Part shown: in pieces, positions 1-64,000 of the stretch
How positions within the stretch are numbered: the stretch's first letter is position 1
How the letters are laid out: each line of letters starts with the position of its first letter
NCBI GenBank assembly: GCA_028023455.1
Contig: JAQFVV010000007.1
Span: forward strand, 12,896,001-12,960,000
Source: Epiperipatus broadwayi
Taxonomy: Eukaryota > Animalia > Onychophora
Length of the DNA: 64,000 bases
Direction of reading: 5' to 3'
Position numbers and translations under genes: made by a program
The notes under the pieces: generated by a model
The model's database searches: none
The model's input: the letters and a program-made list of their open reading frames with translations, nothing else
Told to the model about the DNA's origin: nothing

Positions 1-606
1 GATCATCAACAACGATGATGTAATGTCCATTGGATTCTAAAGGTAATATAAAAGGAAAAGTTTGAAAATTATTAGGAGTTATTACGATGTGACTATATGT
101 GTTAGTGCGGACTTGAAGGAAAAGGGATTGAAAAGACGCAATCTTCAATCCCTTCAGTTTTGTTTAAAAAAAAAAAAGAAATGACATCGTTTTCTACATT
201 GAGGACCAGCCAAAGCAAAAGACCTTCGGATGAATAAATAAATCGGCCAGCAGAATACCAATCTCTTTAGGACGGCATGGGAATTCATGTTCAAATGGCA
301 AGCAATGGATAAAAGGAACATTTTGAAATCGTAAGAAATTTTTGAACTCTCAGCTTTAAATATATATAATTAATGAACATTTCTAAACAATAAGAACTTT
401 ACTTCTAAACTTGTTCCGTATTTAAAAAAAAAAATAGAAATATATTCCTATCTGACCAAACTAAATTATTTATTAATTAGGTATAATTTTATTTGATGTA
501 TTTCTTTTGTAAAATCATTTCCATTTCTTTTTTTTTTTTGTTCTTTTAAGTTTTTATTATGATTTCTGTTTTTCGATAAATTAAACTATATAAATATTAA
601 ACTTAA

Positions 607-1056
607 GTCGGGTGTGAATGGCTATATAGATTTGTAAAGTTATATTAGGGGAGGGTAATCTTAGGTTATTCATTCTGTAGTTGAATTAGGTCAATGGATT
701 GGATATATTGGTGTAATTAGTAGATGTAGTACGAGATTCGCTACAGGCAGAATCACTATTATATGCCGCACACACTCGTTTTGCCTATGGGAGGATTTAT
801 AAGATGGAGACTGCAGTTCTTTCCTATGTAGTTTTTTTTATTGCTCTCATCATCAGATAGATGTAATATTCCTATCTGATGAGAAGCAGTTTCTTCTCTT
901 AACTTAATTGTGCTGCTGTATTCGTATTACATTGAACACATCGATATATCAGATGGATTAAAGTTTGGTTTGACTGTGAACCTTTGGCCTAAGGTTAAAC
1001 AAGGATTGAATATTTTCTTTTCAAATGAAAATCTATGTAGTCTATTTATACTCGAC
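607..1056 (+). ncRNA. Hairpin module A (450 nt rod), copy 1
   Basis: Five stacked helices: 607-633/1029-1056, 656-668/985-997, 673-690/964-980, 702-714/938-950, 724-734/922-932. By hand count 81 pairs of which 19 are G:U. Nested apical hairpin tcagatag/ctatctga at about 852-879. Confidence 0.8.
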
Positions 1057-1084
1057 ACTCTAAATAAAGATGTATTAAATTTAA

Positions 1085-1383
1085 GTTGGGTATAGACGCT
1101 TGCATGGGTTCGTTACCAGTTGATTATGTTTTTGGTTTTCATATTTGATCAAAATATATAGACATTCGGTAAATACTGATACCTTACGGTGAGTATCTAA
1201 GATGTATTTATGTCAGATGTCTTTTAAGTTATTGGTGTCAATGCGGTGTCTTATAATGAACACCATTGGGTTTCTTGAATTCCCTATGCAATTGACAGTG
1301 TCAATGACTTTGTATTTTGATCATTTATGTTTATTTTGAAATGTTTTTGACCATGTAATCTATGTAACCGATCTATACTCAAC
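1085..1383 (+). ncRNA. Hairpin module B (about 300 nt), copy 1
   Basis: gttgggtatagacgcttgcatgggtt pairs with aatctatgtaaccgatctatactcaac using several G:U; tgatcaaaata pairs with tattttgatca; small apical stem gatac...gtatc. Confidence 0.7.
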
Positions 1384-1544
1384 ATTAAAAACACATTTTA
1401 TAAACCCATCTGTGCGAACTTATAAAAAATTAAAATGTAAACTTATAATATTATAAAAATTAAAATGTAAATTTAAATTCTAAAATCAAGTTAAAATCCA
1501 AAGTAAAAGTTATTCTAAAATAATGCTAAATTTTATATATGTGT

Positions 1545-1970
1545 GTAAATAAATGTTTGTGTGTTAATTATTGGCAGTGGCTTATTTTATTCTTTTTTAT
1601 ATATTCTGAGATAAGAATTTATTATAAATATAAATCTCTGCTACTCCCTGAGGTAGTGACAATGGGCTAATGACCGGATATCAAATTATATATAATAAAA
1701 AAACTTTTTAATTATGTATCTGCCTACTTTATAAATTTTCTAGGTTCAAATGCCTTGTGGCACCCTGTAGTGCAGATGATGTTAAGATAGACTTTTTCTG
1801 GATCGTTATAACTGACCACCCAACTTGGGCCGATCTATTAATAAAAACCACGTATATCCTGAGTAAATTTCTTTTTTCAGAATGAAATATGTTTATCTGT
1901 TTACATAAAGTCGGATACTTTAAATCTTATAAAAGCACTGCCAGAAAGAAATTGCACATATATTAAACAT
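1545..1970 (+). ncRNA. Hairpin module C, copy 1
   Basis: tggcagtggctt (about 1572-1583) pairs with aagcactgcca (about 1933-1943); taatgaccgga pairs with tctggatcgtta; atctgcctac pairs with gtagtgcagat; tip tgcc-ttgt-ggca. Outer and inner helices are also present in copy 3. Confidence 0.65.
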
Positions 1971-2069
1971 GAGAAAGTATTAATAATTTTAAATTGTATT
2001 TTGTTAAAAAGAAAGTCAAAAAGTTGCAATTAATATGTTTTTTTTGTTTGTTAATATATATTATGCTTT

Positions 2070-2232
2070 AACATGTATAGGTGCGCACAGCCACATAAGT
2101 TTATGATCGTAAATGTAGTACCTTACAATGAGTACTATTTGGGAATTTACTTCATAGTAACCCTATTTAAGCATTTCAATCAGTCATAAATAAGTTGGTG
2201 GTATTTATAATTGTGCTGCAAATATATATGTT
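2070..2232 (+). ncRNA. Hairpin module D (163 nt) between the tandem copies
   Basis: Helices 2070-2079/2223-2232, 2082-2090/2211-2220, 2091-2094/2198-2201, 2100-2107/2183-2190, with 3 G:U on the + strand. No homologue seen in copy 3. Confidence 0.5.
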
Positions 2233-2799
2233 TAAACCCATTATTTCTTAAAACATATTTACCTCAGTGCAACCTTCTTCAATAAATAATTTATAAAATT
2301 TGCTTGTCATGCCGTGTGTAAAAATAAAATGTATAAAAAAAAATAGAACGCTTGGGGGGAGGAAGCATAGACGTAAATGGTCCTTAGGAAAATGATAGTC
2401 AACATTTTTTTTTTGTATATAGTTTTTATACTAACCGAATGTTTTGTAAATTTTGTTAATCGTGTACTGTAATTACTAACCTTAAGTAATTTTTTTTTTT
2501 TGTTTATTTTTTTTAAAGCAAGTTTACTGATAGGTAATGGGCACAGACGACATTACATTGTGTTTTATTATTAAACATGAAAAAAATAAAAGTTCACAAA
2601 TAAAAATTTCTTTTTTTTTAAGAATTAAAAATTGAAAATTAAAAAATCATCTTAAACTCATATATATATAAAATCGCACAGATAAAAAAAAAAATTATTA
2701 AAATAAAACTTTATTAAAAATAGAAAAACTAAATCTTTCAACAAAAAGATTTAGAGATAAAAATATCTTTAAGTTTGGAAAACACATTAATTAATCAGA

Positions 2800-3461
2800 A
2801 ATGGAAATGATTATTTTAATTAGTCAAAGTGATCTAGCCTGTGGGCATTTAAATGTATAAGCATCGGTCAGATAGGAAAAGAATAGAAACTAATAGCAAA
2901 TGAGAGAAATCCATCGGGAAATCGGACCTCAATGGAAGGATCATCATCAACAATGACATAATGTCCATTGGATCCTAAAGGTAATATAAAAGGAAAAGTT
3001 TGGAAATTATTAGGAGTTATTACGATGTGACTATATGTGTTAGTGCGGAGTTGAAGGAGAAGGGATTGAAAAGACACACTCTTCAATCCCTTCAGTTTTG
3101 TTAAAAAAAAAAAAGAAATGACATCGTTTTCTACATTGAGGACCAGCCAAAGCAAAAGACCTCTGGATGAATAAATAAATCAGCCAACAGAATACCAATC
3201 TCTTTAGGACGGCATGGGAATTCATGTTCAAATGGCAAGCAATGGATAAAAGGAACATTTTGAAATCGTAAGAACTTTTTGAACTCTCAGCTTTAAATAT
3301 ATATAATTAATGAACATTTCTAAACAATAAGAACTTTACTTCTAAACTTGTTCCATATTTTAAAAAAAAATAGAAATAGATTCTTATCTGACCAAACTAA
3401 ATTATTTATTAATTAGGTATAATTTTATTTGATGTATTTCTTTTGTAAAATCATTTCCATT
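2800..3461 (+). ncRNA. Hairpin module U (about 660 nt, branched)
   Basis: aatggaaatgatt 2800-2812 pairs with aatcatttccatt 3449-3461; ggtcagatagga 2866-2877 with tcttatctgacc 3382-3393; cctcaatg 2927-2934 with cattgagg 3134-3141; apical gaagggattgaa 3059-3070 with ttcaatcccttc 3082-3093. Confidence 0.75.
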
Positions 3462-3541
3462 TATTTTTTTTTTTGTTCTTTTAAGTTTTTATTATGATTT
3501 CTGTTTTTCGATAAATTAAACTATATAAATATTAAACTTAA

Positions 3542-3995
3542 GTCGGGATGTGAATGGCTATATAGATTTGTAAAGTTATATTAGGGGAGGGTAATCTTAG
3601 GTTATTCGTTTCGTAGTTTGAATTTAGGTCAATGGATTGGATTTATTGGTGTAATTAGTAGATGTAGTATGAGATTCGCTATGGGCAGAATCGCTATTAT
3701 ATGCCGCACACACTCGTTTTGCCTATGGGAGGAATTATAAGATGGAGACCGCAGTTCCTTCCTATGGAGTTTTTTTTTATTGCTCTCATCATCAGATAGA
3801 TGTAATATTCCTATCTGACAAGAAGCAGTTTCTTCTCTTAACCTAATTGTGCTGCCGTATTCGTATTACATTGAACACATCGATATATCAGATGGATTGA
3901 AGTTTGGTTTGACTGCGAACCTTTGGCCTAAGGTTAAACAAGGATTGAATATTTTCTTTTCAAATGCAAATCTATGTAGTCTATTCATACTCGAC
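3542..3995 (+). ncRNA. Hairpin module A, copy 2
   Basis: Duplicate of 607-1056 with the same helices; at least one G:U in the basal stem of copy 1 is G-C here (ctattcatac). Confidence 0.8.
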
Positions 3996-4023
3996 ACTCT
4001 AAATAAAGATGCATTAAATTTAA

Positions 4024-4322
4024 GTTGGGTATAGACGCTTGCATGGGTTCGTTACCAGTTGATTATGTTTTTGGTTTTCATATTTGATCAAAATATATAG
4101 ACATTCAGTAAATACTGATACTTTACGATGAGTATCTAAGATGTATTTATGTCAGATGTCTTTTAAGTTATTGGTGTCAATGCGGTGTCTTATGATGAAC
4201 ACCATTGGGTTTCTTGTATTCCCTATGCAATTGACACTATCAATGACTTTGTATTTTGATCGTTTATGTTTATTTTGAAATGTTTTTGACCATGTAATCT
4301 ATGTAACCGATCTATACTCAAC
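4024..4322 (+). ncRNA. Hairpin module B, copy 2
   Basis: Duplicate of 1085-1383. Confidence 0.7.
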
Positions 4323-5368
4323 ATTAAAAACACATTTTATAAACCCATCTGTGCGAACTTATAAAAAATTAAAATGTAAACTTATAATATTATAAAAATT
4401 AAAATGTAAATTTAAATTCTAAAATCAAGTTAAAATCCAAAGTAAAAGTTATTCTAAAATAATGCTAAATTTTATATATGTGCGTAAATAAATGTTTGTG
4501 TGTTAATTACTGGCAGTGGCTTATTTTATTCTTTTTTTACATATTCTTAGATAAGAATTTATTATAAATATAAATCTCTTCTACTCCCTGAGCTAGTGAT
4601 AATGGGCTAACGACCGGATATTAAATTATTTTTTAAAAAAATTATTATTTTTAACTTACGTATCTGTCTACTTTATAAATTTTCTAGGTTCAAATGCCTA
4701 GTGGCACCCTGTAGTGCAGATGACATTAAGATAGACTTTCTCCGGATCATTACAATAGATTTTAAATTCTGTTTAATGCTGTAATTTTCATTTATTTTAT
4801 TTTTCTTAAGCGTCTTTTTTCTTAATGATAAAGTTTGATGTTGACACTAGATAGTATTAGTTTAAATGTTGTTGTTGTTGTTGTTGTTTTTTGCCCTTTG
4901 TAGACTCGGACATTATATCGTATCCAATGACCCTGTTCTAATTATGTGTGTAGTATGTCGAGGATGCATGGCTATATAGATTTAAGTTTTGAATTCCCTA
5001 CTTAGAAACAGGAACATTGATTTACAGGAAACTCATACCATCATCTGATTAGTTACTTTCTATGAATACCTTTAAATTAAAATAACTTTTTTTTTAATTT
5101 TTGTACATTTAGTGTCGTTTTCCTGTCTAATAAATTAAGATTTTATAATATTTTTTTACATTATTGTTCATTTATTTTAAGGCTAAGTAAAAATTTATTT
5201 TGTGTACAAATTTTTACTATCATTAAATTTCCAATACTGATGTGTAATATTATCCATTTTTCTGGATACTTATTGGAAGAGGGAGATAGGAGTCTCACAA
5301 CAAACTATTTAAAGGCTCTTTCAGCTTATACAAACAACGTTTTTTTTATTTTTTATTTGGTTTTACAG

Positions 5369-5404
5369 GTATTACACCCTTGGTATTAGAAATATAAAGA
5401 CACT
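5369..5404 (+). other. Candidate 36-nt internal exon
   Basis: Long polypyrimidine tract ending ttttacag and donor CT|gtaagt. One frame open (YYTLGIRNIKT); product not recognised. Confidence 0.4.
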
Positions 5405-5519
5405 GTAAGTATGAAATAAATTGTGGTTTAAACCTGGTAAAAAAATTGAAATTTGTTATTGTTAATGATGAAATGATTTGTGCCTAATTAGTGCATGACT
5501 TAAAGACAACAACTTAACA

Positions 5520-5810
5520 TACATGTCATCATTACCATTTTTATCTACTATAACTCTAATGCGTAATGACGATATCTCCATGTTTAGTTCATTTTTTCTG
5601 AATTCTAGTTACTCCCCATTGTACCTGCAAATTTTCTTATTTTATATATCCATTTCACATGTAGCCTTTCTTAAGATCTTCTATAATACATTTGAACTCA
5701 ATTCAAAATGTATCTCTATTTATCTACTATCATCTATTTTATAGATATTTCATGACTGGATCCATTTTCTTCCCAATTTTTTCAATGATGTCAGTGGCCA
5801 CTAATCGTTC
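5520..5810 (-). mobile_element. RTE-clade LINE, degenerate 3' fragment
   Basis: Reverse complement is similar to 6360-6660 (TDIIEKI... segment through the 3' end with atgatgac tail remnant). Confidence 0.7.
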
Positions 5811-6169
5811 TTCACAATAAAGTATGCATGAATAACATACACATACAATATCTGTAAGTACATTTATAATATAAAAAATGAAATTGATTTAACATATAAT
5901 TTCTTGACCCATGTACAATAAGAATGTGATTGTAAATTTAGTATTACTTTTTATTCAATGTGTATGAATCTTAAAGCAAGATGAACATTTTTTAAAATAA
6001 AAAATTGTTTTTTATATTTATTGGAGAGTAATAGAGTGATTGATTTAAGTAATGTAAATAAGTATTTTTCCACATGCTAAGAAGATTATTAACAACTGCC
6101 TTGGTCAGATTATTACTACAGATTGAAACATAATGAATGAAATTAATCATAGAATTAACTTAAAACTAA

Positions 6170-6665
6170 AAAGAAATATACCTATGTGTTTGAGAAGGAA
6201 GATTTTTAATAAATGTGTTTACCAGTTCTTACTTAGATATATGAGACTTGGACACTTAATAGCAGAGCAATTCAAAGACTTTAGACTACTCAAATAAGTA
6301 TGGATAGATGCATGTTAGGAGTAACAAGAAGAGATCAAAAACATAATATATGGGTAAGAGAACAAACAGGTATTACTGACATTATTGAAAAAATTAAAAG
6401 ACTGGAGTGGAGTTGGGCTTGACATATTGCTAAAAGAGATGATAATAGATGGACAATTGAAATCTTAAACTGGATTCCAAAAGATTGTAAAAGACCCAGA
6501 AAGAGACCACATGTGAGATGGATGGATGAAATAAGAATGCATGCAGGGGTGATTTGGAAAAGAGAGGTTAGAGATCAGAGAAAATGAATTGAACTTGGAA
6601 AGTCCTTCATCCTGCAGTGGATTGATAATGGTTGACAGTGATGATGATGATGATGATGATGATGA
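6170..6665 (+). mobile_element. RTE-clade LINE 3' end (5'-truncated, pseudogenised) with (GAT)n tail
   Basis: Translates with stops and a frameshift to IPMCLRRKIFNKCV-PVLT*IYETWTLN...WVREQTGITDIIEKIKRLEWSWA*HIAKRDDNRWTIEILNWIPKDCKRPRKRPHVRWMDEIR, a typical RTE ORF2 C-terminus; gatgatgat tail at about 6644-6665. Confidence 0.92.
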
Positions 6666-7279
6666 TAAGATACATGCAGTTTTATAACAAAAATAATACC
6701 ACTCATCAAAAAAGTATTATTTTATGGTATAAAGTAAAACAAATAAAAGTAATTACCTGTATATTTTGTCATTTACTTTACAGTCACTGTGTTTTATTAA
6801 TAGCTTCAGATTTTCCTAATACGCCTAGAATACATTAGGAGCCTTTCCTCAAAATATGGGTTTGTAAGCAATATTACTAATGTTTTTAAATGGTCCAAGT
6901 GTTGAATTTTCTTTTATTTAAATTTTTTGCATAAAATGAATGAGTTGACAGTTAAAATATTTAACATTTGGAAGAAAATTTTCATCTGCAATTATCTCAG
7001 ATTTGATATTGTTAAAACATGTATATAAAAAAACTTTATTCAACAATACAACACAAAACAGCAAATCCACAACAAAACCATCACACACCTCTAACAGAGT
7101 TCAATTGAATGTAACATTTTTTATAAAAGTTACACTCTGGTATTATAATAAAGTAAATCTGATTTTTATTGTTTCTTTAGAATTACTAACAAAAATATTA
7201 TAATATTTGAATACAAGTATAATGAATATATTGAACTTTAGATGTAATTAGAGGTGATTTGAACACAGATTTTCTATGC

Positions 7280-7639
7280 TCCATTCAGCTGTTCACTCCA
7301 TCTTATATAACCAATACACATGACCACAAACATGCATAAAGTGAAATTATCTCCAATATATGTGTTTCATGTTCAACTAGCACTCATCAATTGATCCAAA
7401 TCACCATTTCCACACATATATACAGCCAATACACATGACAACATGCATGCATAAATGAAATGATCTCCAATATACATATTTTCAGTTCATCTAGCACTCA
7501 TCAATTAGTCCAAATCACCATGTCCCACAGCAAGCTATTCACACGACCACATATATGCGTAAAATGAAATGATTTCCAATATACATATTTCATGTTCAAC
7601 TAGCACTCATCAATTGGTCCAAATCTCTATCTCCCCCCC

Positions 7640-7699
<60 letters not shown>

Positions 7700-7880
7700 C
7701 AATCAGTGCCCAGTTTATTTGAAAAGTAAATGTTCAAACTTTAATAAGCAGGCTTCGATTTTGTCCACTCTCCAACTCCACTGTTTTCCACACCATTGAT
7801 AATCTAATGATGGATTACTCAAAGCCCTTGATAATGCCAATATTGTTCCCATGCCCATGTTGACTTTTAAGTCATTGTCT
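7280..7880 (+). repeat. Interspersed repeat (family P3) with three tandem subrepeats of about 115 bp and a (TA)n tract
   Basis: Units start at about 7311, 7426 and 7535 and share tccaatat...tagcactcatcaatt..tccaaatc; homologous to the arms of 37247-37906. Confidence 0.75.
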
Positions 7881-10800
7881 CCTCATAGGTAGAACCTTAA
7901 TATGTCCATGTAAATAAGCCGAATAAGGAAAAGCAGAATTCAGGCTGCAAGTTTCATAAAACTTAAATTGTAAGAGGTAAATTTAAACTAATTTATTTTT
8001 TGTAAAATAGAGACATATTTAGGGAGATACTGAATGGACACTGGTTCAGTTTAAAAAAATAATATAAAATCAGAGCATTTGAAAAATGTTAGTGGTATAA
8101 TTGGCTATATGTAACGATTGAAGCTATAGTTGAATTAATCATATTTTTGAAGAAAATTGTCTTAGAGATTTTTTTTTGTTTACTATTGTTCCATAAATTT
8201 AAAATCATTTCTCTTTTACTGCATTGAACTTTTTGTTAAAAATGAAATGACAATGAACTACATTCTCTTTGAGTATACGTGAGACCTATAGCATTATATA
8301 AGACAAATCACTTAATTTATTTAATTAATAGGTATTTGAAGTTGATAAACTATGGGATACAAATACAGATTTATATTTTTTCTGTAGTAAAGTCTTACAA
8401 AAATATGAAAAATATAAAAACAACAAAGTACTGAGTAAGCCAAGCTTACACAGTACATTTTTAAAGCAAGTCTATTTCTCTTATTAGATTCTGCCACCTG
8501 ATATAATATTGATTAACCAATAGCATGACAGTTGATAATGCACATTAAATATGTATCCATGTTTTTCCATCCAAATCCCCAGATGAGTTTCTACTCTCTG
8601 TCTTTCATTGGAGAGGAGTTTGGAGCTGGATCTAGCACAAATAGATTTTTTTAACCTATTGTATCTTTCCTTCAACCATAATTTTTATTATTTTTTCTTT
8701 CAAGTTTTCTGCCTGAAATTCAAATCATATTAATACTGTGAATCTAAGCCTTTGCTAATATAGATCTGATATCAGTTTAGTATCTATATATTTTATTGTC
8801 ATCAGTTTTATAATGAATCTGTCAGTTTCATCCACCTGTCTGTTTCACGTATTTTACCCCTACACCCATCTCTATGCCAGGTTTAAACCCTCTCTGAGTA
8901 CCCATTTAAATAACCTTAAATTACTATATATGTGGGATCATATATGCAAATGGTATAATCTATATATTATATATATATGTGGGATCATATATGCAAATGG
9001 TAAATCTGTAATTTATTAATATATGCTGGGTTCGATCTGCAGAAGATCTTACTTACACTGCAAATGTTTTGGCTGGTTTCAAACTTCTTTATAATACATT
9101 TATAATCTTATTTAATTATAAATGTTATGTGAATGAACTGGCATGTTCAAGCAAAGTGGGAAATATTATTGATAGATTTAACTATCAACAATACCCACCA
9201 TCAGATCGTGGCCCACCTCATCTGCTAGATTCAAACCCCTTCTATTCAAACACTTTATTTGTTTTGGAGTAAACCCCAAGCACCAGCTAGTCTAAGACTA
9301 ATGTATTTGAACAGTAGCCTCATAACCCAGCACTCAAAACATTCCCTAAAACTAGCTCAGTCTAATTTTAATTCAATAACAAATTATACAAAATTAGTGG
9401 TGAAAAGAATTGATAAAAACAATTGATGAAAAGACTGGTAAAAAGAATTGATAAAAGGAATTGACCGACAAATAAAGTTTAAGTTTAAAGACAATTTATT
9501 TTAATTATCATTTCTAAACTAGTTTAATTATTCTTATAAATTTTAATAATAGAACACTGGTATTTATCTAATTTAACTAATAACCCTGATATAATGATCA
9601 TGCACATATTAACTCATGCACTCACATATATAATAATAAAGCATTAAATAGTATTTGAAATTTAAACACATATATTTAAAACACACAAATTAATAGTTTA
9701 TTTTTATGTGCTATAGAGTTCATATAATTCGACTATTGGAGGCTTGATGAATTTTTTTACGAATGCAATGGCTACTTTATAAATGAGAATAAGAAAATGT
9801 TTACCTAGGATTTTGGAATGTGGATACATCTTGCTGTTGCTGCTTCTAATGAAATATATTTAACCAGTTAGATATGAAGTTTTCCTGCAGAGATTTGATG
9901 ATTATTAGTTGGTATTATTCCTGTGAACAATTAGATACTGATGGAGATTCTTCAAGCTGTTATGCAAACATTATTTAAGATTGGGTATATTGGCTGTTTT
10001 CATCAGACTTCAGGCTGGAGAGACATATGTTTCCCATGGGTTTTTAACACTGCATTTCTGGATGATACATAATAAACTGACCTCTGATATAATTAACTCA
10101 ACTGATTGTCCTCATTGACTGTCCAATAAAAAATTGTCTATTAATACCTATGATGTGTTGTCCTTTTAATATCCTCTGGCAATATCTGTTGTCGAAATTC
10201 CTTTGATAATCTCATGTTTTTGAAGATCGTTTAATTAGTAGTAGACATGCAAACATGTTGTTTTATATTTTTAATTAATAGCCACCATTGTGTTTTTTAA
10301 TGATAACTTCCATTTATTTTTTAATATTTAATATGCATACATTTATTTTTATTTACAATCGCACATATATATGCACATATATAATCTTATTATAAAATCA
10401 AACTAGTTTTAAGATTACCTTTTTCTTTAATTTAAATAAAAGATATTTATATTTTTAAACTTTTTAAATTATATTTCAATTAATAATAATAAACTCTTTA
10501 CTTCCTTTTTATAAAACTTTTAGTTTAACTTTTCTAACCAAGACTCCCTTCCCCTCTTTTAATTAATTGATTGTAACTTTTATTTCAACAACACTTAGAC
10601 TTTTTACGTTTACTAAACAAACTGTAGTAAAACTCTTAAACTCTTAAATACATTCTTTTTTAATGAATAAATTTTATTTTAATAATTTTTTACGTAAAAT
10701 TATTATGTACCAATTCAATGTTGGTATAGTATATGTTACAGATATGTGTTCATTTTAAAGATTTTTTTATTTAAGAAATATTTTACTCTAAATTATTAGT

Positions 10801-13800
10801 CAATTTTATGGTTCTATTACTGAAATCACATATGTATATAGACACAGTCCCAACTCGTTATTCTACATATATAGTAATAAAATTAGTTTTATACTAATTA
10901 TAAAAGTTGCTTTTAGTTTTATTTGTAAACAACTTTTAAATTAGGTCACACAATAGTCGTAAAATAGCATAAAATTGATTTTATAAATCCAAAATTTTAA
11001 CGACATCTCTCAGAATTTTGTAGAGTTGTGATAACAAACTGCAGGAGGAAAAAGGTAGAAAAACAAAATCTAAATTAGTTTTAGCAGTTAAATATGTTTT
11101 TCTAATATAAATTAATGGGTTTTTCAACTACGGTCAAGCTTGTAAAAATAACCAGATGGCCAGATTTAAGAAAAATATAAACACTTCAAATTTTGTGGCC
11201 AAAAAGAGTTATATATTTAATAAGTGAGTTGGAAACCATACCCATGTTCATTTTATTTTCAAAATGGTGGGATAAGTAGGCAATCACTTACTTCTCTCTC
11301 CTTGCCAGAGGTGGAAAGAACTTAGGTCCGATAAAACACTATGAACCTTACCTCAGCAAAGCATCCCATGGAAGAATCTCCATTAATGTCTAATTATTGC
11401 CAAAACTGTCAACTTATCATCCTGAGTTCCCAGAACTGCAATGAAGACAACTGACCAGTAAATTTCCACTCAGAGCTTCATAAACTGTGACTTTCAATTC
11501 TCTATTTTAAGCTAGCTATTTATTCAACTCGCCTTTACAAACACCTTTTCTAAAATCTGCAAAGAAAGCTGTTAAATGCTAATGTTTAAATCTTGTCTGA
11601 TTGTAAAACTTGTAATATTAAATTCTCTCTTAAAATGTAAAATTATGATAATCTATTTTAAACTAAATGTATAATTTTCTTCAGTCTTTTATGCCTATTT
11701 CTGATCTGTTCAATTTATTTTATTATTTTATCATTGTAATATTATATGTATTTAATATGCCAAATAACTCAAAACCATGTGTATTTATAAGTATAATTCT
11801 AGTTTATTGCTCTGTGAAGATAATTTCAAATCTTTGCTATAATAAATATTTAAGTAATTGAATTATTAATTTTTCACTGGCTGTTTTGGGATCATGTTAT
11901 TATTTTACTGATTAATTTTGGGTATTAATATTATAATAACCAGTAGTGGTCTAGTTAAAGTTGTAGTTTGCTTAACTCTAGTTATAAATTATAACTATCT
12001 TTATATGTAACTCATACATCATAGGAACTAGCTACTGCGATATTGTCAAAGCATATTTCTAATGTTTTATCCATAATTACCCCTCAAATTTGCTTTGTCC
12101 TCCTTAGATTTATATATGTTGAGATGCAGGTGATAATCTTAAACTAGGTTATTAATTGATTTAGTCTCTAAATAGTATATTTGAAATACTAAACTTGAGA
12201 ACTGGGTTGTATAGATATGCAAATAGACGCTATCTATGTTTAAGGCACAATAAGATAATTTTGCATATTTGTGTTATATATTTGTATAAGCTGTGGATGT
12301 GTCCTTACTAAGTACACTATGTATGTACAATTAACTGCTTGCTGCATGATTCTTGTTGAGTTGTTGTCAGAGGTCATACTTATCCACTTAGTTCATGTAA
12401 AGCAAACCCTTTTAGAACTGGAACACATGAGTCCAGATTATTCATAATTAATGCTTATTTGAGTACCTGAACTACTAATGTCCTTATTCATAGCAAGTTG
12501 TTTGGTGAGAGGGCAACCAAGCATTTGATACTGAAGCCCATGAATAATGGTCTATTCACACCTTCTAGTTTTATTATAAATGTGCCATAGAGTATATAGG
12601 TAAATCTACTATAAACCAGTTTTCTCTCCCTTTCTATTAAACACTTATTTGGCATCAGTGTATATCCTAATCTAGATTAACATGCTAACTTGCATATCTC
12701 TGAGCCTAATTATGTGCTCGACTTAACTTGGTATAGATAGACACCATAGGAGCGCTATTAAGTTAGTTATATAACTTTGGCTATTAAGTTCCATATGATT
12801 TAGCAGACTACACCAGAGCTATAAATTTAGCATGTTAATATAGGCATAAATTTAAATACTGTACTACACTTGATTGAACACTTTATAATGAGATAACTGT
12901 AATGCCTGTGAGCGTAATCATTCCTGTTCCAACTATATAATTTTGTATATTTTAGTTTTAGTATCTTTATTAAATTAATAATATTTAGAATATAATTTGT
13001 TTCATATCTTTATTGTCCATGAATTCATTTTATCCAACTCTATATGTACTTGCACATACATCATTGGATATATATACATAGACCATTCTATTAGATTTTA
13101 TAATTAATCATTGGTATATTAGCAGTTTACTTAGTCATGTGTGTGTATATCTGACCAAATCAGTGTTAAATTAGTTAATTTATGAGTCTCTTGTTCCACC
13201 CTGGGTGACTGCTGAACCAAGGTTGAATTGAATGTCTGTGTAACTTGGGAAATGTCATCCATAGGTATTAGATCATTGAGCAGAGGTGAAAGGATTGAAT
13301 GTTGTCCATATTCTGGATTTCAGCATATAGATTCGATCATCTTTAGTGTATTTTGCCTGTGTTCTAGATTTTGGTATGTGGAGGGACAATTCTTACCATT
13401 ACCATAATAACTATAGGCACCTATGACCCTTATGTTAGGATTTTTATTAACCAATAAAACATCACATAATTTCTAAAAAAATCCTTGCATTAAGATCCAT
13501 ATCTATAGGCAAGTGACTATTCTGAACATATGTGTAGGTAAACATTAAAGTGATTTATTAATAACTACAATCTCATATTTTAGTCACACACATAGAAGAA
13601 ATAGATTTGCTTTTTAAAAGTATTATATAAGCAGTGGTCATATAGTATTTATTGGTGTTTAGCAATTGTGGACAAGAAATATATAATTACCAATGATTAT
13701 AAAAAAAAATTGAAGACATTAAATTACATAGATATTGAACTAGGTGTCATAGAATTATATAAGTAACTTACCTTAGATTTAAAATATTAATATATTTGAG

Positions 13801-14453
13801 AATGATGTTGGGAATAAAAATGTGTCATACTCATATCCGTTACATCTAAACCAATTCTCCTTTCAGAGAATGCCATAAGTTTCAAAGTAGGATTGATTAC
13901 AAATAAGGCAATACTGCATAAGGATTTGTTATACACTGTGTTATGGTATTTATTTATTACTCAAGTGTATTATACTAAGTGGAAGACACCCGATGAATTG
14001 GAGGGCAAAAAATGAAAATACCTTTCTGCCAATCAGTTTATAGCTAATATTCAAGAAGATTTTAGCTGCAATCATGAAGTATATATGAACAAGGTACTAC
14101 TTTGTATTTAAATATCAAGTCAGCACTGTCACAGAATGCTAAGCATTAATTAATAGATTAACATTGGAATTACTCCAACTCACCCAAGTAGCCATCTCTA
14201 TGACAAGTACAGTGATACCAACACATAGCTTTCCAAATTTCTAGACAACAAAACAAAGTTGAATTTTGAATATATGACAAAATAAAATCTTTATTCCTTT
14301 ATATGGATCTGCTACACTCTATTCCTTGTCTACTGCTCAAATAAAGCATGAATTCTCAAAAATAGTCTATAATTTAAATTTTTAAGAGTCATTATTTACA
14401 TGTGTACATCCATAAGCTCTAGTGAATTAGTAATTGTTTTTTTTTTCTTTCAG

Positions 14454-14518
14454 GTGTCCTTCCATATCAACTTTGAATTAACTTATGTGTAGTGGCATAG
14501 CTTTATAAAAATTTATAG
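14454..14518 (+). other. Candidate 65-nt exon, closed in all three frames
   Basis: Strong acceptor gttttttttttcttttcag and donor AG|gtatta; stop codons in all frames, so non-coding or terminal if real. Confidence 0.3.
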
Positions 14519-16317
14519 GTATTAGTATGCTATGGTCATGAAATATAAAATGTGACAGTGTGTATCATCTTCAATGCTTTCCCTTCCATCATGAAATCTT
14601 ACAGACCACATAGATATGTTCTTCCCATTCATACTTCATTGCTGCACTCAGTTTGACTCATTTCCAAGATTTCTATTGCAGTTTTGCCCAATTTAAACAA
14701 AATTTAGTGTTAATGCTTTGCCCCATCAGGGATTATATTATGAAACACACTGTTACATTTCATGTCAGAACATATAATTTGGATATGCTAGTGGCCCTAA
14801 AATGTTTGTGTTGAATAGCTTAACTGTATCTTTGTGTAACACAGATATTATTTTGTCGATGGTTCTGTAGGCAATTAAAGAAAGAAGCAGTCAAATATCC
14901 ACTGAATTACAATGTGTATGCACTTGCGGATGATAGTACAGTCATTGCTATATAAAAAGCAATTATTATAAAATATTATTTATGTTAAAACTCAATTACA
15001 AACTTAAAATAAGCTTCATTATTCTTTAATTACAGTATTTTCTCAGAAGAAATTTTAAGACATCAAAATCTGCCTCTTTGCAGTTATTTAGTACTATGTA
15101 TATAAAAGCCATAAAAAAAAGACAAGATCTCAAATGATCAATCATTCGTAATCTTTTTACTACAGGTGCACAGACTAATGATAAATTATCACTATTGTAA
15201 CAATGCAGTTCTCAGCAGTCAGAATTCTGTCTGCAGATATTAAATCTATTCATAAAAAAAAGTAATAAAATTTAAATATGTAATATCGAAGTGTAAAGTT
15301 CTTTTTTATATGTATATATAAAAAAAAAATCAGAATAACTTAAACAAAATAATAATGACTTCATTAGAATTACATAAAGCAGGCAGAAAGCTTTATTAAA
15401 TATTTATAACTACAAAATTGAAAAGAAACTGAAAGAAGAAAATATGTAACCAGACTAATTATATTTTATTGACAACATTGATTCTGAATGAATTTTTGAA
15501 ATTAATACATATTAATTATGGATTTGTTGCCATGCTAGAAGTAAAAGAAAATAGAAAGCTTTTATAATTACAATTCTTTTTCTAATAAATGAAATTATCA
15601 TTAGTAAGCTTAAAACTAATTAATTATTTTAATGAATGTTGGCTGTTATTCTCATTTCGAATTAAAATTTTTGGAATAAATAATTTGCTATCTGTGACAT
15701 TTAAAACATATTTTTCATATACCATTTATACATTAAATAACTTCATGGGTCGAATATGTTACCAGCGTTGACTCGACCGGCAATACAACTTGTGTATTTA
15801 TACAGGGCAGTAAATTATTAGGAGTGACAAATTTGATATAAATTATGCAAAAATTAAATCGTAAAAATAACATTTTTTTCTTCTCTATTTCAAGATGTCA
15901 TTAATTAAATGTTTACTTAGTAAAACTTTATTGTACTGTATATTTTTAAGAACAACCCATTTAAAATAATGTATTACATTGCATATGATATATTGTCAAT
16001 ATCAGATCACTTGACGGACTTTCTAGTCTGTTATTATTTCTAATTTCATTATTAGATATGAGGTGACATGAGGTTAAAACGCATACCTATTAAAATTTTT
16101 TAATAGAAGTGCATTTTTAATTATCACAATTATATTATATTAAACATGTTATCTAAACCACCTGACCAACATTATCTCTTAGCTTATATAATGCTATTCA
16201 TTAGCAAATTTTTCTGTTCTTACTATTTTTATGCCATTTATTGTAAACTTTAGCAATCAATAGATGTCAGATATTAGTGCTGAAATTCCCCAATTAGTGC
16301 TGTTCTACCCATCAACC

Positions 16318-16370
16318 AGCTCTTCACTGTTGAAAACCATAAGCTAGAAGCTAGTGTGGAAATATTTGAA
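16318..16370 (+). repeat. Family P1 fragment (decayed hammerhead segment)
   Basis: tcttca-ctgttga-aaaccataagcta-gaag-ctag-tg. Further fragments at 26805-26838 and 51678-51730. Confidence 0.6.
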
Positions 16371-18247
16371 TAAGGCAGATCATAATACTATCTGACATCG
16401 AACTGATTATTATATTTATTCCAGGTAGCACTAAAGTTATAAGAATAGAAGAATTTGCTAGTGCATGTTTGATTGCATAATTGCAATTACTTCCAAATGA
16501 TTTTAACTAAAACAAAACTCATGTGGTATCACATGACCCATGAAGTTTAATGTATATACCCTGTGGGTTTAGTAAATTAAAATTTGAATTACATTTATCA
16601 TTATATTCCTTTGTTAAAATATTAATATTATTATAGATTAGATTACATGTAAAAATTTTAAAATGAATGAACTAATTTGAAATCTTGTAACCCGACAATG
16701 GTTATTATTATGTTTTTAATGTATAATAATCTTAAAAAATATTACCATTTTATCAGCAATTTGTAAATTATTAATGATGATTCACATTGTATAATGGTTG
16801 AAACTTGATTGGAAGGTCTTTCCACGATTTGAATTAAACATGAAATTATTCAGAAATTATACTACCCTAACCTTATTTGTGATATTGTAAATATGAACAG
16901 AAAGAAAAGTTCACTTTAAATGGAAAGCTTACAATTTAACAATAAAAATATAAATTAACTTGATTACAACATGACACTATTTTATAATCTAAATATAAAT
17001 AAATTTATTGCAGTTACATGTTTATAATTCAAAAGATCTTCACTCTTCTTGACTTATTGAACCATAAACTGATATCTAACATGTATATTTTCTTTTAATT
17101 GACTGTTCTATCTATAATGATTATGATCATTAACTTTGGAATTTTCAATATCTAATACTATTATTTAAAATTTATGATGAATAATATCAAAACTTAGCTT
17201 AATATTATGATTCATATGATGTCATTCAAAGAGTGTTTTTTAAAGATAGGAGAAAAATATGCTGTTGCATGGTAATATAATTTCTAGGGCTAGCCTTGTG
17301 CATTTTATTACATGATGTTTTAGTATTGACCATGGATCAGTCATTAAATCCTAATAAAGAAATGATACTTGTATAAGCATCAGAACATTAAGGTCGATAT
17401 CATAACACTAAATTATGTAATAGTTTTAATAATAACAAATCTTTATTGTTTGAGGTTGGGTAATAGTGGAACACCAATAAAACTTATTGAGCTTTGATTA
17501 ACGAACATTTAGCTTCCAGTTTCACCATATTACTACTTCACTAAAATGTAATTATTATATACAAAGTAAAAACAAGTGATCAGGAATTATTACCAGACTC
17601 AAAGTCAGTATGTGGACCATCATGAAATAATGATAAAAAAAAAATTTGTTTACATATTTGAACTAACCAATATTATGAGAAAGTGTTTAAATATTAGTGT
17701 ATTACAACAAATAAAGGAAGCAAATTGTAATCTGAATTTATGGAGACCCTAAAAAATATCAGACCCTTTATTACATGGAAGTTTATAAAAGGTTTGAGCA
17801 TCACAAGTTACCTAATTGGTACCATAAATCATGAATGTTTAACTCCAGTCTACTACTCTAACACTGACTAAATTATATAATTGCAGTCAGACCAAGAATA
17901 CTAAACAGCAATATGTTATTATTAATGAATATGAAAAGATAAAATATTGGCTGTCATACTATCATCCAAGACTTTAATAAGCCTTATTAAGTATATAAAA
18001 CAGTGTAATAATTTTGATTACCAAAGATAAAAAATGAAAATCAGTAAATGATTAAATAATCTCAAATAACTGAAACAAATGCGACATCATATGATATAAC
18101 CATTCATAAGTACAGCATGGTCAAGAGTGAATTTGTTATTATATACAAAATCTAGGGCCTAATAAAATATATATCTTTCTATTGACAGAAAATAACATTT
18201 TCAATGTTAATCCTTGTGAGACATTTCATGTTATTCTTATAGAAAAC

Positions 18248-18285
<38 letters not shown>

Positions 18286-20276
18286 ATGTGGTCTGTATTT
18301 GAATTAAATATAATAGTAAATATTTTCAGATAAATTAATAATTCTACTCTGCAAAAGAGCTACAATATGGTAAAACTATTTGGAGTATTAGCAAAAATTA
18401 TTTTGATTAAGATAATAGCAACCCTACGACTAATATTGGTGGAAAAGATGCTTGTTCACTCGTACAATTTTCTAATTTACAAACTAAAACTATTTCATGA
18501 ATTTAAATTCCTCTTAGAATTTTTAAGCTATATTATTTATTAACCATCCAATCAATCATTTTGAAACAAAAAAAATTCATTTTGTATTCAGTATTAAAAA
18601 AAGAAAAAGTTTGATGGAAAATTTTTTACTTCACTAGATTTCTATTAGATAATGAATTTTTGTGAAAAAAATAAAATTGTTTGTACAAGGAATTATTTTT
18701 TAAAATATTAGAAACTCCTTAAAACTTCACATACAATTACATAAAAACAATAAAAAATAATTATGAAGTAGAAATATCTTATTACCAGTAATTTTTATTT
18801 ATTTATCAATGTCTGTTGCAACTGGTTTATTTTTCACTTAAAAACAAATATATTCAAATAAAAACTGAGTGAATTCATCATATATTTATTGAGAAACAAA
18901 TATTTAATTTAATTTTGATAAATAAATAATATATATGTAAAGTTATACTTTTCCATTTTTAAAAAGCCAGAATCAATTTCTTAAAGATAATGATATTCTC
19001 TTCATATGAAGAATGAATGCTTTAGCCTAATGCTATAACCTTTGACCCTTTGGGACAGACTTTTCCTCGATAAATTCTAGAATCTAGGTAATTTAATTAG
19101 AAATGATCTTAATCAAAATATGTCTGAGTTTTGTTTTTTGCCATCAAATTATTATAAAACTATAAAATAAATGTTATAGGTTGTCAAAAATGAACAACAC
19201 TGATCTAATAGTAATACAAATGTAATGTAGCATCAAAATCATAGAAAAGGTTAGAAATATGATAGCAGCAGCATACTGAATCTTCCAAAGTGGACAGATC
19301 TTAGAATTAGTCAATCAGAAAGAAGTAAAGAACTATATATATATAATACCACTAATGAGCAGTGCTATCTTAAAATTGCTGTGTGCAATTTTTTATAATA
19401 AATAAAAAATGTACAATTATTCAAAAATATTTTTTTTAAAATAATGTGAAAGTTTAAAATTGATTAGTAAATAATAGAATCACTAAGTTGTCCATAAATA
19501 ATTAAATTTCACTTAATTAAAATTACTCTCTCTTTCATTTGAAATATTAAAGAAAAAAATAAAGAAAAGTTGAAACTAAATGCTTAAAATATAAATCTTC
19601 TACATAAATTAAAAATATCGCTTTTCATTTAAATTAAAGAAAAAAAGGGTATCTTCCCATTTATTTAAAATAAGTAAGATTGTAAATAACAAATTGATTT
19701 TAAATGAAAAGAAATATAGTAAAAATGTGTGTGTTAATAAAATAGAATATGAATGTTAAAAAATACTAAAAATAAACGAAAGTTATAAATTTAAAAAAGT
19801 CCCATCAAATATTGTATATGCTCATAAGTGATATAAAAACAGAATTAGCAATGGCTACTAATTAAATAATCTATAAACACCAGGAATTAGCAATGGCTAC
19901 CAACTGAAAACAGGATTAAAATCTTATCAGAATTTAATCAAAAACAGTGGATGAGTTTCAACAATGGATATAGCTGGCAGATATAAAAACTAATTAGCAA
20001 AGTGACAACAGGTCATCACATAAATAGTCTTAGTTTTTCATTGTTCAGGCAGTTGAGTTTGATCAGATTCAATCAGTCAGTCAATCAGTTATACAATCAG
20101 TTTCTCCACACATCCATAGTCAGTGTTTTTTATAACAATGCAGTGTTAGCAACCATCAGAAGCATATGGCCGGGCTATAGACCTAGTCTAATGAAACAGC
20201 CAACCTGCCTGGGAAAAGTGATGCATACATAATAACTTGAAACCACCAGAGATATCTAGCTGCCTTTAATTTCTAG

Positions 20277-20385
20277 TATCATGAAATAGTAATCATTAAA
20301 CCTCCACAAAATCCTCAAATCCAACTGGTTGGAAAAACTATCTTGAAGCAGCAAACAGAAGAATTTAATGTCCAAAATCCTATAG
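20277..20385 (+). other. Candidate 109-nt coding exon
   Basis: tttaatttctag acceptor and AG|gtaatg donor; open frame YHEIVIIKPPQNPQIQLVGKTILKQQTEEFNVQNPI; no family recognised. Confidence 0.2.
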
Positions 20386-21158
20386 GTAATGGATAACTTT
20401 TTCTTATTCCATTTCTGATATTAAAGTAGCCATTGCAATAATTTTAAGCCTCCAGAGTCAGTAAAACAAATGAACTCTATAGCATGCATACATGAACTAT
20501 TGATGTGCATGTTTTAGATGTTTTGTGTTTATTTAATACTCGTTACATTATATTATGTGATTTATTAAGAGTGTGTGTAGTTATATATAAAAATCATTGT
20601 TTAAGTTAATTAAGAATTTATAGTAGTAGTTCTAAATTATAATAATAAGTACTTCATTAAAATAAATTATCTTTAAGCTTAATATTTGTTGGTCAATTCG
20701 TTTACCACTAAATAAAGTAACAGTATATTATATTATCCTTTTGATTGAGCTAGTTGGGATATCTTAAATGCTGAATTAGTTTGCCATCATTCAAAGCACA
20801 TTAGTTCTTGTAATTAACTGGCACACGGGTTTACTCCAAAACAAAAAAGTACTTTGAATGATAGGTGTTGAATTCTGCAGCCAAGAAGATATCTGTATCC
20901 GGGAAACATTGTCTTAGTTATATATATAGTTTTGTATATAACTTTAGCTTGGATACAAGTACTCTTTGGATACTCTCTTCTCTGATTGTGATGGTGCAAT
21001 AATTAAATTGCATTGGTGCAGAACATATTAATAAATAAGTGTATCATATTTTTGTATAAAAGTTTTACAAAATTGTTTCACAAGTTTAGATTATATTTAA
21101 AGAGTCAAAATGCATGCTAGATGTTGTTCCTACTTCAATCTACTTACTCCATCTGGTT

Positions 21159-21217
<59 letters not shown>

Positions 21218-22713
21218 GTTGACTGTCAATAGGTGGTAGTGGAAGAATCATTATCACAAAAATTGGTGGAATTAGACAAAAATAACTTTGATATGCTTAA
21301 TTATTGATCAACATGTATCATTCTCTTTTAGGAACAACTCATAAATGTATATAATCATTCCAATTGCAAAAGACAAAAATTCAACAAAGAAAGAAAAAGA
21401 GAAGTTTAAAACCAGAACAACGAGAATGTAAATATATCACCACAATTACACAATACTCTTGTCATAATTAATTCAGAAAGAAGACATATGTCATGAAAAG
21501 AAGATGATGACTGCATCTTGAATTAATATCATGGATAAAAAAGAGTAAGATGAAAGAATATGACAACAGAATAAGAGGGAAAATATGGTGCATTAACTTT
21601 TCCAAATTTCAATGTTTTTGCATTATCCCCTAGAGGCAGTTCACTTTTATTTTGACATTTTAGTAATAAAACTTTATTCTACATTGGGAATCAGTATATT
21701 ATACTTTATTTTAAATTAATTTTATAAATGAAAAATATCATCAAAAGTCATATTTAAACTTTGTAAATATAAACAAAAAGTAATAAAGTGAAATACATAA
21801 AGAAAACAATACATTTATTAGATAATTCTGCAATGGAAGTAAAAAAAGGCAAATAAATGAAATAGTTATTAATTGAACTTCATTTCTAAACCTGAATAAA
21901 TTATTAAGGCTATAAAATTTTGTTCTAAATTTTAAATTTCCATTTATAAATATTAAAATGTCACAAAACATAATACCTTGTCAAAACATTACCAATCATA
22001 ATTTTATTTTTAGGATTACAACAAATTTCTTATTTTTGTTAAATAAACATTAAATAAAATCTAAGTCTAATCCCAAAATAATATTTATTTTTTGATAATT
22101 ACTATACAAATATTTTGTAAACTAATCATAAATATTTAAATAAAGCATAAAAAATATACAATTGCTTGGCACATTATTGAATTTCTGCATATATTTTTAT
22201 GACAAACTCCTATAATGAGGCTGTAACATTAATCCATGTTTTTAGTTAAAAGTATTCAACAATTTGAAGATAAAGATTTAAACCATGCAAATGACCATAA
22301 AGGATCACTGAAACATATGCAAAAGGGTAGAATAATAAATATACTGTAATATAAATATAGAAAAAAAGTAATTCAAAAAATAAAATATTTATAAAAACAG
22401 CACATTGATAAAATATACATTAATAAAATATTAATAGCATATTATGTAGTGTTTTTAATGATCAGAAGTATATATACCTAATATAAAGACTCTGTAATAA
22501 AGAGTAAAATATATAATTAATCTAAGAAACTATGGATACTTTCTAAGCATTAGCCCCATAATTATGCTTATCAAAAACAACAATATTACACCATTACAGT
22601 TTAAAAAACTCATTATTTATTTATTCATTTGATACTAATGAAGTGAAATTATACTTCATTTCTTAAATTGCTTTTATATTTTATTCTCCGTTATGGTAAC
22701 TTTATATTATTTA

Positions 22714-22836
22714 TAATAAATGAGAGTTCAGTCTAATATATATATATAGTTTTTATTTAAGATTTATTACTGTAATAAATGAGAGTTCAGTCTAATATAT
22801 ATATATAGTTTTTATTTAAGATTTATTACTGTAATA
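22714..22836. repeat. Perfect tandem duplication, 59-bp unit x2
   Basis: taataaatgagagttcagtc... starts at 22714 and 22773. Confidence 0.95.
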
Positions 22837-23867
22837 GTTGATAATTGTCTATATACTGTGGTGGAATATACCCTCCTACAAATTATTTATGGTATATAAA
22901 TATAATTTATTTATATTATGTATGTATGCATTCCCATTGAAATTATTATGTTTGATTTTTCTTCCCATAGTTTTATTGATGACGTTCTAATATAATGTCA
23001 ATCTATAAAATATTGCCGGGAATCCGCCCGCTATTGCCTCGATTGGTTTTAATTGTATATACAATATAAACTTCTTTTTTTTTTTAAGTTATTTTTTGAA
23101 GAATAAGTTGTAAAGAAAAGGAATCAATTTATTTGTCTATCTATTTATTTATTTTTTGTCTGACAAAAAGAATTGAGCTATCTATTTATTTATTCACTTA
23201 AATTCTATGGTTGGGTGTAAATTGATTTAGTTATAGTAATAAAAACAACATGGTAATAATATCCGCAAGGATGAAAAATCCTAAGAGAAGGATTTATGCA
23301 TGGAAAATCTATGTGACTTTGGCTTGACTTCAATTATATATTTTTTATTTTAAAATGCATGTGGACATTAATAATTATCAGTTATTATTCTTATTATCAT
23401 CATCATCATCAAATAGCTGTTATTGTTTGGGAGTTTATACAAAAGTTGAGCACCATAAATCATAAAGCATGAATATTGAGTTCTAGAATCTGACACTATT
23501 TCTATGCACTAAACAATGTGCACATTCTGGAACAAATATAGATTTATAATTTGTGATCCCCAAATTTGTCAACCTTTTAATGTTAGATCAGAAAATAAAT
23601 ATAAATAGTGGTATAGTTGATTAAAGCTACAGGACGAATTTTAAAAAAATGGTATTGAAGATTATATGTTATAAAAAAGATACAACAAAGCTTAACTTTA
23701 GCAGTGAAATGATAAATGAAGTGGTAGAGAATAGATAATAGAGTAGTGTGACTTATGTAGAAGGTAAAAGTATGTATGTATAGAAGCCTTAACAATGAAC
23801 TGAGGTATAAAAACCTATAATTCAAAAGACAGTTTTTAGAAAAGGAATATAGAAAGATATTCTAGGG

Positions 23868-24050
23868 CAGTGGTTCTCAACCTGTGAGTCACAACCCCTT
23901 TGAAAACCAAAAACCCTTTCATGAGGGTTGCCTAACCATTCAAAAGCATATATTTTTGATTCATAACAGTAGCCAAATTACAGATTGGGGATCAGCACAG
24001 CATAAGGAACTATTAAAGGGTCATAGCATTAGGAAAGTTGAGAGACAGTG
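23868..24050 (+). mobile_element. hAT-Charlie MITE of SPIN/URR1 type
   Basis: Termini cagtggttctcaac...gttgagagacagtg; internal gattcataacagtagccaaattacag and tattaaagggtcatagcattaggaa match the recalled URR1/SPIN MITE consensus with a deletion of about 35-40 bp; 8-bp TSD ttctaggg / ttctagag with TCTAG core. Confidence 0.9.
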
Positions 24051-24117
24051 TTCTAGAGAATACATTTGATAGAAATGGTAATTTATTTATCAAAATTTTA
24101 GATGCATTTAAAATACA

Positions 24118-24222
<105 letters not shown>

Positions 24223-25094
24223 GGTTAGGATCATATTACATAAGTTTAACAAGAGATTTGTTGAATTGATTTTTCCATGTGTTAGTTAATCAATTAAATG
24301 AAGGTAAGACTCAATGATATTTAGATCAATTTAATTATTTTTGTATCTGTGCTAGAAATACATTAGTCTATTCAAAAGATGATTGGTAATAATTATTAGT
24401 ATATATGTCCAGAGTGGTGATATTAGAGTTGTGAATACAGAAGAAGTTTGACACTTATAAATTAAATTATGATTTTATATTTAAAACAAAGTGTTTAAAG
24501 AGTATAGAAACCAGTTCCTACCTTGAGTGAAATTGTTGTAATGGAGTAATATCAAGCTAACAACATGGGCATATAAATTTAGATGCTTGTTACCTCTAGT
24601 TCATCTAACTAAAATTGTTCATCACAAAAAGTAAGCATAGTGTTAGAGGATAGTCTGATTTTCAATATTAGTTGTTAAGATATATTTGGTGGTGAGATGA
24701 GGGGGGTCACTTTTGAACAAGGAAAGAAGATTTTGAAAAGAATTTCTATATTAGAAATAATAAGCTATCATTTATACTAATTGAAAAATAAGTGATATAA
24801 ATATGAATTATTTGATAACTTTAATGATTTTCACTTGATCATTCATATGTCCTTATGTTCATCTGGGCCTTATTACTTCTTGGATACATTATAGCAATAC
24901 AGAACAACCTCAAATTAATAAAGCACCTAAGTCTTTTCTTTTAGTATAATGCTTAACCCAAGTATGATATCCTTAGATAATGTTTTTGCTGAAACTTTTA
25001 TATTATTATTGTGTATCTTTTCCAGTAATTCACACCAGTCAATATGGTGTGGGTGGATCATAAATGACTTGAATAATAGCTATTGTAATAAATG

Positions 25095-25430
25095 AATAAT
25101 TAAATATTTTATTGTTGGGGACTTATGACAAGATGAAGCATAAAATAATGTATGATCCATGAACCATGAGTACCAAAGTCTCCTGTTAAACAACCACACT
25201 AAATTAGGTTTCAGATTTCAAGAATCTCCTAACAATGAAATGCACTATAGATAGTAAAAATAAATAATCAAATATTTTATTGCTGGTGACCTTATAAGAA
25301 GACAAAGCATAAAACAATTTATGATCCATGAACCATGAGTATCAAAGTCTGCTTTTCAACATTTCACCAAACTAGATTTCAGATTTCAAGAATCTTCTTC
25401 CATCGAAATGCACTACAGATAGCAAAAATA
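25095..25430. repeat. Diverged tandem duplication, 168-bp unit x2
   Basis: tatgatccatgaaccatgagta and ttcagatttcaagaatct recur with a 168-bp period. Confidence 0.9.
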
Positions 25431-26214
25431 CTCGACCATCATTAGAGATAGCAGAATATTATTCATTCATTTAAACGTCGTCATTAAATTTTCTATAATA
25501 TAGGATGTTAAAATGCTTTGTACAACTGTAATCTTGGCCTAAGTTAGGTAAAAATAAAAATAATGCTATAATTTCGTTTAAAAATAATCAACCAATAGGT
25601 TCGATAAATTTAAAATATTAATTATCTAACCTCATTAAATTTCACAGAGACTGAATCTTCTTTAACGTAAATTAAGTTCTTTTAACATTCCTGAGTTCTT
25701 TTAAGTTTAAAGAAAATAAACTTTATTATTTAAAAAGCAGTGAAATCTCAAGAATATAGGGGATTTATAGAATTTTTTCTTTTTGTTATTATTTTAATAG
25801 TTATATTTCAAAACATGTCAAATAAGTTTTTTAGTCATATTATTATTATTATTATTTTGACGTGATGATAAAAATATAACATTATCACATTTAAAAAAAA
25901 AAAATACCGAATAGAAATCAGTTATATTTTAAATAATAATAATAAAAAGTTATAAAAAGTAAAAAAAATAAGTACATAAAAATGATTAAATCTATAATTC
26001 ATAAATATTTGTAATATTAAACTTTATCATTATTAGGTTTTTAATTCAGTTTTATTTGAGATGGAAAATAATCAAGTTTCAGAATTTTCTAGATATTGAA
26101 ATAACTCGAACCCAATACAGAACAAAATAACAATTAAATATTGTATTATATTAAATACTGTACAGTTATTTAAAATTTAAATATCTTTTAAATTGATGGT
26201 GATATGGAACTCAT

Positions 26215-26480
26215 TACAGTTTATGATAAAGAGACTGAATTGGAGTTGTTCTTGTTATATTTCTACAAGATATGATAATAAATGGACAACTGAAATCTTT
26301 AACTGGATCCCGAAAGATGATAAAAGACCTAGAAAAAGATCATATGTGAGATGGATGGATAAAGAAACAAAGTTTCCTGGTGTAATATAAAGAAGATAGG
26401 TTAGAGGTAGATAAAATATATTAAATTTGTAGTGATCTTCATCCAGTAGAGGATGGGGAAATAGATAAACATGTTGATGA
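26215..26480 (+). mobile_element. RTE-clade LINE 3' fragment
   Basis: IKRLNWSCSCYISTRYDNKWTTEIFNWIPKDDKRPRKRSYVRWMDK is the same family as 6170-6665. Confidence 0.88.
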
Positions 26481-27376
26481 TAAAATGTCATTATGGAGCC
26501 ATAACTATAAACATAAGATATTATAGAGCAGTATGCTAAGAGAGGGAAAATATATTAAAAATAGCACCAATGATTATGTATTTTTATCACTTGGTTATAG
26601 CATTGGGTTGCAATTTATTCAACCTATTCTCAAGTAACTAACTGCATTTTTTTATTATTATCAACAGGATCATAGAAAACCCTAATGCAAACTTCATATG
26701 AATTATAGTTTTATGGGGCTTAAAATAAGAAATTACTGAAAATGATTAATCCTGATCACAAAATTGGTACTTTGGTGAAAGTTGTTCTATGAGACATATG
26801 TTTTTCACAGAGGCAAAAGTAGTGCCACTCAGTGCAAGAATAGTGACCTGTCATGTTTGATGGGACAGATGTCTAAGATCATCAGTGATTGCTATTGTTG
26901 TGACTCATATAACTTATTCTTTGAAGATTTGAGGCAGTTATAAAGGGTTAAATAACATTGATAAGTGTGGTAGAAAATGAAATGAGAAAAGAATGTTCTT
27001 TTTTTATTATCTTCTGTTATTAATAATCAATTGCTCATAATTAAATCAGAGATTTATCACAATTGTTTGGTAAAATGAATAGCTTGTTATTTTTACTAAA
27101 AGAAAAGTTAACCAAGGGTCCTATAACTTCAGAAATTATATTACATCACTATTATTGAACCTATGACTATTTATTCATTTTTATTTTCATAATCAGTGTG
27201 GCAAGATTTATCCCATAGGAGAATAATTTTTCTATCACTTTATGACTTTTTATTATAACTGTAATAAGAGCACCAAATTTTTCATACAGTAGTGTCACCA
27301 AGTGCAAGCCTTCATAATCAATGGATGCAGGAATATTTATGCATAAAATCACTATCTAGTGCTTAACCATCCAATA

Positions 27377-27418
27377 TCCCCAGACTAATTTCCAGCTTAT
27401 GGCTTTTATCAGTGAGAA
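27377..27418 (-). ncRNA. Minimal type-I hammerhead motif (G8A mutated)
   Basis: Minus strand reads UUCUCA-CUGAUAA-AAGC-CAUAA-GCUG-GAAA-UUAG-UC-UGGGGA; stem I UUCUCA/UGGGGA pairs. Confidence 0.55.
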
Positions 27419-27848
27419 GCCTTAGATTTGAAAGCACTGCTTCTAGATCTTAGGATCTAATGTAACCCTCCAGAGCCACCTTTTACCTATTTTGTTAACT
27501 ATATGACTAGGAGCCCAAGATGAAAACACCATAATGTTTCCAACATTATCAACAGCATATATAAGCATATGAAATGGTGATCATGTGATGTTTTGATGGT
27601 TTTATACCTATCCTGCCCATAGGAAAATGGTAATGGTGGTTTTTAAAAAACTAAGAACCCAAAAATGTATAGATCCTGAACTGAGTTTAGATCTATATGA
27701 TTATACAAGAAAATGAGATTGTTTTTGAATCGTTTAGGTGTTTTTATTTTGGGATTCTAGATTTATAGTAAACCAAATAGGTAAAATGTGGCTGCTGATG
27801 GGTTGCATTAGATTGCAAGATCTAGGTGTAGTGCTCACAAATCCAAGG

Positions 27849-27891
27849 TTTCTTACTGATGAAAGCCACAAGCTAGAAACTAGTTTCGGAT
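27849..27891 (+). ncRNA. Minimal type-I hammerhead ribozyme motif (degenerate stem I)
   Basis: CUGAUGA (27856-27862), A-AGC-CACAA-GCU-A, GAAA, palindromic CUAG, then UU cleavage-site equivalent. Confidence 0.6.
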
Positions 27892-29747
27892 ATTGAAGGA
27901 GTAGTCACTAGATATTGATTTTATGAATACACCTTCTTGCATCCATTGATTATGAAGGCTTGCACTTGGTGGTACTACTGTATGGTGAGTTTGATACCCT
28001 TATTAACAGCATATATAATCATATAAATTGGTGATCATGTAATGTTTTGATTATTTTAATCTTAACTGTTATACTAATTATTATATTTATTAAGTAATCC
28101 TCCTAAACAAATTTAACATAATTTAAACAATAGTTTTGACAAAATTTATGCTTGCATTTCAAATTTACATCTGTACAAAAATCTTATAATTTAGTAGTAT
28201 CATAAAGAAAAGTTTAGAGATTTCATTTTGAAAATATATTAGCTAGTGGCTCTATTAATATCTTCAGTTTTATTATAATAGTTATAGATAGATTTCATAG
28301 TCATTAACGACTTATACCAGGATTTTGTTCACATTTACATACATCCACGCAACCCCCATTGTTTAGAATGAATCTAAAGGTAAGACTCCAATTGCATCTA
28401 AGATCAAATCACACTGGCTTTATTTTTGAATATGAAAAAAAAAATTGTTTGGGTCCTGATAAAAAATCTATTTTAATGGAATAATTTACTCATAAATTCT
28501 TGGTTTAACACACAGAAGGGAGAAGATGATTTGAGTTTAATCTTAGATGGCAAACCTATGTCCTGAATTTTTGATGCGTCCAATCTATTTAACAACTTTT
28601 TAGACATTTTTTATGGGGTAACTTTTCTTTTGATATCTGGTAACAGCATACTCTAAAACATATTATATTCTTATGCTTAATTTTTACTATTTTGAAATAT
28701 TTTATTTCAGTCTACAGTCATTTTTTTTCTTTACAGTTGCGATAATAAGTTAATCCCTTGGATAATTTTTCCAAAAAGAAAATAGTGATTAATTTATTAA
28801 ATTTTGGTCTTGAAACATTTTTGACTCGGTTATTGATTTTTGATTTATTTTTTTTATGTAAATTTGTAAATATGTGTATATATTTTTTTAAAAATCCAAA
28901 AATCAAAAATGTTTTTAAATTGCTATCTGATAAATTAATCTTTCTTGGAAAAATTATTTAGGATATAATTTTTTTATTTCAAGTTAATATTCAATATTTA
29001 TGAGTAAAAAGAAATGTTGACTAATAGTATTAGCTTTAGTTGACTGATAATAAAGTGTCTAAATGCAATTAAACATAGATTTATTCTACTCACAAAGAAA
29101 AGTTTATGACTAAATGATGATAATTAGTATTTTCAACACAAGACATTTATATTTGTGATTTAAAATTTTTTAATCACAGTTTATATATATATGATTAAAA
29201 CCTTTTCATAATTTATAAAACCTAAATGCATATGTACTTTATATTCATTACGCGTCTAAATTATTTTATTATGCAATTGCAGATGTGTGATACTCAAATC
29301 AACTTTTAAATCTAGACTGCTCTCTTGGTTGAACAAAATTGAGTTTTCCTTCTAAAGTTCCTTATTAATTTTTAATAAAATCTTTGTTGAGATTAGTCAG
29401 CAAACTTATAGCTTTATAATTTTTTTAATCTTTTTTACTAGCTTTTATACAATAGAATAATTTTTTATTATTTTAATTATGGCAAGCATTTTTTTATTTA
29501 ATTTAACTATCAGTATAAACTTTATATATGTATATATAGCCGCAATAAAAGTAATTCGTGCTAAATCAGGTCTTTGTTTACCTTAGTCACATTTGTGATC
29601 ATATGTATCGGTTTATGAGATAGAGCTGATAGCTGAAGAGAGCTTGACAGTCTGTGTTCGAGTCTATTATGGTTACATCTAAACTCCAAATATATAATTT
29701 ATGAATATTACCAAATTCACTACTTCCTTTATTTTGCTGTGATATCT

Positions 29748-30313
29748 TATATAAATGCAATTTATCCACTTTACTCTGAACACTTTTAACAAAACCTTTT
29801 ATTGTACATACATGCATACATTTCTACTGTTCTGCAGTCTTCTTCAGAATTATGATATAATGAACAAAATAAAATACAGAACTATATAAAAACCATACAA
29901 AATGTAAACAATAAAACAAAAATAACTAAAATAATATAAAATATGACAAAAGATAATAAAACTGAAATAAACATAATCAAACCCCCAAAAATAATCTAGT
30001 TAATATAAAATATACAATATAAATATAAATTATACATGTGCATTCCTGATTGTATATATACATGAACAACTATTTGGGTTTGATTATATTTCAGTTTTAT
30101 TATGTTTTCTTATATTTTATGCTTTTTTATTGTTTACATTTTGTATGGTATTATTTATATAGTTATGTATTTTATTTAATTTTGTTCATTATATCATAGC
30201 TCTGAAGAAGACTGCAGGGCAGTTGAAACATAAGATTGTGTATGCATATATGTACAATAAAGTTTTTTTGCTAAAAAGTGTTAAAAGTTGAATGAGTACA
30301 TTGCATGTATATA
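29748..30313. mobile_element. Family P2 palindromic repeat with a hammerhead motif in each arm
   Basis: Inverted arms of about 235 bp (29748-29985 and 30066-30313). Confidence 0.75.
30195..30240 (+). ncRNA. Minimal type-I hammerhead motif (family P2)
   Basis: CAUAGCU-CUGAAGA-A-GACUGC-AGG-GCAGUU-GAAA-CAUA-AGAUUGUG. The mirror copy on the - strand at 29812-29854 has GAAA-UGUA; CATA and TGTA are both CpG-decay products of CGTA. Confidence 0.6.
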
Positions 30314-30823
30314 GTTTTTATTTGTATTCAATCAAATATTATATATGTATTTGTGCACATATGTGCCTGCAGAAGGGTGTTTGCTGTTAACTGAAAGGAA
30401 AACATTTGACTGTTGTTTAAGGTATTACAATAATAGCAAGACAAATTCCTAATGTTCACTTCATAAGTTATTTTTGGTGCAGGTGTTATTACAATACATT
30501 ATTCATATGTAGTAAGCTGAATCCTTTAATAGGCAGATCACAGTCTTTAGAAGCACCAATTTATCAATAGTTTTAGTAATTTTTGTATAGCCCTACTTTG
30601 GCCTAGTGAAAGGGAAGAGTGTCAGACTCGAGCATAAAGTTCTCTCATTTATTCCCATTCTGCTATTTTCAGTATTCAAATCCTTATAAATGCTTAAGCA
30701 AGAGTCATTTGATTAGATTTTTATTTTCTGGATTTTTTTTACCTTAAACTAAATTATCCTCTTGTAAAAAAAGATTTATTAACAATGATATTTTTTTAGT
30801 TTTGATCATTTACAAGATCATGC

Positions 30824-31810
30824 TTACACAAGCTTTTTACATGGAAGCAAAACTCTCTATACAGTAGCACAATTCAGTGCAAACCAGAGTAATCAATGGA
30901 TGCAGGAAGGTTTGCAGTTAAAATCCTTATCTACTTCCTACTCTTCCAACATTCAAAGACTAGTTTCTCACTTGTGGTAATAATCAGTGAGGAGCCTTGG
31001 ATCTGAGAACATTGCACATAGAATTTAGTTTCCAGCAGTCATCTTTTGCCTTACTAGTTAACTATAAAGTTTTGAGTCCAAAATGAAAACAGAAATGTTT
31101 TCAATTCAAGCTCATTAGCTTGTACAGTCTTGTAGATCTGAACTCCATTCAGCATCCATACTTTTTGGTGTCTGGTTTATTAATAACCACATTCACCATA
31201 ATCCTATTGACAGGATTTGTATTTAACCACTGAACATCACATAATTACCATTCTTTATGCTTACATAAGCTGTTTACACACAGGCAAATCTCTCCATACA
31301 GAAGCACCACTTTCTCCATGCATTGATTACTCTGACTTTCACGAAGTGATGTTACTGAATGCAAAGTTTTCCTCCTGTGTAAACAGATTGTGTAAGCCTA
31401 AAGAATGGTAATCATGTGATGTTAAATAGTTTAATACCAATTCTGACCAATAGGATTATGGTTAATGTGGTTATTAAAGAACCAAAGACACTCAAAAGTA
31501 TGAATGCTGAACTGAGTTCAGATCTATATGCTTGTACAACCTAATGAGCTTGAATTAAAAACACTATTGTGTTTTCCATTTTGAATCCAAGATAAAAGAT
31601 TGTTTTTGGAGGGTTGCATTAAATCCTATGATCTAGGTCCAGTGCTTAAAGATCCAAGGCTCCTCACTGATAAAAGCTAGAAACTAGTCTGGGGATATTG
31701 GGTAAGTTGGCACTAGATAAGGATTTTATACATAAACCTTCCTGCATACATTGATTACACTGGTTTGCACTGAGTGGCACTACTATATGGAGAGTTTTGC
31801 CTCTGTGTAT
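30824..31810. mobile_element. Family P1 fold-back element of about 1 kb: two inverted 437-nt units each with terminal redundancy
   Basis: Arms are complementary along their whole length. Terminus ttacacaagct... at 30824 recurs at 31261. Hammerhead motifs at 30952-30994 (-) and 31661-31695 (+, UCCUCA...GAAA-CUAG-UC-UGGGGA, stem II deleted). Confidence 0.8.
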
Positions 31811-33221
31811 ATTTCTATCGCATAAACTAAAGACTAAAATACATTTTGTAGATAGATTATTCAATGCAATAAGAACAATTGAGCCTTTAAGATGTGAAAT
31901 AAAATATGTTCTTTCTTTAGTGAAATTTTTTATGCAAATATGATGCAAGGTTTTCAGCTCTTATTAATCGATTATAGTATTTATGTACTTTGATGCAGTA
32001 AGTGGAAAATTATGGAGCTCAAAATCTATAATTTATAGCCTGGATCCATCATTTCTAGTGATGAAACATCCTATCTAATGAAGTGTCCTATTTTTTAACT
32101 TAGTAAGAGCTGCAATATTACATTAAAATCTAGATTGCATTTTAATGTAAATAAAATGAAAGTAATATGCTGAAAACATAAACTTTTAAACAACTGTGTT
32201 AATAAAAGATTTAATAAAACAAATTTCATATAAAAGTTATAGTAATTATTATATTATTGCAATAAAAACCTATTAAGAAATGTTTTTGTAGAACTGTGAC
32301 TAATTTAATAATACATTTTTCTGAAAAATCATATAGTGTAGCTCTCATAATAATTCAACACTTGTAAATTTTTTAGAGTATCTCTAAAAATATGTTCAAT
32401 GTTTTTTATTGCTTTTTAAAATTGTCTTGACATAAGTTTAGGCAATGTAAAATTAAACTATAAAGATAACAAGTATGACACATTGTTAAAAACCAACATC
32501 TTTGAGTTAAATCTTACTTATTTTTATGATTAGGCATAGATTAAAATATTGGATTTTAAAATGGGAGTTTTTCAATCTCTTCATATTTTCTAAGCTTGTC
32601 TATTTCTTATGTTATTATTTCAATAATCATATATTATTGTTTGTATCTTTTTTTCACTTTCCAGTTTCCTATATTTCTTTTTATGAAATAATGATTTCAT
32701 AAAAAATTATTTTATAAATTCTGCATGTAAAAAATGAAAAAGAATACATGTAATTTTTATAAAAAAATAATAATTTATTATTATCATTAGTGAACACATA
32801 GAAACTAATACAATCATTCTAACTTCCAAAGCAAAAGAAAATAATTAAAAAATTAGATATAGATTTTGCAATTATTATGCTAACCAATTTTCTAGTTGAA
32901 TGCTCTTCCTCATATATAAAATGTGGATTGTGATACTGTCTTTTTATTTCTGTAATGGACATTTTCTTTTGGAGGGCTTCAATATTTTTCTTAATTGTAA
33001 GTCTTTATTATATTTTCAATCATGTCCTAGCAATATAAAAAACCCTATGAGATCTTTTTTTTTTTTTTTGGAATGGCTTTTTTTATAAGATGAATGGCCA
33101 AGTCATCATAAAACCAGAAGTAGAACATAATAAATGGTCTGAATTTATTCAGTTTTATTTCCCATGTCTTTCTTATGTTATATTTAAATAAAGTCTATCT
33201 CTACATTTTTTTATATGTCTA

Positions 33222-33293
33222 AGCATTGACTGGGAAGTGAACCCAGACAAGCTGCTTGGAAGACAACTATGCTAACCACTAGGCAACCAATGC
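33222..33293 (-). pseudogene. tRNA-Gly(TCC)-derived pseudogene or SINE head
   Basis: Reverse complement GCATTGGTTGCCTAGTGGTTAGCATAGTTGTCTTCCAAGCAGCTTGTCTGGGTTCACTTCCCAGTCAATGCT: acceptor, anticodon (TCC) and T stems pair; T-loop/B-box is mutated (TTCACTT) and CpGs have decayed. Confidence 0.8.
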
Positions 33294-36200
33294 TTGACAT
33301 GACTATCTCCAAGTTAATACAGTAAAAGGAAAAATAACAGTTTTATTGAAAACTAATAAACTGAATAGTTGTATCATTATGATAAAGATCATACTATACT
33401 ATTTGATATCTGTTGATTACTTAAGTTTATAATAGAGGGCTCTAGAGTAAAGTGAAAATAACAATACTTGGGAGATCTGTCACTTTTGTAAAAAAAAAAA
33501 TAAAAAAAAATAAAACTATGTTTAAATCCATTAAAATTGGTTTTCATTCAAGAATAACTGATTTTTTCTAACATTCTGTTTTATGCAAATGGCTGCTATT
33601 GGAAAATGCAAAAGCCAAAATAAGTAATTCCAAAAAAGCTATGGTGTAACATAAGACTTTGAAAGAGATTTAAAATGAAACCAACTTATCAAAAAAATGA
33701 AAAAAGCTATTAGAAATCCTAATTTTCAGTAATAGAACAAGTTGAGAAATAATTTGGAAGTTAAACTCCATTGAAAATGTTAAAGAAATAAAAAAAAATC
33801 CTTTGCAAAGATAGTTTAAAGAATTTCACCATAACATCTGATAATTGTAAAGCAGAACAAGTTTCTAAAGCTGCAAACCAGCCAGGAAAGACAGGAAATA
33901 GCCCAGGGAACATAATAGACACAAAAAATATTCATAGAACAATGGGTAAAAGAAATTCTATCAGTAAATCTGTCATGAGAAAAAAGTTATGATTTTGTGG
34001 TGTCGAACTGGAAGTGGCCAAATGCAGCAAAATGGTGCAGGGGAAAAATAAGAAAAAAAATATTTTGAACATTAATTCGATCTAAATTGTAGAATCAAAC
34101 AATATAGAGTATGATTTAAGCTATCTCCCTGCACAAAAATTAAACTTTTCTGATGATCCAATCAAAGTTATTGGGCTGCTTTCAGTGAAATTGGGGTGCT
34201 ACAAAAAATAAAAAATTTCCAACTCAATACAGAATTACAATGAAGTGAATCCTGAGTCAAAAAACAACGATTGAAAGATACAAATAAGTATAAATGATGT
34301 TATAGATATAAACAGAGATACTGAAGTTCAAAATTAGTTAACATTGCTTAATTCAACAATTATTTAGAATACTATAAAGATTTATTGCAAACTATTGGAT
34401 TGCATAACTGAAGCATTGATTACTGGTCAACACATTGAATTCAGTCTAGACAAGCAGAATTGAAATAATATAAATAGGAAAGAGTCATTGTTGAAATCTT
34501 ACTACAATAGGCCTACTTTAGGGTTACAGAAACCAATTGTTAAAATATGATTTTGCCATCAACTTCTGTGTTCTACAAACAATAAGAAAGAATCTTACAA
34601 AGCTAGTCCCACTTTTCATAGTTGGAATGACCTAGTGGAATCTTACAATGCTAATCATACTCTTCATAATTGGAACAATTAAGTGAAATTTTATAGGCTT
34701 GATAGTAAATCATGGAGAACTTTGTTGTTGAATGAAATAAAAAATTATATTGAACTTTGATGGACATCTGCAGTTGATAAGGCTATCAAACAAACTTAGA
34801 ACTCCTCTGGCAAATGGAAAAATGGTATTTAATTGTTTGTGCAGATAAATCTAGCTGTGATTTTGAGATTACTATGAATCAATGTATTTTATATCATGTC
34901 CTTTTGTAAATCAAGGTATTTAATTTCACGAATGCATAAGTGATCACCCGTAAAAAATGGATTTGATTCCATGTGTTTTAATGTAATAGAAATTTTTTGG
35001 TCTAGGTGGGCAGGTTATAAGGTCCTGGCCTATTTGGATTGACATGTAAAAACTTTGACATTTGTTCATGCTGCTTTTGCCTAACAGTGCATTTTGGGGC
35101 AGGTGGACTGGGTTGGTCACTGCCCATGTGAACTGTTTAATGAGAAATCATAGGTTAATGATCATTTGATTTTTCAGTCTCAGGGTGGATGACATGGACA
35201 TGAGGGGGTTATTGGTCTGTGGGGGTGGATGGTGATCATTGCTATACCTAAGGATAGGATGGCCTGGCTTGGCTTTCGATGCCTTTTTTGGTTTGATTAA
35301 TGCTCTGAATTTGCAAAACCAATGTTACACTCGGAGAAAGCAAAACTCACTTATGGGGGAAGCCCAAAGTGGATATTCCTTACCCAAGGGATGGGTCTGG
35401 GACTCAAAAGGCATGGTTATGGCTGTTCAGTCATGGATGAATTCTGGGGGGGGGTCCTTCAGTTGGGTAAAAATCATCTCTCCTGTTTGGATTTTATTTT
35501 GAATGGACCATGGCATCTTCTTGATCGACTGCCATTGAATTGATGCTTGATTGTGATATTTACTTTTTGTAGGGATACCAGAAACTATTATTTTATTATG
35601 TAAGGCAGTTGGACTAATTTGAGCTACACCCTATTGCATAATTTTAATATATCTTTCTGATATTTTTGGCTCACAGGTGTAGGTGACAGAATGTTGTTCA
35701 GCCCACATGAGCTTATAGAATAGTTAATATGTGTTTTTCATCTATGGGTTGAGTACCCATAGAATTGTTTTGTAACCTTTGACCAATAAAGGTACTTTTT
35801 GGAACAACTATTTACATTTATTTGAAATTTTGCATTACTAAGGAGGAAATAAATTCATAAAATTAAACAATTGTGTAAAAAATGGAATAATGTAAAAAAG
35901 GACCACTTCATAAAATATATTTTTTTTATTGATATTTTAAAGATAAATGCATAATATAGAAATATATTTTTTGGTTTTATATTTCTTACAGAGTTTAGAA
36001 TAAACATTACATAAAGTGTCATGACTTTTAAACAAATCATTGTTTTTCATAAAGAGTAACTGAATTCTGATAACACATGTATTGTAACTCAACTGTAAAT
36101 CTTAAAACTGATTCTATTTTATTTTCTGGTTTTCTTTTTGAAAATAAACTTTTACATTAAGTCACATAGTTATTCAAAATTCTGAATAAATATATATTTA

Positions 36201-37246
36201 TGCAACTTATGGATAAATGAAACTTGTTTATTAAAAAAAAATCATATGTAGGTGATACTAATTTATCATGCTATATCACATCTAGCAACTGACACAACCA
36301 CACATGATTATGACTGTAATGTACAATTGCAAATTAATATTTAATCACACAGCTTATAGTTAAGTTAAATGTTTTAATTAAGGTAAGTTGGTTATGGATA
36401 GGATACTCTTAGGCCACATTTTTAGAAGAATAATACATCGTAAGTAATTTATCACAACAATTCTGCTTATTCTGAAAATATCTATCAATTTATGATAGTC
36501 CAAAAATTATCCAAACTCTTTTTTTAAAAAAGAGAGAGATTTATTTTCTTTAAAAGAAAAATAATAATAATTTTACAGAAATAACTCATACAAAAAAAAA
36601 AAAAAGATCCCATTTTAATAGAATTACGTGTTCTTAAAAATGTTTATTAAATAGTAACGTTAAAATGATATGGATAAATATAATTTAATAGCAATTCTTT
36701 GTCATTGGGCAGTATAAATATATAAATAGCACAATATAAATGGATATCTTTCTATATATGTAATATACTTTATCTTTAAAATAATACAAACAAAAAGCGA
36801 ATTAATGAACATATTATAGCCATATGTGAGTTAATTCGTTTCCTGTAATTCTGACATGGGTTATATTATTCTTAGGAAAATAATACTTCATTATTAGAAC
36901 AACTTAATATAAAAGGGGCTGGTATTCTTTTCTGGAAGTAACCATATTCTTGTGGGTTCCGAGTTGATGACAGATGAAGGGTGACCACCTCCTGTTTTTC
37001 TAGATAATTATTTGTTTTAAAATGTTTTTATAATAGTCTAATGCAAATTAAGCTAATACAGATTTATTTCTTTATTAAAGTTAAGATCTATTAAATAATA
37101 TGATTGGAATAGATAATTCATAATTTTGAGTAATTATAGTACCTATATAGCGCAAATTACTAGAAGTCCATTTGCAATAAATGCTTTTAATATTTTATAT
37201 CTGAAGTCTATATGTAATATGGGGGATTTGAACGCAGCCTTTCAAG

Positions 37247-37906
37247 CTCTCTTAAGTCATCCATTCTATCTCATACAACTAATACATATGGCCACACATA
37301 TGTGGAAGATATAAATAATCTCAAATATACATATTTAGTTCTGAACCAGCACACATCAATTAGTCCATATCATCATCTCCCACACATATATTTAATCAGT
37401 GTTCAGTTTTGTATTAAGATAATAAATCTTCATACTTTAATGGATAGGCTTCAATCCATTACACACTCCAAATCCTCAGCCTTCCATACCATTGAAAGTC
37501 TGATGATGGATCACCACCAATTCTTTGTTAATGAAAGTATTATTGTCATGAATACTGCCCATCCCTCTTCTGTGCATCAGAGTAATTTAAGGTCAAAATG
37601 GGCATGCCAATAATATTGGCATTAAGAAGAGATTTAGGAATTCATCAATTGATTTTCAATGGTATTGATGACTGAGAAATTGGAGAGCATAGTGGATTGA
37701 AACTTGTCCATTAAAGTGTGAATTTTTGCTATCTTAATATAAAACCAAATCCTGATTATATATATATATGTATGGGAGATGATAATCTGAACAAAGTGAT
37801 GAGTCCTGGTTCAGCACAAAACATGTATATTGAAAATAATTTATCTTTTTCATGTGTCTGGTCATGTGTATTGGTTGTATGAAATAAAAAGAATGGCTGA
37901 AGAGAG
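37247..37906. repeat. Family P3 palindromic element (diverged arms of about 310-330 bp)
   Basis: Left ctctcttaagtcatccattctatctcatacaactaatac versus the reverse complement of right gtattggttgtatgaaataaaaagaatggctgaagagag; axis near 37575. Confidence 0.75.
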
Positions 37907-39198
37907 AATAAATGCTTTTATAAACTGTAGATTATTAATAAGTGGTCATTAATTTTTCTAATTAAATCAGCTTTCCCAGTAATAGAAGAACAGAGTTTAA
38001 TTATATCAATTCTATTGTGATATCCACAATTATTTAAGTTAGATTTTTTTTACTGCTTGTAGAGCAAATGGTTCTTGTTACATTGAAAAGATAATTGAAT
38101 GGTTCATTGCTCTTGAGGTTATAAGAATTTTAAGCATCACAGTGATACAGCTAAGTCATGATTTTTGTATCATGAGACTCAGAATTGATCATTTCCCTAT
38201 TAGTCACACAGGATACCATAAAATTGTAATAGTGAAGAAAAGATTTTGTACTCTATTTCATAAATTGTAGGGTTAATGGTTTTAATGCATTGTACAATCT
38301 AACCACACCATTCCTTTCTTATTCTTTCCTACAATACAAATAATCTGTGCCAGGATGCATTTTGTAAAGGCAAAGTATTTCATGAAATTATTTTTACTAT
38401 ACTTATATTAATTTAGATAGCACTGTTACTTTACCTAATTTGGTGTATGAATGTGAGTTTTGGACTAACTATCAATGTAACATAAAGGTATTACAAAAAT
38501 CTTTAAACATGTTTGTACAAATTTAAAAATGCAATGACAAGATTATATGACCAAAGGTTATTCAACTTACTGGGTGTGATACTATAGAAACCATTATTGG
38601 AAAGTCACACCATTAATTACACATGTGAAAACAATAAATAGTACAAGACTTCCTCAAGTGATGTTTTGTGGGTAAACAAGCATTTGTGACAATGATAGAT
38701 CTCATTTAACTTATAAATATTATCTCAGAAACATTCAAATGAAGATGTAATATTGTTTTTATTAAGAAGAAATGATGAAGGACAGAATACTTTGATATAT
38801 TGGAGAGCTACAATTAGAAAAGTGTTGAAATCTTCCAGAAAGAAATGTTTTCTACAGAAGAAGCTAAAAGACAGCATTAATTAATCAAAATAGTTGGCCA
38901 GTGTGTTCTGCATATTATTGTATAGTCATTGCAAAATTCATCTTTTGTGAAGTATTATATGTTATTTTGTTTTGTTTTTTTCCTTTTTTTCTAGGCTTGA
39001 AATCAAAAATTTTAATAGACCCTTTTTTGTTTTTTTAAATAAATTTAATTAGTTGTTTTATATATATATATATATACATAATATTATTAGGGAACAAAAT
39101 TGGAATAAATAATTTAAACAAGGAAAAACTCAGTATTGTTCATCATTATAACAATTTATTATCCCTCCTCCCTATGATATATATATATATATATATAT

Positions 39199-39246
<48 letters not shown>

Positions 39247-40761
39247 AACCAAAGGAGCGAGTGAGAGATAGACATATCTAACATCTAACAGGGTGCCAAA
39301 TTTTAACTTTAACAGAACAGCTGCTGTACCAATTCGATGGAGTTATAGATTTACAAATAATGGATTTATAAGGGAAGCAATTTATTAGCTTCTAAAATAA
39401 TTTTAACTTGCAAAATATCTAAATTTAATTCTCGTCTTAACGTAAATGGTTTCTTAAATCAAGCCAGCCAAATTGTAACTCACAAAAGTGAATGGACTGA
39501 CTTGGCTATCATGCACTTGTAAATAACAGTCACATGAATCAAAGGCAACTTTTATTATACCTCACATAGAGTAAATAAAATACCAATCTCCTATTGCTTA
39601 TGCTTAAGGTTCTACAATTACTTTGGTAACTGATGTCATGAACACTGAGAATTATACTAACAATAAACATTATAAAAGATTACCAATAAGCTAAGAGAGG
39701 AGGAGAAACCTTGACTCACACTCATAACACTTTAATGATCTCAGTATTCCCCAAATAATCATCAACACCATAGTCAGAATTAATTTATTCCAATAATAAT
39801 ATCCATACAGTCTCTTCTTCCACCAAACTTTACTATCTTTAATGTTTCCACATTGTTGTATTTTCATGATCAGATATGCACGGAATAAAGTCTTATTAAT
39901 TTAATTAATTCATAATACCACATTAATTCTATAACAATCAATTCATGAGCTCATTTCAAAATTGGATAATAATAGTCTCAGGGTTTGAATCAGGAATGTA
40001 AAAAATTTTAGTGGAGATTTATGAATTTATTGTTGACCAATAAATGTTATCCCTGCAACATAACTTAAGTAGACATATGCTTGATCTCTGAGCTACGATC
40101 TACTTTTCATCAAGCAATAATAATAATAATAATAAAATCTTATAAATTACTAAATACCTTAACTAAAATAAAATATTCTACTAACTTAAAAATTTGAACT
40201 AAATTACTATCCTCTGGGAGTGCATACAAATACCCGCAGTGGGAAAAGGGACTTTATGTCCACTTAAGATATTAGTCACAACACAATAAATTTATGAAAA
40301 TGAAAATAATAATTAATCTAAAAGTAAATCTTCTTCCAGATGTTTGCAGTGTAATCATAATAATTTGTAATGCAAGTTATGAATGTTTCTTAAAGCAAAT
40401 TTCGGATTTCAGTAAGAAATATCAATTTAATAATCAAACTTTTTCAATGTGTCTATACCGGAATAAAACATTAAAACATTTATGTAAAATTTTCATATGA
40501 CTAAGATTTCTGGATTTCATGGGTATCAAAACATTTAGACACAACACCAAGATTTAATTAACACATAACATTTATTAACAACTCAGGTTATAAACTATAA
40601 AGTTTTAATTTACATAGCATCTTTGCAATCCGATTAATAAAACAAAATATTTACAGCAGATTTACAATCGCAACGGATAATATGATCCCTCTTTTGTGAT
40701 TACTAAGACATTTCTACATGCCATGCCTCCATAATTATTGATTTACATGGCCTTAACTAAA

Positions 40762-40849
<88 letters not shown>

Positions 40850-43800
40850 AACCAGTAATACTTTTGCTGTTTAGAAACATTTCCCTGGGAGGCAAGTCTA
40901 TAACTATTTAACACAACAGCCCTTAAATTTAGCAAATTAAAAATAACTTTTAATTAATTCTATTTCTCAATATATATATATATATATATGCATTTTGATG
41001 CTACTGACTTTACAAACCAATTATCATAAAATGTTTTATTAATTTGTAGCAGTCACATCGATCTAATTAACCACTCAGGTTTAAACTGACAACTTTTAGT
41101 TACTTCATTAAACAGTAGTTTGTCTGTTCGTTTGACACCTTTGCTTTCAAGCTTTAAACTGACTAATTATTCTAAAGGTTACACACGCGCACTTACACAT
41201 ACTTAATTGCTTTCTATGTCTCAACATAAGTAATACATCAGTAATCTTACCATTCCAGTGGTGACTTACTTTCACTAAGAGTTAGATATAATGCACACTG
41301 CTTATTTAGGCTTTCAACCATAACCTTAAATTTTGAATGATTATCAGTCTTATAAAAGTAGGTGAGCAAAGCTCATACAGGCATTATATATCAATCCTCA
41401 ATTCACACTTAAATTAAAAGTGCCCTGAAGTAGATAATACACTTCAATAGGAATTACATAATGTCCATCTATTAAATTAACAAATTCTCACACAAAATAT
41501 GACTATAAAACATATATCTCTAAGGAAAATAAAACTACAAATCACTACATATGTGATGGCAACCTGATGGCAACCCAGGAACTACTACTCTGAGGGCTAT
41601 AAGATATGTTAGGACTCAGTTTCTATACATATAAATATGGGCATGCATCAATCATTATGACTATAACCCAGAATATATCTCTTACAGGGTGTATTGCCAA
41701 TGGAGCTGGGGATGCACATTTGATCTCCTATTACATTATTAAAAGTCTTAACACTTATAATCATGAGAGAGCTATGCTCAACCCTTAAGGCAGTGTTAAA
41801 TTAGCATATCTTGTACAAACATGGTCATTCACAAACATCACTTATTTTTGAGAGAACATGGTTTGAACTCTCACTAAATATTATATTAATGTATAAAACC
41901 AACAGTCAAAGATGACTAGAATAAAATAAAAATTATCAAAGCCTTAAATAATTATGAAATAAAAAGTGTGCATCACTTTTCAACATATAACAATTATATT
42001 TAAATCTCTCATCATCCAGGACATAGTAATATCAAAATCATAAGACTATATAAGCAATAAAATAAGCATAAATAATATCAATATTTACTTGTAAGCATAA
42101 ATTATTTTTTTTTGTACAACCATGAACCTCTCATATAAACATCTTAAACTTTCACACAGACCAGTTATTCATATTACTGTAGCATTGAAATTAACACAAT
42201 GAAGAAGGCGTATTTTACCCTGCTATGAACTAAATGTGGTACCAGGTATCACTAAAATAAAATAAGCATTTACTGCATATAATAAATCAATGAATAATAA
42301 AATAACAGGTGTCTTTAAATCAGTCCATCACTTACGATCTTCCATTCACTGCAATAATTTGGCATGAACATAATCCTCTTGGCAATCACTTAAAGTTCAT
42401 CCACACATATTCTAACACACACACACATGACAGTACCTAAATATAAAATAGCCATAATTCCTTGATCTAAGATTATCAAAAATTGCACACTTGTTTGGTA
42501 GCATTCTAAATTTAGAAAGCTGATAATTTTACAAAACAGTTGCACTATTCCTTAAATATCCTTAGTAGTTTGCATATACTTTCTTGGTGAAAAATTAAAT
42601 ATAAAAAACAAAAAAAAAACAAATCACTTAATCCACCATTAATTATTAAAATTATTCATAAGTTTAATGGCACTCCAAGGAACTCAGTCATTCCCTGATA
42701 TTGGAAATTTAGCAATTTCACTTTAGATATTCAGCTCAGCAGTTATTACTATAATAATTTTTTTTATAATTTCGTTTATGATTTTCACTTATTCAGTTTC
42801 TTTTCTTTATTAAATAAGTTATTCGGGCATATTTCAAAATTTCTCTCATGCAAGAAACAGTTTTTCTTTCATGATAGAAACTGTAACTGTGGAAACATGG
42901 TCCACACTCTGAAATATTTTAACAAAAGTAAAAAATTCTAGCTAATGTTCGAATTTAAATCTTTTCCTGAGCTTTTTTAAATAAAGCAGTTTAAATATTT
43001 TGCATAACAAAATAATTCTAACAAAATAAATATTGAAAAAAGAAAATACCTGCAGTACCTTCAGGTTAACAAGCTAGGAGAGTCTGTTATAGATCCACCA
43101 TTCATTGACCCATTGCACAGGAATTTGCCATTCTTGGAATTCAATTCATGATTGTTTCAGGGAGAAAATGCATACCTGATTTTGAGATTTAAATTGACAT
43201 GCTTATAAAACTTAATATAATTTTATTTTCACTGCCAGTTTGAATAAAATATCAAGTCATAAGCTGGAAGCAAATCGAAAAATACAAAACCCACAGGAAC
43301 AAAATAATAACAGAAAAACAGAACCCAGAAGAGAACACAGAACCAACCTCCCAATAGGTGTGTGGCCCTTTTATAATCTTCGGTTGTCACTTATTTTCAA
43401 ATCCATCTCCTTGACCATTCATCCTCGGTATTGTAAAAATCATATTTGTACATTTGCACAACAAAATCCAGCATTTTAGTAGATTATACCAAGGCTGATC
43501 GAAGTGAGGTTGTTGAGACTCTGAATCCAATCTCACCTCAGCTATTTTACCAAGACTCAAAGATTTACTACCTTACGGATGACATATATGAGGCTACACC
43601 AGTATTTTTTTAATTAGTGTGCCGGCAGTAGCACATCAATGAAACATGAGACTATGATGTAAATTGGCATAATTAAAGTATAGCTATATAAGTGTGGCTC
43701 AACTAACAGACATCATTAATTTAGACTGTGATTCATAAATGTTCAAACAATAACTAATTACTAGTTAATAATTAACTAATGAATAATGAGCAAAATTTAG

Positions 43801-43897
43801 ACACTAAGCAGAGTTATATTTTAAACAAATTTAATAAAAGCCAAAATTTAAGTAATAAAGTAAAATAAAATAAAACAATTGAATGACACAAATTTGC

Positions 43898-44210
43898 TTC
43901 ACTCGCAGGTGATGATGGTAGAATAAGTTATAGGCTGTTTTAACTTACATATTTAGTATTGGGTCTCACTCGCAGGCGATGATGATTTATAAAGATTCAT
44001 TTTGTTTAAATTTACAGATTTAAGATTTGATCTCACTCGCAGGTGATGATGATTTATTGAGTTACATTTTGTTTAAATTTACAGATTTAAGATTTGATCT
44101 CACTTGCAGGTGATGATGATTTATAAAGTTACATTTTGTTTAACTTACAAACATTATTTTCTCTCACTCTCAGGTGATGATGATTTATAATTTACCAAGT
44201 TACATTTTTA
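43898..44210. repeat. Minisatellite, 64-67 bp unit x5
   Basis: ctcactcgcaggtgatgatga core at 43898, 43965, 44032, 44099 and 44163. Confidence 0.92.
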
Positions 44211-44922
44211 TGAGCTCTATTATTATAGCAATACAGATTTATTTCAAATTTAGCTCATGATTATCTATGCCTTATTTATGCTATGTTTTGTGGCTTAGAT
44301 TTGCTTTAGTTAATCTGCAGAAGTGATTATCATTAATTATAATTAATACTTTATTTGATCGGTACATAATCTCTATATAGATTATAAGCTTACAAAACTA
44401 GATTATGTTTCAGATCAAAGCTAAAATATAATTTATTATGGAGGGATGAACTGATGGTGGATAGTAAGACTTGAGATACTGAGGTGTATATAAAACATAC
44501 AATCTGAGTCTGTGCATCTTGAATGTGCTCTTGCTTACAGGATTTGTTACCATGTAACCGGTTTCGTTTTCTACTGAGGTCATTGCTGTGAAAGAGACCT
44601 TTTTAGTCCGGGTGATTGAACAGCTTATCCAGATATCTGGATGCTTCTTATCCAGTCTTAAACAGAGGTAATGGGATGACCCTTAAAATCAAAACCCATC
44701 ATGAAATGAGAGCTGTCCGAACTAAATAGATAGGATGGCCATTAAAACCAGAAGCCCATTCAAGAGATAATATACAGCAATAAGTAAATGCATGTATGCG
44801 CTTCCTAAAAACACACTCACCTCACTGACTTCATCATTATATAATAAAATTGAGATGCAAAACATTAGTTTCCTTCTATATTATTAAGTTATCTATATAG
44901 GCATTTATATATATATATATAT

Positions 44923-44937
44923 ATATGCTGTAGTCCT

Positions 44938-44973
<36 letters not shown>

Positions 44974-44988
44974 AGGACTACAGCATAT
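44923..44988. repeat. Perfect 66-bp palindrome with (TA)15 centre
   Basis: atatgctgtagtcctcct-(ta)15-aggaggactacagcatat. Confidence 0.95.
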
Positions 44989-46402
44989 TTTAGGATAATT
45001 ATAAGATTAAATTCTAGCTCTATGCTGCATTTAGTCACTTCAGTTAAATATTAACCATATTTTTCATTTAATGCAAATGTATTTTTAATCATTTATAATA
45101 GCTTAATTATACACCTAAACCAAGCTTTATTTTACTAATTTCAGAAGAGAGTTTTGTTTGTGCGCTAATAAACACAAAATTATCTATGTGTGAGAATCTC
45201 TAATCATTTCTCACTAGTTAACTTAAATGCGAGAAAACTCTGTTCTGAATCAACATAGCATAAACATATAAATAAATAATTGAAAACAATATTGGCATAG
45301 ACTTAACTAAAAAAAAACCATATAAAATTATAATTAAGATTTCACATAAGTGAAATCTAAGATTCGGCTTTCTTTACTTAGTGAAAAGAAATGAAATTAA
45401 GATATATTAAATATCAAATCAACTCAGGATAAATTATTTTAACTGGGCTTAAATCAGATTAAATCATACCAAATCAGTTTAAATCATAATAAATCAATTT
45501 AAATCAGGCAAGATTTATGATACCAAATAATAATATAAAATTTACATTTTAGTTTAAAAATTAATATCTGAAAGTTCACAATACATTAGTTTAAATTATA
45601 ATGACCATTTATAATAACTTTAGTTAGCTTTGATAGGTTATGAGACTTAGTTGAAATGTTCATTTTAAAATTGCAGAAGTGTTACCACTTTAAGTGCTTT
45701 TCTCAGGCATGGTTATTCACCATTGATCTTGAGCGTGCTGTTACTTGTATCTGGCATGGGTCATCCAGTTCCTGCATCCTGTAGACCATCTTCAGGAGCT
45801 GGAAAGCCAGTCCTTTTGTAGTACTTAGTCAATCATTTTCAGCATTAACAACTCTTGCATTCTCTTAAACTTAATAACAATTTAACTCCCTATAAAATTG
45901 CTGCAATAGGCCTTTATACTCTTTCCTCCCCCTCTCTTTTTACTTTAGCCACATGTGTTTTTCTTTATTAACTACCTGTAATAATGTGAAAGCTAAAACC
46001 ACATGTTTTTTTATAGTTCTTAATTGGTTCTTAATTTCGGATCTGCTTTTCTAATTACTTTACTACACTTTGACAACCCAGTGTCTCCTGCTGTTATTGA
46101 TTTTTTTACAAGCTTTGGTCAAGTTAATTTTTTCCACCTTATTTTATAATCTGTTTTTATTTTTAACTTTATAAGTAGGTCAAAATATCGTGAGATGAAT
46201 CAATTTTATTATTTCTTTATGAAAAACAAATCTGAAATTCAGCACCTTTATGAAATCTAGCAAACCTTTATTATATATATGTAACACGTAAACAGAATTT
46301 AACTACATATGCAGAAATAATATAATTTCAAATATTATATTTATAAAATTATTTAAACAAAGAAAACTTATAATGTTTAAACTTATCATACTATTTCTTC
46401 TC

Positions 46403-46433
<31 letters not shown>

Positions 46434-47474
46434 CTTGGTTACACACACATCAAGATTTACCTTTATTTAGTAGACAGTAATATATATGTGCACATATAAG
46501 TTGATGTATTATACATATACATACGCTTTCCACATTGTATGCTATAATATACATACATACATAACTATGACTATTAATTTTAAATTTAGTCTGATATATG
46601 AGGATTTGGGTATATAGGTGTGTAAATAAAAATACTACTATAACATATAGTAGGTGAAACAATAGGATAGATATATCTGACTGTTTCAGTATTAAATTTT
46701 GATTAGTTAAATACACCCAATTGTGCTATTAATTATTCACACTGCTAAATTATCATGTGGTTTACTTGAGAATTCCCCAGTTTTAAATTGTGTATATATA
46801 TATAAAACAGGATACAATTGTCGTAAACTGAAATGATTTTTTTATATATAATTTAGAATAATGGGTTTATTTTAATTTAAAATTTATGATTGAATATTAT
46901 CAGATATTTATTTGAAATTAATATGAAATTATAACCCTTTCAATTTGTTTTCAATTGACATCGTACATGAGAAGAGGAAACTTATAATGGTTCCAATAAA
47001 TAAAATATTATTTGTACCACCATGACACACTTGATCACACAGTAATAGTCTGTCTAACTAACTATGGAAATTATAGCTAGCACTAAATCTATTAAACAAT
47101 ATTAAATTTTACAATCTCTTAATTATCTACATTATTTTACTAAATAAATAATACTTGTCAATCTTAATACTCCCCCCCCCTTATTTTCAAGTACTACACT
47201 CAATCTCAACAGTTAAAATGTATTTAAATTTATTGTGTGTAAGACACTAAACTGCATATACACATTGAAACCCAACTTATACATTATTTTTTCTTCAAAT
47301 ACTTTACAACTACAATTTCTTTATGCATTTTATGTCTACCATAAACTTTCTGATCCCTCTGATTAGTTTAAACTACTGTTATTTGTGAATTTTTTAATTT
47401 ACTAGATTTCTTCTGTGAGAAATTTTTTTTCTTAATTGAAAACTGCATCTGCCACAAACTCAGCTAGGCAAAGG

Positions 47475-47587
<113 letters not shown>

Positions 47588-49869
47588 AATAAAACTAGTT
47601 GCATGTTGCTAGCTAAAATTCAAATATAAAAATCATATCTTATTAATATCACCTAACTTACAGTATTTCAGCAGTACTATGTGTGAAACAAATATAAAGT
47701 GTAAATAATTATTTCAGGATATAACTTCTCATTTCAAAAAGTCCAAATAAGATTTTTCTCTATATAGGAACATATTATTTTTACACTTAAACTTTTTTTA
47801 TATATCATATATTGATAATCTTTATATTCATTATTACAGACATAAGCTTTCAAACAATAGATATTTTAAAACTTAATATTTTAAACTTTTAAATAGGAAA
47901 ATTAGATGCTAAATAGAGTTACTAACTATAACAATAGTGTTTTTCATATTGGATGTTCAAAAAGTTAACTATTCTGTTTTAATTACAAAACTTTCTCAGA
48001 CAGGAAGTCAAGAAATTGCATTTGCATTTTCTGCCCTCTGTTTTGAAATATTGTGAAGCTTCATTTTTTACAGCTTTAAAATTTAGATATATATCGATTT
48101 AATATTTTAATTTCAAAAAAATCCAAAAGATATCAGGATAATTGAATAATCAGGTCTTCAAAGTTTCTTAATTTCCACAATGATGGATGCCTGTTATATA
48201 TTTAATGATCTCAGTCTTTGTGAGATTACTTCCAGAAAATATTATGATGGTCTAAAAACTTGATTTTTTAACAGTTTATGATTATTTTAATATCATAATT
48301 GTATAATAATTATTAGAAATCAAAATATATATTGTTACATATTTATTTTTTACAAAAATGTTTTATTTTTAAATATAAAAGAATTGTTACCATAGAGATT
48401 AAGGTCACAGGAAATACAATTGTGTGCAGAAATGGTATCACTCAACAGATGGCCATAACCTGTAAAAATTATGAAAAAATTAAAACTTTTAAAGCATAAA
48501 TTGGTAGATTTACTAAATATTAAAAAATAATTCATTCTGATTTTTAAAACAAACATCAAACAAAGAAGATTCCATTCATTTTTCAAATTAAATCTGCTCC
48601 ACCTAAAATTTGATGATGTGAAACTGTTTTGTTTTGATTAAAATCTAATTTCTAAAAGAATTTCAAGGTAATCAAATGTGATTTTTAAAATTGTATTTAA
48701 TTTCTTGAAAACAATCTTACAACTCATAGACTTACAGCCATTCACATTTTAAATCATTTCCAACATAAACAGTAGCAGTATTGCTCCATTTAAGAATTAA
48801 AGGTAGTCCTTGTTCAATGGTGGGCTGAGATATGAAACACACCATCACATTTCATGTTGTAGTTTGTGATCAAGACATGCTAGTCTCTTGAATATTTTGT
48901 GATAAATAGCTTAACTATTTCTCCACTTAAAACATGCATTGACTCAGTGAGGCTGCTTCAGAAAGCTTGGAGATGAAAACCATACTTTATCAGTGGTACA
49001 CATTGCATGCCATTCAAATCCACAACAACATATAATACTAAATGATATATCAAGTAAATAGTGAAACTATTTATATTTCTAATCATTTTATTCTGTATTG
49101 CTTTATATTTATATATTATACATTGTTTGTTTATTTAGATATTATGTATATGAATATTTCAATTACTGTCTAAGGAGGTTTTATATAACAGTTCTAAAAC
49201 TTCATTTGCTTCCAAATCCCTACTGCAAAATCAGTTATAATACAATCTTTAGATCAATATATTTTATTATCAATATGTAGTAATAATTATGATTATTAAA
49301 AGCAGAATATAATTTTCATTATTTTCATTCAGTATTTTAATTCTGTTAATTTTATTTTATGCAAATGCCCTTTTTTCCATAGTTAAAATATTATAACTTT
49401 AATTAATCTAATGAGCTAATTGTTAATTTAGAGCTATCAGTATTTTATGCTTTACCTTTCATTCGTGCCTCTAGTCATATTTGTTGATTTTATTGTCAAA
49501 ACAGTGAATGGAATCAAAGTTTTTAAAGTTGTAATTATGAAAAGAAAGATAATTGGATTTAATTGGAATTTCTCCAGTATGATATCATTCATGGCAAGCA
49601 TGCTTGTAAATGCTGTACTAAAATTATCTTAGGGAAAAAAAATGTTTTCAATGAATCATCAATATTTCATTTGTAAAAAGGTTTTATTTTTTCTCTCCCA
49701 AGTTTGAAATTTGTAAGATTTCAATTTTATGAAGAAAAAATAAAACACATACAATAATAATAGCGAATCTATTTCGTAATTTAATAAATAATAAATAGGT
49801 TTTCTCTTCTCAAATTGAATTTCTCGTAATTTAATTGCATACTCGCACACACTACTAACATTATCAATG

Positions 49870-50690
49870 TTTTTAACTACCGATAAGACATCATTATCAA
49901 CAATATGGACAGGTCTAAGAAGCAGTCAATCATCAATTTATCCATTCCACTCTCTTCATTGCCATCTTTTCTTCCCATCTCTGGTATTATCTAACAATGT
50001 CATTCTCGTCCGTTTTTTTCTTATTACTTCCAGTCACCATTCCCTCCAAAACATCTCTCGGATTTCTTTTTTTTTTTCATCAGTTCTTTTCAAAACATCT
50101 TCATTTATTAATTTATTCATTCAGCTGATTTTTTTCATTCTTTTCCATGTCCATATCCAAAAGGCTTTCATTCTGGTTCTAATTTTATTATGCAAAGCCC
50201 ACCTTTCACAACCATACATTAATACACAGCACAAATAACATTTAATTAATCTTTTCTTTAATTCTCTATTCAAAGGTCAACAAAATATTTTTTTTCTTTT
50301 AATAAATGCCTCATTTGCCGATACTGTTCGTTTTTCAACTTTATCTTCATTTCTTTCATCCTCATCTCAACCAACTACCCAAATATCTAAATCTATTTAT
50401 CTGTTGAACTGTGTTATCATTGATTTTATCATTGATTTTAATATGCAGTCTTCTCACATTTCTCCCTATTCATAAACACTTAGTCTTTTTAACATTAATC
50501 AATATTCCTTATTCCAAACATGCTTCTTACAATTTATTCAACTTTTCTTTCTCAGCTATAAGAGACATATCATCTGCAAATCTTATATATTTTATTATTT
50601 TACCTCTAACATTTGCTCCTCTACAGCATGTCTTCTAAATAAATTTTAAAAAGAACAGGAGACATACTGCATCATTAGCTAATTCCAGTT
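49870..50690 (-). mobile_element. RTE-clade LINE fragment, RT domain to 3' end, pseudogenised
   Basis: Minus strand gives GANVRGKIIKYIRFADDMSLIAE (FADD at 50569-50580), INVKKTK, PLNRELKKRLIKCY..VLMYGCERW, AFWIWTWKRMKKIS with stops and frameshifts. Confidence 0.9.
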
Positions 50691-52497
50691 TCTATATTCA
50701 CTTCATTGGTCTTCTTTTTTTTTTTGTCCAGAATACATATTCCAAATCAATCTTATCTATTTTCAAAATACTCCTTTATTTTTTAAGATGGGCACAAGTT
50801 GATTCCACCAATAATCCAAAACCATGGTGTCAGAAGGTTTTTGTGGAAATTTTCTGGAGTTCCATAACCATTTTAAACCTAACTTTACTGCAATTTGAAA
50901 TAAACATTAATTTTAAGGATGTACTTAATAATCTCACCCTACCACACATTTAAAAAAAATATAAATAAAGGTATCTTAAAAGACAGATAAACACCAAGAT
51001 GCATTTCTTGCTGAACCATCATTAATCATTGACTGATGCCTTAATCTTTCACATATATTTTTGTCATGTATCTGGCATTTTATCAGTAGTAAATCATTAC
51101 ACAGTTTCAAACTTATTTTATCCACAACATTGACGTGATCTACTAGATAAATATATTAAAGATTATCACAACTCATTCATTAAGCTAAAAATTATTTTTA
51201 TCCCAGATATAAATTTAAAATCTGAGTTAAATATTAAAGTATGTTTTTTTTTTTAATTAAACACTCACATGAGAGAAAATTTAAATTGCAGAATAGGCTT
51301 ATATTTGTATCAATGGAAGTCTTTCAATAGTAATAATACACTATTAAATGTTATGTCAAAATAATAAAATGGTTTTATTGCCTAGGATTTTATAAAAGGT
51401 TTGAGTCCCAGAAATGTTAGACTTGGAATTAAACCTTGAATCATAAAGACTTACATTAAACAATATTGGGAAATAAATCAAAACCATCATGTATATTTGC
51501 AGTACCATACTATTTATATTTCACCATGGTCATGCCACTTAATGTAAATTTAGTACATAATAAATTTACATAATCATGCCTTATAAATCCCTATCCATAT
51601 CTGTCTATATCTAATATTTCTATTCCAGTTTTTAACTTAGGGCTTTCACTAGTGAGGAATTTTGTTTCTTCTGTTAGGTAGAAACTAGTCTGAAAATATT
51701 GGATTAGGACATCACTGGATAAGGATGTATTAAACCTTAACATGTGTCATCTAATAGTTACTAAATCTTATATTTGGTGACATAGCCATTATGAAAGAAC
51801 AAAACCATGTTGCTGAAATGGGAATATGTAAAATGGAATCATGTGACAGTACCATGTGATAATTAATTATATTGTTAGGACATTAATTATATTGTTAGGA
51901 CAATATAAGTTTTTGAATTAAAAATGTTTGGATTAATAATAATCTATTTGTACTATTAATCTATTGTCACAATAAAGATTTAGATTTCAATACTTCTTAT
52001 TTCTAGACATTCTTCTCTAGAGCATCTCAACATCAATTTCTATTTTATTTATTCACTTCACATTTGATCTATCTAGTTCTTATAAAATATTTTGAAGTCT
52101 TCTTTGTCTTTTTTATTTTTTCTAGTAACAAATTCATTAGAACTTTATTTCAGTATCTAAATTCAGTAATATATTTCAAGTTATTAATAATTTTGAATAA
52201 TCAGTGAACACTAAACTATATGGTGCTTGAAATTAGTTTCAACCTCATATTGTTTTCTGTCATACTATGTTCTTATTTTTAATTCTTTCTTCAAGTTTTT
52301 TTAATATGCATACTAATCTAATATATTAAAAAGATATGAAAATACAAGATCTATCCATAATGTGTCAAACTTTTGCTTTAGCATTTGAATATAACTCACA
52401 TCAAGATCACAACTTCAACACTTCAAAATAATAAACTTGATGTTTGTCAAATAAAACTTGCAACATGTTTCCATCTTTTTAAAACAATTATCAGTTT

Positions 52498-52664
52498 GGT
52501 GCAGTGCTCTCAGATCCAAAGCTCCTCACTGATGAAAACCACAAGCTAGATACTGGATGAGTAGACACTAGTTAGGGATTTTATGCACCAATCTTTTTGC
52601 ATCCAGTGATTATTCTGGTTTGCACCCTGTGGCACAACTGTATAAAGACATTTGCCTCTGTGTA
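52498..52664 (+). repeat. Family P1 fragment (single arm)
   Basis: gatccaaagctcctcactgatgaaaaccacaagctaga...ctggtttgcac...tttgcctctgtgta matches 31640-31810. Confidence 0.8.
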
Positions 52665-53779
52665 ATTATCATTTTGCTTGATCTAATCTTCTATAAAACC
52701 TCATGATGAAGCATGTCAAGTTATAATGCCCAAATTGTAAATCTTTGCCATATAATAGATGTTTCCTATTAATTACTAGATGTTAGATATAACAAATTCG
52801 CAAAAATGAAATTAATCGTATTTCAAATATTCATAATAATAATGGAATTCTGAGTTAAGAAAACAACGATATAAATGGCAATACTTGGGAGATGTTATCA
52901 ATTTTTTATTGAAAATTATATCATATGATGTAATACTTATTTTAATTAAACTTAAATGGTAAGCTGTCACTTATTTAAGTATATTTTCATAATATCAAAT
53001 GTTTTTTTTTTTTAAAAAAAATTATATCTTCAGAATATTCTTTTTATTTTTCTAACTTTTAGAAAACTATCTTTGAATGTTTTATTTACGAAAAAATATA
53101 GATTAACATAATATATTATTAATATTATTAAAAATCAAATAAATGATGAAACTCTTGTTTATAAACATTACATTTTTAACCAAAACTATTTATGGAATAA
53201 TCGAGTCTGAAAACATTATTACAATAATCCACAAGCCACAAAGAATTACTAAGTTACATTTATATATAATGTCCACCTTATTTTATATCAATGCCAATCT
53301 GTTTATCAGATAAAAAAAGATCACTTCTATTTGAATAAGACATTGTCATTGATATGAAATAGGCGGGTATTATCGGCAAGTATATTTAAATAATTTGCTG
53401 TGGGATTGAACTTGAGACTTATTTAATAACATTTCCAAACTTGATTGATTCATGAATATATTATTATAAGTAAAAAAAAATATTGTGAGTTTGTTGAAAG
53501 TCATTACAATTTTTAATAAAGTATATATCAGTGATCAAAATACACCTGGGTCTCATATTATGCTGATTTTTTAAATGCGATTTTGAAGTTATGCGATTCT
53601 TGTTTCCTCTTAATATCTTTGTATGCATTTTTCTTTTATGTCATAAAAATTATTAGATCAGAAAACAACTCCAATAATGTGTTATTAATTTAAATATTAT
53701 ACATTTTGTGCACTCACACATCATATTTAAAATAATAGTGCATTATCAGAGTTTGACTTTCATCTAATAATTTCAATAT

Positions 53780-55870
53780 TTTCAGTGCTTTATAATAGTA
53801 CTGTCATAGATTTCATGCAATAAAGAAGTTCATAATTCACTTAAAATCAGGATTTCCCCATTTTATATTGTACCAATCGGAATGTAAGTGATGATTGAAT
53901 CTAACCGCAAAAACAATATCTGCACTACAAGAGCGCCATCTAGGCATTTGAGCCTAGAAAAATTTAGAGTAGGCAGATACGCGCTGTTAAGATTCCACTT
54001 TATTTAAATATTCTGATCATTAGCCCAAGTCACTAGCTCAGCGGAGACGCAGAGATAAAAATCTATAAATTTTATATCTTAAATATCAAAGAGTAAAAGC
54101 CACTGCCAGAAATTAACATATAAAAATATTTATTTACGCACATATAAAATAATATTTAAATTTTGAGGAATAAGTTTAACATTTTAGATTTTTATATTAA
54201 CTTTTAATTTTACATTTAACTAATTTCAATGAGTTTAATTATTATTTAGATAGTCAAGTATGAATAGACTACATAGATCTGCATTTGAAAAGAAAATATT
54301 CTTCCCTGATTTAACCTTAGGCAACAAATTTCGCAATCAACTGGTGCCAATCCATCTGATACATTCATGTATTCAATGTAGCATGATACGACAACACAAA
54401 ATACTATATTGTCAGGAATGTACATCTGAACAATAAGTAGAAATAGAGAAGAGATTGACTCTCCACCAACAGGAATGTGACATCTGTTGGCAAGTAGATC
54501 AATAAACAAAAAACTCCATAGGAATGGACTGCGGTCTTCTGCCAACTTACAAACCCATCCATAGGCAAACAGAGGGTGTGTGGCATATATCTATAATCCT
54601 GCCCGTAGCGGACCTCATACTACATCTACTAATTACACAAATATATCCAATCCATTGAACCAATTCAACTACAAAATGAATAACCTAAGATTACCCTCCC
54701 TTAATATAACTTTACAAACTATATAGCCATTCACGCCCGACTTAATTTTAATATTTAAATACGTTCGCACAGATTTGTTTAAAAATGTTGGGTATAGATC
54801 GATTACATAGATTCCACAGTCAAAAACATTTCAAAATAAACATAAACGATCAAAATACAAAATTATTGATACCGACAATCGCAGAGGGAAACTTATAAGT
54901 AACCCAATAGTATTCACCATAAGCTACTTGCGTTGTCACCAATAACTTAAAAGACATCCGAATAAATACATTTTAGATACTCACCGTAAGGTATCATTAT
55001 TTATCGAATGTTTATATATTTTGATCAAATATGAAAACCAAAATATAATTAACCGCAAACGAATCCATGCAAGCGTCTATAAACAACTTAAATTTCATAC
55101 ATTTAACCAATCTTTACAATAAGAAAAAAAAAATTTGAAATGATGTTTATCAATCGGAAAACATATAAAATTAAACATTATTAATTTGATTTAAAGACTT
55201 ACAAAAGTCAGATAAGAGTCCGTTTTAACATTTCAGTTGGCTTGTTTATCAATTTGTAAAACTTGACGAAAGTTCTTGATTGATTTTAACAATTGTTCAT
55301 TTCAGATAGCTTATGGTAGAAGAGTCCAGGTTTCTGCTTTTATTAATTCCCGCGATGCCTCTGTTGGAAGGGAATGTTCTGGAGATGGCAATAGCTGGTT
55401 CAAAGTATCACAGTCTTTTCATTTTTTTTTTTTAATAGAGAGTGTGGTATGTGCATCATACCTCATCTCTCAAACACAAACGCTGGAACTGTCCGAAAAA
55501 AACTGTATATCCCTTTTTATATTATCCACCAGGATTCAATGAACAAAACGTCACTAGTCTATCACTTTCGTTAGGGTCCGAGCCAAGGCTTAGTGCTTCC
55601 ATTGGTCAAACTAAAATTTCTTTCTTCTCTTATCTAACTTTTCATCTGACTTTTTAATTACACAGCTTTTAGATAATTAATAAACAATCATTTCCATTTA
55701 CAGATTACAGGAATTAATTAATACCTGTTTTTACTTTAACTTACGTTATTTTTTTATTAAAATATTTTTATATTTCAATCTGGTATTTTTTATTAAAAAA
55801 AATACGTTCAGATACTTTTTTTTTTTGTTTCTGAAAAAAATATTTTTAAAGTTTAGCATCTGTGCGAATG
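53780..55870 (-). ncRNA. Copy 3 (diverged paralogue, inverted) of the multi-hairpin locus, module order U-B-A-C
   Basis: Reverse complement aligns blockwise to copy 2: U 55698-55137, B 55087-54787, A 54741-54253, C about 54150-53780, plus upstream tcgcacagat near 55860. Stems are retained with G:U pairs on the - strand. Confidence 0.7.
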
Positions 55871-56033
55871 TATATACGTATAACAAACATTTTTAATTTT
55901 AGCGTTTAGTTTTTTACTCTTATTTGCGAACTTTTAAGTTTTTATTTTAAATTAATGTAACGACATATTTATGTATCGTTACAATATATACACATTAAAT
56001 TTTACAAGATTATAATGTAAATCTATTCAAATG

Positions 56034-56927
56034 TTATAGATGCCTATAGTATGCATGCTGTTGTTTTTGCATTTTAAAACACATTCTATTTTTGCTTTTT
56101 AAAAAAAGAGTACATATTCAATTAATTATTTAGTGTCTGTAATTTTATTTTTAAATAGTGAATAACAGTGGTGGGCACAATTAAATTTGCCTATTAAAAA
56201 TTAAAATCTGATTTTTAATTGTAATTAACAATTTAAAAATTACATAATGTGATGTGAAACAATGAAATTTCATTTTTAAACAAATTAAAAATTAAAAAAT
56301 TAAAGACAAAAATACAAATTTAATTTTTAATTGTTAGTTTTAATTAAATTTTACCCAACAGCAGTGAGTATGTGTCTTTTTATTATCATAAGTCTAAGTT
56401 CTTATTTTTATTTTAAACTTTTAGTTTACCCTAATGGAGAAGAAAAAACACCCAAGAAAAGGAATTTCTTTGGAAACAAAAATTTCAATTTTAGATTGCT
56501 TAGTGACAGGGGAATGATCAACAGCAATTGGAAAACATTTTAGTTTGGGTGAGTCCACTATAAGAGCAATTAAAAAAATAAAGTTGGTGCTAGTTGTATT
56601 TCCTCTTGTGATGAATCTGATGTCTTACTAGTTCACAAACAAACCTGCATATATTTAAATAGCAATAATGATTAAAATACTGTACATGTATGAAAAAATG
56701 TAAAATACTGTAAATTACACATAAAAATATACTGTTTTGAATAAAATTATATCCTATAGTTAATGAAAAAAGTTTGTCTTGTATCAATTTTTTTTCAAAT
56801 TTGAAATTTTTTATTAGTCATATTTTATTTTCTTATTTTTTTTTAATGCGAATTTTAAAGTAATTTTACTTTGTTTTTCTGCTTTTCTGAGGAACCTATC
56901 TACTGCATAAAATGAGACCCAAGTGTA
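56034..56927 (+). mobile_element. Tigger/pogo internal-deletion derivative (5' boundary uncertain)
   Basis: 56434-56583 encodes MEKKKHPRKGISLETKISILDCLVTGE*STAIGKHFSLGESTIRAIKKIK, a CENP-B-type N-terminal HTH; 3' end ctactgcataaaatgagacccaagtg-TA resembles a CpG-decayed Tigger TIR. Confidence 0.75.
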
Positions 56928-58019
56928 TATTAAAATTTTATTTTTATATTTAAAAAAAATCAATGTAGATGGATATATGATAGTATATTTATGTATGAAT
57001 TTCTGAAAATGAAAAATAAAAAAAACATTAAATACTATGTGAATGTAGAAACATGTATATTGGTGAAAACCTTCATTCCATAAGAAAGCAAAATACACAC
57101 ACATAAACTGGTTACTAGAACTCAAAATCAGATATATCTACAAAAGCAGATTACATGTTTGACTGAGAAAAGATAAAAATATTGGAAAGATAAAAAAATT
57201 CCAAAGAAGAACATTTAAAGAAGCTGTTCATATGATAATGGCAAATAACTACATATGTCAACCTAGAATGATAATTCATAATGTCTGAAAATTACTCATT
57301 AGGCTTGCTCTTGAGATAAAAGTGGAATAATAAGGATTAACTGCTTAGATAAATAAAGGCAATTCCGTTGACTGTTATCCTTGACAGAATAGTCTAATTA
57401 ATTAGATAGTTGTTTTACATGCAATATTTGCCAATCTAAAGGCCCCAGGATAAAATCCCTTATTAATTTTGTCAATCATAATGCCAATAACACCTGAAGA
57501 TGAAAGTAAAATTATTCAAAATGTTATTCTGTATATTAATTTGTATGCTTTTACTGACAATTGAATGTATTTGAAAAGTTAATAAACTTTGAATTATTCT
57601 AAAAACATAATATTTGAAGATGAAAGTAGTTAAATATATAGTTCTAACTAAAATTCAATCATCATAAACTTGCAGATAAAAAAAATAGGATATACTGTGT
57701 TTAATTAAAAAGTATACATTTTTATAAAAGAAATATGTTTAGTTAACAAAGTAGGAGGGAGGAGTAGCAATTTTGAGGATTAAATCATAAGGAGGAAAGA
57801 AATTGAAATGATAAACTGGGTTAAAAGGCCATATGCTAAGAGATTAAAAGAAAAAAAAAATGCATTGAAAATTTTATTTAGAAGTTATGGGAGAATTTAG
57901 AAGTGAAAAGTGATGGGTTAACTTTGAAGAGGAGGAATGTATTTTTGACAAAATGAAATAATTAGCTTTTTAAGATGTGTAAAAGTAGTCTAAGATGATA
58001 TATTGAAACAGTAAGATTC

Positions 58020-58420
58020 GCATTCGAATTTTAAGTTTCACCTTTTTTCTATTATGTCTCACCCACCACCTTTATTCTACCTAATTTTAAACTTTTTGGT
58101 ATCGAATTGTGTGTGTAGCGATATTAAAAATATATAAAAATCTGTAAAATTCACCGTAAGCGCACACATACTTCGATAACAAATTTAACTAATAATAAAT
58201 AAAACATGTGATATAATTTTACATTTCTCTCTTAGTTATATACTGTTGATATAACTTTAGCTATTTATTTCAAAGTATAAACTTTCGTAATATATTGCTG
58301 TTTTAAAAATCGTATTTTAAATAATTTTGAAATTAAATTTTAATTTAAAGAAAAGTAAAAATAAATTATAAATCCTATTTGTACTTGAAATTTGGCAAGT
58401 CATGGTCGGTGAGAAATATA
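58020..58420 (+). promoter_or_regulatory. Possible promoter / first-exon region
   Basis: Locally normal CpG content; DRE-like tatcga and tcgata; donor-like acc|gtaagc at 58156 and ATGGTCG|gtgaga (ATG 58402, GT 58409). No downstream coding exon found. Confidence 0.25.
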
Positions 58421-58848
58421 ATAGATTAATTAGAAAAATTCCCTAAAAGTTTCAATTAATAAAATGTAAAAAGGTAAAATAAACCTAAACAATAGAACGG
58501 TAGTTTTCTGAATTAATTAAAATCTAAAACCTCTTGTTAATGCATTGATTCTCCTCGGGGCAAATGAATGGAACTAAAAATAAACTAGAACCAAATTACA
58601 AAGATAAGATAAGAAAGAAAAAGAGGACATTTGGATTTTCAAAACTTTATTATTAGACTTTGTGCTGTGCTCTTGTTAGTTGAGAGAAATATAGATCTTA
58701 AACTTTTTCGTCCAGAATAATATGACCGAGTAGAAAGCACCCAGACTATTCTCCCCCTGGAGATGGTTGATCAGAGGCTCAAACCTTCACATGTGCCCTT
58801 CACAAATTTAAATCATGAGAATCTGCTGCCCAAATAATCGTAAAGCTG

Positions 58849-58947
58849 CTGCTGCTGTTGAAATAAACTCATAACCTGAGAGCTGGAAAGAACTGCTGCT
58901 GTTGAAATAAATCCATAATCTGAGAGCTGGAAAGAAATGCTGCTGTT
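58849..58947. repeat. Tandem repeat, 44-bp unit x2.3
   Basis: ctgctgctgttgaaataaa...tgagagctggaaagaa at 58849 and 58893, partial at 58937. Confidence 0.9.
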
Positions 58948-61221
58948 AAACTCACGAACAATTGCCACTGACCATGAAACATGAAAAGCATCTTATAAAA
59001 CAGGTACCCATACCCAAGGCATAAATTCTATCCATAATCTATAGTTCAATCTATATAAATCGTTCATTTGTAAATTTAATTGTAAATCTATTATGCAGTT
59101 TCTTTTAATAATCTAGCTTACCTAATTCTGTCTATCTCTTGGGTACATATTTCTACTTTTACATTTTATTATTTAACAATGTCATACTGATAATATTTCT
59201 GACTGGGCCTCACCAAATTTTAAATATCAATTATAATTACAATGGTTACCATATTCTGCGACAACCAAATCTTAAAATTCTTTTATATACTTCTGTTGGT
59301 GGGTCAGCTTGGGAATCACCATAATTCCTTAATAAATAAATACATTATTACATGAAATAGTGGATGTGTGTCCAGTAAATCCTATGATTAACATTTACTT
59401 ATATTAGATTATTTTGTTTCAATTATTTTCATGTTAATCGACACGCATTCATTGCTTCACTCATTGTAATGCAAGAGTCTACTACGTGGCTAGTGGTGGA
59501 CATATTAGTTCTTAGAGTAACCACCCTAATTTATAATTACCTTTAAACTTGTTTTTTTTTTATTTTAAATAATAAACTCATTATTCATTAAACCCTTTAA
59601 TTGCATTTCTTTGAGAGCAAAATACGGTCTTTATTAAATGTTGGTAATGTGAGACCGAGTCATAAATTTTATATTCAATCCGAACCTATTATGTTAGTTA
59701 TACATGTGTTACAGTTTAGAGATGTGATAATCCATCTTTGAGCCTTGGATACTCTGGATCATACAGTATTTACTGAATCCTAGTCGTCCTACACAAGGTG
59801 ACATAATGAATGTTCTTGTAGGGCTTGACGCCCGTCACACAGTCAGGTAGTAATTGTGGCATGAACCATTTGCACCTGATGATGCTTATGTGACCCTCTT
59901 ACCTTTGGGCCTATGGCAAATGCCAACCCATTGTTTCAAATTCATCCATTGGCTCAGCAGTTTCAATGTACTGCCATGCTCACATCACTTTTCTAAACAT
60001 GCCACGTGTTTCTCTATTATTAATTTTATTATCCCAAGTATGACTCCATCTCCACATTATTTGACATAAACTCACTTTCAAATCAATGTTTGCCCATAAT
60101 TTAACGCCTCATAAATACTTTATTTGATTAAATAAAATATATGTCCACAGCTGCTATTATCATTTTTAATTTAGACTCATTAATTGCAAAGCTATTAAAT
60201 CCCTGAAGACATGAATTTGGAATACTTGCTCAAGAATTCAGGTAGCTAGATTATGTCAGTCAAATAATTATACTCTTTGTAAATATAAAACAGTATTGGA
60301 AAAATAATACCACTACTGGAATTTTAATATAATTATGTTTTCTTTAAATAATTTTAATCTTAAATGTTATAATTAAATAATTTCAAACCATACGTTTGCC
60401 ATCATATATTTATTTATTCGACACACCCATTCCATATACTATCTTCTCGATTATTTAAAATATAAATGTCTAATATTAATATTATATATAGCTAACTCGA
60501 AAATAAAGTCTATTGGGTCTTTCACATCTCCCTGATCCCCATGCCTAAAGAAATGTTTACTAATGTGGCATCAGATGTGTTGTTTCATAGAGTGTATTGT
60601 GGAACCAATAAACCATGTTCAAACTCAGTACTACTGGAAGCTTCATTACCTATGTGCTGCTTTTCAGTGTGGTGGTCGAATTCAGCACTATGTTAATGAA
60701 GCATACTAATCTGACCATTACAATATATATAATGGTATTAAACAAATGGAGCAAATCACTATTCCCCAGGATATTAGTTAAACATACCCTAAATGTTGGT
60801 CAAAGGATCAACAACATAATGAATCCACCTATTCTTGGATATCTGATGTTTAATTGGCATATCTATGCTAACATTGCTGGTATTTCAGAGTGACAGTCTT
60901 CATCATTTGTTCAGCATTTATGGTGCTTTTAATTCATACTTTATGGGAATTTAATTCCTTTGTTTACATATATACTGAGCCATGTTTAATTTAAAGTTTA
61001 TATAATAATATAGTGTTTCATTAAATTGATAAACTAATTTCAGGATTTTTAAGTAATAAATTAGCAGGAATATCATATAATTAAAAAAGGAGCATTGGAA
61101 TATTGTGAAGCCTAAAATCTAATGCATCAACATCAATGACTTTGAAAACGTCATTGGATGCCCATTTATTTGATTATCTTTTATTTGATATTTCTGAGCT
61201 AAAACTGTATTTTGGAAAGAT

Positions 61222-61364
<143 letters not shown>

Positions 61365-61401
61365 CAGCATTTATTTTTATAGCGTCTGTATACAATTGTA
61401 A

Positions 61402-61947
61402 TTACATTGATATCGGCCTTTCAAGTCAAATTGTGCAAACGCTTTTATGAGTGTTAAATAATAAATGAATACCCTCTGACCAAACAAGATATAGAATTTA
61501 TGCAGGAATAAAAGGAATCCTCTTATTCCTATGACTCAAATATTTATATATGAGCAAATCTGAAGTACTGGCACAGAAGGTGTGACTATAGAACAGTCAC
61601 TTTAAATTACTATATATAACGTATGAATGAATGACGCTGATGAAATTTACTAGAATTTACTGAACGTCATTCCAACTGAAACTTAATCATATATATAAAT
61701 CAGCATTTATTTTTATAGTGTTGGAATGACGTTCAGTAAATTCTAGTAAATTTCATCGGCATCATTCATTCATACGTTATATATAGTAATTTAAAGTGAC
61801 TGTTCTATAGTCACATCTTCTGTGCCAGTACTTCAGATTTGCTCATATATAAATATTTGAGTATCTTGTTTGGTCAGAGGGTATTCATTTATTATTTAAC
61901 ACTCGCAAAAGCGTTTGCACAATTTGGTTTGAAAGGCCAATATGAAT

Positions 61948-61951
<4 letters not shown>
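61402..61951. repeat. Recent long inverted repeat (about 232-bp arms, about 96% identical, 43-bp spacer)
   Basis: 61402-61676 versus 61720-61951: about 9 substitutions by hand count plus a 43-nt insert in the left arm. Confidence 0.95.
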
Positions 61952-62027
<76 letters not shown>

Positions 62028-62047
62028 CATCATCATCATCATCACCA
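61950..62047. repeat. Compound (AAT)n(CAT)n microsatellite
   Basis: Directly visible. Confidence 0.95.
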
Positions 62048-63480
62048 TTTTCAAATGGTTTTGTTATTTGGGGATCTCCAAGAAGTTTGAATGCCAGAAA
62101 CACTAAAACTGAAAATCATTTGAAGACTTACACCCAGAGCCTGAAACTTTATTACTATACAGAGAAATGCTGTAAATGTTTCCGTAACTGCTTTATAACA
62201 AAAGTACAACATATGAGATTTTATTATTTTTTGTTAAAAGATAGTTATTATTATGGATCACATTATTTTTCACTTATAAGTTTCTGCATTGTTTGATCAA
62301 CCAATTTTGTTAAAAAATAATCATACAGTAATAAATCATATGGCCAGTTATTTATGGGTCATATGTTATGTAAATATTCAAGTAGTAAAGGAAATTAGAA
62401 CATCAATATTATTTAAATTGAACAAACACCATTTTTATAAACTTTGTCATAAATATCAAAAATTTGTAATTCTGCAAGTGTGCAGGGGGATCAGTCGGTG
62501 GCCGTGTGTTTGCTGTTGTTTGTTGATCATAATAACTTTATAAAAATAAAAAAGCTATTTGGAATGGATGAAATCCAATTTCGAAACAAAATATTAACTT
62601 ACATAACATTCGTTATATCTTTTCAATATTTAGTGCTTCATTCTTCTACAGATACGACAATTTTAAGATAGCTGAGCTTTTAATTTAAAATATGTTTTTT
62701 ATCTTTCTTTTTACATCTGAAATATTAATCAATAATTTAATAAAGTGTTTATTGCATTTTTTTTTAATTTAAAAATGTTTTAATAGAAAAAGAATAATCA
62801 CATTTCAAAAATGTATTTTCAATTCTAATATCCTTCTCCCCATCTTTTTCCGAAGTTTTGCTGTTAATTATTTTAAATATTATTGATCTCCATTTGAGTT
62901 TTTTTTTTTTTTAATGAAGATTTAATGTGTAGTCAAAGAATCTTCTTGTTCTAATGATAATAATTGACAAATTCTTTTAAATTACTGAACTATTTTAAAG
63001 TCTTAAGTGTTTCTTCAAATAAAATTCTGTCAGTGAAATTACTTTACTAGAAATTAGTCGGTACGGAAAAAGGTTATTTAATTATTTATTTTACCCTTTT
63101 TAAATAAAATAATTGTTAGTTATTTTAATTGATTGCTTTATACTTGAAAATGCAAATTAAAATAACTTTCATTCTGACTATTTTTAAAATTAACAGTAAT
63201 GTCGTCATTTGAGTTGGCTTAATCTCATTCAATCACTAGTAATAATTGGTTAAGCATGTATCTATAATAGTGGGATACAGTGCGAGAGCAAAAAGTCTAC
63301 TAACAGAATATATGTGGTTTTGAGAGTCTTATGAATTTAACGTGTTCATTAGATTCACACATAGTAAAAATTTTGTTTTATTAATATAAAGCCTGTTGTT
63401 AAAACAGTTTTGTACTTAAACTTCTTGTTTATACATAAATATGAAGTTAATGCATTTAACTAACAGATATACAAGTGCAG

Positions 63481-63856
63481 TTTCAAACTGTAATTCTAAA
63501 TAGAAGATAATCAACCCTTTACACATGAGCTGTACTATTATATTAAATCAACATTACTTTTTGAATGTGAGGAAACTGTTGATCCAAGACACATGATAGA
63601 GACTTTGAAAAGATAAGAATAGTCAACTTATCTTTGTATCTAAATTGAATTATATAGGCCAATCTTAAATATCTTGGAATCAGAGCATGAAGATTTTTAT
63701 ATTCTTTGCATTACTTACATTTTCCTAATTACAGATATTAACACTAATATTCAGAGATGTTAGAATTAATGTAATTGACTAATAGACTTACTAGTGTAAT
63801 TTCAAACTGAAATTTTAAATAGAAGATAATCTATTACACATGTACTGCACTGTTAT
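63481..63856. repeat. Diverged direct repeat of about 60 bp, 319 bp apart
   Basis: tttcaaactg.aatt.taaatagaagataatc...tacacatg..ctg.act at 63481 and 63800. Confidence 0.7.
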
Positions 63857-64000
63857 CTCTGAATATTAACACACAGTAAATATTAAAATTTTGAAAGTTA
63901 ATTTAATATGACAGTACAGTATTATTACAAGAAACTCTGTTACAGATATTATATGAAACCTGTATACAAAGTATAAGAGACTAGTCTCTTTTTAACATTG

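Follow-up and report, generated by a model that had tools for sequence, protein, structure and literature searches.

Positions 1-4755 of the window, the whole 64-kb stretch of DNA analysed here, would represent two recent direct copies of a high-copy repeat that is composite and non-coding. At its centre there appears to be a short array in which two related cassettes, A (~460-500 nt across family copies) and B (~300 nt), are arranged periodically. The sense transcript of each cassette is predicted to form a long, imperfect, G:U-dependent rod-like hairpin. A and B resemble structured components of an element that is mobile or satellite-like, and not a host small-RNA gene.

Organization of the composite repeat

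Positions 1-1815 and 2939-4755 are direct copies with 95.3% identity over 1822 nt, at an offset of ~2938 nt (Table 1). An initial sequence-only reading had described a 2.9-kb tandem unit; the two direct copies are indeed there, but the unit length was an assumption, as the window edge truncates the left copy. Copy 2 is collinear with 55952-53918 on the minus strand, where a diverged paralogue aligns patchily in U and with 75.7%, 82.5%, and 70.5% identity in A, B, and C (C/D, 4324-4755), respectively. Homology to this third copy suggests a composite of ~2.1 kb (~2570/2674-4755) plus a spacer of ~0.85 kb. From spacer homology, the cassette order is S-A-s'-B-S at the tandem locus and s'-B-S-A in the paralogue. 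The spacer between copies 1 and 2 also holds a short hairpin motif resembling the B apex, at 2108-2142. There were no Pfam matches or long open reading frames in the repeat, in agreement with the earlier statement that it lacks coding capacity.

Table 1. Features of the repeat at the tandem locus and in the paralogue, with z-scores of predicted RNA folds
Feature	Position	Strand	Sense z	Antisense z	Description
Copy 1, composite repeat	1-1815	+			End of U, then A, B, C/D; left side cut by window edge
Spacer between copies 1 and 2	1816-2669		about 0	about 0	Repetitive too; covered by many 90-99% contigs
Copy 2, composite repeat	2674-4755	+			U (2674-3490), spacer S, A, linker, B, spacer S, C/D
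U core	2798-3461				Closed by 15-nt inverted repeat GAAATGGAAATGATT / AATCATTTCCATTTC; not a long hairpin
Spacer S upstream of A	556-602 (copy 1), 3491-3538 (copy 2)	+			Homologous to post-B spacer
Module A, copy 1	603-1060	+	-5.4	-0.8	Rod-like hairpin with branched apex
Module A, copy 2	3539-3999	+	-5.9	-0.6	
Module A, paralogue	54249-54746	-	-6.5	0.0	~24% diverged; extra 37-nt apical hairpin
Module B, copy 1	1085-1384	+	-7.6	-4.1	Hairpin with two apical branches; z -5.2 with DNA parameters
Module B, copy 2	4024-4323	+	-9.2	-3.9	
Module B, paralogue	54786-55088	-	-8.9	-3.7	~17.5% diverged
Post-B spacer S	1385-1425, 4324-4364	+			Homologous to pre-A spacer
B-to-A junction, paralogue	54747-54785	-			Homologous to spacer S by alignment
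Modules C and D	1385-1815, 4324-4755	+			A-rich, 30-nt local repeats
5' member of inverted pair, TCGCACAGAT	2674-2683	+			Exact match
Partners of TCGCACAGAT	1408-1417, 4347-4356	-			Exact match
TCGCACAGAT pair, paralogue	55858-55867 (-), 54765-54774 (+)				Exact match

A 10-12-nt inverted pair built on TCGCACAGAT, which has five exact matches in 64 kb against 0.01 expected, brackets U-(A)-B. The pair is kept at both loci though the intervening U is barely alignable, and homology between the loci reaches outward from it by at least 100 nt on the upstream side and at least 370 nt on the downstream side. No complementary inverted repeat lies beside the 5' member. The 14-nt palindrome TTATAATATTATAA occurs ~30 nt past the 3' member, at the tandem locus only. 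Short palindromes of this kind are common in AT-rich DNA.

Folding of the modules

RNA z-scores were computed against 60 dinucleotide shuffles. Module A is a predicted hairpin, as proposed from the sequence, with sense z-scores of -5.4 to -6.5 in three copies and antisense scores of about 0; the folding energy of the copy 1 sense RNA was -140.7 versus -105.0 in shuffles. Its five basal helices hold 87 pairs in the minimum free energy (MFE) fold, 20 of them G:U, close to the 81 and 19 counted earlier. With DNA energy parameters, z for module A was only -1.6 to -2.7 across copies (-2.7 in copy 1), and this near loss of signal favours RNA. Module B likewise folds beyond shuffles (sense z -7.6 to -9.2), and does so fairly well as antisense RNA (z about -4) and as DNA (-5.2 to -7.5 across copies). 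Both modules contain near-continuous helices of 25-32 bp, and their termini are complementary over 27-30 nt, G:T counted.

Almost the whole unit had been thought to consist of five hairpins; shuffled controls bear this out for A and B, but not for U, C, and D. Scores for U (2798-3461) were weak and symmetric, -2.3 and -2.5 on the two strands, because of the 15-nt closing inverted repeat. C and D had z-scores from -1.2 to +0.9 on both strands, no better than chance, and the 1.1-kb middle was also indistinguishable from shuffles (z about 0).

Strand asymmetry, covariation, and local decay

We aligned the arms in a wobble-blind manner, with every mismatch scored alike. The G:U to A:C ratio among mismatches was 33:5 in copy 1 (p=4e-6; 20 and 3 in the module A tally of that copy) and 41:7 in the paralogue (p=6e-7), upholding the asymmetry first noticed in the sequence, versus balanced ratios of 27:21, 20:13, and 5:4 in other inverted repeats of the window. 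The raw number of G:U pairs, which had been taken as part of the case, is not evidence by itself since the G:U share of the MFE fold (~20%) is at the level of shuffles (19%); the evidence lies in the arm alignment and the covariation. Only A and B show a G+T skew (there is none in U, C, or the spacer), which argues against a regional or whole-transcript mutation bias. The sense-only fold signal is seen in three copies, one of which lies in reverse on the chromosome; the asymmetry thus belongs to the element rather than to the region.

Between lineages, 16 pairs are broken in module A versus 29.6±3.4, and 8 in module B versus 16.5±2.3, in a permutation null that preserves the substitution spectrum. 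In module A of the paralogue, pairing is preserved by 8 double-sided changes (0-2 in slid controls) and 25 one-sided ones (7-15 in those controls); in its module B, 4 changes are double-sided (0-1 in slid controls) and pairing holds in 98.4% of cells. Across A and B, this covariation, which draws on two independent lineages only, amounts to 12 double-sided compensations, transversion pairs included, versus 0-2 in slid controls. About 30 one-sided changes go via G:U, and A:C stands at paired columns just 0-3 times per sequence; A:U<->G:U changes, the ADAR direction, make up half of the one-sided set, and 12 changes are G:C<->G:U, which is not ADAR-type. In the reciprocal test for module A, the paralogue-derived structure scored in copy 1 gave 30 broken pairs versus 32.7 expected, which is not significant.

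The strand-specific z-scores of three copies, the wobble-blind tally, the confined G+T skew, and the compensatory substitutions support past selection on the sense (+) single-stranded fold predicted for A and B. The proposed selection on a plus-strand RNA is therefore retained for these two modules but not for U, C, and D, and we infer that the selected molecule is RNA and not single-stranded DNA. Between the two local copies, divergence in A (4.8%) and B (2.7%) is as fast as in the non-folding flanks (3.3% in U, 1.9% in C), and the changes in module A disrupt stems at the chance rate; D differs by 13%. Judged from these comparisons, the fold is kept across the repeat family but not at 1-4755, where copies decay neutrally.

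Copy number and cassette behaviour

Between 1860 and 2790 contigs at 90-99% identity tile positions 1-4600, with depth varying ~1000-fold between bins. Similar contigs number thousands and come from two species labels; by this sequence matching, high-copy repeats therefore make up the stretch as a mosaic that occurs in at least two species labels. The contigs are strandless Logan assemblies of runs whose library type was guessed; the fraction of A+B words present is 0.81 in DNA runs and 0.49-0.61 in small runs (two species labels), versus 0.25 for the whole 6 kb. The joints that we read pass from U straight to B and from A straight to C, and include one module A variant without the apex. A and B occur alone, together, and in both orders (A-B at the tandem locus, B-A in the paralogue) between homologous flanks, and share the leader ATTAAAYTTAAGTYGGG and the 3' terminus ATCTATGTA...ATACTCRAC. 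The high-copy mosaic, the cassette shuffling, and the conserved inverted pair overturn the earlier view that no transposon hallmark is visible.

Of a high-copy DNA transposon with target-site duplications, we saw the copy number and did not find the duplications: the repeat yielded no poly(A) tail, target-site duplication, or primer-binding site, and the four junctions read had no consistent target duplication. Rfam returned no ribozyme at E<=10 in 1-6000 or 53600-56100, in a search that also missed a minimal hammerhead-like motif present at 27856 of the window. The hammerhead core CUGANGA...GAAA was absent from the A and B junctions; a lone core match on the minus strand at 820-856 was rejected, being conserved in neither copy 2 nor the paralogue.

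Possible origins of the hairpins

We give about an even chance to the reading in which it is the repeat's own RNA that carries the hairpins, a stable self-paired transcript being needed for multiplication. The self-paired RNA would serve a reverse transcriptase as its template or as the structure it recognises, like retrozyme or SINE RNAs; its fold would be preserved by selection in the lineage of propagating source copies, with local copies decaying neutrally; and the phase difference between A-B and B-A could arise from multimeric or circular intermediates, or from unequal exchange within the array. That the role of the fold is propagation is what we infer here; the searches for a ribozyme, a poly(A) tail, a primer-binding site, and a target-site duplication gave no direct link between the modules and reverse transcription. 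We also count against RNA propagation the conserved inverted pair and the flank, central repeats, and flank layout, which resembles Helentron-type DNA elements.

That resemblance points to a different explanation, a rolling-circle (Helentron/HINE-like) or other one-strand DNA transposon, in which A and B would be the central repeats and the transferred strand would need their single-stranded DNA hairpins and tolerate G:T wobble. Periodic repeats in variable phase between flanks, the rarity by chance of the inverted pair, the palindrome past its 3' member, the good folding of B with DNA parameters, and the abundance in invertebrates of HINEs with central satellite-like repeats all favour it. 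It is nevertheless doubtful, because A as DNA barely beats shuffles, the G+T skew lies in the paired modules whereas single-strand exposure would be greatest in the unpaired flanks, no hairpins are described for HINE monomers (140-180 bp), a complementary repeat near the 5' subTIR is missing, and the inter-locus homology beyond the pair is unlike HINE subTIR positions. The host hpRNA/endo-siRNA gene family of the sequence-only reading is not supported; what A and B share with one is the predicted long hairpin arms. Here dicing of sense RNA from A and B would yield ~21-23-nt siRNAs that could silence the same repeat family or a gene, possibly from a repeat origin, and we consider this unlikely: neither hairpin is under local purifying selection, the high copy number and the shuffling of cassettes are unlike a gene, ~20% G:U plus frequent bulges would give imperfect siRNA duplexes, and no target was found in the 64-kb window, where A and B match the three family copies only. 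Such a source would suit the long, strand-specific, near-continuous helices and the fold conserved through compensations, and is compatible with high copy number, as Drosophila hpRNA arms can carry transposon sequence (PMC10317233). A text search of that paper gave no support for the premise of G:U-rich fly hpRNAs.

It is very improbable that the hairpins have no function and are old DNA palindromes or foldback MITEs decaying by strand-biased mutation or RNA editing (e.g. ADAR A-to-I, copied back to DNA), with composition making the sense strand look folded. The z-scores are already composition-corrected, the deficit of broken pairs persists when the substitution spectrum is preserved, and neither the double compensations, the G:C<->G:U changes, the balanced inverted repeats elsewhere in the window, nor an asymmetry that follows element orientation fit such decay; the editing version itself requires a sense hairpin RNA and a reverse-transcribed copy. 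In its favour, sense strands are G+T rich and composition alone yields a strand difference of ~30 kcal/mol in shuffles, inverted repeats are plentiful in the genome, and the ADAR direction covers half of the one-sided changes.

Comparison with known systems

MITE palindromes are DNA-level and strand-symmetric. Like foldback elements and palindromic MITEs, A and B are short, non-coding, and abundant, with complementary termini of 27-30 nt and whole-length hairpin potential. A strand-equivalent DNA palindrome was nevertheless rejected, as the antisense strand of module A folds no better than chance and G:U-type arm mismatches outnumber the A:C type 5-7-fold; nor is a fixed target-site duplication recognisable at the junctions read. 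The hpRNA loci of Drosophila belong to the host, exist in few copies, and are defined by siRNAs that depend on Dcr-2 and by arms that lie antisense to target genes (PMC10317233). The modules share with them long inverted-repeat arms and a predicted one-strand fold, and hpRNAs are sometimes tandemly repeated or transposon-containing, but A and B are high-copy, shuffled, locally unconstrained, and without a target in the window.

HINE, DINE-1, pearl, and Cg_HINE are Helentron-derived non-autonomous elements with central tandem repeats; HINEs have subterminal inverted repeats of 11-15 nt (the 5' one lies 2-4 nt from its end and has a complementary repeat beside it, the 3' one lies 38-60 nt from its end), a short palindrome near the 3' end, TT/T-rich insertion without target duplication, and an autonomous Rep/helicase partner (PMC4067079, PMC7492417). 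The repeat is like HINEs in its left flank, short central array variable in content between copies, and right flank, and in being non-coding and very abundant, as HINEs are in invertebrate genomes; it may also be like them in its inverted pair near the edges (10-12 nt here) with a short palindrome beyond the 3' member. Two unrelated arrays are present in some HINEs. It differs in that its central units are 300-500-nt self-complementary hairpins with strand-specific G:U pairing and not 140-180-bp satellite-like monomers, its left flank is ~860 nt, no inverted repeat adjoins the 5' subTIR, and homology continues beyond the inverted pair.

Metazoan non-LTR retrozymes are hammerhead-bearing tandem repeats expressed as small circRNAs, with a type I hammerhead in every monomer and head-to-tail monomers of 150-450 bp (PMC7229834). 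Unlike these, A and B have no hammerhead or other known ribozyme in or beside them, and their array alternates two different hairpin units, spans about one period, is seen in two phases, and sits between conserved flanks bracketed by an inverted repeat. Like retrozymes, the repeat is non-coding, low in GC, and high in copy number, with head-to-tail units of a few hundred nucleotides, an RNA predicted to be stable and highly self-paired, and phase-shifted (permuted) copies as expected from circular or multimeric intermediates. The minimal hammerhead-like motif at 27856 of the window suggests that retrozymes of this type may occur in the genome. It is possible, though quite unlikely, that A and B are hairpin domains of a ~0.85-kb ribozyme-less, viroid-like (rod/dumbbell) non-coding RNA element multiplying via multimeric or circular RNA. 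Such an element would explain both the S-A-s'-B period in differing phase and the sense-only conservation of the fold and, if real, would form a structured-RNA retroelement class distinct from hammerhead retrozymes.

RESULTS

Modules A and B fold on one strand

The repeat unit at 1-4755 has five modules, U, A, B, C and D, and the sequence-only reading took almost the whole unit to fold as five long hairpins. When folding was scanned with 200-nt windows no segment stood out, whereas module-sized windows brought out two segments. Measured against dinucleotide shuffles, the three copies of module A gave z-scores of -5.4, -5.9 and -6.5 on the sense strand (+ in the two tandem copies, minus at the paralogue, a diverged inverted copy) and -0.8, -0.6 and 0.0 on the antisense strand; the values for module B, together with all feature coordinates, are listed in the table. 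U had just a 15-nt closing inverted repeat, with z of about -2.4 on both strands alike, and C, D and the inter-copy spacer had z near 0. By these scores the hairpins of A and B are real, those of U, C and D are without support, and folding does not extend to almost the whole unit. The five basal helices of module A contain 87 pairs, 20 of them G:U, close to the 81 and 19 counted before.

Features of the repeat unit, its paralogue and the surrounding window
Feature	Position	Strand	Details
Module A	603-1060, 3539-3999	+	fold energy -138 to -164 kcal/mol (all three copies)
Module A, paralogue	54249-54746	-	
Module B	1085-1384, 4024-4323	+	z sense -7.6, -9.2, -8.9; antisense ~-4 (all three copies)
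Module B, paralogue	54786-55088	-	
TCGCACAGAT, 10-12-nt inverted pair	2674-2683, 54765-54774	+	5 matches (both strands) vs 0.01 expected
TCGCACAGAT, 10-12-nt inverted pair	1408-1417, 4347-4356, 55858-55867	-	
Control inverted repeat	5526-5795 / 6375-6650		280-nt arms, 65.7% identical, diverged; G:U:A:C 27:21, balanced
Inverted dimer	27262-27543 / 27724-28005		arms 79.5% identical; G:U:A:C 20:13, balanced
Minimal hammerhead-like core, CTGATGA...GAAACTAGTTTC	27856-27890	+	palindromic CTAG helix III; carried by the 27262-28005 dimer
Palindromes	~61400-62000, ~31100-31600, ~37300-37800, ~29800-30200	both	up to -248 kcal/mol per 400 nt
tRNA-Gly (TCC) gene	33221-33294	-	sole Rfam or ARAGORN match in window

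Much stronger, strand-symmetric palindromes occur elsewhere in the window (near 61.5, 31.1, 37.4 and 29.8 kb), so inverted repeats per se are commonplace there, and strand asymmetry is what distinguishes A and B from the others. The palindrome near 61.5 kb sits between long AAT/TAA microsatellites. The inter-copy spacer also contains, at 2108-2142 (+), a short hairpin that bears the loop motif of the B apex (CTTACAATGA), its stem compensated relative to B (AGTAC/GTACT versus GATAC/GTATC). The loop motif CTTAYRRTGA, recurrent in the apical hairpins of B, was set aside as a candidate: the sequence around its extra match at 58151 forms no hairpin, and none of the small stems is significant individually.

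G:U pairs outnumber A:C mismatches in A and B

The G:U share of the minimum free energy fold was about 20%, against 19% in shuffled sequences, so a tally made in hand-picked helices is circular. A wobble-blind arm test was used, in which the 5′ arm was aligned to the reverse complement of the 3′ arm with all mismatches scored equally. Arm mismatches of the G:U and A:C types stood at 33:5 in copy 1, the left tandem copy (p=4e-6), and 41:7 in the paralogue (p=6e-7), whereas three other inverted repeats of the window gave 27:21, 20:13 and 5:4. The asymmetry reported from sequence alone thus holds. G+T skew is likewise found in A and B only (GC skew +0.16 to +0.21, AT skew -0.15 to -0.22), with none in U, C or the spacer, and its sign follows the element, being flipped in the inverted paralogue. 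A mutation bias that is regional, linked to replication or spread over the whole transcript is therefore not the explanation.

Pairing is maintained between diverged copies

The tandem copies differ from the paralogue by about 24% in A and 17.5% in B, a covariation sample of only two independent lineages. On the RNAalifold consensus, 95.9% of cells in A are paired, with 8 two-sided changes and 25 one-sided changes that keep the pair; slid controls, with partners displaced by 1-3 columns, gave 0-2 and 7-15, respectively. For B, 98.4% of cells are paired, with 4 double changes versus 0-1 in slid controls. Nearly all one-sided changes pass via G:U (12 G:C<->G:U, 18 A:U<->G:U), and A:C appositions at paired columns number 0-3 per sequence. 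Under a permutation null that redistributed the observed substitutions among same-base sites, preserving their spectrum, 29.6±3.4 broken pairs were predicted in A and 16.5±2.3 in B, compared with 16 and 8 observed. When copy 1 was scored on the paralogue structure as the reciprocal test for A, significance was not reached, mainly owing to a rearranged apex. Collectively, these data lend support to selection on a sense-strand, single-stranded fold in A and B, which would more likely be RNA than DNA; strand z-scores, arm tally, covariation and broken-pair deficit all bear out the earlier proposal of a sense-strand fold for these two modules.

The unit belongs to a high-copy mosaic of shuffled cassettes

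With a GC content of about 27% and a single ORF reaching 110 aa or more across its 64 kb, the window DNA reads as eukaryotic and repeat-rich in character. Six ORFs from the unit and paralogue had no match in a Pfam search. The direct copies at 1-1815 and 2939-4755 are 95.3% identical at an offset of about 2938 nt; position 1 pairs with 2939 in the alignment, so the left copy is truncated by the window edge and a 2.9-kb tandem unit is only one possible reading. The paralogue (~53.9-55.95 kb), inverted and far more diverged, is collinear with ~2570 to 4721, which suggests a unit of a ~2.1-kb composite plus a ~0.85-kb spacer. Searching the window with nhmmer profiles of A and B returned the three known copies, short terminal or apical echoes and nothing else, and conserved stretches of A and B, used as exact patterns, had 0 matches in collections of metagenomes and prokaryote genomes. 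Directly downstream of copy 2, at 4954-4983, lies a third copy of the A 5′ terminus (GTCGAGGATGCATGGCTATATAGATTT), without a matching 3′ terminus or significant fold, which may be a truncated family member.

From each of three runs, 1860-2790 short Logan contigs aligned to 1-4600, most of them at 90-99% identity, and summed depth per 154-nt bin ranged from ~20 to ~42,000. This region is a mosaic of repeat families differing in copy number, A and B being the most abundant. Of the words from A and B, a fraction of 0.81 was present in 3-4.5-Gb DNA runs under one species label; in small runs under two species labels (library type guessed) the fraction was 0.49-0.61, versus 0.25 for the whole 6 kb. 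The runs disagreed on a depth gradient along A and B, a test of 5′ truncation. Divergence between the local copies reaches 13% in module D (1651-1815 vs 4590-4755), against 2-5% in the remainder, and a block at ~1695-1848 (TTCTAGGTTCAAATGCC...GTAGTGCAGAT) is among the commonest pieces in the read data; together these suggest either a repeat of its own or the edge of a conversion tract.

Reads join U straight to B and A straight to C, and one A variant is without its apex. The module order is U-B-A-C in the paralogue versus U-A-B-C in the tandem copies. Each unit has its own leader and tail, and the leader and 3′ terminus are common to A and B. At both loci the ~55-nt spacer preceding A is homologous to the post-B spacer, so the loci represent two phases of a single periodic array set between homologous flanks, S-A-s'-B-S and s'-B-S-A (S and s' being short spacers). 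At each of the two diverged loci U-(A)-B is flanked by the TCGCACAGAT inverted pair, a candidate for the (sub)terminal inverted repeat of the composite. We rejected a piggyBac-like duplication of TTAA, a tetranucleotide only loosely present at both B ends and missing at the A 3′ end.

Between the local copies, A and B differ by 4.8% and 2.7%, versus 3.3% for U and 1.9% for C, and changes in A break 11 stem pairs versus 10.5 by chance. The fold has therefore been kept among source lineages and not at 1-4755, and conservation of that kind is the usual pattern of mobile elements. High copy number, shuffled cassettes and neutral local divergence do not bear out the proposed host family of hairpin RNA (hpRNA) genes.

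Ribozyme search

Rfam, at gathering threshold over the full window and at E<=10 over 1-6000 and 53600-56100, returned no ribozyme and no other credible family, and a hammerhead-core pattern search found nothing conserved in A or B. As a control on 27000-32000, Rfam missed the hammerhead-like motif at 27856 at both thresholds, so its ribozyme negative for A and B is weak, not absolute. With its minimal core and palindromic helix III, the 27856 motif is of a type reported for Penelope-like elements.

DISCUSSION

In our preferred reading, to which we give an even chance, A and B are cassettes of structured RNA within a mobile or satellite-like repeat that is non-coding and high in copy number. 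Their hairpins would act for the RNA of the element itself, most plausibly during its propagation. A small-RNA source resembling hpRNAs is compatible with such cassettes; we consider this role unlikely. What defines hpRNAs in flies is that their siRNAs depend on Dicer-2 and that they have target homology (PMC10317233); the A and B modules are not gene-like as a fly-type hpRNA locus is. We find it equally unlikely that the hairpins form in the single-stranded DNA of a Helentron/HINE-like rolling-circle element: the fold of B stays significant with DNA energy parameters, but A then falls barely below shuffles (z -1.6 to -2.7). Non-functional decay or editing, set beside the broken-pair deficit and the arm asymmetry, appears very improbable. 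A Pol III origin was discarded, as the B-box-like GGTTCGTTACC in B is not kept in the paralogue and T-runs of at least 4 lie inside A and B (by eye). On balance, the A/B element is probably a non-autonomous repeat that forms hairpins; its RNA fold is strand-specific and covaries, and no ribozyme was detected in it.

Abundant repeats are usually viewed as DNA-level parasites, and their hairpins as plain inverted repeats. With an RNA fold confined to one strand and preserved across a repeat family through compensatory changes, A/B would be a clean case of RNA-structure selection in a mobile or satellite-like element. If its RNA serves as an intermediate in propagation, retroelements with structured RNA would reach beyond hammerhead carriers; if it is diced, A/B would provide an example, outside insects, of small RNAs made from a hairpin carried by a repeat. 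In genome scans, a hairpin can be genuine, strand-specific and covarying without being a host gene; copy number and local divergence should be checked.

Among known systems, metazoan retrozymes (PMC7229834) resemble A/B in their size and GC content, in having self-paired RNA and a tandem habit, and in occurring in permuted phases. Their defining feature is a hammerhead in each monomer (PMC7229834), whereas none was found in A or B by Rfam and pattern search. Palindromic MITEs are strand-symmetric, unlike the A/B element. HINEs (PMC4067079, PMC7492417) resemble the repeat in the plan of central repeats between two flanks and in a short inverted pair, which in A/B is a candidate subterminal repeat. 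They differ from it in the size of the monomer and in where the inverted pair lies, and the repeat has no inverted repeat beside a 5′ subTIR.

What the first reader, a model, noticed from the sequence alone, without database searches (positions are those of the whole stretch)
53780..55870. Diverged inverted paralogue keeps the stems through compensatory substitutions
Seen: this copy has diverged in sequence but keeps the pairings on the - strand. In A, left ttAGG / right TTTgg (copy 1) becomes ttGGT / ACCag (A-U to G-C, G:U to G-C, G:U to U-A). At the base of U, gaaatgattatttta/taaaatcatttc becomes gaaatgattgttta/taaacatcatttc. In C, atctgcctac/gtagtgcagat and cagtggcttt/aaagcactg are retained. 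Inference: the structure, not a reading frame, is conserved, which is the strongest support for a functional RNA.
Basis: partly seen in the sequence, partly recalled or inferred. Interest (0 to 1): 0.82.

Follow-up and report, generated by a model that had tools for sequence, protein, structure and literature searches.

The report
Repeat copy with sense-strand RNA hairpins
The "diverged paralogue" is one more copy of a very abundant non-coding mobile repeat. Its two long hairpins fold only as sense-strand RNA and kept that fold as the sequence drifted, so the conserved structure belongs to a genomic parasite and not to a host RNA gene.

Summary
Window ~53869-55983 (sense = minus strand) is a 17-40% diverged, inverted copy (c3) of the unit at 1-4755 (c1, c2).

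Two modules are long imperfect hairpins that fold well only on the sense strand: A (54252-54745) and B (54779-55092).
- RNA z-scores are -6.6 and -5.6 on the sense strand, against -0.3 and -2.6 on the antisense strand.
- Arm-against-arm DNA alignment gives 14-21 G:U-type mismatches per hairpin, against 0-4 of the opposite type.
- Between c1 and c3, 30 one-sided changes keep a sense pair (4 would keep an antisense pair). Twelve pairs changed on both sides, against about 3 expected.

The U and C "stems" carry no such evidence.

The interpretation as an RNA-gene paralogue fails.
- A DNA run lays 44,503 contigs on these 3 kb, with summed word depth about 10^6 against about 200 in the unique flank.
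- More than 12 contigs join 53864 directly to 55984. The 2115-bp unit has TG...CA ends and an ATAT repeat on each side, and it sits inside another repeat.
- Two c3-private bases break pairs that the family majority keeps.

Best reading: a high-copy, probably retro-type (LTR-like) element whose sense RNA carries selected hairpins.

The scan reached the same reading before, on c1/c2 (s1-085366) and on another piece of this genome (s1-085551).

The parts
53869..55983 (-). c3, a 2115-bp non-coding repeat unit. On the sense (minus) strand it starts TGTAACG... and ends ...GGTACA.
   Evidence: Contigs that join 53864 to 55984 (12 in DNA run X1, 3 in X8) skip exactly this stretch plus one ATAT. It is homologous to c1/c2. 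There are no long TIRs and no internal direct repeats.
53865..53868 (.). ATAT direct repeat on the low-coordinate side. It is either a target-site duplication or microhomology at a deletion.
   Evidence: The joint table gives 'both = 4'; sequence read.
55984..55987 (.). ATAT direct repeat on the high-coordinate side.
55956..55983 (-). 28-nt terminal palindrome at the sense 5' end. c1/c2 have a palindrome of different sequence at the same place (about 2536-2560).
   Evidence: Read from the sequence. Homology between c1 and c3 starts here and is absent upstream.
55110..55700 (-). 'U' region, weakly similar to c1 2800-3465 (60-65%). It shows no strand-specific fold.
54779..55092 (-). Module B, a long imperfect hairpin (about 105 pairs, 15 G:U) that folds on the sense strand.
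54252..54745 (-). Module A, a long imperfect hairpin (about 140 pairs, 31 G:U) that folds on the sense strand. Its apex hairpin is duplicated relative to c1.
53912..54245 (-). Module C, conserved at 71% with c1 and without a significant fold. It has the highest representation in the putative RNA runs (53906-54006).
53720..53864 (-). 3' flank that is still homologous (about 60-65%) to the 3' flank of c1 (1851 to about 2000). It is part of the interrupted repeat.
   Evidence: Anchored alignment score 7.5 against -13.6 +/- 5.8 for 2000 random window segments, none as high.
53502..53864 (.). Low-coordinate half of the other high-copy repeat that c3 interrupts. Unique DNA begins below 53502.
   Evidence: Summed depth rises from 154-268 to about 10^6 at 53502, and joints link this half to 55984 onward.
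55988..56300 (.). High-coordinate half of the interrupted repeat. It runs on beyond the stretch that was laid.
1..1850 (+). c1, a copy of the same unit cut by the window start. Module order is U-A-B-C: A 605-1058, B 1080-1395, C 1445-1783.
2535..4755 (+). c2, a tandem duplicate of c1 (period 2938, 90-100% identical), truncated about 45-90 nt before the 3' end.

Best explanation
c3 is not a gene paralogue. It is one copy of a very high-copy, non-coding interspersed repeat, about 2.1 kb long, lying inside another repeat. c1/c2 and c3 represent two diverged subfamilies, with module order A-B in one and B-A in the other.

The element carries two related hairpin modules, A and B, with about 105-140 pairs each. 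They fold only on one strand because 15-30 of the pairs in each are G:U. As the subfamilies diverged, substitutions in the stems were filtered so that sense-strand pairing survived: G:C or A:U changing to G:U, and some double changes. After insertion, individual copies decay neutrally.

Inferred mechanism: the element is copied through, or depends on, a sense-strand RNA, most likely as a retro-type element. The TG...CA ends and the 4-nt flanking repeat resemble a solo LTR or a non-autonomous integrase-dependent unit. The hairpins would be cis-acting parts of that RNA, serving stability, packaging or recognition by the copying machinery. Their many wobbles and bulges possibly also keep them from being perfect dsRNA.

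Shown here: high copy number, the boundary, the strand-specific fold and the pair-preserving substitution bias. Inferred: the RNA intermediate, the retro/LTR class and the role of the hairpins.
For: Copy number and boundary:
- 44,503 contigs of DNA run X1 lie on 53300-56300. By likeness they split 7,264 / 14,357 / 16,780 / 6,102 (99%+, 95-99%, 90-95%, under 90%).
- Summed word depth is 0.4-3.4 million, against 154-268 in 53300-53501.
- The joint 53864 to 55984 (skips 2119, 4 shared letters) appears in 12 X1 contigs and 3 X8 contigs.
- A contig joint 55106 to 54253 shows that the c1-type order exists elsewhere in the genome.
- Organism C holds pieces 91-99% identical to c3, one of which runs colinearly across the B/A junction.

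Representation in RNA-labelled runs: the small runs X7 and X8 hold 2,000-2,400 contigs. Their depth relative to X1 varies 20- to 1000-fold between neighbouring bins, which is unlike uniform DNA.

Strand-specific fold:
- RNA folding of both strands.
- Arm-against-arm mismatch asymmetry of 14-21 against 0-4.
- The G>C and T>A skew is confined to the modules. G/C is 1.5 and T/A 1.45-1.55 in A and B, against 1.10 and 0.88 in the rest of the element. This argues against a general mutational strand bias.
- With DNA energy parameters the fold loses significance (z -1.6 sense, -0.9 antisense).

Pair-preserving change:
- Permutation tests.
- 30 one-sided changes keep a sense pair against 4 for the antisense strand, and 12 pairs changed on both sides against 0-2 in slid controls.

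Neutral decay of this copy: at 54924 and 55012 c3 has private bases that break pairs, while 99-100% of the family depth has the pairing base.

No coding capacity or known RNA family.
Against: - The class is unsettled. No paired LTRs, primer-binding site or polypurine tract were found. The 690-nt spacer between c1 and c2 has neither at the expected places (read by eye).
- The 3' flanks of c1 and c3 remain homologous for about 150 nt beyond the 53869 boundary. So the 3' end may lie further out. Alternatively the 'empty-site' contigs could be an internal-deletion derivative with ATAT microhomology, and not an uninterrupted host repeat.
- Transcription is not proven. The runs are only guessed to be RNA, contigs carry no strand, and the tool states 'not shown transcribed'.
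- Covariation rests on two independent lineages. One direction of the projection test is not significant for A (p 0.38).
- Summed word depth is not a copy number.
Confidence: 0.72

Rival explanations
1. Host structured non-coding RNA or hairpin-RNA (endo-siRNA) gene family. The three copies would be paralogous genes, and their stems would be kept because the host needs the RNA or its small-RNA products.
For: - Sense-specific, G:U-rich long hairpins with pair-preserving changes.
- Family sequences are abundant in runs labelled RNA.
Against: - Tens of thousands of contigs match, many near-identical.
- The boundary is insertion-like and lies inside another repeat.
- Copies with both module orders occur elsewhere, and in other species.
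- c3-private changes break pairs.
- U and C carry no structural signal.
- No target gene or small-RNA data are available.
Confidence: 0.07
2. Purely DNA-level palindromes (foldback or MITE-like modules nested in a repeat) with no RNA role. Arm similarity would be kept by arm-to-arm conversion or recent origin. The G:T excess would come from a strand-biased mutation or editing process, for example A-to-I or C-to-U changes fixed through copying.
For: - A and B share about 30 nt at both ends and change order between copies, as independent cassettes would.
- Run X7 shows an excess of T>C places on the plus strand, which is A>G on the sense strand: 53 places against 23-32 for the other transitions.
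Against: - The modules have no flanking target duplications of their own.
- The composition skew is confined to the stems and is absent from the rest of the element.
- G:U pairs differ from the other copy both by A/G and by C/U changes, about 11 against 12 in A. A single editing activity does not explain that.
- Stems and loops diverge at similar rates (0.185 against 0.199 in A), yet pairing is kept.
Confidence: 0.13
3. The strand-specific hairpins act in a single-stranded DNA intermediate, as in a rolling-circle or ssDNA-type transposon, and not in RNA.
For: - G:T is the most tolerated DNA mismatch.
- There is a terminal 28-nt palindrome.
- 3'-flank homology between copies could be read-through capture.
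Against: - The ends are not Helitron-like: no TC...CTRR, and a 4-nt flanking repeat is present.
- With DNA energy parameters module A is not significantly structured (z -1.6).
- No Rep/helicase remnant or any ORF is present.
Confidence: 0.06

Closest known systems
Solo LTRs and non-autonomous LTR-type retroelements (LARD/TRIM-like), with cis-acting RNA structures in the LTR or leader
   Same: - Non-coding and high-copy.
- TG...CA termini with a short imperfect terminal inversion (7 of 9 nt).
- 4-nt flanking direct repeat.
- An uninterrupted form of the flanks exists elsewhere.
- Structure that matters only on the transcript strand.
   Different: - No second LTR, primer-binding site, polypurine tract or gag-pol partner was seen here.
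- 3'-flank homology between copies is unexpected for independent solo LTRs.
- Hairpins of 105-140 pairs with 15-30 G:U are much longer than typical LTR or leader stem-loops (own knowledge).
Drosophila-type hairpin RNA (hpRNA) endo-siRNA loci
   Same: Long inverted-repeat transcripts with G:U pairs on the transcribed strand, sometimes in tandem cassettes (own knowledge).
   Different: hpRNA loci are few-copy host genes derived from their targets. This sequence is a very high-copy dispersed repeat with no identified target and decaying individual copies.
Foldback elements and MITEs
   Same: High copy, non-coding, palindromic modules that fold into long hairpins, with cassettes rearranged between copies.
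   Different: The modules lack their own target duplications. The pairing is strongly strand-asymmetric, which DNA-level inverted repeats do not require.
Ginger (Gypsy-integrase-related) DNA transposons (PMC2836005)
   Same: 4-bp target duplication, a TGTNR-type terminus at one end, and an AT-rich target as reported for Ginger2.
   Different: Ginger elements have 40-270-bp TIRs. Here only 7 of the first 9 nt are inverted and no longer TIR is detectable.
Retrozymes and hammerhead-bearing repeats, noted elsewhere in this genome by the scan
   Same: Abundant non-coding repeat of a few hundred nt per module, with highly structured sense RNA.
   Different: No hammerhead or other ribozyme motif was found in c1-c3, even at permissive thresholds.

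Membership tests
Host hpRNA / structured ncRNA gene | Single- or few-copy host locus | tested here: not met
   44,503 DNA contigs at 80% likeness or more lie on 3 kb. Summed depth is about 10^6, against about 200 in the unique flank.
Host hpRNA / structured ncRNA gene | Locus-level purifying selection on the stems | tested here: inconclusive
   Two c3-private bases (54924, 55012) break pairs that the family majority keeps. Only 40 of 313 variant places were visible.
Host hpRNA / structured ncRNA gene | Small RNAs processed from the stems | not testable with these tools
   No small-RNA library was available, and contigs carry no strand or size information.
LTR (solo) of an LTR retrotransposon | 5'-TG...CA-3' termini with a short terminal inversion | tested here: met
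   The sense strand starts TGTAACGAT and ends ATTGGTACA, with 7 of 9 nt inverted.
LTR (solo) of an LTR retrotransposon | 4-6-bp target-site duplication with an uninterrupted site elsewhere | tested here: met
   ATAT lies at 53865-53868 and at 55984-55987. The joint 53864 to 55984 appears in more than 12 contigs. A deletion with microhomology gives the same picture.
LTR (solo) of an LTR retrotransposon | Full elements with two LTRs, a primer-binding site, a polypurine tract and a gag-pol or non-coding interior | tested here: inconclusive
   None is in this window. The c1-spacer-c2 arrangement has no TGG-type site after c1 and no purine tract before c2. The genome could not be searched.
LTR (solo) of an LTR retrotransposon | Independent copies share no flank | tested here: not met
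   The 3' flanks of c1 and c3 are homologous for about 150 nt. The 5' flanks are unrelated (p 0.35).
Ginger / TIR DNA transposon | Terminal inverted repeats of tens of bp | tested here: not met
   Local alignment of the first 250 nt against the reverse complement of the last 250 nt scores 14, against 12.1 +/- 1.8 for shuffles. The criterion comes from PMC2836005.
MITE / foldback (modules A and B as separate elements) | Each module flanked by its own target duplication | tested here: not met
   The flanks of A and B in c1 and c3 show no matching short repeats.
Retrozyme / hammerhead repeat | Self-cleaving ribozyme motif in each unit | tested here: not met
   There is no Rfam ribozyme match in 1-5200 or 53000-56500 at E up to 5, and none at gathering score in the window.
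Helitron | 5' TC, 3' CTRR with a subterminal hairpin, insertion between A and T without duplication | tested here: not met
   The ends read TG...CA on both strands and a 4-nt repeat flanks the unit.

The most novel reading that the evidence does not exclude
A dominant repeat family of this animal genome propagates through a sense RNA. Its two very long, G:U-rich hairpin cassettes would be under selection in the active lineage and would be shuffled as modules. Such cassettes could be a previously undescribed class of cis-acting retroelement RNA structure, for example a packaging or stability element shaped to avoid Dicer or ADAR-type recognition, or a source of small RNAs that the host has begun to use.
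Probability: 0.25. Interest if true: 0.6.

Novelty: new member of a known kind. Interest (0 to 1): 0.38.

Why it matters
- The result removes a tempting false positive. Covariation-like signals between 'paralogues' can come from subfamilies of a transposable element, and not from a host RNA gene.
- It also documents a clear case in which selection on a single-stranded, sense-polarity fold is visible inside a very abundant repeat. That gives a handle on how the family is copied (RNA intermediate) and on which strand is the functional one.
- If the hairpins prove to be required for propagation, or to be processed into small RNAs, they would be a useful model of RNA structure evolving in a genomic parasite.

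Tried and rejected
- Known RNA families: Rfam at gathering score on the whole window, and at E up to 5 on both loci, gave only chance-level hits.
- Coding reading: no ORF exceeds 99 aa in the copies. The 114-aa open stretch of module A found no relatives. Ten window ORFs are absent from the protein collection, so no further genomic loci could be fetched that way.
- Fetching other family copies by exact conserved 23- and 25-mers found nothing: two scans of metagenome contigs and one of viral contigs.
- Profile searches (nhmmer) of the window with A, B, C, U and both flanks found no copies beyond c1-c3.
- c1-spacer-c2 as LTR-interior-LTR was rejected for lack of a primer-binding site and a polypurine tract.
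- Ginger-type TIR transposon was rejected on TIR length.
- Helitron was rejected on its ends.
- General mutational strand bias was rejected because the skew is confined to the modules.
- An A-to-I-only origin of the G:U pairs was rejected because A/G and C/U differences are about equal.
- One folding script with my own shuffler timed out and was replaced by the fold tool.

Full report
**What is there.** The window is AT-rich (23-33% GC) and gene-poor. No ORF exceeds 123 aa and there is one tRNA-Gly.

- A 2938-nt unit is repeated 1.6 times in tandem at 1-4755 (c1, c2; 90-100% identical).
- The finding's stretch holds an inverted, much more diverged copy (c3). Module B (55102-54745) matches c1 at 83%, module A (54761-54217) at 74-75% and module C (54245-53912) at 71%. 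The 5' part matches at 60-65%.
- The order of A and B is swapped: U-A-B-C in c1/c2 and U-B-A-C in c3.
- A and B share about 30 nt at each end. They are related cassettes, so unequal recombination between them is a simple route to the swap.

**The structural observation.** A and B are long imperfect hairpins, and the fold is strikingly specific to one strand.

| Module, copy | Sense strand | Antisense strand |
|---|---|---|
| A, c1 | -141 kcal/mol, z -4.3 | -76.5, z -0.2 |
| A, c3 | -164, z -6.6 | -88, z -0.3 |
| B, c1 | -98, z -4.7 | -74, z -3.8 |
| B, c3 | -95, z -5.6 | -56.5, z -2.6 |

- To avoid the bias of predicting on one strand, I aligned each left arm to the reverse complement of its right arm as DNA and counted transition mismatches. 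G:U-type on the sense strand against G:U-type on the antisense strand gave 21:4, 21:2 and 21:1 for A, and 15:2, 15:0 and 14:2 for B.
- The G>C and T>A skew is confined to the modules. G/C is about 1.5 and T/A 1.45-1.55 there, against 1.10 and 0.88 in the rest of the element. A general strand-biased mutation process is therefore unlikely.
- With DNA energy parameters module A is no longer significant (z -1.6 and -0.9), so the fold is of the RNA kind.

**Compensatory change.** On the RNAalifold consensus, A has 140 pairs and B has 106.

- 8 pairs in A and 4 in B changed on both sides and are kept. Partners slid by 1-3 columns give 0-2.
- One-sided changes that keep the pair number 21 + 9 on the sense strand, against 3 + 1 on the antisense strand.
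- I took the structure from c1 alone and permuted c3's letters among columns with the same c1 base. c3 keeps more pairs than expected: A 133 against 121.7 +/- 3.4 (p 0.0004), with 7 double changes against 2.2 (p 0.005); B 101 against 93.9 (p 0.002).
- The reverse projection is weaker (A p 0.38, B p 0.012).
- Stems and loops diverge at similar rates.
- The U base stem is an unchanged 8-bp core plus one A:U to G:C change, and U shows no consistent fold signal or strand bias.
- The C stems are merely conserved sequence, and C is not significantly folded.
- The claim therefore holds for A and B, at moderate power, because the window holds only two independent lineages.

**What it is.** Laying Logan contigs on 53300-56300 changes the picture.

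- DNA run X1 places 44,503 contigs at 80% likeness or more, 7,264 of them at 99% or more.
- Summed word depth is 0.4-3.4 million from 53502 onward, against 154-268 in 53300-53501.
- More than 12 X1 contigs and 3 X8 contigs join 53864 directly to 55984, with 4 shared letters.
- So 53869-55983 (2115 bp) is a discrete unit with ATAT on each side. It sits inside another high-copy repeat whose uninterrupted form exists elsewhere.
- On the sense strand the unit starts TGTAACGAT and ends ATTGGTACA: TG...CA, with 7 of 9 nt inverted. It has no longer TIR, no internal direct repeats and no ORF.
- A contig joint 55106 to 54253 shows that the c1-type order also occurs elsewhere.
- A run of another species (X9) holds pieces 97-99% identical, and one piece at about 91% that runs colinearly across c3's B/A junction.
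- At 54924 and 55012 c3 carries private bases that break pairs, while 99-100% of the family depth has the pairing base. This locus is decaying while the family keeps the fold.

**Transcription.**

- Two small runs labelled 'RNA?' (X7, X8; 97-98 million letters) hold 25-36% of the sampled words of both c1 and c3.
- They lay 2,000-2,400 contigs. Their depth relative to X1 varies 20- to 1000-fold between neighbouring bins. It is high on C, A, B and part of U, and near zero on the AT-rich 5' part and the flanks.
- That is unlike uniform DNA sampling. The tool itself says transcription is not shown, and contigs have no strand.

**Class of element: what remains open.** TG...CA ends, a 4-nt flanking repeat, no TIR, no coding capacity and a sense-RNA-specific structure fit a solo LTR or another integrase-dependent non-autonomous retro-type unit. 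Three points stand against a clean call.

- No second LTR, primer-binding site or polypurine tract was found. The spacer between c1 and c2 lacks them.
- The 5' boundary is firm, because homology between c1 and c3 starts exactly at the joint and the upstream flanks are unrelated (p 0.35).
- The 3' flanks of c1 and c3 stay homologous for about 150 nt past 53869. The anchored score is 7.5 against -13.6 +/- 5.8, with 0 of 2000 random segments as high, and identity is 60-65% down to about 53720.

Three explanations of the 3'-flank homology remain: the two copies descend from one composite; the element carries flanking sequence along; or the 'empty-site' contigs are a deletion derivative with ATAT microhomology.

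Ginger-type transposons share the 4-bp duplication and TGTNR end but need 40-270-bp TIRs (PMC2836005), which this unit lacks. Helitron, MITE and retrozyme criteria are also not met.

**Verdict.**

- The inference 'structure, not a reading frame, is conserved' holds.
- 'Functional RNA gene with paralogues' does not hold. This is a copy of a very abundant mobile repeat whose sense RNA carries selected hairpins.
- The scan reached the same reading before, for c1/c2 in this window (s1-085366) and for another piece of the genome (s1-085551).
- New here: the boundary of c3 with its uninterrupted-site contigs; the unbiased strand test; the restriction of the skew to the stems; the copy-private pair-breaking changes; and the unresolved 3'-flank homology.

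Noticed in passing
window 1408-1418 (+), 4347-4357 (+), 54764-54774 (-); reverse complement at 2673-2683 and 55858-55868: In every copy the 11-mer ATCTGTGCGAA follows module B on the sense strand. Its reverse complement lies in the AT-rich 5' part. There are 5 matches against 0.5 expected by chance. This could be a conserved long-range pairing or a protein-binding motif in both orientations. All pairs are Watson-Crick, so it carries no strand information.
   Followed up: partly
window 53300-56300, run X7: In X7 (labelled RNA?) the places with T>C on the plus strand, which is A>G on the sense strand, number 53. The other transitions number 23-32, and DNA run X1 has 34. This hints at A-to-I editing of sense hairpin transcripts. 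X7 is from a differently labelled organism than the DNA run, so strain differences are not excluded.
   Followed up: no
window 53647-53773: An inverted repeat with 54-nt arms (76% complementary, 19-nt loop) lies inside the other high-copy repeat that c3 interrupts.
   Followed up: no
window 61395-61958: Nested inverted repeats: 143-nt arms at 98% complementarity (61534-61676 and 61720-61862), inside 97-nt arms at 92% (61395-61491 and 61862-61958). They lie next to a long (AAT/ATT)n run at about 61180-61330.
   Followed up: no
Rfam at gathering score finds no hammerhead anywhere in the window.
   Followed up: partly
window 33221-33294 (-): A lone tRNA-Gly (TCC) gene, found by ARAGORN and by Rfam at 33.1 bits, in otherwise gene-poor sequence.
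   Followed up: no
window 7309-7647, 37308-37381; 43899-44146; 25122-25430: Short tandem arrays with periods of about 110, 67 and 169 nt, plus many (TA)n microsatellites (7.6, 21.2, 24.1, 39.2, 40.8, 47.5 kb).
   Followed up: no
window 54400-54440 against c1 alignment columns 314-350: The apex of hairpin A in c3 carries a 37-nt insertion. It duplicates the neighbouring small hairpin (CAGATGT-ACATTCCTG type) and adds an extra local stem relative to c1/c2.
   Followed up: partly

Follow-up and report, generated by a model that had tools for sequence, protein, structure and literature searches.

Two sense-strand hairpin modules lie in swapped order in copies of a high-copy, LTR-like mobile element

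The 64-kb stretch of DNA analysed here (hereafter the window) holds three copies of a unit made of four blocks, U, A, B and C, in which the two hairpin-forming blocks A and B occur in opposite orders. By blastn and alignments within the window, copies 1 and 2, on the plus strand, read U-A-B-C, and copy 3, on the minus strand, reads U-B-A-C. The A/B swap between copies is confirmed. It is borne not by a family of host genes but by an LTR-like mobile element of very high copy number, and as transposon structural variation it is of an ordinary kind. Our preferred reading, to which we assign a probability of about 0.7, is that the three copies belong to one abundant non-coding LTR-like element whose A-B array has been re-phased, likeliest by duplication and loss.

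When copy 1 was used as a blastn query against the window, four minus-strand blocks were recovered near 54-55 kb, and their order was not colinear with the query. When copy 2 was compared, with greater sensitivity, to copy 3 in reverse complement, U matched in two blocks (2550-2991 with 55974-55515 and 3309-3473 with 55301-55121), and A (3522-4031), B (4009-4375) and C (4384-4721) of copy 2 found their counterparts on the minus strand of copy 3 at 54761-54217, 55102-54745 and 54245-53918, respectively. All four blocks have the same orientation in copy 3 as in copies 1 and 2. Their identity to copies 1 and 2 is highest in B (~86%), followed by A (75-83%), C (71-73%) and U (60-65%). Alignments place the swap breakpoints in AT-rich linkers and show that short flanks travel with each module, the same flanks being found in both orders; the B-to-A linker of copy 3 consists of the start of the copy-1 linker between B and C joined to the end of the copy-1 linker between U and A. 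A preliminary description of this DNA had claimed an opposite module order, U and C flanks unchanged in place and orientation, and breakpoints within AT-rich linkers. The blastn blocks bear out the first of these claims, blastn and alignments together the second, and the alignments the third. Colinearity between a plus-strand copy and the reverse complement of copy 3, which that description had named as the result that would speak against a swap, was absent from the blastn comparison, where the blocks stood in swapped order.

The B-to-A junction is also present in data assembled from short reads. All sampled 31-mers across a 65-nt stretch spanning the copy-3 junction were found in short-read contigs of sample S1, which may be the source of the assembly and is not an independent individual. 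The share of junction 31-mers was 1.00 in runs X2 and X3 and 0.75 in runs X1 and X12, and the exact junction words were found in runs of S1 only. Because the junction 31-mers are present in short-read contigs, we treat an assembler misjoin as ruled out. The possibility of an assembly artefact had been raised at the outset as a danger to the claimed swap; the S1 short-read contigs carry the exact B-to-A junction.

Folding predictions single out A and B as the only strongly structured parts of the element (sense-strand z -6.4 to -7.5), with unremarkable folding in U, C and the internal part that separates copies 1 and 2. The predicted energy of A is -140.7 kcal/mol in the sense strand versus -75.7 in the antisense strand of copy 1, and -163.7 kcal/mol (z -7.5) versus -85.3 (z 0.0) in copy 3. 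For B, the corresponding values are -93.5 versus -65.3 kcal/mol in copy 1 and -93.1 (z -7.3) versus -53.1 (z -3.6) in copy 3. In antisense, the fold of A is thus no more stable than that of shuffled sequences and that of B falls far below its sense counterpart; the consensus fold of A contains 25-31 G:U pairs versus 1-2 A:C mismatches. As a control, a DNA palindrome at 61534-61862 gave -236.3 versus -233.0 kcal/mol on its two strands. Since this palindrome folds equally well on both strands, the strand asymmetry is a property of the A and B modules, and the gap between sense and antisense energies speaks against A and B being MITEs or DNA-level palindromes. Pair-keeping changes between copy 1 and copy 3 were double-sided in 8 cases in A and 4 in B and one-sided in 21 and 9, with 11 and 5 changes that break pairs, a count that draws on three sequences only, two of which are near-identical.

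The predicted hairpins are indifferent to their order. Minimum-free-energy folds of 900-nt stretches over both modules contained no A-B pairs in any of the three copies; all pairs were A-A or B-B, apart from some that involve the linkers. In these models, A and B fold autonomously whichever comes first. The notion that the hairpins behave as cassettes, already put forward in the preliminary description, holds up in that the modules keep their boundaries in either order and fold independently of it, and the hairpin coordinates proposed there agree with the minimum-free-energy stems of A and B and of their copy-3 counterparts. None of A, B, U and C had an Rfam family at the gathering threshold or at E up to 5, and the relaxed scans, which covered 1-5000 and 53500-56300, gave no hammerhead match. 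The motif CUGAUGAG in the A apex of copy 1, a conceivable hammerhead core, was rejected as a chance occurrence, being absent from copies 2 and 3 and lacking Rfam support.

A separate observation concerns substitutions in contigs of the family relative to the sense strand of copy 3. A-to-G changes exceed T-to-C changes by 30 versus 18 in a DNA run, and the same excess is seen in one RNA-labelled run (49 versus 24). This bias fits G:U-rich stems and could reflect either selection that favours wobble pairing or RNA editing that has become fixed.

Copy 3 is a complete element of 2115 bp, located at 53869-55983 on the minus strand and delimited by empty-site joints and by its ends. Read on that strand, it starts with TGTAACG and ends with GGTACA, giving TG...CA termini, and a 4-bp ATAT target-site duplication lies on either side of it, the upstream copy at 55984-55987 and the downstream copy at 53865-53868, as the joints and the sequence both indicate. 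Its U part (55105-55983), which has no special structure and is ~60-65% identical to that of copy 2, is followed by the B cassette (54760-55104), which by alignment and fold comprises a linker, the hairpin at 55087-54787 and a trailer ending in GCGAACGTAT. Next come the A cassette (54248-54759), delimited in the same way and made of a linker and the hairpin at 54742-54252, and the C part (53869-54247), which blastn and folding identify as again free of special structure.

Contigs of one DNA run (X1) and of three further runs were mapped to 53700-56100 with a likeness limit of 80%. From X1, 39,542 DNA contigs fell on the copy-3 region, and the repeat is therefore a very high-copy one. Empty-site joints that lead directly from 53864 to 55984 were carried by 14 contigs of X1, 3 of X6 and 2 of X7; they skip 2119 nt, and 4-5 letters at the joint fit both sides. 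The sequences that flank copy 3 (53700-53864 and 55984-56100) are also very high-copy, with a contig depth that sums to the order of 10^5, and uninterrupted versions of them occur elsewhere in the genome. As these flanks are themselves repeated, copy 3 is a nested insertion in another repeat. Judged by its sequence, copy 3 is probably a solo LTR.

Copies 1 and 2 are arranged differently, as a direct pair. Copy 1 (1-1810, plus strand; A hairpin at 607-1056, B at ~1080-1389) is cut by the window start and is probably a 5' LTR. It is followed by a non-coding, unstructured internal part of 717 nt (1811-2527; fold z 0.07) and by copy 2 (2528-4754, 2227 bp; A at ~3542-3995, B at ~4024-4322), probably the 3' LTR. 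By blastn, copy 2 (2939-4752) is 95.4% identical to copy 1 over 1808 nt, with a period of 2938 nt. Copy 2 starts with TGATAGG and ends with ATTACA, and copy 1 ends with GTTATA, the C of the terminal CA being changed. The two copies are most likely the LTRs of one non-autonomous insertion, an identity that we infer from ends, target duplication and pairing, with the 5' end of copy 1 lying outside the window; given this truncation, the pair could also be part of a longer tandem array. If copies 1 and 2 are indeed LTRs of a single insertion, their A-B order counts once and not twice.

Other hallmarks of LTR elements were sought around this pair. No TGG-type primer-binding site (PBS) was found within a few nucleotides of 1811, nor any match there to the only tRNA of the window, a tRNA-Gly, and the only candidate resembling a polypurine tract (PPT) was a short AAAGCAAG, 5 nt before 2528. 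There is no ORF of at least 110 aa in or near the element, and no reverse transcriptase in the window. An LTR element with no such ORF would be non-autonomous. The sequence around the elements is AT-rich (the window has ~27% G+C) and non-coding.

Two fragments near copies 1 and 2 resemble the hairpin modules. Within the internal part, 2070-2143 gives a weak nhmmer match (E 0.36) to the apical part of module B that includes the common motif TACCTTAC..TGAGTA. At 4947-4985, 200 nt past copy 2, a ~35-nt fragment resembles the 5' basal arm of A (GTCGAGGATGCATGGCTATATAGATTT; nhmmer E 0.17) and may be a remnant of another copy.

Among known systems, the closest comparison is with solo LTRs and with non-autonomous LTR retrotransposons that have large non-coding LTRs, of the LARD/TRIM type. 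Like these, the present element has TG..CA ends, a 4-bp duplication, a near-identical direct pair, a short non-coding internal part and a very high copy number. It differs from them in that no PBS or PPT was recognised, in that the LTR (2.1-2.2 kb) is three times as long as the internal part (0.7 kb), and in the two long sense-strand RNA hairpins within the LTR. A literature search found no description of such hairpin-bearing LTRs.

To place the swap in the wider family, we turned to contig joints. Immediately upstream of B, at 55104, the consensus of 19 loose-ended contigs corresponds to the 3' terminus of A with its linker (17/19), and at least four go-back joints, from 55104/5 to 54253/7, run between the A end and the B start through different short linkers. 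Because both the loose-end consensus and the go-back joints link the end of A to the start of B, the A-B order is common in the family. The B-A order was seen in copy 3 only, among the best-supported joints listed. A further loose end, at 55106 in X6, might have marked another U-to-B junction; since its best match did not distinguish the 3' arm of A from U, it was set aside. Conserved patterns of A and B gave no match in collections of genome contigs and viral contigs, and six metagenome loci retrieved with a conserved 21-mer of A were dismissed as chance, the likeness being confined to the 21-mer with no extended homology around it.

A and B themselves are related at their bases. Over the linker end and 5' base, the two modules share 33/55 ungapped identities, and over the 3' base 34/55, scores that were reached by 12 and 8, respectively, of 200,000 random 55-mers from the window. 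The nhmmer profiles of A and B also return reciprocal weak matches, each on the 3' arm of the other, in all three copies. The interiors are unrelated at the blastn level. From these similarities, we judge the basal stems and the adjoining linker ends of A and B to be homologous; with bases homologous and interiors unrelated, A and B together form an old, diverged two-unit tandem array within the LTR.

Such an array offers a route to the swap. Each of its two units consists of a short AT-rich linker and a 300-500-nt stem formed only in sense RNA. Re-phasing from A-B to B-A may have taken place in the lineage of copy 3, or the reverse change in the lineage of copies 1 and 2. Duplication would first give a three- or four-unit array, from which the outer units would then be lost, by unequal recombination or by reverse-transcriptase template switching at the bases and linkers that the units have in common. 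As the folds are independent of order, both arrangements could persist. The homology of the A and B bases and linker ends makes duplication plus loss, or recombination, plausible, and to that extent the proposal of duplication and loss or linker recombination in the preliminary description stands. No A-B-A or B-A-B intermediate was seen, and in relic tests beside the junctions 301-1833 of 3000 random segments scored as well, so that these tests lack significance. A B stub upstream of A in copy 1 and a B trailer after A in copy 3, though suggestive by eye in alignments, were rejected as relics for the same reason, as 10-60% of random AT-rich segments score as well.

There are precedents for the steps of this route. 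Direct repeats in retroelements are a well-documented site of template switching by reverse transcriptase, and repeat modules in retroviral and retrotransposon LTRs, such as the U3 enhancer repeats, vary by duplication and deletion through this process. As in those LTRs, units here are gained, lost or re-phased between lineages, with short border homologies as mediators; unlike U3 repeats, the units are RNA hairpins of 350-500 nt and differ in order, not in number. Circular permutation by duplication and truncation has been described for proteins and tandem arrays. The change from A-B to B-A with unchanged outer flanks resembles it, as if an A-B-A-B array had been trimmed at both ends, with the difference that no intermediate of that scheme was observed here.

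We weighed several other explanations of the swap against re-phasing in the element lineage. The B-A order could have arisen once, at the copy-3 locus and after insertion, by template switching in replication or by unequal sister exchange. The restriction of B-A to copy 3 among the best-supported joints listed is what such a local event would produce, and so is the confinement of exact junction words to S1 runs; exact 31-mers are private to one copy anyway, however, and the S1 result does not discriminate between the two options. To swap two cassettes cleanly at a single-copy locus would moreover require several steps, whereas transposon lineages are copied often and in an error-prone manner, and we consider a local rearrangement unlikely.

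Alternatively, A or B might itself be a small mobile unit, whether SINE-like, MITE-like or a rod resembling a retrozyme that lacks its ribozyme, which was inserted at different linkers. The identical cassette boundaries in both contexts would suit this, as would the summed DNA depth over A and B, which is 3-5 times that of U. The depth excess is more simply explained by the conservation of A and B (80-86%) relative to U (60-65%), which lets more contigs pass the 80% limit. No target duplication lies beside either cassette in either position, nhmmer finds no solitary A or B in the rest of the 64 kb, and there is no hammerhead or other Rfam match. Retrozymes are non-autonomous LTR elements with hammerhead ribozymes and rod-like circular RNAs; the present element shares with them a non-coding LTR-type organisation and strongly structured, G:U-rich sense RNA, and departs from them in that no hammerhead was detected in any copy. 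Insertion of mobile cassettes is, in our estimation, improbable.

A broader version of modularity would treat the hairpins as RNA cassettes, independent of position, that move as units within the LTR and also between element lineages or families, either through recombination or through a mobility of their own. This would be a distinctly long shot; if true, the difference between A-B and B-A would be what remains visible of a system by which retroelements exchange long structured RNA modules.

The preliminary description had called the copies paralogues and likened the change of order to the shuffling of hairpins in a polycistronic precursor, and a host family of long hairpin RNAs (hpRNA, endo-siRNA or polycistronic miRNA-like), shuffled between paralogous loci, would indeed have strand-specific, G:U-rich hairpins in a row, as polycistronic miRNA clusters and hpRNA loci do along one putative transcript. 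RNA-labelled runs also contain contigs over A and B, but contigs of such runs are no proof of transcription. The copy number is very high, the ends are TG..CA, and copy 3 has a 4-bp target duplication and contigs of the empty site, which mark a mobile element; its stems, of 300-500 nt and with no Rfam match, are not miRNA-sized. We therefore consider the gene-family interpretation highly improbable. Least credible is that the copy-3 order is an artefact of misjoining among near-identical repeats: a high-copy family is easily misassembled, but the sampled 31-mers across the junction are all present in short-read contigs and copy 3 is 14-40% different from copies 1 and 2 throughout, so that it is no chimaera of them and a misjoin is very unlikely, and copy 3 has intact ends and a target duplication.

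With the element recognised as mobile, the candidate "shuffled hairpin gene family" drops out of the possible new host RNA systems, and the more interesting object becomes the hairpin-bearing LTR-like element itself. Its two sense-only hairpins have survived both a sequence divergence of 15-25% and an exchange of their positions, which suggests that they may be autonomous cis-acting RNA modules of the element. In this respect, the swap can be read as a natural experiment: the function of the hairpins in element RNA, whatever its nature, would be independent of which of them comes first.

The window contains several other features. The palindrome used as a folding control, at 61534-61862, is a near-perfect inverted repeat with 143-nt arms that are 98% complementary, a 43-nt spacer and 1-2 G:U pairs; we regard it as a DNA-level palindrome of recent origin, for example a MITE or foldback element. 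Rfam at the gathering threshold reports no hammerhead in the window, and a tRNA-Gly(TCC) gene at 33221-33294 on the minus strand is the sole Rfam or ARAGORN match in the 64 kb. A dispersed repeat family is represented at 27262-28005, 30838-31809 and 52549-52664 by pieces of ~120-140 nt in direct and inverted orientation, and a 67-nt unit occurs at 43899-44146 in three tandem copies that are 79-82% identical. Long simple-sequence tracts with an 8-10-nt period lie at 7582-7745, 21096-21271, 24052-24277, 40698-40851 and 47484-47585; they show mutual similarity on both strands.
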